From positions 5,246,662 to 5,293,499 of the forward strand of contig BFEA01000014.1 of the NCBI GenBank assembly GCA_003427395.1: DNA of 46,838 nt, in the 5' to 3' direction. A model generated the notes under the pieces. The model searched no databases. It had not been told where the DNA came from and saw only the letters and a program-made list of their open reading frames with translations. Made by a program: the position numbers and the translations under genes. Source of the stretch: Chara braunii. Lineage: Eukaryota > Plantae > Charophyceae. Positions 1 through 46,838 of this stretch are shown here, one piece after another; position 1 is the stretch's first letter; each line of letters starts with the position of its first letter.

Positions 1-81
1 GGGCCTCATCGGTCGCGGCCGCGGCTGAGAATCTCGGCCGCAGCGGCCGAAATGCCCGCGGCCTCGGCCGCGGGTGTCACA
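1..81. mobile_element. Possible LTR terminus (GC-rich, ends GGGTGTCACA)
   Basis: GGGTGTCACA at 72-81 (TGTGACACCC on the minus strand) matches common Ty3/Gypsy LTR ends. The rest lies outside the window. Confidence 0.3.
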
Positions 82-236
82 TAGCCGCTAGGACACATAG
101 GGATCGAGTAGACACGCAAGATCGCCTCGCAAAAATAACAAAATTTGTCAGGTAGAGAGAAAAAGGACGAAGACGAAAGGGGAGAGAGATGTCTTTCAGA
201 ATTACCTCCGTGCCCCATCGCCATTGTGTATGTCGA

Positions 237-2556
237 TTACTTCGTAGAAGTTCGAGGGAGGATGGCCACCTGTGCGTACAAGGGCTCGCCGGTTGGTTCC
301 GGCTCCTTCCACGGTATAATCTCTTCGCCCGTGGCCACCTTGTTTGGCTGGTGCAGACACATCAATCCGTCGGCATTACCGTGCTTTCTAAGTCTTCCTG
401 TGGACGATGTTGAAATCATACTCTTGCAATCGCACAGCTTAACGTCCGATCATACCCGTGTAGTTAGTAAGTCTCATGAGAGCTAGCAGGGGCTCATTGT
501 CCGTGACGAGGAGGAACTTATGTTCGTACAGATACCGATGGAAGTGTTGAATCCCCCAAACAACTGCGTGGCACTTTCCTTGAGGCTCCAAATTGTTCCT
601 TCTCTCGTCCGGTACCATTCGCGAAGCGTACTCAATAACGTGTTTGCGACCGTCGTTCCCCTTCTGGGTCAAAATCGCGGAGACTGCTTCAGGCTGCCAG
701 TCAGTAATGAACTGTTTCTCCAGGTCAGGCCGGATCAAAATAGGTGTCGTGGCCAAAGCCTCTTTAAGAGTGACAAAGGCCCGCTCGCACTCCACATCCG
801 AATTCAGTGGCCGGTCCTTTTGTAGAAGATTCATTAGGGGTCGTGTGATGGCCGCAAATCCTTTGATAAATCGACAATAGTACGAGGCCAGTCCCAAAAA
901 GTTCCGTACTTGTGTCAGTGTTGTTGGTGTGGGGCCCTCCCGAACGACCGCGACTTTCCTCGAATCCGCTCGCAACCCTCCCCGGATCACCATGTACCCT
1001 AGGAACGAAATGTGTGAAAGAAAAAACTCACTCTTCTCCAATGCAATCTTGCAGCCAGCATCCTGCAGCGCCCCGAGCGTCCATTCGATATGTTGTGCAT
1101 GGACGTGGAATGATTCCGAATAGAAGAAGATATCATCCATGTACACAATGACGCAAAAATTGATCATGCCTTGAGTCAGCTTGGTCTTGTTAACGAAATT
1201 CTGGAACGTGACGTTCATCGCTCTCTGGAAAGTGGCACGTGCACTACAAATTCTCATTGGACAACGGATCCACTACCAGGTGCCTTCGAATAACACAAAG
1301 ACCGTCTTCGGCCGATCCTCCTCTTTGACCAGAATGTGGTGAAATCCGTGACGAATATCAAACTTGCTTAAATAATTCACACATGCAATCGCATCCAATA
1401 GGTCACCAATCCGGGGAAGGGGTTACACATCTTTAATCGTGATCTCATTCAATTTCCTGTAATCAATGCAAATGCGAATCGGTCCATTTTTTTTCGGAAC
1501 TAAAACCACAGGAAATGACCATGGTTCGGTCGCTGGTTCAATCCACCCATTAGCCTCAAATTCTCTGATTCTTTGTAGTGGTATTTTACGTTCCACGAGA
1601 GAATATCGGTATGGTTTGCAGTGGATTGGCGGGTGCGCTCCGGTCTTAATTTCATGTTGAATGACTAGAGACAATCCGATGTCCGTATCTGTCACGCTAA
1701 TCGCCCCTTGATATACGGTCAAAATATCCGCAATCAATCGATGAATCTCATTGGGTACGTACTGAGGTAAATGCAACTCGTACGGCTTTCTGTATAGGAT
1801 AACCGCCACGTGTTTCGTGTTTACTCTGTTGCTACTCTCCACAGGGGGAGCAAAAATAAAGGAGTTGTATAACCGCCAGGAGAACACGGTGGCGATCATC
1901 TGAGCGTCTTCTTCCCGGATGACCACGTGTTCTTCTGGGGTCACACCATCGCCGATGTCCTACCAGCACACGGGTTTCTCGACGATCTTGATTCCGAGCT
2001 CATAGGGTGTAGGGTCGTCGCGCTCAGTGGGTTCCAAAGCTTCGCTTTCAGCCCCCAGACGCAATAATCGCACCTCCTTTCCTTAGGATAGCAAGGAACA
2101 AGGTAGCCCTGAAATGTCACAAAATGACTTTTTCTCTCGATATCTCTAAAGAAGTGGGGCGGTGGCTTCGTATAGGGTCCGAGGGGGTTCCATAGAATCG
2201 ATTATCTGGGATACTTGTACGAGTGGTTATCTGAAGATTAGAGCCCAAGTCCGCTGTAGGTTCTTTTTCGTAAGGACAAATGTTTTCATTGTTTTCTGCC
2301 GAATGGGATAGCGGATCGATCGGTGCATCATATCATGGATCACGGGAGTCAAATCATCGTCACTATCGGAGGAGCTGCTAGGCAGCTTGGGTTCTTTTTC
2401 TTTTTGATCGTTTTTGGGGACTGGTTCCTCTCATGTGATCACCCGAAGGGATCCTTTGATTTTGGGGGAGGGTTTTGGATGCAGCGTGGTCCGAAAAGTT
2501 AATCGCATCGGAATGACGTACAACTTTCCACCTGTATTTTGTAGGATAACCAATCG
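237..2556 (-). pseudogene. pol fragment B: protease end, linker, reverse transcriptase, RNase H
   Basis: ORFs 1423-1944, 439-1257 and 237-419 with in-frame stops. YMDDIFFY motif and RNase H motifs are present. Confidence 0.9.
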
Positions 2557-3990
2557 TCCAAATAGACCAGAATATTATCCATGTACACGATAATGCAGAA
2601 GTTAATCATCCCCTGCGTTAATCGGGTCTTGTTAACGAAATTTTGAAATGTTACGTTCATCTCTCTTTGAAAGGTAGCCGGCGCATTGCCGATTCCCATC
2701 GGACAACGAATCCACTGCCAGGTGCCTTCGAACAATACAAAGGCCGTCTTCAGTCGATCCTCCTCTCTAACCAAGATGTGATGAAATTCGTGGCGAATAT
2801 CAAACTTACTAAAATAATTCGCACACCCAATCGCATCCAACAAATCATCAATCCGGGGAAGGGGATACACATCCTTGACCGTGATATCATTCAATTTTCG
2901 GTAATCAATGCAAATGTGAATCGACCCACTCTTTTTCGGGACTAGGACCACGGGAAATGACCAAGGTCCTGTTGCTGGTTCGATCCATCCGTTAGCCTCA
3001 AATTCCCTGATTCTTTGTAGCGCAATTTTTCTTTCTGCGAGAGAATATCGGTATGACTTACAATGGATCGGGGGATGCGTTCCGGTCTGAATCTCGTGTT
3101 GAACCAAAGACAATCCAATATCTGTATCCGTTACGCTAATCGCATTTTGATATTCAGTCAAAATATCCGCAATCAATCGATGGGTTTCGTTAGGTACGTA
3201 CTGAGGCACATGCAGTTCGTACGGTCTTCCGTGTATGGTAACCGCCACGTGTTTCGTATTCGCTTTGTGGTCGTTTTCGGTAGGGGGAGCAGAAATGAAG
3301 GAATTATCCGACCGCCAAGAGAACAATGTGGCGACCATCTGAGCGTCTTCTTCTCGGATAGCCACGTGTTCTTTCGGGGTTACAACGTCACTGATGTCTT
3401 GCCAGGGAACCGACTTTTCGACGATTTTGATCCCGAGCTCGTAGAGTGTAGGGTCATCGCGCTCAGGGGGTTCCAGAGCTTTGCTTTCGCCTCCTAAGCG
3501 TAATAATCGTACCTCCTTATTGGACGACAACAGGGAATGAGGTAGCCCTGTAACGTCGCAAAACGCCTTCTTCTCTCGGTATCTCGAAAGAAGTGGGGTC
3601 GTAGCTTCGTACAGGTTCGAGGGGGTTTCAAGGAGTCGATCATCCGGGATACTTGTACGAGGGGCTCTCCAAAAAGTAAAGCCTGAGTTCGCTGCAGGTC
3701 TTTTTCTGTAAGGACAAATGTTCTGTAAGTCTTCTATTGGATTTGATAGCGAATCAGTTGTCGAGTTATGTCGAGATCAACTTCATTTTCGCTGTCGGAC
3801 TCGCTTGCGGACTCGTATCCCTCATCCCCCTGCTCGACCTTCCGAGTTGGTTGTCCCCAAGTGATTACTCAGAGAGCGACTCCAGGAATCGGAGGAACTT
3901 TCCGAGTTGTGGGCATCATGGTTCGCAAAGTTAAACGGATTGGGATAACATATGGTTTCGCACCTGTCTTTAGTAAAATTATCGATCGTC
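2557..3990 (-). pseudogene. pol fragment A: protease end, linker, RT truncated just after the YMD(D/N) motif
   Basis: ORF 2499-3530 contains RT motifs up to YMDNILVY, then runs into the protease-end sequence of fragment B. Confidence 0.88.
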
Positions 3991-6027
3991 GTTCGAAATC
4001 CAGATTGGCTCGTAGCGCGACGAGTGTCGGTAATCCCAGAAGTACATCATAGGTATTGACATCCAATACCACCACATCCCCTAAAGCATGAACTTTTCCT
4101 AATTGAAAGGCGACATTCATTATTCTAACCACTGCTTTTATCTTTTCTTCATCCGCAGAGACGATATGATCTTTTTCGGTTAGCGTGATCAGATATTTCC
4201 ATCGTCCTGCCTTTTACACTACCCTCAGTGATATGGCCAGAACGGTTGTTCCTGAATCGATGACAGCATTGTACGGGACTCCCAGCACTTCGATGTCGCA
4301 TTCTGCGGATTTCCACGGAATGACTTTCAAGTTAATGCGTAGGAAATGATCATCCTTTTGGATTAGTCCCAACCATATTGGGTATGAGGTGCTGGGCTTT
4401 TCGAGCTTGTCATTGGGAGTTGAGACTTTCCCCTTTGTCGTTGTCGGTTTATTAAGAGCAAACCGCTTTCTGTTTGCCTTGCAATGCTGCAACATGCATT
4501 CGTTAGATTGTTCTGATATAGACAGTAAGTGTCCAATTGGTAATGGAATCCGATGGTCCAAGGCCCGAACAATGTTCAAAATATCGATTTCTCCTGTTAC
4601 GAAGGTAGGACCGTCGGACTCCATTTCATTTGGGGAAGGTCTCCATTTGGTTACTTCTTTTCGCTCGTCCGTCGGTTGGATGGTTTCGATCATTCCCAAC
4701 CCCGGATATCCTAAGGCGATATATTGATCGAGCGGGATAAGTTCCGCTGCTTCCTCGGTAGTGGTTATCGTGCTCCCCCCCCCTTCTATCTCTTCAAGCA
4801 TCGTTCCTATTCTTCCTGGACCGTTGGTCACCGGCGCAGCGGTCACAGGGGCAACCCCGACTCGAGCTTGCATAGGTCGGTGTAGACAGTCCCGACCGAT
4901 ATGGCCCGACTGATAACATGTGTAGTAGACACTCAGATTGGCTGCCATCCTTTCCACTGGTTGAGCGGGGGCAATGCCTTGTGTCACGGGGGCACCTCTA
5001 ACAACAATGGGGCGCATCGATCACATCAAGGATTCCATTCTGGCGTTGAACTCCCGTTGCTCCTTCTTGCTTTCTTGTATTAGGCGGACTAAAGTCCAGG
5101 TCAACTCTAGCATCGCGTTCGGCTCACCGACTCGACTCGTCGTATCTGGAGGGGGTGCAAGAACGGGTACGACAGGTACAGGAGCGGCCATCGCTGGCAT
5201 GGGCAATCCCGTGGTTGCATCTGCCCCCTTTTTTTTTGTTAAATGTGTTCCAAATAGGTGACGGGACCAGAGACAAAACCCATGTTTTCGAATTTATTTT
5301 GTAGTGTGGCGAGCTCGGCCCTTGCTCTAGCCAATTTCGAAGAGTCTCCCTCTCTGGGATAATCTTCCCCTTCTAGGAAACTGGTGGCGAATTTCCGCTC
5401 CATTTCTTCTGCTACAGACATAATCTGCTGCAGAGTATGATTGATCGGGGAGAATTGCTTTTGCAATTTCGCCCTCATGGTCCTGCCATGGGCCCCATCG
5501 ATGAATAGATCCCTCCCGACTTTTTCTCCTCGTTTGGTTTTGACAAACATCCTATAAAATCGGTTTCGGTATTCCGTGACAGATTCGAGTAGCTTTTGCA
5601 CTCGGTCCTTAATCATGAACAAGGCTTGTTTCGGATGAATGTAGTCAAATCGGCTTAGGAAATCTCGTTCAAAAGTTGGGAGATCTCTCCAAATGTAAGT
5701 GTTGAACCAATGATGCGCGTCCCCTCCCAGTCTAGCGGGGATGTTAATTCGAGTTTGATCGTTATCATACTGTTGCGCTCGTAGTGTGGCTAGCCAGGAC
5801 CCGACCAGATGATGTGCAGGGTCAAAAAGATAGAGATCTGGAGGAGCCATGGTCGCGCGAGCTCGCGGGGCCGGGATTGGACCAGGATTCAGATTCAGAT
5901 TCTGATTCGCATTCATATTGGTTGCCTGCCGCCCAGCCGTCCTATTCCGTGTTAATATAGGATCGCGGCGCAGCGAGTTCCGCTGCCTCGGTCGTCCTCT
6001 GTTCGCTAGACCATTCGGTATAATCAC
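3991..6027 (-). pseudogene. gag, zinc knuckle and aspartic protease of the Gypsy-like element
   Basis: Retrotransposon-gag-like LGGDAHHWF...FERDFLSRF...QKLLESVTEYRNRF; CCHC remnant; AVIDSGT; DVLLGLP. Split by frameshifts across ORFs 5239-6027, 5021-5206, 4214-5017 and 3869-4132. Confidence 0.85.
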
Positions 6028-6185
6028 CTTTCGTGTTAATCCGCAAATCTACCACGTGTCGGCTCCGATACCAACCTCACGCCCAACGCGATTTCCGGAT
6101 CGGAGTGGGATGGGGGCCCGAAAGTGTGAAAAAAGGGGTATGCCAAGGATTTTAGGAAAGTGGAGGCGGAGTTTCAGGTCAGAAC

Positions 6186-6769
6186 TCAGATCTCCGCTGA
6201 CAAGTTTAGTGACAATGGTGCAAAATGGTACGCGAAGATCGTATCTGGGACTACCGTTTCTGCCAGTTGCATCGCTGTGGTCGGTTTCTCATCCGGTGAA
6301 CCAGTGGGTCGTGGTGACTGTCGTGCGGTTCGAACAGTGGTTGGCAACGCTCGACTTCGATTCGGGTTCGCCAGGTAATTTTCGAAGCTTGATACGTCTG
6401 GTGCTGCTGACACTTTTCGGACGATGTGCGGGGCCAATAGCGGGCTATGGAATTCCACGGTACCACTGTGAGCTGGTGATAGGGAAGGAGGAGGTGGAAG
6501 GAAGGGAAATTGGTGCTAATAACGACGAAGGTCGGAGATATATAATATTGAGTGTTGTTAGTCTCCGGATAGTTTGGGCCCCTAGGATCGTTAGTTATGG
6601 CCCAGTGAAAGTCTCTCTCGCACAGTCGGTCGTTCTCAGTTAGAAAGGGGAATTCCGGATTTTTCAAGGTTCCCCACCGTCTGAGATGTTCTCCCTCCAA
6701 ATATTCGCAATACTCTGGTTCCCTCGGGCTCTCACGATCGGTGATCATGAAGGGGGTTTTCAAAGCCAT
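6186..6769 (-). pseudogene. Frameshifted extra ORF upstream of gag, unknown function
   Basis: Overlapping ORFs 6251-6769 and 6186-6458 have protein-like composition, lie on the gag strand and directly precede it. Confidence 0.4.
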
Positions 6770-8461
6770 ATTCGACTGGTGAACTCGATCCCCCTCATCC
6801 TTTATAGTGAGCTAGGATCGAGGTTCGACTCATGCAGACGCGCGCGTACATTGCGACTCGGTTTTCTCGAGATCGTGGTCGTACGCGAGCGTGCACATGA
6901 ACGAAAGTGGATCAGGCTTGGATTTCTCGTGTAAGTGTATCGATTGTGCCCTGCCTACATGCAACTATCCTACCCATGCTATTTTTGGTGAGATCCTGTC
7001 ATTACGTTCACATTCCTACCATTCATGTAACAAAAGGGGAAGAGAAGAGGAGGGGGCGAGGGGGCAATCGTCCTAGCATCACAGCATTCTTGGTGATCTG
7101 ATGACGATCAAAGCCTAACAATCAAACCCAGTGTTTTCAATCAGACTTCGGATTATCGACGCAGACGGATACTCGAAAGTGACGAGTTAATTAAACATGC
7201 ATCATTAAAAAAAAATATGAAAAGATCACTCAAAAAAGGTTCACATCCATTTCATGCATACACACGAAGCAAAGACAACAAGGAAAATCCGAAACGATTT
7301 ACAAAGAAAGTCCGGGAGTGCCGCAACAAGATCGGTCAAAGTAGAGAACTCAAAATTATATAGAGAGTTGGAAGAAGAGCCTTCATCCCACACAAAGTTT
7401 TTTTTTTTTTTTTTTTCTCTCTCTCTCTCTCTCTTTCTCTCTCTTTACACTTCCCGATGCCGGCAGTCCGTCGCCGGGCATCAATACAGAGTTGTCACCC
7501 CGCTTGGTTCGAGGATGCAAACCAGGTTCGCCCGTGCGCCACAGTCCGTTGCGGCCCGCATGTGAACCCCGCATACCCGACACCAGCTCGTCGGATCGCC
7601 CAACTCACTCATCAACTCACCTCTCAAGCTGACTTGTTAGCCGATCCTCACTGATCGCGCTAACTCCAAAGTTCTTAGAGAGCAAACTAATCGCGCTTGC
7701 AAAATTTATAACATGCATGCTTGCGCGAGAGATACGGGATTAAGCCCAAGTGGTCAGGAGGAGAAGAGAGGAAGTGCCTACATCTGCATGGCCAGGCCGC
7801 GGCGTGGGGGTCATAGCCACACTCCACGAGTCGATCCGATCGTACAGGCGTTCAGACCAATTAGGACGGAGCATTAAGCATGCAAGACAAAGAAGAAGAA
7901 GGCGGGCAAACACGAGGAAATCAAGAAAGAAGAAAGATACAGTTACAATTGCGCCCGCCAAAAGCGACAGTTGCACAAGATTAAGGGCGCGATCCAGTTA
8001 GAGCCCAGTTCCTAGCGCAGCAAAATGTGCGCAAGCGCGGCGCAACAAAATCCAGAGTACCTAAATTCCTAGCCTAAGTCCTAATTGCAAAAAGGAAATT
8101 CCAAAGAGCCCAAAAACAATTCCGCGAGCCCGTGGGGGCTCGATGTCAGTTGAAAATTCAAAAAACGATATTCCCGCGCGATGATCGCACCAAAAACTCC
8201 TAGTGCTCTCAGCAGAACAAGAAAGAAGCCATGGCCACTGTTGTCCGTCGCGCTCGCTAAGGCGCGGTTACCCAATCGTCGGCGCGAGACTTTCCCGACA
8301 CCGACCCGACAGATTTCCACAGAAAAGCAAAAAGAAACGAGGGCATCCATGCAATTTGCCCGAGCGACCCATCTTTCCACAGCTCATCCATCCGAACCCA
8401 TCCATTTCCCCAAGGCAGCTTCGCGCAGAAGTCATGTGATTACAGAAAATGGTTCGCCACA

Positions 8462-8812
8462 GGATGCTGGACCCGGTGTCTAGCAGCAGGCTACCCAAGA
8501 TGGGACGCTGGACCCGGTTTTCAGCAGCACAATACCTCAGTTGGGATGCTGAACCCGGTTTTCAATCAACAGGCCACCCCAGATGGGACGCTGGACCCAG
8601 TTCTCAGCAGCACATGACCTCAGTTGGGACGCTGGACCCGTTTTTTCCAGCAGCAGGTCATCTCAGATGGGACACTGGACCCGGTTTCCAGCAGTAAGTT
8701 ACCACAGATGGGACGCTGGTCCCCGTTTTTTCCAGCAACAGATTACAAATAGGGTTCAGGGGAACGGTGGACCCGTTTTCCAGCACAAGCCGAAACTGGG
8801 TACTGGACCCAG
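8462..8812 (+). repeat. Tandem array of about 9 x 41-bp units (GGGACGCTGGACCCGNTTTTCCAGCAG core)
   Basis: Unit starts near 8462, 8502, 8543, 8585, 8626, 8669, 8710, 8761 and 8798. Early units alternate AGAT/AGTT ends. Confidence 0.9.
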
Positions 8813-9223
8813 AATTCTGCCCGGGTAGAATTGTGAGGTCCCCAGCCTCAACCTTTGCAAGAAATACAGACATTCTCTCTCTCTCTCTCTCGCGAAGGTG
8901 CTCGCAAAATGCTACAGCAGGTTACCTTCCACAGCTCGCCAGACCGCTGACATTCGAGACCCCGTATGCTGCTTTCGCTGTGAACGGGTCAGCATGTGAC
9001 TACGGTAGTTACACTGCCAAAAATTCACGTTTTCACGGGAAAATAACACCTTTTTTTTCTTTTTTTTTTCCTACCCGTGTGTGTATGCCCTGTATGTCGG
9101 TCAACCGGTTGTCCTGTTTCTCTCTGCAGTAGCTTTCCCGTCGGACAAGGAATGGAGGAGTACCTAGAGATTCCATCACGCGCCCTGTTCGAACCGAAGA
9201 TGCGTTGAGCTTCTCGATAAGGC

Positions 9224-9225
<2 letters not shown>

Positions 9226-9283
<58 letters not shown>

Positions 9284-9973
9284 NNNNNNNNNNNNNNNNN
9301 NNNNNNNNNNNNNNNNNNNNNNNNNNNNNNNNNNNNNNNNNNNNNNNNNNNNNNNNNNNNNNNNNNNNNNNNNNNNNNNNNNNNNNNNNNNNNNNNNNNN
9401 NNNNNNNNNNNNNNNNNNNNNNNNNNNNNNNNNNNNNNNNNNNNNNNNNNNNNNNNNNNNNNNNNNNNNNNNNNNNNNNNNNNNNNNNNNNNNNNNNNNN
9501 NNNNNNNNNNNNNNNNNNNNNNNNNNNNNNNNNNNNNNNNNNNNNNNNNNNNNNNNNNNNNNNNNNNNNNNNNNNNNNNNNNNNNNNNNNNNNNNNNNNN
9601 NNNNNNNNNNNNNNNNNNNNNNNNNNNNNNNNNNNNNNNNNNNNNNNNNNNNNNNNNNNNNNNNNNNNNNNNNNNNNNNNNNNNNNNNNNNNNNNNNNNN
9701 NNNNNNNNNNNNNNNNNNNNNNNNNNNNNNNNNNNNNNNNNNNNNNNNNNNNNNNNNNNNNNNNNNNNNNNNNNNNNNNNNNNNNNNNNNNNNNNNNNNN
9801 NNNNNNNNNNNNNNNNNNNNNNNNNNNNNNNNNNNNNNNNNNNNNNNNNNNNNNNNNNNNNNNNNNNNNNNNNNNNNNNNNNNNNNNNNNNNNNNNNNNN
9901 NNNNNNNNNNNNNNNNNNNNNNNNNNNNNNNNNNNNNNNNNNNNNNNNNNNNNNNNNNNNNNNNNNNNNNNNN
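9226..9973. other. (CT)n microsatellite followed by assembly gap (N 9284-9973)
   Basis: Directly visible. Confidence 0.98.
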
Positions 9974-11594
9974 TTAAATAGACTGTACGCACCCGGTCTC
10001 CCACGGCGACGTGATAGTCCAGCGGAGTTCCCTTTCCCTTCCTCCCTCCCTCCCTCCCTCCCTCCCTCTCTCACCCACCCATGCAGATAAGCAGTATCCA
10101 TCTCTCGGCAATCAACGGGGAAAGACTCGGTCAGCTAAGCCGCCGTGGTTAAATGAGAAGTGCTCGAACATGATGACAGCTACGGACTTACATCTCCCCG
10201 AGCATACCTGACTCCTGAGCATAGTATACGATCTTAACAAGCACGCCCTTATAGAATTAACGGTAGCCTTATTACTCGTCGGGACTCCCGCAATCTTTGA
10301 ATTTTCTCATCTCGTCTTGCCCTTCTTCTCGCTATCCTGTTTTTTTTTTTTTTTTTTTTTTTTGTTTTTTTTTTTTTTTTCACAACTTTGGACCATTTGT
10401 CGATCAGCGAGCGAGTGTCATCCTTGGCACGGGGAAATGCTAATCTTCCGACGTTTAGCGTTCCGAATGCCACCAATATCCCGAAGTAAGGCTGTTACGG
10501 TTTTTCATCTCCAAAGGCTGTCGCTTTTTCATTTATTTCTCAAGGCTATCACTTTTTTTTATTAATCTCTCACCCTGTGCGACTTGAGTCCGTCGTTTTG
10601 AATGCTGCCCATCACACTCTACATAGTAGCACGATTTGTCGAAGTAAGGCTAGGCTTAACCTTCGGTCCTTCTTTTCGAGGTCGCACACTGCTTCCTCAC
10701 TACCTGTGTCATTAACCACGGTGTATACTTTGGGAAATTGGGTTATCTCTGCTCTCCATCACGTCCATACACTTGGGCAGTACTTGGCAAAGGAGGGGGG
10801 GCGGGCAGGGGGGGAGGGAGAGGAGAGTGGAGGGCAGGGGAGGGGAAGGGAGGGGAGGTAAGGGGAGGGGAGGGGAGTGAGAGTGAAGGGAAGAGGGCTG
10901 TCTAAAACTACCGGCATCGGTGTTTTCTCGCTGTTTGTGCCATCACCTACTAGCATATCGATGTATAGTTCTCGTGTGTATCTGATTCAGTACCTCTGCC
11001 CATCACATAACTAGACTGGAACGTAGTCCTCATAACTTTTTCTACTTTTTCTTTGATCGGATCCAAAACGGAATCGAACTCGCGATCTCTGCTTCACGGC
11101 CGACTGCCCCCTTTTTTATTTATTTTATTATTATTCTTTTGTATGATTTTGATCACTGTGCTGGCCGAGTGGAGAGAGGGTAGAGCGACATCACCGTAGA
11201 AGTCATTCCACCCCGGGCCCTCACTACCCGGGGTGGGAGGAGGGGGGAGGGGAGAGTAAACGACTTCAAACTTCATTAAAAAAGGAGTGTTTAAAAAAAA
11301 TAGTTGTGATCACATTGTGCGGTCAATAATCCTATTGTGAGGATGACATCCTAGTTGTCATTCCAGGGGCCCTTTCCAAGCAGACTGAATGTATACTGGA
11401 ACTACGACTTGTTTCGATGCATCTGACCTACTTTTCCGACCAGATTGGCTTTCGAACAGTATCACAACCCCTCTACCTCATCGTTTTCATGCCAGGGTGA
11501 AGGCAGGTCGCTTTCTTTGGCATGACAAGCCTCGAACTCTCGACTTGTGCTCGATCCAGCGTTCTATCACTAACTGACGGAATCCGATGAAGGG

Positions 11595-11845
11595 GGATTC
11601 GAACACGTGTCCTTGAAAAGCTTGAGGATTTGAACACGTGTCCTTGAAAAGCTTGAGGATTCGAACACGTGTCCTTGAAAAGCTTGAGGNAAGCTTGAGG
11701 ATTCGAACACGTGTCCTTGAAAAGCTTGAGGATTTGAACACGTGTCCTTGAAAAGCTTGAGGATTTGAACACGTGTCCTTGAAAACCTTGAGGATTTGAA
11801 CACGTGTCCTTCATTCGAACACGTGTCGGACTCCTTGAAAAGCTT
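11595..11845 (-). repeat. Tandem array of about 7-8 x 31-bp units containing a Pol III B-box (GTTCRAATCC on minus), possibly the amplified head of a tRNA-derived SINE
   Basis: Unit GAACACGTGTCCTTGAAAAGCTTGAGGATT(C/T) at 11601, 11632, 11663 and onward. One N at 11690. Confidence 0.85.
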
Positions 11846-12204
11846 GGTTTGCTAGTTGCCTGACATAGTATGTCTTTATCATTTCAATTCTTTTTGTCTT
11901 CAGAATCTTTGCTCCTTTTTTTTTTTTTTTTTTTTTTTCCCTCTTTGTTTTGTTCATTGCAATTCCAAAACAATGTAGAGATAGATAGATATAGCTCTAA
12001 CAATACGCGATCACGGGTGTCCTCCATTAGCCCCCAGATCTTCACTTTAGCACAGCTTCCGCCTTCACCGGTATAGGGCTGATAAGCCTCACGAATGTAT
12101 TCAGGGTATGAATTTTTGCACGTGGTTTTTGTGTTGGCGGGAACACGTTAGATAGGTCAGCCGATGATGGGAGCCTCCTTGATGAGGGGTGCTGATCAAC
12201 CCGT

Positions 12205-13010
12205 ATCGACGATCCGATCACTGCCAGGGGACCAGTACCTTTCCCGCCAAATTAGTAGTAATTTGGCGCGGACCGAAGTGAACCTCCCTGACGACGGCTG
12301 CGAGTCGTCCTGTCTCGCCGGTCCGGTCGCTGCCAGGTTCCCAGCGCCCTTCCCGCCAATTTTAGTTCCCGCGCACGGAACTGACCCTCCCTGACGAGGG
12401 GCGCCGATCCGACTGTCTAATCCGTCCGATCGCTGCCAGGTGTCCAATGCCCTTCCCGCCAATTTTATTTCCCGCGCACGGGACGAGTGGGGTTCCGATC
12501 AGGCTGTCCCATCCCTCCGATCGCTGCCAGGTGTCCAATGCCCTTCCCGCCAATTTTCTTTCCCGCGCACGGGACTGACCCTCGCTGACGAGGGGTGCAG
12601 ATCAGGCTGTCCCATCCCTCCGATCGCTGCCAGGTGTCCAGTACCTTTCCCGCCAATTTTATTTCCCACGCACGGGACGAGGGGTTCGGATCAGGCTGTC
12701 CCATCCCTCCGATCGATCTCTGCCAGGTGTCTAATGCCCTTCCCGCCAATTTTTTCCCCCGCGCACGGGACTGACCCTCGCTGACGAGGGGTGCGGATCA
12801 GGCTGTCCCATCCCTCCGTTTGCTGCCAGGTGTCCAGTGCCTTTTCCCGCCAATTTTATTTCCCGCGCACGGGACTGATCCTCGGTGACGAGGGATGCGG
12901 ATCTGGCTGTCTCGTCCGTCCGATCGCTGCCAGGTGGCCAGGGCCCTTCCCGCCAATTTGATTTCCCGCGCACGGAACTGAGCCTCCGTGATGAGGGGTG
13001 CGGACGAGCC
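12205..13010 (+). repeat. GC-rich minisatellite, 8 units of about 90-108 bp, each with TTCCCGCCAA and usually TTCCCGCGC (E2F-type motifs)
   Basis: CTGCCAGG anchors near 12221, 12329, 12434, 12524, 12627, 12720, 12823 and 12927. Confidence 0.92.
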
Positions 13011-13262
13011 CTCCGATTGGCGCTTGGTAACCAGTGACCTCCGCGCCATTTCCGATTTCCCGCTCAGAGTATTCAGTCCTTGTCCTTCCCGCCGACCCTA
13101 TTCTCCTCGCGCGGGACTCCATTCGCGCGCGCACCCGTAGCCTCAGCTTTAACCCCGGTGCCCATCTGTCTGTAGTTCCCCGGACTGAGACATATATCAA
13201 CCGATCGATTGATAGTGACACTCCTTCCAGCCCCTCCCGCCCACCGCTCCCCACCCCTCCCT

Positions 13263-13284
13263 CTGTGTGTGTGTGTCTGTGTGT

Positions 13285-13372
<88 letters not shown>

Positions 13373-13373
13373 N

Positions 13374-13425
<52 letters not shown>
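13263..13425 (+). repeat. Compound (GT)n(GA)n microsatellite upstream of the large gene
   Basis: Directly visible. Confidence 0.97.
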
Positions 13426-13426
<1 letters not shown>

Positions 13427-13695
13427 AAACGGGAGTGAAGAGGGGAGGAGGAGAACGACTGGGGACTTCGTTTTTTCATTCGAAAGAGCAGTTAAGATCT
13501 CGCTCGACATAAGAACAGAAACGAATAAAGGATGTCGCTTGACATCGAAGGAAGGCGTACGACAGAACGTTCTTGGATTTAGCAAGCAGCTGAGAGAGCT
13601 CACCGTTGTGATTGTGACTGGGTGGGGATTAATTACTGTACTAGGTTCTTCGAAAGACTCTCACGACCAGGCAATTACCACATACTCTCTCTGAG

Positions 13696-16600
13696 ATGAT
13701 GAGGGAAGAGCAGGTCGTGCACGATCCGTGCATCGCCAATACAAAGAAGATCATGGAGGATCGAGCTATGACGTCCCCTCCTCTCGAAAGTGACAGCATG
13801 AGAGTGATTAGGATGGCTGCTCTCGGGCGGTCGGCTAACGTGGGCGACTTATACGATATCCGGACAGAGGCTTTCTGTACAGCGAGGCAGGGATCCCGTC
13901 CGCGGCTGAGTTTGTTTGATCATCACATTCTCCCGCCAACCGTGTCTAAATCTCAGCCGTCCATTCAAGTGCATTACACGATCGATGATGAAGAGGAAGA
14001 TGACTGTCACAGCTTGTCGAAGAGGTGCCGCATCTTACACGTCGATCCTCAACTGCAGCTGAGCATCCTCGGGGGTCTGATCACACCGGAGGGACCGGGG
14101 GAGTACCTTGTCTATCGGGAACCCAGCGTCCCGGCGGGCGACACCGACAGAGGGGCCCGGGCATCCTTCTTCTGCCAGGTCACTACTGTCGAGACTCATC
14201 TAGACTTCAATCAACAGCTCCCTAACAAGGAGGCGATCCACGTGGCAGCTTCGAGGACCATCAACGCAATCGACTCCGGCCTTCATCAGGCTACCCATCT
14301 CGTAAGCGGGGTGGTTCTTGGCGGGACCGTGGTGGCCTTGATTACCAGCCGACCGATGCAGCAGCAGCAGCAGCAGCAGCAGGAGCAGCAGCAATCACCT
14401 GCAGAGTGTCAAGTCGACGACGGGAACAAGCGAGGGTCGGAGCTTGTGGTCCACAAGGCAGCGACCAAGGCCCGCTTGCAGAGACGTCTGATGACACTCA
14501 AGGCATCCTTACTTCCCACTGCTACCGGTAGTAGCTTAGACACCGGCGAGTCCAAAGCCGGTGGTAGTGATTCCCCCGTCGGCTCATCACAGGCTGAAAT
14601 CGCTGGGGATGATGCTATTAATAGCCCTGCTGCGAGTGACCCTGCTGCTATTAATAGCACTGCTGCGAGTGATGGAGATCGCGGAGGTAGGCGGAATCGC
14701 AGCAGCAGCAGCAGCGCAATAGTCCCCGACGATTCCCGCGGTAATGGCGCTCCTCATAGCCCGACGGCGACGGTTAGAAGCGACGGCTGGCGAAAGCGCA
14801 TCAGTAGAAATCTTAGGACCGGCGGCAGCAGCGGCAGCAGCGGCAGCAGCAGAAAAAGCGGTACTACCACTAGTAGTAGTAGTAGTACTAGAAGAAGTAC
14901 TGCTACTGCTGGTAACGATAGTAGTAGCAGTGCTAGCAGTGGTAGTTCTTCTTCTTGTTGTTGTTGTTGGAAAGACGAAGGAGAGAAGAAGATTAGGAGG
15001 AGGAGGAGGAGTAGGTGTACAGACTCAGGAGAGGAGACCGTTACCACGTATGGTAGTTGGGGCCGTAGTGGTGAGGGAGAGGAGACCGACTCCATTTCCG
15101 TGAGGATCTTCACGGACTTGACCTGGGAAAGGCCATTCGGAAACGCATCGACCAGTCTGACCGAGCTCAAGAGGATTGTCGATTGCTGCACACACCTGGG
15201 TGATGAGCACATACGTCTGCTTGCCCCCGTTGTTATCTGCTTATGTCCGATCTCAGACTTTTTCCGTTGGCATCAACAAGTTTGCGGCTATCCTGTCGCC
15301 AGAGCGGCGTCAGCGCTGCGCGCTTTGCCGTCACACACGCTTCCGGACGAGCACGCCATCTCCAAAACTCGCCGACTGTTTGAAGAGCTCCAAGAGCTAA
15401 GAGACGATTTCGAGGCTTTGCTCCGCGACATGGGCGTTGCCATTCGAGCTCACGGCGAGATTGCAGTTCTGAGGATGGAGATGGAGGTGTTATACCTCCA
15501 GCGAAGCAGGATAGAGATCACGACACAGAGACTTCGACAGGAAGTGGCCGAGGCTACGGTGAAGATTCGTTGCTCCCCTCCTCCTCCTCCTCCTCCTCCT
15601 CCTCCCTCTCCTGCTCCTCCTCCTCCCTCTCCTCCCTCTCCTCCTCCTCTTCCCTCTCCTCCCTCTCCTCCTCCTCCTCCTCCTCCTCCTTCTCCTCCAG
15701 GTTCGTCGGGGGAAGAGGAGGGAGGGGGGTCCGCGGCTTTGACGCGAGTAGTGGACAGGTTCCGCCAAAGCTCCGGCCTGTTCGCTGCGCGCCAGAGTGT
15801 TGCCAGAGAGTCGGCTAGACTCAATGAGATAGTGGCGACGCTGACGTCCCTGCGCAGCGGAGGTGTGAGGTTCCGCACCGGAGAGGACGATGTCAGTGCC
15901 ATCGGCGCGATTGTGTCCGAGCACAAGCAGGACATGGTCTACATTATGGTCCATTTCTCCGCTGCGGGTCGTGGAGAATCCTGGCAAAAGAACCTGAAGC
16001 TGCTCAAATGCCTCATGGATATCGAGAGGGGGAGGGGGCTTCAAGAAGCCCCCGACGAAACCATCGCTGCTACATCCGTTGGCTCTGTTGCTGCTCGTCG
16101 TCCTCCTCGCTGTTTCTTCTACGTACTGCAGCTGCAGGTTCTTGGTTCAGACCCCTGCTCCTCCGGCAACAGCTCCTCCGTTGTAGATGGAACGTGCTCA
16201 CCACACTCGATGCCAAACACGACGACAGCTGGCAGCATGACGTGGAAGAGACATGACGGCCGCACGATGGCTATGGCGGGGGCAGTCGACGAGCTTCCTC
16301 ACTCCCCTAGTGGCCATGGCAGTAGCCATCGTTCTCCTCCGCCTCCTCCTCCTCCTCCTCCACGGGGCAGCAATGGAGTCACAATGGGTGAAAGCCAAGG
16401 TTTTGATCATCTCCCTGACACGAGGACAAGGTTCTATCAGAATGGCTGCCTTATCCTCGACGACGTGAGACGTCAAATGGACAGAGTGGCACAGCTGTGC
16501 ATACTGAGAAGCAGCCAGATGGAACTTGGTGTGCCTCTGGAGACGAGTTACAGCGAGCAACGTCCACGTGTAGCAGCACCTCTGCGAGCACCTTGCCCGG

Positions 16601-18684
16601 GCTCTGTGTCTGGCAAATGCCCTTCTCTGGAGAGGGACTGGCATTGCGAGAGGTGTGCATGCCACGTGGAGTACGGTGGGGACGGCTACGTGTACTGCGA
16701 CTGCGGGCGGGCACCGTTATCTTCGCTGAGCTACATGTGCCGAGCCGCCAAACACGAGGGGGGCAATACCTATATAGGTTACGACGACCCGGTGCAGCAG
16801 CTGGCGGAATATCTGGGGAGGTTGCCGGCCGGCAGGGAGATAAAAAATGTGCTGCTGCTCGGGGAGAGCGGGGTAGGCAAGTCCACTTTCATCAACGCCT
16901 TCGCCAATTACCTTAGGCACAAAGACATGGAGGACGCCAAGGACGATCTGCTTGCCCTGATCCCTTCGCACTTCACGGTGTGTCCTGCGGGCAACTACAG
17001 CGGCGTGAGGGTGACGGTGGGCGACCTTCTGGGAGACGATAACGAGGAGGCCGGTGTCGGGAAGTCCGCTACCCAGACCTGCAAGGCCTACGTTTTCAGC
17101 TATGCCTACCATGGGGAGGAGTACAAGGTGCGTCTCATCGACACTCCTGGGATAGGGGACACTCGGGGCTTCCACCAGGACCGGCACAATTTGGAGAATG
17201 TCCTCAAGTTTCTGGGTAATCACCGGCAGGTTCATGGCATCTGCATCCTGATGAAGCCCAACTTGGCAAGACTCAATGTGATGTTCCGCTTCTGCGTACT
17301 GGAACTCTTGTCCCACCTGCACAAGAGTGCCAAGGACAACCTCACCTTCGTCTTCACCAACGCCCGCTCCACCTTCTATCGTCCTGGGGACACCATGCCG
17401 GTGCTGCAGGAGATGGCCAAGAAGATCAGTGACTCCCCTCCTTTCGTTGAAATCGAGCTCAGCGACAACACCATGTACTTGGTGGATAGCGAGTCGTTTC
17501 GCTTCCTGGCCGCTGCCAACAAAGGGGTGAAGTTCAGTGATGAACAGACGGGCGACTTCGCAAAGAGCTGGAGGGTGTCTGTGAGGGAGTGCAGGCGGCT
17601 CATGGACCACATCTTGAGTCTATCTCCACACAATGTGGAGGACACCATTTCTCTGAACGAGGCCCGCCGTCACATGCTCCAACTGATGCGGCCCCTTGGA
17701 GAAATCAGCCGCCTTATAGGGGTCAATAACAAGCTCATAGAAGAGAAAAAGGAAGAGTTGGGGAAGGTAGAGGAGGAGCAGAAGTCGCAGGGGCATGTGG
17801 GGGACGTGGAGGAAGAGCGGGTGGATCAGCCCCGCTGCGTTTGCATCTCCCCCTCGTGTAGGGATGCCGTAATTGTGGAGGGGGTCACGAAGTACCACTA
17901 CAGGACAGTGTGTCACGACCCATGCAGCGACTCCACCGGGGCTCTGAACACCATCAACGACCCGAGCCTCCGGTCTTGCTCTGCCATGGGCAAGAAAGGC
18001 AAGTGCACCCATTGTGGCTGCGACTGGTCCTCTCACATGCGCGTGGACAGGGAGACGAATATCAAGATGGTTCTCAGACAGCAGCCTGCTGCAAGAAAGT
18101 CGAGATCTTTATCAGATGGCTGGCTGGAAGCGGCGAAGACAGAGGTGCAAGTGAAGCTAGCGCACTTGACGGCCAAGGTCAGCCAGCTGGAGCAGGAACA
18201 GGCAGCTGTGTCCGCCACCTGCACCAGGTTCGCCTTGGTCCAGAAATGGAACGCCTTAACGCCACATAACGACGCCATTGTGGAATATTTAGACCATCTG
18301 GTGGAGGAGCTGAGGAGTGCTGACTCAGCAGGATCGGATTCTGAAGGAGGCGATAGAGAGCTGCTGAGGAGGCTGATCGAGTTGAAGCAAGAGTACGAGC
18401 ACGAGGCAAGGCTGCTCTCGGAGGCATCAGAGACCTCCTGCGAGAGCCTGGAGGAGGCGCAGGCGATGCTCTCACCAACAAGGACGAAGGATATGATGCA
18501 GACATTGTTTCATCTACCAATAACAGGCTGGAAGATAAAACAAGCTGTGGAGGGATCTGAATCTAGTGGTCGTGAAACAGAGGTAAAATACCAGGAAGTG
18601 CTAGTCAGGACGGCCAAGCAGAGGGCCTGGGCGAATGTCAAATATGCCCCTCATCTTTCCAATCCGCCACAAAGACTCCGCTAG
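13696..18684 (+). CDS. 1662-aa protein: stonustoxin-like MACPF/CDC N-terminal region, Cys/His cluster, GIMAP/septin-like P-loop GTPase, Cys-rich domain and coiled coils
   Basis: Uninterrupted 4989-bp ORF. G1 GESGVGKS (16861-16884), G2-like SATQ, G3 DTPG (17140-17151), G4-like FTNAR. SNTX-like motifs AALGRSANVGDLYDIR, LQLSILGGLITPEGPGEYL, ATHLVSGVVLGG, ISVRIFTD, PVVICLCPI. Cys clusters near 16594-16755 and 17836-18040. AATAAA near 18959. The exact start Met is uncertain. Confidence 0.9.
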   Translation: MMREEQVVHDPCIANTKKIMEDRAMTSPPLESDSMRVIRMAALGRSANVGDLYDIRTEAFCTARQGSRPRLSLFDHHILPPTVSKSQPSIQVHYTIDDEEEDDCHSLSKRCRILHVDPQLQLSILGGLITPEGPGEYLVYREPSVPAGDTDRGARASFFCQVTTVETHLDFNQQLPNKEAIHVAASRTINAIDSGLHQATHLVSGVVLGGTVVALITSRPMQQQQQQQQEQQQSPAECQVDDGNKRGSELVVHKAATKARLQRRLMTLKASLLPTATGSSLDTGESKAGGSDSPVGSSQAEIAGDDAINSPAASDPAAINSTAASDGDRGGRRNRSSSSSAIVPDDSRGNGAPHSPTATVRSDGWRKRISRNLRTGGSSGSSGSSRKSGTTTSSSSSTRRSTATAGNDSSSSASSGSSSSCCCCWKDEGEKKIRRRRRSRCTDSGEETVTTYGSWGRSGEGEETDSISVRIFTDLTWERPFGNASTSLTELKRIVDCCTHLGDEHIRLLAPVVICLCPISDFFRWHQQVCGYPVARAASALRALPSHTLPDEHAISKTRRLFEELQELRDDFEALLRDMGVAIRAHGEIAVLRMEMEVLYLQRSRIEITTQRLRQEVAEATVKIRCSPPPPPPPPPPSPAPPPPSPPSPPPLPSPPSPPPPPPPPSPPGSSGEEEGGGSAALTRVVDRFRQSSGLFAARQSVARESARLNEIVATLTSLRSGGVRFRTGEDDVSAIGAIVSEHKQDMVYIMVHFSAAGRGESWQKNLKLLKCLMDIERGRGLQEAPDETIAATSVGSVAARRPPRCFFYVLQLQVLGSDPCSSGNSSSVVDGTCSPHSMPNTTTAGSMTWKRHDGRTMAMAGAVDELPHSPSGHGSSHRSPPPPPPPPPRGSNGVTMGESQGFDHLPDTRTRFYQNGCLILDDVRRQMDRVAQLCILRSSQMELGVPLETSYSEQRPRVAAPLRAPCPGSVSGKCPSLERDWHCERCACHVEYGGDGYVYCDCGRAPLSSLSYMCRAAKHEGGNTYIGYDDPVQQLAEYLGRLPAGREIKNVLLLGESGVGKSTFINAFANYLRHKDMEDAKDDLLALIPSHFTVCPAGNYSGVRVTVGDLLGDDNEEAGVGKSATQTCKAYVFSYAYHGEEYKVRLIDTPGIGDTRGFHQDRHNLENVLKFLGNHRQVHGICILMKPNLARLNVMFRFCVLELLSHLHKSAKDNLTFVFTNARSTFYRPGDTMPVLQEMAKKISDSPPFVEIELSDNTMYLVDSESFRFLAAANKGVKFSDEQTGDFAKSWRVSVRECRRLMDHILSLSPHNVEDTISLNEARRHMLQLMRPLGEISRLIGVNNKLIEEKKEELGKVEEEQKSQGHVGDVEEERVDQPRCVCISPSCRDAVIVEGVTKYHYRTVCHDPCSDSTGALNTINDPSLRSCSAMGKKGKCTHCGCDWSSHMRVDRETNIKMVLRQQPAARKSRSLSDGWLEAAKTEVQVKLAHLTAKVSQLEQEQAAVSATCTRFALVQKWNALTPHNDAIVEYLDHLVEELRSADSAGSDSEGGDRELLRRLIELKQEYEHEARLLSEASETSCESLEEAQAMLSPTRTKDMMQTLFHLPITGWKIKQAVEGSESSGRETEVKYQEVLVRTAKQRAWANVKYAPHLSNPPQRLR

Positions 18685-19229
18685 TACCAGTTCACCAGAA
18701 CCTCTGAAGGAGGGCTGGGAAATCCACCAAGGACATATTACTCACGAAGTCGCCGAACGTGTAATGCAACCATGAATTCGATAGATTTGTGGTGCTTGAG
18801 GGGTGGGGGAGAAGAGTACAGGAGTGTTGTACCCAGCACATGTGGCTGAATGGTGCCACACATGCGTATTTGTTATTAAACAGTTCAAATCCTGATCGAA
18901 CTGGATGGACACAATAATACTAGGGCATATTAGCCCCTTTCTGAAAGAACAAACAACAAATAAAAGAGCGTTGACTCCTATGTGAGTAAGGTTAGGGCGT
19001 TAGGGCTTCACTGCTCCTATGTTCACGCTTAGAAAGCACAAACCTGGCCTCTTATAGAACAGCCAAGTTCGTGCTTTCCTAGCATGAACTTAGCAACTGT
19101 TACAGTGCAGCCTGCCTCTAAGACAAGGGTCCACCTTCCCCTACCTGTTCCCTTTGGGTTCCCTTTCCGAGTCTGGACATTTATACACAGTAGCTGAGGG
19201 AACTATAGGTTAATGTTATTTTTGTTGTT

Positions 19230-19400
19230 CTTACAGTTACCTTTCCTGAGGAATGGACATGTAGTTCAGCCTACTAGTGGAGGTGGTATGAGCACACTCC
19301 ACTAGTAGACGTAACACCGGTTGGCCCAGTCTATTGGCGGGGGGCTGCACCTGCTGAAGAACCAGCTGAACCAACGAACAGATCCTCAGTTAATTAGAGC
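19230..19400 (-). mobile_element. LINE-type 3'-end module of a degenerate or non-autonomous retroposon
   Basis: CAGCAGGTGCAGCCCCCCGCCAATAGA motif on the minus strand plus a 12-bp stem (CTACTAGTGGAG/CTCCACTAGTAG, about 19271-19309), homologous to the other LINE 3' ends here. Confidence 0.6.
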
Positions 19401-19964
19401 TCTGGTGTTGCAACCATGAGGTTGTGGGTTTGATTGTGATCCGCCCTCAGGCTCGCCTATGCATGGTCAGTTGGGGTTTGTTTGACACCCCGCGTGCTTG
19501 CCCCCCAGCCTAGCGCAGCGTACATATATACAAGCTATTATGGACACAGGGATAGACAGGGGGCCGAGGGATGGAATGGGTTCTGGTGGCGGGGATTGGT
19601 TACTGAATGAAGTAATCTGGCATTTTGGGGGCAAGGAGCCAGTTGGGACGAGAGAATGGGGATCGTAGGTTGGAGTTGGGTTATTGGCGAAGATGAGTTA
19701 ACGAACGACATAACCTGGCCTTTGGGAGTGGGGGCTGGGTGGGATGATGGAAGGGGAATTGTACGGGAGGGCTATACTGCTTCACATACATATGATACTA
19801 CAGGCATGGGATATTCAGGAAGCAGGGATGGGGCAGGGTCTAGTAGTGGTAGCAGTAAACCAAGTAGCCTGGCCCTCGTTTAACAAGGGGGGTAGGCAGG
19901 ATGACAGAAAGGTGATTGTAGGTGGAGTTGGGGTAAGTGGCAACTTGAAGGATCAGTTGCGTGC

Positions 19965-20585
19965 TGAACCTGACCCTGAGCGGGGGGGCTGGCTGGGATC
20001 AAAGAAGGGGGGCTTTAGGTGGGGAAGCCCACTCCTAAGGCATGGATGGGTATGAAAAGAACACAAGGACGAGTCTAGACGACAATTGTTCTGACACCAG
20101 TACACCACAAATCGGCCCGTGGGTGTCAGCACGAAACCCGCACCACTTCGGAGGCCGCCGACTTTTTCTTCAATGGCGGGCCTGGCCGCTTGGCGCCTCC
20201 TTTGCTTGTGGTGACAAAAGTTTTTTCTGCAAGGCTGGGGCCATGTGCTAGCGGTTTAAACCACCAGTATAACCTGACCCTGAGAGGAGGGGCTGGCTGG
20301 GATGAAAGAAGGGGGGCTTTAGGTGGGGAAGCCCACTCCTAAGGGATGGATGGGTATGAAAACGGAACAAGGACGACAATTGTTCTTACCTTGAACCACC
20401 AGTACACCTGGGCCTGGAGGCATCTTACGGCGCGCTGAGCTTTTCCGAACCTCCAGCAGTGCACATCTTTTCTTTTTTGGCTGGTGCCGCTAGCCATTGT
20501 GGTCCGGTAGGCGGAGCCATTGCGACAGTGCTGTGGCGACGAGCTGCTTATTCTGCAGGGCTGGGGCCATGTTCTGGTAGTTTAA
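19965..20585. repeat. Imperfect tandem duplication of about 310 bp with a well conserved 140-bp block
   Basis: AACCTGACCCTGAG...CCAGTACACC near 19967-20107 and 20271-20408. GGCTGGGGCCATGT near 20233 and 20559. Confidence 0.85.
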
Positions 20586-21493
20586 GGGGGAATGGGATGA
20601 TTGACTATAAAGAGAGAAAGACAGTCAAGGAATCAGTTAATGACAGAGATTGGGGGGTTCTAGTTCATGAAAGAGGTTGGCTGGTTCAATTTGATGACAG
20701 AGACATGAATGATTGCAGTGGACAGAGACTGTACTAGTCTTCCCAATACAGGTACAACCAAACCACATCAATAACAATAACAACAATAATATCAACAGAA
20801 CAGCTGTGCTAGGGGTGTGCTCTCGACTCGAGTAGCTTAGGGGCTGTCACAGGTTTGAACTTGGTCTGGGGCATTAGACACTGCCTGTGGTAGCCTGGGT
20901 AAAACGTTCAGTCTGTTCAGATATATATAGAGGGACCTGGATCATACTGAATCTTGGGGGCATCTAGGGTCTATTCACGGAGCCTGTGGAGAAAACTTAA
21001 GGTTCACGCCTAGCGTTCAAAGTTCCCATATGACAGTCTGAGAGCTTGTTTGAAGATGCTTCAACAAGGGATGAATTATCCTGCTTAGTGCTGGTGCCGG
21101 CGACCACTGTCTTCTCAGGTCATCCCACCAAGATTTAGTAGAGGGGTGATTGCCCTGAGCAGTAGACACTGAGGGAGGATGGAGGGACTGGGGAGTGCAT
21201 CAGAGAGAATTGACGGACGCGGGTTGGGTGGGATGAGACCCAATTGTGAAAAATCAAATCACAAGGCTCGTCTCTTCTGACATTTCTCTCTGGTACATGA
21301 TGCCATTGGAATCTGGAACTAGAGGAAGGATTTGCAGGCCCCTACAGGCTACAGAGGTGCATGCAGAATGCTCTCCTATATCTGGGCTGGCGTCTGGTTT
21401 GAGAGTGCTGTGGAATCTGCGGATGATGTATCATATCTGACCCTCCCCGACCCTGCAAAGCTAATTCAGAAGAGGAGAGAGGGGTACGTCACC

Positions 21494-21509
21494 GTACGTG
21501 TGATTTTGT

Positions 21510-21546
<37 letters not shown>

Positions 21547-21555
21547 TACGTGTGA
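21494..21555 (-). mobile_element. Poly(A)-only retro-insertion with 10-bp target-site duplication
   Basis: GTACGTGTGA at 21494-21503 and 21546-21555 flanks a T-run. Confidence 0.65.
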
Positions 21556-21577
21556 ATTTACCCTCATTGGACAAGAC

Positions 21578-21583
21578 TAACCA

Positions 21584-21636
<53 letters not shown>

Positions 21637-22400
21637 CTACAGGTGATACTAGCCAGGGTGATACGAGCATCCCTACCTAGCATGCCTGTTTGGGTCACTC
21701 CGTCTATTGGTGGGGAGCTGCACCTGCTGGAAAATGGGTAATGAGCCCATACACACACTTGGACACTTGGACATTTGGACTGAACTTGACAGTCAGAATG
21801 TTCTAGAAAAATACTCGCTTAGCCAAGATAATTGGACTACTCTACCACCTCCATGCTTTTCTTCACCAACTCTTCATTGTCGTCATCCATCTCCCCATCT
21901 TTTGATTGGCTGTTGTGGTTTCGCCGCGTAAATTCCGTTTCTCGGACTAGCATTCAGACCTGGGAGCGCACGAACACTGCAAGCTTTCCCCAACAGAATG
22001 CACCCCAGTCAATGACATGTGGATACAGTCAAGATGAGTCACTGTGACACTGTGCGTTGTGTTCGCAGCATAAGAGGGTAGCACCTCCCCCATGATATTG
22101 CCTATGAGCATACTCACACTACATCTTCGCAAGAATAGGGCGCCCAGTTGTTATCTCTGTACCTAGACCCCAGCCTGCTCCAATAGTACAGCTATAATTT
22201 CAAGGCCTCCTAATAGTATCCGGGTGAAGATGGTAGACTAAGTACCTTCCCCTTCATTTCACCCAAAACCTGGTGGGAGATGGCAGTAACAGTGTGTCAC
22301 ACATATCGCACATCCTCACCAAACCTATCAGATTCTGAGCAGCCGTCAAACTTCAGTATGCTGCAGAGCCACATGTGGCTATTCTGCAGTCAGTCCAACG
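21578..22400 (-). mobile_element. Degenerate LINE 3' fragment ending in a (TTG)n tract
   Basis: Shared 3' module at about 21640-21745, with (CAA)n at 21585-21634 immediately 3' of it on the minus strand. 5' limit is approximate. Confidence 0.55.
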
Positions 22401-22467
22401 GGTGTCTGCAAAAGGAGCTTTGCTTCTCTGAATGTCATGAGAGGAAGCATAAAGGGAAAGCACAAAA

Positions 22468-22750
22468 GGATAATTGGTTGAAAGCGCCCACGCAGAAACC
22501 TTTTTGGTTTCACACGCCCAAACTTTTTCCGTTTGGCAAGAAGGGCCCATGGCGTACACAGGTCGTCAGATGTTAAAATCTGAAGGCCGAGATTGGGTCG
22601 GGACAGCTTGGCCTTTCCTACCGGATCATGCACCTGTCGCTGTGTCTGCACCAGATTCATTTTCCTGTAGGCCGTTCTTGCCAAATGGGAAAAGTTTGGG
22701 CACGCGAAACCGAAAAGGTTTCCGCGTGGGTGCTTTCCACCCATTATCCC
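22468..22750. repeat. MITE-like imperfect inverted repeat (arms about 80 bp, spacer about 120 bp)
   Basis: GGATAATTGGTTGAAAGCGCCCACGCAGAAACC...TTGGCAAGAAGGGCC (22468-22548) matches the reverse complement of 22670-22750. Confidence 0.8.
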
Positions 22751-23889
22751 AAGAAAAAAGAAAACAGGAACCACCTAAGATGAGAAATGCTTCCCCTGAA
22801 AAAAAAAGAAAAGAAGACGGATGACCAATGGTCTCACAATTCCTTGGGCTTTTTGTGAGGTTGCCTAGCCTTGTGCTCGGATTTTTTCATTCTTCGTCGT
22901 CTCTTTCTCTCCTTCGTCTTTCCCTATGCTTGTCGTCTGTCCTGTGTCACGAAAGCGATCAAATGTGTATGGGATGACGTTGTTCAGTTATTCATGCTTT
23001 GTCAAACATAGTAACAACGGTTGTAGCAGTACACTACGCATGAGTGGTTATGCAATAGCTATGTCCTAGAGTCACTTTGTGACTTACTGCTACATAGCTA
23101 TCTTTCACCTTGGTCAACTGGTCCTGCCTTATCTCTTTCTTTTTTTTTTTTTCTTTTTTTTTTTTTTAAACAGCCCCTCTAGTGTTAGTGGTGCTGGTAA
23201 GAGCAGACACCACTACCACCTTGAGGAGAGACTCCATTGATTGGTGGGGAGCATCACCTGCTGGAAAACGGGTCCAGCGTCCCTGATACAAAATGGAATA
23301 AAGTTGAATCAGAAAACAGGAAAACTTGACAGAGTACCTGAGAAGAGCCTGCCAGCATTGATTATTCTGGATTTCCAGAAGATTAACTGAGCAGGGTGCT
23401 GAAGGGAGTTGCTGATGACGATCCTCTCCTCTCCAAAAAAAATGGAGGACTCCGGCCGGGTCCCGCCTCTTGGCGAGGAGACGCTGTGGGACCACTGGGG
23501 GGCACCAGCTGAACCACGCGTCTCCCCGCCCTTCTTCAACCAGTCTATGGGGCCTCCCTTCTGCGACCAGGATAGATGAAAGTATGATGAGCATTGAAAC
23601 TTCCTTCTTGAGAAAGCACCTCCCGCATCTGTCTCACCCCATAACACCTCAGAGGTGTATTTCCAAGGCCCGTGGGTGGGAGGGGAACGGGTCTGGAAAC
23701 TCCTCTGCAGGTCTCATAGGGACAGTAGAGTCGATGGACAGCCACTACTTGAACCTCAAACGGTAATCTCGTGGCACTACATCCCCTCCTTGTCTGACTT
23801 CCCCGCCGTCTCCTGCTTCCCAATCCCCTGTCCAACAGACCTCCGCTACCCATCCCTCCCAGTCCCCACCCAGCCATTCCCTGGAGAAC

Positions 23890-26800
23890 TCTAATAGCTG
23901 TTCCCGGATGTCTTTTGACCTATGGAGAGTGTCTAGTGAAATCTTAGTTGACTTCCATCTGTGCATGATCTCCAGTTGAAAGAGCTGTTTAATTTTCTCG
24001 ATCCTCTCTTCTCCTTCTATTTGAACCTGGTCCAGAGACAAAACAGAGCGCTGCCACCATAAAACCCACATGCCTGGATCGTCCTTCGGCCCACTGGCAG
24101 GTGAAACATATTCCACACAAAGGTGTTGCCTTGGAGAGATGGGCAGTGGCCCACGAGGATGGCTCGCCATTCCCATGGCCACACATAGCCCGGAGCCATT
24201 TGCTGCCACACCCTATCCCACCACCTCCAGGTGAGGACTGCTCCGGGGCATTGCATAAATATATGCTCAATTCTTACTGCTCTCTTTCGAGCTGGGAATC
24301 TTGACAGACATCTCGAACACCAAGGGATAGCACGGCCTTGTTGTTCCAACAGCAAGTGATCCATCAACCAGTCATTAGCTGGTAAGCACCAATGTATGAT
24401 CTGCCACTGCAGGGATGTGATTTTCGCAAGTATGCATTTGGTGCCGCAGAACCATCGTATCGGTGTAAGCAGCTGTTTCTCCACGTTGAGGTGTCTCTGC
24501 CATCTATCGATCACCGTATCTTGCAGGCATCACTTAACTCTGAGCATTTTATACGTTGCTTTCACCGTTAGGTCCGACAATGCTTTAGGTTTTAGTTGCC
24601 ACTGTTTATGTTGTGTGTTCGGGCTCCAAACCCACTCTGGGGGTCTATCGGGAGTTTTTCTAAGGCCATCTTAGGCAAAAAGGTCCGTCGGTTCACCCCT
24701 TCCCCTATTACCCTGATTTTGTGTAGGACCTCCTTCGAAGTCCATTGGAAGGGGTCCCGACTTCCTACCAAGCCACCATCTCTTTTCATGCCGTACCATT
24801 CAACCAGCACGTCCTCTGGTCGAACTAAATGAACCAGACCTGCCTTATTGACCCTCCCATCGCTGGACACCCAATCTCCCTCCTCACACACCGGACCTCT
24901 GCGCAGAATGGGCCACCAACCTATCGGGACTCAGGAGGGCTTGCGTTATTTCTTCGAGTGATGATTCAACATTGTTATGTCATCTCAGTTCCTTCCTCAT
25001 TCTCTCTGGTCCCTTCCAATCCTTCCTCTCCCTGTCCCACAGGTCGCCCACTCGGTAACACCATTCTTCACCCATCCCTTTCATGGAGCGTCGGTGTTGC
25101 AAAAAATATGGCTATGCCCATTGGTAATCCAACTGTTTTCGAAGAGGGGTTGTCTAGCCACCTCCTCCCATTTGTCAGGGGGCGGGCGATTCGGGGGGTG
25201 GAGCCTCCTCCATATTTTTAAGTTTTAACAGACCGGGCCAAAAACCATCTCTCCTCCTCTCCCCTCCCCGAGAGTGTTGAGGCACTCTCCAATAACGATC
25301 GTCCAACCACTGAAGAGGATGAACAGTCGATGGGGCGTCGGGGGCGAGGCGAGCGATTTACTCCAGCGCCAACGGCCTCCATACCAATGAGTTTTCAAAA
25401 AGATCAACCGTACAATCCATTGTAAACTGAATGCTTGGAATTGGGTGAGGGGTTCTAGGATACCAATGCCTCCTTTTGCCTTGGGTTGGATAACTGAGTC
25501 TCACGCAACCCGAATGATAGCATGGGAATCTTCACCGTCTCCTCTCCATAGGTAGACTGCCACCTTCCTCTTTAAGGTTTTCAAAGCTCCCTGGCTGAGT
25601 AGCCAAAGGATTGATTTATACCAGAGGGTGGCTAAGTCAACGAGGTTGATCACACATGCCCAAAAAATGTTGATGGTTCCACTGGGAGAGTTTGGCAAAA
25701 GCCGGGGCTGATAACCATCCGTCATTTTCAGGGGGTTGACCAAGCACTGTCATCTTAAACCACCAATACCTTCCCCAGTGTTGGGAAATTACGTGATACT
25801 GGCCAGTACCCGAAGTTTTTGGGGGTCGGACAGAGGATCGACATTGTCCCAAAAGTCGTATTTTTTTTTTTTGCCCGTGCACGAAAGGGAAAGGAAAAAA
25901 AACGGGCCTTTGTACTGCAATGATGTCGGGCAGGGATGTCTAGGAGACCGTGCTCACACAACCTCACAGTCTTACATGCATCTTACAGCAAAGACGGTCA
26001 CGTTCTGAAACTTGTTGTTTTCTTTTTTTCTTTTGTATTTGTTTGTTATGAGTACCCTGCCAACGAGGCAGGGCGGAATCCGTGATCTGCTCTAGTATTG
26101 TTTCCTCAGATGATTGTAACACTGATGTATCCAACCGTTTTCAAGGTCAAATCCATGTTTTCGTTTTTTTTTTCTTGTTTTCATTTTCTGGACTCCGACA
26201 ATCTGAATCCATGATCTGCTCGAGCTGTGTTCCCTCAGAGGATTGTAACCCTGATCACACTGGCACTTACGGGAATGTATCTTTCCATTTTCACGGGCGA
26301 ATCCATGTTTGTCCGTTTTTTTTTTTTTTGAGTTTCTGAAATCTGACAACCTGGCCACGGGGCTGAGATGCCCTCACTGAGGGCACACTCACGCTTACAC
26401 TTCCGAGAATGTATACAGCCGCAATCAGGCCCAGAGCTTTGTTTATTTTTCTTGTTTTCTGAGTTTTCACGGCCGCAACTTTTTTTTTTTTTTTTTTTTT
26501 GTTCTTCCTGTGAGAGTACCATAAAGAAATGGAGTGGGACCCAGGCTCGGCAAAACTCGGAGCACAGTGAAAATCAGGGTCGGCAAGAACAGGCTCGGAG
26601 GTACTGGTGGTTTCCAAAAGCCGGATCGGGGTTTCAGGGGTCACCCAAGTGATATGATGTCTTTCCGGAGGGCGACCTCCCTGGTGGTGAAGTCACCATC
26701 CTAATGTTTTTTGTCCCCAGTTTGCCGCCATGTCAGAGAGTTCTTGGACCGAAATTTGGTCCAAAGTTTTGGCTCCTGGGGGTGTGGCGTTCCTAGAACG

Positions 26801-29200
26801 CCGGACCCCCTAGATGTATCTGGTCCAAAGTTGAGACTAAATACATCTAGGGGGTCCAGCATTTTAGGAACGCCGAACCCCCAGGAGCCAAAACTTTGGA
26901 CCGGATGTCGGCCCCAAAACTCAATTTTAATTTCGTTCAATAAATATAATATGTCCGTTTTTACGAAATGGCCGTTATATTTTGTTGTGTGGCATTGATC
27001 ATGATTGTGAGATCATCCGCAAACAGAGAGCAGACCGGAATTCATTCCTTAAGGATGTCGGCTAACTGAATCCTCGATAAATCCTTGCTATATCGGAGGT
27101 TGGCTGGTAACACTTTCATTATGATGATGACTAAGACGGAGGCAATGGGATCACCTGTCTAATCGAGCGCTGCAGTCTTATCTCTAAAACCATAGAACCA
27201 TTTATTTGAACTCTCGTAGTTACATTCTGGTACAGGATGCGCACCTACCTCTGAAAGTGGTCACCAAAATTTAATATTTCCAGACACTTGTCCAAGAATA
27301 ACCAATCCACATGGTTGTAAGTTTTTTCAAAGTCAATGAAGATGAATGCGGCATTAGTTTTGGACTGATGTCATTGACCCAAACTAATCATCTCATTGAC
27401 TAAGGGTATGTTCTCTTGGATGTTCCTATTTCGCATAAAACCGGTCTGGGTCGGATGGATAATGTCCTACATTACCTCAATTATTCGGTTGACCAATGCT
27501 TTTTACAACATCTTGTAGACCATCGTCAAGAGTGTGATGGGACGGTAATTCCGGATGTTCATTTTGTCTCCTTGTTTGTGAAGGAGTGATAACACCCCTT
27601 GCCCTGCCAATTCCCCCAAGTCTCCAGAATCTCAAACCGCCCTATAAAATTGCATCAGGTCATCACTCAAGAGAGACCACAAGGCCTCTCAAAACTCCTT
27701 AGGGAAGCCATCTAGGCCATGAGTTTTCTCTTCCTCCATTTGCATAAGTGTCGTCCAAATTTCCTCTTTGGTGACCTGGCGGTCCAAACGATTTTTTTGT
27801 GTCGAGGAAAGGTGACCCTCCATTGGGCGTAAGAACTTCTCCAGCTCTCCTAGTCGATCGCTCCCTTGTTGGTGGGGGGTGTGGGAGGAAAAAAAATCTT
27901 TGTAAAAGGATATAGCGATCCTTACACAATGAGCAGTGGTGGTGGCCAATTCGTCAGTTACGGGGTTTATAAGGGCCTCGATAGTGGTGGGGTGGTCTCT
28001 AGTGAAGCCAAAATGAAAAATTGAGAATCCATGGTGCCTTCTTTAGTCCATTTCGCTAATTTGCCACGAATCCTGATACCTTGCCATCTGTGTTGTGCGA
28101 CCAGTAGGAGTTGGTCCTGCAATCTTTGGATCTCCGGGATGTGATAGTTGGAATTGTTATGGCTAACGAGGTTGTGAAGTATTCTCTGAACGTATATTTC
28201 CTGCACATGTCATTTGCTTGCCAACAGTTTGGAATAGTCCTTACATTTCCTAGCTAGGGAGAAAAGATTGTTAGTGAACCATCATACCTTCGAGTGAAAA
28301 GTGTGTCTTTGGTTTTGCCAAAACATCCATACGTTGTGAATGTATGTGTGAAACGATTTTTCCTTGAGTAAGGAAGTGTTAAGCTTGTAATATTCAAACC
28401 CCTGATCCGACCGTTTGCGGAAGGAAAAGATCGCTCCGCATGAGCAGTGGTCTAGGTCGGGGAGGGGCCTATGTGGAAAAATGGTAGAGAGTTGTATCGC
28501 ATTTTGAATCTCTTGCGAAAGTAGGATTAGATCTATACGCGACTTTGAGTGCCTCGCCTGGTCATTTGGTGCGGAGCGACGTATAGGTCCTCTCTACCAG
28601 ATGCAAGTATCTATTTGCGTCCACCAGTCCCAGAGCACCACAAAGGTCTGCCATTATTCATTCGTCCTCTTCCTCATAATCGGGACAAGGGTCCTAAGGG
28701 CCCCACCTGTCCAACCATCTGTCCGGCGCAGCGTTGAAATCGCCCGTGATGATCAGAGGGATGCCGTGTGGGGCAAGGCTCTGAACTTTGAAGGTGGGAG
28801 AAAAAATGTGTCCTTTCGGTTGCTGTGTTGGATGCATATATGCAAAAGATGATGATTAGTTCCAGCTCCATCATCCCCAGGATCGACACCCACGTCCCTT
28901 ATTCTTCATCCACCACCCAATTCACCACCTCCACCCGAGACCCTGGTGAGACCCAGATTGCGACCCCTGTTGACCCTGGTGTCACCGCATGCGCTCTATA
29001 GGCCTAGTGTGGCCAAACTGTTTTATGGGCTCAATGATGTTCAAGTTTTTCCATTAGGTGGGTTTGTTGAACGCAGATGACATCCGGCCACATCCTCCCT
29101 CCTACACCCTTCAACTGGTCCCAGATTGCCTGCCTTTTCGAGGGGTTGAAGGAGGCCAATCCATTCACATTAAGGGTCCTCAGATCGAGGTCTGCATTTC
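23890..29200 (-). pseudogene. LINE ORF2 remnant: APE endonuclease, reverse transcriptase, C-terminal zinc finger
   Basis: LRTLNVNGL...PDVICVQQTHL (about 29055-29180); KTHGLDGFPKEF (about 27690-27725); LFADDL (about 27010); ATLWY...VAVYLW; CSRC...EHIFMQC (about 24250-24325). Many stops and frameshifts. Confidence 0.9.
25830..26976. mobile_element. Non-coding insertion(s) in the LINE RT, including a 130-bp tandem duplication and a foldback element (26738-26976)
   Basis: RT reading breaks after FADDLTIMINATQQN at about 26977. Duplicated blocks lie near 26076 and 26205. Long hairpin arms 26738-26820 and 26841-26921. Left boundary is approximate. Confidence 0.75.
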
Positions 29201-29349
29201 GGAAGTTAATCTTCCACTGTGGGTTCCTGCAGTACATTGTGTCAAGATCATCCATTGTTTTTTACTTTTCCAATCCCACCCCGATTCTAGACCCTTATCT
29301 ATGTCCGGGAGGACCAGTCTGTTGTGCACAACAACCCATTCCGGAGGAC

Positions 29350-32300
29350 CCTAGATAAACAGGTGTGAAGGTCCTCCTCCGACCAGAATGAATTGGCTTT
29401 TATCTGTTGGAGGGAAAACTCCATCAGGGCTCCATGATTGAACCATTCAAATTGAAGTCTTTGTCTTCCTCAAACAGGACATACAGATCAGTAGTAGCCA
29501 CCCTCATCAATCCTTCAAATTGAGGAAGGGTTGCAAGTATTCCAGCTGGATAATGGTGGCACATGAAAGGTTCCGCCTTCTTTCTGAAGTCACTGTCCCT
29601 CGGACCGGGGAAGGACCAAATGTTGTAGAAGCCCCATCCTAGCAGCGTAACCCCTCCTTGTACTGGGGAGAGTCCGATCTCCGTCCTGTCGTCCACGTGC
29701 CTTAGTGGGATGACAACCACCTCCTCTTTCTGCATAAGGGTTTTTTCGTATTGACCCACTTCCACCATTTGTTCGAGTTTTTTTATGGTGTGGTTGGTCG
29801 GGGCTGTGATCGGTTTGTACCATTGCATGATTCTCCCCTGGTCCATCCAAAGATGGTGGTTGTTGCGCTGGGGGTTGGAACTGCCGGTCTGTGAGGTGGC
29901 GGATCCGTTGAAAGATTTCTGGCCAAGTAAGGTGCGTGGGGGGGGGGGGCGCCTTCTAAGGCCTTTCAGAGGGTCGAACTTTTGTCTAACATGGCAAATA
30001 ATTGGGCGTATTTACAGTCCCAGCAATCTTGTAGAACTTCGGGATGTTGGGATTGAAAGCCATCTACTGTGTAACCGTTTGAACGCCGAGAACGGGCGTT
30101 CACGTTCAAATGTGCGTTTGAACGCGGATTTAAATTCGCGTTCAAAATTGAACGGCGTTCAATTATTTTTTTAGTTTTTTATTTAAAAACAAAAATCATT
30201 TCGATGCCTAAAACTAACTTTTTTTTTCTGATTTTGTTTTTAAGAGTTCTGTATGATGTGAGTTACATGCCTCTCAATTTTGGAGTCATTTTGGTAAGGC
30301 ACAAAAAAACGAAAAATCGCCAAAGATGGCGGTGTCAAATCGTGTTCGCTCACTAATTTCAATTCTTTTTTTATTTTTTTTTTATTTTTTGTTTTTTTAT
30401 TTTTATTTTTCCAATTTGGTAATGAATTTAGATGCAATGCTCAGACAAATGTTGTTTATTTTATTTCTCTTCATAACATATTTGTTTTTCAGAAGTTTTT
30501 GAGGTTTTTTCTTTTTTTTTTTCCCGCGCGGAATTGAACTCCGCGTTCAGTCCCGTTCATTGAACGCGCGTGCATTCCGTTCAGTTTCTGAATGGAAAAC
30601 CCGCGTTCAATGAATGCGCGGTTTCACAGGCCATCTACTAGCCAATCAGCGATAATCTTAAGTTTCTGTTTGGTATCCGTATCAGCTGGAGGTGCTCCCG
30701 TGTCCTCTTGATGATCAATGTCCATCGTAGCCACGTCCGGAGGGGGGGGAAGGGGGGCAGAGGGTTCATCAATCTCCATAGGCTGCGGGCCAAAAAAAAC
30801 CTCGAGGTGGTCCACGACCCCCTCAAGGGAGTTCACCATGTTAAGATTCGTCAGAGACTCATGTCGTTCTACCTCTGCGATGGGTATCTGATGTTCTTTG
30901 TTTCCCCTTGATTTTTTCCCCTTCCCTACCAGCCTCCCAGTCTTGGCTTTGGCCGCTGACAGCTCCGCATTCTGCTGGTTCAGCAGACCATGTTCTAGAA
31001 TGCTCCTCACTTGTGCACTGCTTTCCAAGGCCCCTCTTAGCTGTGGGTATGCCTGAGCCCAAAAATATATTGGGACCTCCATATGCAAGGTCTGCAGGCC
31101 TGACATGATCCACTCTGAAATTTGCAGTACCGAGGTTTTGGGGCTCTATACAAGATCAAGGCCCGTCAGATTGTCCCTCCCTTCCACACCTAGCTCTAGT
31201 GCGCCCTCATAGGGATCTCTCGTACCTGTGGTGGACCGTTGGTGGATGGAGATTTGCATATTATATTTGTTTCCTTTTCGCTCGGCTTGCATGGCCTGCT
31301 GGCTCTCCTGGTCCCTATCCCACAATATCGCTCTCTCTCCTTCGTCTGATCCCCCTGATTCTATGTCCAGTAGGGCGAATTTGTTACCTCCTGCCTCCTG
31401 CTCTTTTCCACCTTCTTTGGTCGGGGACAGTGGGCCCCTTGATCGCTCTTTTTGTTGGGTTTTTGGTTGCATCTGACGCCCTTGCTCCGTTAAGTAATCT
31501 TCCAGGGTCGGGCCTACATTCCTCCTTTCCGATTTGCCTTGTACTGTCCTCCAACCAGTCGTGGGTTTAGCAAGGCTCGACTGTAAGTGGGATTCTACCG
31601 TCTTCGGGGGCGTCCAAGAAGGTGGGGGCTTGAAGTCCAAGTTGGTTGTCCCCTGTTCTATCCCACACCCATTCTGTGGTTTCACCTTCCTCCTCAACCT
31701 TGTCCACGTAGACCCACCCTTCGTGCCTCGAATCTACAGTCCGCCAATGTGTGCTCCTGAAGGGGTCCTGAATTAAACGCCCTGTGACCCTGACCTGGTT
31801 AACAGGTGGGGGGGGCATGCAAATTCGGTGTATAGGTGTCCATAGGCGTGACACTTGAAACACCAAGGTCTCAGTTTGTCAGTCGTGTGAATCTTGTAGT
31901 CTTTATCCCCGACTATGGAGGGAATTATATCATCCACTGAGGACAGTCGACGATCAGGGAGGTATATTGCCATCATTAGGTAGTCGTTTCTTCTAGCGAC
32001 GTGAGGAGGGAGTGGGTCAACAAAATCAATTATGTCAAATTTCTCTCCAAAATCCTGCACAAATGCCGCCTGGATCTCGATGGGGATGCAGTGTGCCGAA
32101 ACTCTACCCAGAAATGCTCTGCCATCATCCTCTCCCTCTTCTCTTCTGGGCGTTGCTGCTTCGGGGGGCCCCATGGGTAAATTCTAACCTCGCACCTCTC
32201 ACATTGGATCGCCCTCCAACTATCCATCGCTTGTTTATCTGATTCGTTCCTGCAAATGACTGTGACTATAGATAGTGAAATTGGCTGGAGAAGGAACATG

Positions 32301-32700
32301 TCTTGCGCTTCTTCCATGTTTCCCCTAAGGGAGACCAGCCTCTTCCGTATCCACCCCACTTTGTCATTTGTAGATTTGAACGCATCATCGTGGACCACCC
32401 AGTTACTGGCGTGTTTTGTATACAAGTGATTTTTGTCTTTGACCTTACTAGACGGTAAGGATTTAACCAGTGAGGATTTGTCCCTCTGGTTTATCACACT
32501 AGGTTCAGACAGGGTCAAGAGTTTGGTCAGAAAGAAAGCACTGGCTGACGATAAGCTGTCCAGAGGGATTTTCCATTCATGCCCTTCCCCATCTTCAAAT
32601 TGCCTTTGCACCACTATCGTTTGTCCTGCATGTGGTCAGTGTATACGAGCAGCCCAGGAGGGGGAGGGGGGGGTGTAGGTCCTGGGAAGGGGGGTAGAAG
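29350..32700 (-). pseudogene. LINE ORF1 remnant with zinc knuckle and long C-terminal extension
   Basis: ORFs 32030-32614, 31773-32174 (WCFKCHAYGHLYTEFAC), 31146-31697, 30624-31106 and 29424-29846, interrupted by the hAT MITE. Confidence 0.75.
30067..30629. mobile_element. hAT-type MITE (563 bp)
   Basis: 8-bp TSD GCCATCTA (30059-30066 and 30630-30637); 11-bp TIRs CTGTGTAACCG / CGGTTTCACAG (1 mismatch); subterminal GAACGC/GCGTTC repeats; AT-rich core. Confidence 0.9.
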
Positions 32701-33757
32701 GCTGGATGTTATCGACACCCCTGGCTTGTCGGGCAGCGGGAGTGACCTGCCCCACCACTCATATCCCCTGCCGTCCCTTGTACTGCATCAGTAGGGTGTT
32801 TGACGGCATGCTATCGCATAGCCCCTTGGTATAACAAGGTGGACTCCAATTTTTTTTGTGCCCTTTGATACTTGTGCCCCGATCTTATGGCTTCTTTGGT
32901 TGTTGCCATGGTGATCGTAATAGGCGCTCCCCCACCCTCGATCTTCCACAACCATTTGTGTACACAGGGTTAGGGTGGAAAATTGAGCGAATGCCTATTT
33001 CTGACTACGATCGGGTCTTAATCCTTCTGGCTGCACTTCGGTACCCCTTGTCCTCCATGCACTGATGTTCTAGGCTAGTTGTTTGTAACCACTTCTTCTC
33101 TCTCCTCCTCTCTCCCCCCTTAGGGTTCCCCCACACCACAAAGGCGTTCTCTCTAAAATTTCCCCAATCCTTGTCCCCTTCCAATCATGTTTCCCCACTT
33201 CCCTCTTTATAATCTGCTCCTTGCTTTGATGTTATAGGCCGGTTGTTTTTAACCGCTTCTTCCCTCTCCTCCTCTCTCCCTCCTTGGGGTTTCCCTACCC
33301 ACAAAGGCGATTTTAAAATTTTCTTTCCAATCACATTTCCCCACTTCCTTCACACAACTTACCCCCTTCCCAAACCCGTTTCTTCACCTCCCTCTTTATG
33401 ATCTGTTGACTTACAAATACTAATTTCCACCCTACCCCAGACACCCCTCCACAAACCACTCCAAATCTTGAATCCTTACCACCTTCCTTTCGATCTTCTG
33501 AAAACTTCGCAATTTGATTGACAAACTCCTTCGCCTCCCCTTTTTTTTTAAAAAAAGAAAAAAAAAGGGGGGGGAATATGCCCTAGTCCTTGTATGATGC
33601 GTGACTTAATGAGCAACCTATGGGAGGGACCGGTAAGGTCCTACCTTATCTCATCTTTTGTCTACATCTATTTGTCAACGGCCATGATGAATTACGGAGG
33701 CCGTCAGGTTGGTCGTACCTTATCTCATCTTTTGTCTACATCTATTTGTCAGCGGCC

Positions 33758-35230
33758 ATGATGAATCATGGAGGTCGCCGGGTTTGCCATCACTGTCAAC
33801 ATCGTGGGCATTTCGTTAGGGACTACCAGCAAAGGCAAATCCCGAATGTTGCCGCCTTGTTAGGCGTGAATGAAGATGCGAATTGGGCTCCTGCACAAGA
33901 TAACGATTGTCAATGGTTGTTACCAGCCCCGACTGCTATTGTGCCATATAGACCGCAAGTGGTAAACGTAGGCCAGCAAGAGGGGAATCGCTACAATTGG
34001 AACTACAATGGAGGCTATGGTCGCGGATACAGTAACAACTATGGTCGAAATGGCTACCAACAGTGACCAAGGAATAACTGGTGGGAGGAGAACTTAGAGA
34101 GAGAGCAGGGCGATCGTGTGGAAAAAATGTGGGGTTAGTATTTCGAAGAAATGCAGACCAAGGAAAAGGAAAAACAAGAGGAGCGCAAGTTGAAGGAGGA
34201 AGAGGAGAGGAAAAGAGCACAAGAAGCAGCGGAAGGGAAAGAGGAAACCAAGAAAGAAAGGGAGGAATTCGAGAATTCGTTGGGAAAAATTGATAAAGAT
34301 AACATAGAGGTATGCGAGCAGATGTTGGGCAAGAAGGCGAATTCCAACCATGGGGCAAATATGGAATCGCGAGACGATACCAGGGGGAACAAGCAAGAGA
34401 AAATGTGGAGACGTGGGGATGCTGCGGCCAAAGGGCAAATTGATCGTCAGAAGAACAAAGACATCGAACGTCTGCAACGAAAGAATAACAATCTAGTACG
34501 CATGGCGACGGGCAGGGAAAACAAGGAATTGGACGGGATTAAGGAGGACAATCAAGCCCTGATTCATGACATGCTCAGTCTGGGGGACGAGGTGGAGAAC
34601 TTAAATCGCGACAATAAGCGTGGCGTGGAGACAGTCATGGAGAAAAGTCCTCCGGAGGAACTTGTGAGGGGGAAAGTCAAGCAGGTGGACGATGCCCGTA
34701 CCGGCGTACCCCAGCTGAATGGGCAAAGTTGACCGAAGCGTAGAAGCGAGTGAGGGACGAGAAAGATATGGCGGAGAAGGAAGTATCGACTCTCAAAGAA
34801 ACGAATCAATCGTATAAAGATAACCTCGCCATTGAGCTCAAGGAGGAACTTCAAGCTGTTTGTAAGAAGAAAAAGTGGAAAAGGGGGTAGTCCCAGATAA
34901 TAGTAACAAGGTGACGATGTCAAGGTGACCTTCGTACGCAAAGTGCGGGAGGAAGATGAATTTATGAAGTGAGTGAGCAATGCCCCGGGCAAGCCGAGGA
35001 AAGCGCAACTGGAGGTCCTTTGCGCAGACGAAGGGATCGACTACGGAGGTGTGAAGAAAATTGCGAGAGACTTGGCATAAATTTATATCGTTAGAGCGTA
35101 CGAGCTTCGCACCAACAAAAGGGAGATCAGAGACTCTGAGGAGGATGAAGAGGAACAAGAAAAAGATAAGCATGAGAAGGGTGACTCGGACGACGTTGTT
35201 GAGGGTTATGTTGCGCACCTGAATCGTCGT
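33758..35230 (+). pseudogene. gag/ORF1-like remnant of another retroelement (zinc knuckle, NGY-rich region, charged coiled coil)
   Basis: MNHGGRRVCHHCQHRGHFVRDY (decayed CX2CX4HX4C), a KEKEKQEERK... coiled coil and a C-terminal LEVLCADEGIDY. Stops and frameshifts; no RT follows. Confidence 0.6.
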
Positions 35231-36172
35231 AGAATCGGTCCCGAGCAATGATGTTATTTATTCTTCCCTTGCTGTTCTTCGGAGTGAAAGGTGTGTTGAA
35301 AATGGGGTACTAAGTAATGTGAAATTGTCTAAGCTATTTCGTAGCTACGTCATCTTGCTAATGCTTTCGTCCGTTTTACCTTGGGTGATAAGTTTGTTTC
35401 TTCTATTTCTACGTTGGTCAGCTCTAGCTACAATTTCGATCTCTGTCCTGGTCCAGTAGTCTACGACTCTACGTACTGATCTCACCAGGTGTAAACATAC
35501 GTATATAGGTTTTACGACACGGTCATTGGACATCCAATGACAGAAACATATATAGAGGACGGGGTATCAGGGTAGTGATGAGAATGTCAGGAATCGTAGG
35601 TTATACCAATGGTTGAGAAAATATGGCCTGGAAAGTTAACTTACATTGTTGTACCCATCTCTACCGCCTTACCTAAGGATTTGTTGAGTATTGAAAGCTA
35701 CTTTATTCGCTCATGCTCTCATTTCCTTAATAGTCCCTCCATGGTAGGTCGAATTAGTAGGAGGAATAGACCATGCAAGAAAGAACGAGACAAGGTTAAA
35801 CGTGGGAATGAGAACAAACATGTAGATAGGTTCATTCACAAAATACCTCTCTTCTGATTTTCTATGCTTCCTTCGACTTCTCTTCTATTTCTCTAACTAA
35901 AACTTGATCATGCATTTGATAACAATATATTGTCGTTTTCCATTTCAATCTTTGAAGGAGAGGAGTTGTGTGACAAATGAAAGATGTTAAAAAGGAAGTT
36001 CCAGTCTACCGTTATAAGGTCTAGTACTTTAGGGACCTGTCTGCTCAAAGACGCTTGTGCATGGTTGATGGCGGGTGATACTATGTGGATTGATTGTTTG
36101 ACTCGTTTCTGCCCACGCTTTGAGGATAAGAAGAAAAACTCGGCTTTACTTATGATATTTTATTCATGCTTA

Positions 36173-36526
36173 AACTGTCATTTCGTCAAAATGGACATCT
36201 TTTATTTTTTTGAACGAAATAGAAACTAAGTTTTTTTAACTTTTTGGCCGAAAACTTATCAAAATTTGTTGTTCCTGAGGGTTTGGCGTTTGTAAAACGC
36301 TGGACCGCCTGGCTGTACATGGACCTAGCTTGAGACCAGGTACATCCAGACAGGACTGTCTGGATGTACCGGGTCTCAAGCTAGGTCCATGTACAGCCAA
36401 CGGGTCCAATGTTTTACAAACGCCAGACCCTCAGGAACAACAAATTTTGACGAGTTTTCGGCCAAAAAACTCGATTTCAATTTCGTTCAAAAAATAAAAA
36501 ATGTCCATTTTGACGAAATGGTCGTT
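36173..36526. mobile_element. Foldback/palindromic MITE, 354 bp
   Basis: Arms of about 170-180 bp around a 2-nt centre (36354-36355); termini AAC...GTT; CTTA on both flanks (36169-36172, 36527-36530) as a possible 4-bp TSD. Homologous to 26738-26976. Confidence 0.88.
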
Positions 36527-37199
36527 CTTATGTGACATTTTTTTTTTTGATACTTTATTCATGCTTATGTGATACCTTAGAATTTGTTTTGTAATGTACT
36601 CTACAATTTTGGGACTTTGAGTCATTAGTGGTTGCAACCTTATACTTGTTTTTATGAGACTCTGAATATTTTAAAAGTATTGGGGTATCAAAGACGAATT
36701 GAAGTCGAAGAATTGTAGACATGTACTTCATGGTTGATCGAAGCATTAAGGCATGCGTGTGCATAACCTTATAGTTTTCATCATGCATTTCATATTTTAT
36801 GACGTTAAACCTTACCTTGTATTGGGATTTTTGTTGGTAATGAACACCGCATGTATACAATTTTTTGCATAGAAAGTAAGTTAGGCTACACAAGATTTCA
36901 CCACAATTCTATAAAATTTAACTTACTAGGTGTAAATCAAATCCTATTTGTAATTATACCTAGATTCATTTAGCATTAGCAAGTTAGGCTATGCGGAGTG
37001 TTCACTTCGTAATGTGATATGAGAATGCAATGTTGGCATTATAGACATATGAACATAAATTTAATATGAGTTTGTTCGAATAATGAGAAGTCTCGTGTTT
37101 ACTCATTTCCACGAAGAGAAGCCTACTTTTTAAGATACAAATCTTATCATAAATGTACCAATTTAGGAAATAATTTCCAATTTTAACGAATAACATGTT

Positions 37200-39570
37200 C
37201 CGTCATTTTCCCTGTCTCTGCCTCTCTCTGCCTACCGGCTCCGCCTTCTCCTTTCACCCCCGCCATCCATCCCCCCTCTCTGCCTTCCCCCTTCAATCGA
37301 GGAGTCCTTTCCAGTAACCAAACGAGCAGTGAAAGAGTGCAAGGCGAGAGTGGGAAAGGTGGAGAGGGTCGGGTGAGGAGGTGGGGTGAGGGGGTTCCTT
37401 TCCGCTGAGAAGAAAGACAGGGGTGACAGGGCATAAGGTGGCGTCGGTTGGGAAGGAGCGGGGGACGAGGGAAATGTAGGCGGGAAGGTGGTCATTTTCA
37501 CATGTAACGAAGATACGACCGATAATATTATCGGTCTTATTTTCTCATTTTGTGAAAATGATGGGAAAGAAAGTCGTCCTCCTTCCTATCGGGATGTCCC
37601 CGGTGCTCTCTTCCCCCCCCAGCTTTGCCTTCCCCTTTCAACCCCGCCTCTCCCCTCATCAGGAAGGCCCACCTCCTATCCCCCTCCTCAACTTCCCTCC
37701 CCACGTCAGTAAAAAAATCCTTTCAAGTAGCCATTCAATAATCAGTGGAAGGGTGCATGGCGAGAGGGGGAAAGGCTGCGAGAGCGGGGCGAGAGGATGT
37801 TCCTTCCCGCTGAGGGAAAAGGCCCGACGGGGGTGAATGGGGAAGGCGGCATCAATGGGAGAAGAGCGGTGGGACATGGAAAACGTAGGCGGGAACGCGT
37901 TCATGTTTGCACAGAGTGACATAGTGAAAATATGACCGATAATATTATCGTTCTTATTCTCATTTTGCAAAAATGATGGGAAAGAAAGTCGTCCTTCCTC
38001 CTATCGGCCCGTCCCCGGTGCTCTCCGCCCCCCCCCGGCTTTGCTTTCACCCTTCACCCCTGCCTTTCCCCTCATCATGAAGGCCCACCTCCGATCCCCC
38101 TCCTCTCTTCCTTCTCCATATCAGTAAAAAGTCCTTTCAAGTAGCCGTTCAACGAACGGTGGAAGGGTGCATGGCGAGAGGGGGAAAGGCGGACAGGGCA
38201 GGGCAAGAGGATGTTCCTTCCCGCTGAGGGAAAAGGCAAGGGTGAAGGGGGAAGGCAGCATCGGTGAGAGAAGAGAAGGGGGAAAGGGAAAAAATAATGT
38301 AGGCGGGAACGCGTTCATTTTCGCATATAGTGAAAATATGATCGATCATATTATCGGTCTTATGTTCACATTTTGGAAAAACGTCAGGAAAGAAAGTCGT
38401 CCACGCTCCTATCGCCCTGTTCTCGCCATTCTCCCCACACCGGCTCCGCCTTCCCCCTTCAACCCCGCCTTTCCCCTCACCGTGAAGGCCTGCCCTCGAT
38501 CCCCCCCCTTCCGCCTCCGCCCCTCAATCAAGAAGTCGTTTCAGGTAGCCAATCTACAAGTGGGGAAAGGTGCAAGGTGAGAGGGGGGAGAGGAGGGGAC
38601 GGGACGAGGAGGCGGGCGAGGTGGGTTCCTTCCGACTAAGGGGAAGGGCGGGGGGGAAGGGGGAAGGCGGCGTTCGTGGGAAAAAAGCGGGGGGACGAGG
38701 GAAATGTAGGCGGAAAGGTGGCTATTTTTATAACAAAAACACGACCGATAATATTATCGTTCATATTTTGATTATTTTTGCGTTTTGCCAAAATGACGGG
38801 AAAAAAAATGTCCTCCCTCTTACCGCCCCGTCCTCGGTGCTCTCCCCCCCCAGCGGCTCCGCTTTCCCCCTTACCCCCGTCTTGCCCCTCACCGGGAAGG
38901 CCCACCTTTGATTCCCCTCCTCTCCACCTTCCCCACGTCAATCAAGAACTCTTTTCATGTATCCAACAAATGAGCAGTGGAAGGGTGCAAGGAGAGGGGG
39001 GGAAGGCTGAGAGGGCGGGGCAAGGAGGCGTGGTGACGAGGCGGTGCAAGGGTCTTCCTCCCCATGGAGGAAAAAGGCGGGCGTGAAGGGGGAAGGCAGC
39101 GGCGGTGGGGGAAGAGCAGGGGGACGGGGGGAATGTAGGCGGGAATGCAGTTATCGGTCCTATTTTCGCACTATGGGAAAATGACAGAAAAGAAAGCCGT
39201 CCACCCTGGCATCGCCCCGTCCCCGCCGCTCTTCCCCCACCGGCTCTGCCTTCCCCCTTCACCACCGCCTTTCCCCTCACCATGAAGGTCCGCCTTCGAT
39301 CCACCCTCTTCCGCCATTCCCCCCTCAATCAAGAAGTCCTTTCAATTAGCCAATCTACGAGCGGGGAAGGGTGCAAGGCAAGAGGGGGGAAAGGCGGAGA
39401 AGGCAGGGTGAGGCGGGCAAGGGGGGCTCCTTGCTGAGGGGAAAGGCAGGGGTGAAGGGGGAAGGCGACGTCCACGGGGGAAGAGTGGGGGGACGGGGGA
39501 AATATAGGCGGAAAGGCAGCTATTTTCGCATATAGTGAAAATACGGCCGATAATATTATCGGTCTTATTG
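37200..39570. repeat. Diverged tandem satellite, about 6 units of 400-420 bp, with alternating C-rich and G-rich halves
   Basis: Palindromic anchor CCGATAATATTATCGG or variants near 37519, 37936, 38343, 38745, 39151 (partial) and 39548. Confidence 0.88.
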
Positions 39571-39684
39571 CCTGAGTGGCCCTGGACCACTTGACCGGCC
39601 GGGCCCAAATATATATATTATATATATAAATTCTATTTTTCTTTTTTCTCAACTTCATAAAGAATTTTGATGTGATCCTGAGGC

Positions 39685-39857
39685 AAAAGTTGTTCAGTTT
39701 ATTTTTCTGCATAACTAGGCAACCAGCCCGGCCGCCCGGGTGACCTTGCTTTCCTGGGCCCGGCCGTGCAAGGACCACAGAAGATCCCAGCAAAAGAAAC
39801 AAAAAAAGAACCCGAAAAAAAACTACGTTATGCAGAAAAATAAACTGAACAACTTTT
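39685..39857. repeat. Perfect 31-bp inverted repeat with 111-bp spacer
   Basis: AAAAGTTGTTCAGTTTATTTTTCTGCATAAC (39685-39715) and its reverse complement (39827-39857). Confidence 0.92.
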
Positions 39858-39882
39858 TTTTTTTTCATCTTTTCAAACTGCC

Positions 39883-39913
<31 letters not shown>

Positions 39914-41454
39914 TGGAGTGCATTTCATTCCGTATTTTTAACTGAACAACTACTTTTTTTTCTTTTTTTTTTCTTAACCGAACAAAGCGGATAATGCCAG
40001 ATATCATATAACCGGGAAACGGGCCAGACATCCCTTACATCATTTGCTCCGGCCAAACGGGATAAGTAATGCACTCTCGCCCAGGCCTATCCCTACCGCA
40101 GCCCCACAAGGTCATGACAACCAATCCCAATCCCAACCCTAAAACAAAAGTTGCGTTCCCTAATCTAAGAAACCGAGATCCTAATCCACCCCTTCTCCAA
40201 ACCGCCATTATTAAGCAACCCTAATCTAGCGAAATCCAAGCCTGGTAAGAAATCACCAACCAAAAGCACAAAAACAAGATTGTCAATAATCTAATCCTAA
40301 TTACCCACGGACAGACTCCCAAAATGATTCACAAAGTTCCAACTCTATACCCTATGCACCTCCAATCAGCAAGTTGAACCCCAACTAAAATCCAAATCCG
40401 CAACCCACGTGATGGACCAACCCACGGGCAAAAGCAACAACCATTCACAAAATTCACACTCTACACTCTGTATACCTTTAATAAACACCGCCAACCAGCA
40501 ACAAGGTAGCAGATCTTCGAAAATCTCTGAAAATCACGATCGTAATGAGCACCAATCCTACCTAGCCAGCATCGCTACCCTAATTGTCGACAAACAAAGT
40601 CAACGAATTACCAGTCCACAAAGACTAGTTATACACCCGAAAGTTCCCAAACAACCGTGATAGGTAGCTTTCTATACTGAGAAGACACAGCCAAATGGTC
40701 AGAATCTAAAAACACAATGAAGAATCTATGAAAGCACCAAAGGTAAGAGAATCATGAGCAACACCACGCCCGAAGTAGGAGCTAAGCCAACACTGGATAA
40801 CCCCGGTCCCAGCCATCTCTTCGCACAGAGAAAACTGCAACCGCCATTGCAACACGATCATGTTCCGTAGCTGTAATCAGAGGGCAAAGCCCTTGATCAG
40901 GTGATACTACTGATATGTACGATGCACAGATCTTGCCCGTTGACCGACCCCACATATCTCTTCTTCCTTCTGCTGAAAGGCCTTCCACGATTCAGACCCC
41001 AAATTCGAGTTTCAGGGTCAAAGGCCTGGGCCAAGAAACGCCAAGTCGGTCAGTTTCAGAGAAGTCGCAGTCGGGTACCTTAGGAGTCAAGTCCAACAGG
41101 CACCCGGCGAACAGTCACATCCCAGGGGCAAAAATCATGTCTCATAATGAAAAGTCATATTGAAAAGTCACATCCCACGGGCAAAGGACACATCCACAGG
41201 CAAAAGTCGTGTCCCAGAGGCAGGAGTCACAAACCACAGTCAAAAGTCATGTTCCACAATCGAAAAGTCGTGACTCAAAGGCCCAAACAGCAGCACACCA
41301 ATGAAAATTCGGGAAAAGTACCAGGCCCTGAAATTCTGAAGCAAACAGGCCGTGGGGATGTGGTTCCAGAACCAAGTCAAGCCCCAAGAAGCAGAGGCTG
41401 GGACGAGTTGAAGCTCAGTCCAAGACAATATAAGGACGGGCCAGCCTCCTCATT

Positions 41455-44400
41455 GGGGGAGATTGCTCATTCGCGTGAAGTGCAGAAGTGCTGGTGCACT
41501 TGTACACTATTGTGAGGGGCGAAGCGCTGAGCCAGGGAGGTTGTTACGTGCCCAGTTGGGCGATGTACATAGAAACCGAGGATCCGCAATGTGATAAAAA
41601 GGACTGAATGGACAATGCAGTGCAAGTAGAATCTCAACAAGGAATGTGCATTCTGATACATACAAATGGTGCTGAATAGCGCAGTGGAAGACTTAGATAC
41701 AAGTCCTGACCTGACCGGGACTGACCTCGTTCATGTAGTATAAGATAGCGAAGCAGAATGTGTGAAGGAGCCTGGCACTGTACACAGGAAGCGCCAGGTC
41801 CAGACATACACAGACGAAGAGTAGGGGATCAGACGAAGAGGAGGGGGAGAGATGGGAATGTCGCCAACACCAAGTCTTTGTCACAAGCCCCAAATAATCC
41901 CTCGTTGCAATGTCCGAAGCAAAAAAAAAGTCGAGTCTGGATCCAATGTCACCAAGCTCTCTCTCACTTCTCTCATAGTCTGCTGATGCAGTGAAGTCAG
42001 ATAATGAGAGGGTGAGAGGGAGATGGTGGACTGAGAAGAGGAAGAAGAAGAACTCTCTCTCTCTGTTACGAGCCACGTACTAACCTGTGAAGTTGGCGCT
42101 GTGCTGCAGTTACCTCGAAGACGAAGCTGGAGCAAACGGCGCTGCAGGTAAGTACCTCTGGCCTCCGCCCGATCTCTCTCTCTCTCTAGTGCTATCCTAG
42201 CTATGGCGCCTAGCGCTGGAGACTACAGCTACCTACTGCGCCCAGCGCTGAAGACTAAGGCTAACGCTACTACTACTCCTGCAGCGCTCCCTCCAGAGTG
42301 CTGCTGCCGAATCCTGAAGACTACTGCCTCCTACCTCCCCGTGAAGTGCATGGGAAGTCCCTATGTACTACCTCGGCCTGCCTCCTGACTGCCTGAAGGG
42401 CGAGCCAGGCCGAGGAGGCTGCTCTTGCCAATGCAGAAGTGTGCCAGGGGCTGGAGCTGCAGCCTCTGCTGAGGCTGTCATGGGAACAGGCTAAGAATAG
42501 CCTGTTCCTGAAACCCTGGTTCGGTGCCTGAGTTTCAGGGCCGGTCGTTCTGATGAACGACCGAAAATGGCCCTTCCTTTCAGGCTAAAAACTAGTAAAA
42601 AGGCTATTGTCATTTTCAGTCTGAAACGACACAGGGACTGTAGGCCCCTGTTTTCAGGCATTCGGGCTGAACAGTCACGGGGCCTGTAAGATTCTGACTT
42701 TTTTTTTTTTTTTAACAGGTCCTCATGGTCCTGGCTCCATATCCATTCTGGGGAGCGTCAGTCCGGTTCCTTTCCACCGGCAAGTCGAGAATGAAATACA
42801 TAGTGAACACCCTCACGCTTCCTTCCGTCTGGCCGAAGGAACCCTGACCAGCATTGATTGCTCCTTTTTCAGGAGGATTGACTGTCAGCTTGCCCTACCT
42901 CTTTTCCTCTCAGAAACTATACTCTCTGCGCCAGATGCTACGTATAAAGCCAGAAAAGGGGAGAGATGTCTAGCTGTTGAGATTATAATCTCAGTTAGCT
43001 CTTCACTGGGACCCTGTTCTCGTGTTGTGCCACTTCTTCCACGCCATTCTGTTGTCCACCACAGTGGCGATCTTTCCCTGCAGAAGCCAGTTTCTTATGA
43101 ATTTACGTCTCTTTGTGGCTATCATTTCGGGTCTGCCTTTCGTAGTCATGGTCACTTCTCGCCATCTGGCTCGAATCTCTGTTTCTGCCATTCTCAGCAG
43201 TAGAACCCACGTTTCCTCTCTTGGTATCTCAATTCCTTCGATCGTCTTGGAGCATCTTCTCTTCCAGATTACCCAAAGCGCCAGCTTTCTGAGTAGATGG
43301 AACCAGACTTCCTTGCCGCCTTTGAGATTGTTAGTGTCGTTAGATAGGAGCAGGATGTAGAGGGGGGTTGTGGCNGGGGGGGGTGATGGGAAGAGAGAGG
43401 TCCAAAGGTNGNGCACTTTNTTCCAGATCCATGTTGCTTCCGTGTAGTATAAAAGGCAGTGGAGTGTGTCTTCCACGNCGTTGCCTGTGCACAGACTGCA
43501 TATATCANTGNTGTCGGGGTCTGTGTGTTTTCTTCTCTTGTGGAGCCACTGATTGGTTGGCAGAGAGACGTGTGCTAAGAGCCATTGCATGCTTCGGATC
43601 CTAGCCGGTCTAATGGTTAGGAATTTAGTCCATGGGATGGATATGGGGGCCGAGGGGTCCAGACTCAGTGTTTCCTTCCATTTGCTTTCGAGTCTGGGAT
43701 CAGGGTCTGTGGTCTGTAGGCCTAGATCATAGCCGAATTTGACATCGTACTCAGCTATTGTTCTCGTCCTCCCTGAGTTGCCTTGTTTCCATATCCATTC
43801 TTTTGGGTCAAATTCTAGCTCTGAGATGCAAAGATCCGGTCGGAAAATTTTCCATGGTTTGGACTTCGATACCCTCACTTTTCTCAGTCGAAAAGTCTCC
43901 AGCGTCTCGCTCCGCGGGTCGATGTTCTGGGCTTCTATTTCATTTGTGCTGTGTTTCGCTATCGGGTAGAAAAAAAAACTTGGATACATAGCCGGTTGGG
44001 CTTGTCCTCGCGACAAATCTGTATACTCTGGTAGGCTGGGCTTGGGAGACTGGTATGCCCCAATCCCCGGATTTCCAGGAGAATTCCTCTCTTAGGAGGG
44101 GAAGCCATTGTGTTGGGATACTATTCTGGATCAGCGTTAAGTTCTCAGCGAGGGCGTGGCAGCCCTTTAATGTGTTGCGTGATCCGTTGCCCACCGTCCT
44201 TGGTCTTCTACCCAGATGTGTTTGACCTGCCACACACCTTTTTCTACCAAGGAAAGCCATCTGCGGTCCCGTGAACGCAAAGTCCAGGTCGTTCCACTGG
44301 GGTCAGTGATCCAGGGGATTATACCGAGGCCCCCTTCCTGAGGCCTCCTATTGATGTGGTTCCATGCGACCCTGTTGATGCAGGTGGTCCTATTAGGATC

Positions 44401-45595
44401 CCCTATCCAGAGGTAGCATCTCACCCTGTTTTTAAGCTCCTTGAGGTCATCGTCGGGGGGGGACCAGATTGATGCCATATACCACAACGTGGAGAAAATC
44501 GCTGTGTTGACCAGCAGTGCCCGTCCGATTAGTGAGGCCTGGGCATTTCTGCACAGGGTGAGGCGACTGATTGCTCTTGCTATTAGGTTCTGGCCCATAC
44601 CCGGCCACACTCCGTCTTTGTTGATCATAATGCCTAGGAATCGTAGTGCTTGCTCACCCGTGGTCCAAGTCATGGGTGTGGTAATGTCTGGTGGTTGGGG
44701 GGGGGTACCGTCAGCTAACCACCATCCTTCGCTTTTATTCCAATTAACCCTCATTTCTGATGTCAGTCTGAAGGCTCCCATTGCCCTTACCAGTGCTTGG
44801 AAAGAGCCGTTGTTTGCTCTAATGAGTACCGTGAGGTCGTCGGCGAACATGAGTGCAGTGGGTAGGGCGAAGTCGTGTAGCGGGTTGAAATTTCGTTCAG
44901 TGAGGCGGTCAATGGACGGGTCTTTGCGGAGAAAGGAAGCTATGGCTTCCATAATGAATAGGAATATGGGAAGAGCCAGTGGGTCGCCTTGTCTGGCCGA
45001 GCGTGAGATTGGGTAGGTCTCCGATAGACCTGGACTCTTCCTGTTGCGTCTATGTACAAAACTCTCACCCAACTTCTGAAGTTTGGGCCTACACTCATTT
45101 TCTCCATGCATGCATGGAGAAAATCCCAGCTAACTTGGTCGGAGGCTTTCTCGAAGTCAAAGAACAAGATCGCGGCCTTCATTCGTTTTTCTGTGATCTT
45201 TTTTGCCGCCTCGTTCAGAGTCATGACGTTGTCCAATATGTATCGACCCGGGATGAAGCCCGCTTGGTCGATGTGAAAACAGTTGTTCGTTAGTGTGGTG
45301 ATTCTGTTTGCAAGCGCCTTGGCGAGGATTTTGTACGGCGTGGTTAATAGGGAGATAGGTCTGTAGTTTTTCAAGTCTTCTTTGTCTCCCTTCTTGTACA
45401 GCAGTGAAACCACGGTGGTACTCAGTTCCTTTCCTAGACCACCTTTGCGCAGACTCTCGTTGAAGAAGTCGAGTAGGTCTTCTCCCAGGGTCGGCCAGAA
45501 GCAGCTCCAGAATTCCTTGGAGAGACCGTCGATGCCCGGGGCTCAGCCTGAAGGACGCAGGGCCTGGAAAATGGCCCTCGTGTGCAGGCGCAGCA
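41455..45595 (+). mobile_element. Putative polypurine tract plus LTR (about 1.3 kb), split by a LINE insertion
   Basis: PPT-like GGGGGAGA at 41455-41462; TGCT start at 41464 and AGCA end at 45595; TATA-like motif near 41740; GA/CT tracts; splice donor CAGGTAAGTA near 42145. Confidence 0.5.
42699..45541 (-). mobile_element. 5'-truncated L1-clade LINE (RT, zinc finger, 3' UTR, poly(A))
   Basis: PGIDG...LLYKKGDKEDLKNYRPISLL, QAGFIPGR, FFDFEKA, RQGDPL, MFADDL, RFLG, CSLC...EDTLHCL; stop at 43003; T-run 42699-42713. Frameshifted. Confidence 0.93.
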
Positions 45596-46100
45596 TGTAA
45601 CAGAGGTAGTACACTATTGTACACTATTGTGCAGAAGTGCTGGTGCACTTGTACACTATTGGGAAGGCAGCCATAGCTCCGCTAGTGCTTAGTAGTTAGT
45701 AGTAGACCTCAGGAGAGTCAGTAGTGCTAGCAGTTGGTGTATTCAGAGTTGGTCCTTGAGTAGTAGAAGGTGTGAGTGCATGCAAGTACGGAGAGAAGAC
45801 ACAGGGAGTAGTAGACAGAGAGAAGATCGAGGGAGTAGTAGAGAGAGAGAAGATGGAGAGAGAAGAGAGAAGAGCATTGAGAGAGATACTTACCTGAGTG
45901 GATATACTGGTTACTTGGGTTTGCGCTGCTGAGCGCTTAAGACTGGAACTCTTAATTGCTCACATGATAATTTGTGTGTGTGATTGTGTGCGCTCATTGG
46001 TGGTGAACTGGGAGGTTCATTGCACTGCAGCCAATCTAGGATTACCAACTCTCATTGGCCAAGATCAGGCTATGGCAGGTGCGTAGTTGTGCCCCCATGA
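45596..46100 (-). mobile_element. Second LTR-like segment (terminus TGTAACA at 45596)
   Basis: TGTAAC terminus; minus-strand splice donor CAGGTAAGTAT (45886-45896) and CT/CTA-rich tracts like those of the 41464 LTR; 33-bp identity to 41480-41512. Far boundary is uncertain. Confidence 0.45.
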
Positions 46101-46213
46101 AGCGGCCTCCACCTCAGCGCCGACACAGCAAGTTCTGGCTAAGCGCAGGTTATCCGCAGCTGACCCCGTGCGATCCCCCCCCGGCCGTGCATCGTAATAG
46201 CAACGCACTAGTG

Positions 46214-46515
46214 ACATCTCAAATACATCAAGAGGATAGAGATCCCCCAGCACTTCACATAGACAGACTGTCATGCATTCACAAGTAGTTGGACATACCA
46301 ACACATCTCTGCATAAGGCCGCTGGACCCGATCTCCACAAAACACACTCAAAACAATGTACAGGGACGCTGGACCCGTTTTCCAGCAGGTGCAGCTCCCC
46401 ACTAATAGATGGAGCCTTCGACTATGGGACCTACTTACCGGGTGTGCATAACCACCTCGGTAAGTAGGTTTCCTGAATAAGAAGTTTAACTTAAAAGAAA
46501 AAAAAAAAAAAAAAA
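46214..46515 (+). mobile_element. Short retroposed element (5'-truncated LINE or SINE 3' end) with TSD
   Basis: 15-bp TSD AGCA(A/G)CGCACTAGTG (46199-46213, 46518-46532); shared 3' module at 46363-46469; poly(A) at about 46493-46515. Confidence 0.85.
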
Positions 46516-46838
46516 GCAGCAGCGCACTAGTGCAACTTTACTCCGTGCGTCGTTTGTTTGTTTTGTTTTGGTGGCACAGAGGCGTAGTTTTAACAACTTT
46601 TACCTCAGGGTGGCATCAAAAAAAATTATCAAATTTTATTTTTTGGCCTGACAGGTCAAGTGGTCCGGGGGCCAAGTCCCACTAGCTGTCACAAAAGTAT
46701 AGGAATGAGGACCGTTCGTGTGTGTGACAGGCTTTTCAGCTGTAGATAGCAAAGGAATTGGACGGTCCTAATTTTGTTCCCGTGTAGATCTTTCTCACAC
46801 TCTCATTGGCCATCAACTGTGGGAGGTATTCTTTCTCT

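Follow-up and report, generated by a model that had tools for sequence, protein, structure and literature searches.

The charophyte alga Chara braunii carries a gene in which a pore-forming module of the stonefish-toxin type appears to be joined to a nucleotide switch. By sequence and structure models, the encoded chain runs through MACPF, helical and thioredoxin-like domains, a putative zinc cluster, a GTPase, DUF8206 and a coiled coil, in that order. We propose that the family to which this protein belongs consists of GTP-gated pores or cell-death effectors, and that the Chara copy serves as a GTP switch or partner subunit with an impaired pore; we would give this proposal an even chance of being right. 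The domains themselves are already known, and their combination is visible in Pfam annotations. For the fusion, the literature searched holds no description.

The window, that is, the whole stretch of DNA that was analysed, comprises 46,838 nucleotides of contig BFEA01000014.1. A preliminary description, made from the letters alone, had singled out this gene as the sole long intact frame amid decayed transposable elements, and the listing of frames bears this out: the gene has 1,662 codons, the runner-up stop-to-stop frame has 425 (125 frames of at least 100 aa are listed in the window), and matches to retroelement families (RT, RNase H, gag or zf-RVT) were found for six of 13 further frames. 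There are no Rfam matches within 11000-21000 of the window. The database protein model of the gene starts at Met20. A hydropathy scan of the protein revealed neither a signal peptide nor a clear transmembrane helix, and because a signal peptide is absent, we infer a cytosolic location. Relative to the database family of such fusions, the protein has about 450 additional low-complexity residues, the largest block of which lies inside the second hairpin region; repeat-derived insertions are numerous, and all insertions keep the frame. Coordinates of the gene and its parts are collected in Table 1.

Table 1. Features of the fusion gene, in window coordinates, with the basis of each assignment.
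Feature	Position	Strand	Basis
Approximate span of contigs from probable RNA runs, including 5' and 3' untranslated parts	13447..19743	+	contig alignment; pieced together from several contigs, none crossing all of it, with the 3' end extrapolated from the length of a contig
Single uninterrupted ORF, 1,662 aa	13696..18684	+	ORF listing, hydropathy scan
Stonustoxin-type MACPF/CDC, aa 35-518, four-stranded core and two helical clusters	13798..15249	+	AlphaFold model, Foldseek, family profile
Predicted transmembrane hairpin 1 core, aa 114-138	14035..14109	+	hydrophobic alternation largely kept
Helical cluster 2 (CH2) / predicted hairpin 2 region, aa 218-466, 249 aa	14347..15093	+	sequence, model
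Disordered Ser/Gly/Arg-rich insertion, ~190 aa, in hairpin 2 region	~14509-15081	+	model
Stonustoxin-type helical (FAT-like) bundle, aa 519-721	15250..15858	+	model; Pfam Stonustoxin_helical in relatives
Poly-Pro microsatellite insertion splitting the helical bundle	15573-15698	+	sequence
Thioredoxin-like domain, aa 722-931, with low-complexity insertions	15859..16488	+	DUF7656 in relatives; model
First Cys/His cluster, 7 Cys and 1 His	16573..16770	+	ligands conserved in relatives
Paraseptin-type (Toc34/GIMAP-like) GTPase, intact G1-G5	16834..17670	+	motifs, model of a relative
Long helices flanking DUF8206, then C-terminal coiled coil and helical bundle	17671..18681	+	PF26633, model of a relative
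Cys/His-rich DUF8206 domain	~17803-18075	+	PF26633 match on the Chara protein

The N-terminal half resembles stonustoxin beyond chance, as judged through profiles and folds only. Direct comparison of the protein with stonustoxin beta by phmmer gives E=0.015, and Pfam MACPF_SNTX has no match in it at E<=1, short of the curated cut-off; this cut-off is passed by three of eight Chara paralogues and by six of the seven non-Chara proteins scanned. A profile from 94 family members matches residues 4-505 of stonustoxin alpha (E=6e-53) and residues 4-500 of stonustoxin beta (E=3e-50), and a profile built on non-Chara relatives matches aa 35-232 of the Chara protein (E 4e-21). An AlphaFold model was made that covers aa 34-1045 (mean pLDDT 71, pTM 0.69). 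Its top Foldseek match is the stonustoxin structure 4WVM (E 3e-11), of which chain residues 4-506 are covered (Z 15.6, 392 aligned, rmsd 5.1); the next structural matches are cholesterol-dependent cytolysins, with Z of 9-10. The MACPF core is modelled at high confidence around the insertion in the second hairpin, and aa 723-931 model as a thioredoxin fold (Z ~8, rmsd ~3.2 A, ~86 aligned). From N-terminal motifs, the preliminary description had read this part as a stonustoxin MACPF/CDC domain, whose fold it expected AlphaFold and Foldseek to recover, and had placed a thioredoxin-like domain at the segment VYIMVHF...RFYQNG; both assignments agree with the profiles and the model.

In the C-terminal half, where complete G1 and G3 motifs and two Cys/His clusters had been reported, the full set of GTPase motifs can be located: G1 (GESGVGKS, aa 1056), the G2 threonine (in SATQ, aa 1124), G3 (DTPG, aa 1149), a G4-like FTNAR (aa 1220) and a G5-like DSE (aa 1264). 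Their core residues are conserved in 91-94 of 94 aligned relatives. The two clusters are similarly well kept, the first with all eight ligands in 93 of the 94 relatives and the second with 8 of its 10 Cys/His in 90-93. From its pattern of ligands, the first cluster is likely to form two zinc sites. Scores for Pfam AIG1 (14.6 bits, curated cut-off 27) and Septin (15.6 bits, curated cut-off 26.2) are below threshold. The fold search was run on a model of a compact rotifer relative, P0042 (pLDDT 83, pTM 0.46); the best structural matches of its G domain are Toc34 (E 5e-6) and GIMAP7 (E 6e-6), and there is a weak match to bacterial dynamin-like folds too. Motifs and model together fit the AIG1/septin-like GTPase that had been anticipated. 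No contact between MACPF and GTPase is predicted in the full-length P0042 model (pTM 0.46). Among the PADLOC defence models, the only match of the Chara protein and three relatives is in the P-loop region, to LeoBC (~55-90 of 601 positions).

The GTPase is predicted to self-dimerise head to head. Two copies of the Chara G domain modelled with GTP and Mg give a dimer score of 0.80, versus 0.05 for the best of three controls, with at least 96% contact agreement between runs and a G domain pLDDT of 81. In a eukaryotic benchmark, 17 of 29 solved homodimers attain the score mark, but none of 30 single chains does, and only 1 of 7 homodimers without an older solved relative; the pass may thus reflect likeness to solved Toc34 or GIMAP dimers. 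Conservation in the predicted interface, made up of the P-loop, switch I, Arg1192, G4 and G5, does not exceed that in the remainder of the G domain (0.57 versus 0.61). Arg1192, which lies within this interface, is kept in 92 of 94 aligned relatives and, by motif position, may correspond to the GIMAP/Toc arginine finger. In the available text of two papers, a G interface is described for septins, GIMAPs and Toc34, and arginine fingers and G dimers for the GIMAP and Toc families (PMC5084822, PMC10996617).

MACPF pores need two helical clusters that refold to amphipathic beta-hairpins, as outlined in the available part of PMC4318580. For comparison of these regions, 162 non-Chara proteins were reduced to 69 representatives at 50% identity. 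The whole CH1 region measures 45 aa in 57 of the 69, and CH2 measures 37-55 aa in 62 of them, with a maximum of 64 (the CH2 median is 45 aa among 87 non-Chara relatives). Clean amphipathic hairpin patterns are found in bacterial-type, rotifer and glomeromycotan members, and the tight sizing among relatives looks like selection for a barrel. The corresponding lengths in the Chara protein are 58 aa for CH1 and 249 aa for CH2; the latter includes a poly-Gln run, and pLDDT is <50 across aa 282-461. By sequence, two amphipathic hairpin regions of matched length, fit for a beta-barrel, seem to be present in compact relatives and lacking in the Chara copy, although the insertion edges are uncertain. 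The preliminary description did not mention this large low-complexity insertion inside the second hairpin region. Could the Ser-rich part be an intron left unspliced? Provided that the run concerned is RNA, this can be rejected: neither of two contig alignments has a joint, and one contig crosses 14553-15560 colinearly.

Hairpin 1 of the Chara protein contains three prolines, at aa 118, 131 and 134, away from the Gly-Gly turn. At least one hairpin-1 proline occurs in 30 of the 69 non-Chara representatives, at least two in nine and three in one; none occurs in the eight full-length members of the bacterial-type clade. All 11 Chara copies have at least one, although these copies are kin, hence not 11 independent events; their CH2 spans vary between 10 and 249 aa. 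In hairpin 1, proline is 4.5-fold enriched in Chara, versus ratios of 1.1 in the rest of the MACPF domain, 0.8 in the helical domain and 1.0 in the thioredoxin part. The lipid face of hairpin 2 is no richer in polar residues in Chara (0.64) than in others (0.52). Sequence comparison places the relaxation in Chara copies mainly in the N-terminal half, including the poly-Pro and thioredoxin loops outside the hairpins, because the length of the G domain is kept in most of them: in eight of the 11 the G1-to-G5 distance is 202-208 aa, versus a median of 203 for 85 other proteins (two of the remaining Chara copies give 216 and 238, and the third a pattern mismatch).

Because of the 190-residue hairpin insertion and the hairpin prolines, the Chara copy is likely to form no pore alone. 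It is rather unlikely, in our estimate, that it is instead a working GTP-gated pore, whose insertion would be a loop next to the membrane-spanning strands, either tolerated or removable by cleavage. Such a pore would be consistent with the confident modelling of the MACPF core around the insertion, which, its edges being approximate, may lie just past those strands. Hairpin 1 also keeps its hydrophobic alternation and shares 54% identity with its glomeromycotan counterparts, a level that nematode copies likewise reach (52%), and, as noted, many relatives have hairpin prolines. The hydrophobic pattern and the prolines of relatives also count against our pore-impaired reading, as do the approximate edges of the insertion and the polar content of hairpin 2. 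Pleurotolysin B has a hairpin proline too, located at the turn (available text of PMC4318580), whereas the three Chara prolines lie off it; further, CH2 is far longer than in any of the 69 representatives, CH1 is extended and CH2 identity to glomeromycotan copies is only 11%. The GTP-gated pore of the preliminary description can thus be kept as a fair hypothesis for the family, where the predicted G dimer supports the switch step, but is doubtful for the Chara copy, with a hairpin 2 region of five-fold family length and three prolines in hairpin 1.

The relatives search scored 7,986 proteins, among which were 256 of 914-2,909 aa. Among the 120 matches listed, the closest are hypothetical proteins of Chara braunii; at least ten further paralogues from this species are included, making at least 11 copies in all; the Chara gene is no singleton, and there are full-length fusions in bacteria too. 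Named carriers of the fusion are Glomeromycota, Mortierellales, Ascomycota, rotifers, nematodes, tardigrades, sea urchin, Chara and a few bacteria, so that the fungal and invertebrate fusions cited in the preliminary description do exist. Across the C-terminal half, full-length fusions are 32-50% identical to the Chara protein. No green-lineage member outside Chara is named among the matches listed, many of which are unnamed. When the N-terminus of a compact Chara paralogue served as query in a word-based search, only two proteins were returned, both from Chara, a result that is uninformative on land plants. For aa 30-240, the ‘Streptophyta’ clusters of the Atlas were set aside as probably ordinary plant MACPFs.

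One bacterial full-length fusion is a cluster member from an uncultured Draconibacterium, with the representative on a 5.27-Mb contig. Another, L008, has dnaN, dnaX, PolB, holA, DUF5895 and a methyltransferase gene as neighbours on a contig that is 90% coding, surroundings that suggest a cyanobacterial plasmid-like replication cluster. Two small genes lie upstream of MACPF-less copies at L001, L009, L010 and L022, and an NB-ARC- or NACHT-type gene is near the copies at L001 (read by eye), L010 and L022; cyanobacterial-type copies adjoin NB-ARC/NACHT and TPR genes. Relatives occur in 1 of 401 cyanobacterial genomes in a phylum-level sample and 2 of 401 in an order-level sample, none with the MACPF half. 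None of 151 pattern matches in viral contigs was a relative, and the search of a plasmid collection found no relative.

The MACPF part is present in 106 of 123 relatives examined, and 69 of 248 proteins examined are without any part of the N-terminal module. The GTPase-DUF8206-coiled-coil module forms 1,162 clusters at E<=1e-30 and shows much stronger conservation than the MACPF half; other proteins combine it with kinase/FYVE or ankyrin partners or carry it in tandem. By these sequence distributions the GTPase module is mobile. Its frequent occurrence alone or in tandem, its better conservation and the weak bacterial dynamin-like matches of the P0042 model would also suit a family of membrane-remodelling or scaffolding GTPases (dynamin-, IRG- or GIMAP-like), in which the MACPF domain is an accessory oligomerisation or membrane-binding module. 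We consider this unlikely as the main role of the family: the exactly matched hairpin lengths and the amphipathic patterns are what a beta-barrel needs, not what a scaffold needs.

In a quick tree of 78 rows, with weak deep branches and no real root, the Chara protein pairs with paralogue P0005 as its sister, within a Chara clade of nine members and on a fairly long branch (0.45); no donor is claimed. Transfer into Chara from fungi or cyanobacteria is not supported by this tree, in which the Chara copies group with beetle, millipede and unnamed sequences.

Data on transcription come from contigs and reads. The 3' stretch is contained wholly or partly in 19 runs from seven studies, and 10 of these runs contain at least half of its words. 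None of the 19 is recorded as RNA, but RNA would fit both the small size of the assemblies (50-200 million letters) and the lack of the stretch in two runs from the same species. Contigs of three runs start at 13447, 13553 and 13636, upstream of the ATG; the contigs of three runs cover most of the 5' half, free of joints, and a 3,412-base contig extends from 16373 to beyond 19600. Three runs recorded as oligo-dT contain six read pairs among ~42 million records, four in the ORF and two downstream, all oriented as expected for the sense transcript in usual stranded libraries. In the one oligo-dT run examined, there was no real raw-read cover of the 5' half. The RNA-seq check proposed in the preliminary description is thus answered by probable-RNA contigs and six read pairs, which weakly support transcription of the gene.

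The low read count bears on yet another reading, that the Chara gene is a young redundant paralogue drifting to loss and gathering functionless microsatellite insertions. The gene is one of several copies, its branch is long, its insertions are many, and the contigs of one run show three differences, all changing an amino acid, although so small a number gives no basis for a test of selection. Drift of this kind nevertheless seems quite improbable. The 5-kb frame stays open amid broken retroelements with every insertion in frame, the GTPase motifs and zinc ligands are intact, and the protein is only ~40% identical to its nearest paralogue; the divergence is therefore old.

Several known systems can be set beside the protein. 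Stonustoxin and neoverrucotoxin (4WVM; PF24674, PF21109) have MACPF/CDC, helical (FAT-like) and thioredoxin-like domains in identical order, within the four-domain layout of SNTX given in the available text of PMC10566576. Stonustoxin then has a C-terminal PRYSPRY, whereas the Chara protein has the zinc cluster, GTPase, DUF8206 and coiled coil there. Pfam finds no PRY/SPRY match in the Chara protein, and because PRYSPRY is absent, we do not class it as a stonustoxin. The Chara protein also differs in its lengthened, proline-bearing hairpin regions and in being without venom context, and no alpha/beta partner was identified. With GIMAP/AIG1 and Toc34/Toc33 it shares the G1-G5 layout, these families give the best G-domain matches, and a head-to-head dimer with a conserved arginine, as in these families, is predicted for it; unlike GIMAP/AIG1 and Toc34, its GTPase is flanked by two Cys/His clusters, is fused to MACPF and is without a membrane anchor. 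A database family with MACPF_SNTX, DUF7656, GTPase and DUF8206 has a domain order identical to that of the Chara protein, and no described function for any such member, all of them hypothetical proteins, was found in the literature searched. We know of no characterised MACPF/CDC pore that is controlled by a GTPase in the same chain.

Gasdermins and HET-S/HET-s likewise combine a cytosolic pore module with built-in control in patchy, expanded families, and HET-s provides, in the H33P change, a precedent for a proline-inactivated allele acting as a pore partner; in the available text of that review (PMC10197012), MACPF, perforin and GTPase are each unmentioned. Those proteins have other folds and are controlled by proteolysis or amyloid, whereas control in the Chara family would be by a GTPase. 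The available parts of other papers describe fungal proteins that combine MORN repeats with a neoverrucotoxin-like N-terminus (PMC4859500), stonustoxin-like genes that moved between fishes and are tied to defence (PMC12107551), and bacterial conflict systems whose effectors include AIG-type GTPases (PMC7159879, in which, as far as its available text goes, MACPF is unmentioned). The preliminary description knew of no functional study or description of the fusion, and our literature search found none either; its scope did not extend to the stonustoxin structure paper, most subscription papers and supplements, which may bear on the matter.

The proposed mechanism is as follows. Nucleotide-bound G domains would pair head to head through the interface given above, a predicted arrangement like that in GIMAP, Toc34 and septins. 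The GTPase-DUF8206-coiled-coil part would take the targeting and trigger role of PRYSPRY and cluster MACPF domains on a membrane, either the cell's own or that of an invader. In the family, the two matched 45-residue helical clusters could then refold into beta-hairpins and perforate that membrane. In the Chara copy, ring or dimer formation may survive and barrel insertion probably fails, so that the protein might scaffold, tune or dampen its paralogues. Pore formation, GTP binding and hydrolysis by family members are all presumed in this scheme, and an immune role for the family is suggested by analogy and by the behaviour of the gene family. One point against a GTP-gated pore is that a two-fold G dimer has no obvious fit with a one-directional MACPF ring.

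A broader and more tentative conjecture, which we hold possible while leaning against it, is that a single-chain, GTP-gated MACPF immune pore is common to bacteria, fungi, invertebrates and a charophyte alga: the zinc-flanked paraseptin GTPase would sense an invader, dimerise and fire the stonustoxin-type pore, in Chara the family would have multiplied into pore-dead regulators or decoys, the present copy among them, and fish stonustoxins would be PRYSPRY-swapped versions. If the family works in this way, immune GTPases and perforin-like pores, which are separate arms of innate immunity, would be combined in one protein, and the stonefish-toxin module would gain a cellular context. Because bacterial members are single genes, testing the idea in laboratory strains would cost little. 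The family would offer a candidate cell-death effector in an alga near the land plants as well as in mycorrhizal fungi, rotifers, nematodes and tardigrades, and the value of the Chara copy would lie mainly in the natural comparison that it provides, with an intact switch and altered hairpins.

Immediately upstream of the probable transcript of the MACPF-GTPase-DUF8206 gene, the window carries a GC-rich tandem repeat (~680 bp, period ~103, 6.8 copies) followed by (TG)32(GA)50 microsatellites. The array of 31-bp units includes HindIII-like sites and a CACGTG core. Gag, RT and RNase H can be recognized among the LTR-type retroelement fragments, and RT and zf-RVT among the non-LTR ones. In one Chara paralogue, P0033, the gene model has retrotransposon SH3 and chromo domains attached at the N-terminus; this is either a genuine fusion or a mistake in the gene model.

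Features of the window and of contigs with bacterial/cyanobacterial-type relatives
Sequence	Positions	Strand	Feature
Window	439-6048; 43003-45542	minus	Broken LTR-type and non-LTR retroelement fragments
Window	9280-9975 (approximate)		Assembly gap (run of N) with CT microsatellite at its flanks
Window	11595-11811		Tandem array, 31-bp unit
Window	12322-13425		GC-rich tandem repeat, then microsatellites
L001	2530-6845		GTPase-DUF8206 gene without MACPF, recurring unit
L009	357-5159		Same
L010	5037-13055		Same
L022	7355-11830		Same
L008	8440-12048		Complete MACPF-GTPase fusion gene, clean hairpins

Contig L008 is bacterial-type and densely packed with genes; its fusion gene, the only one on its strand there, has a DNA polymerase III clamp/loader cluster on one side and a methyltransferase gene on the other, and resembles cargo carried by a cyanobacterial plasmid-like element.

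Among other relatives, GTPase-DUF8206 is doubled in tandem in P0009, P0012, P0013 and P0124 (sources include beetle, coral and millipede), fused with a kinase and FYVE in glomeromycotan P0060, and joined to ankyrin repeats in P0175.

In the recurring unit, the GTPase-DUF8206 gene is preceded by a small gene, with a weak beta-flower match in L010, and a ~500-aa gene for which the Pfam search returned no match. In L010, the GTPase and a TPR protein encoded downstream share a short N-terminal domain. NB-ARC/NACHT regulators lie close to these MACPF-less units (L001, L010, L022), which are a candidate for a so far undescribed cyanobacterial conflict system.
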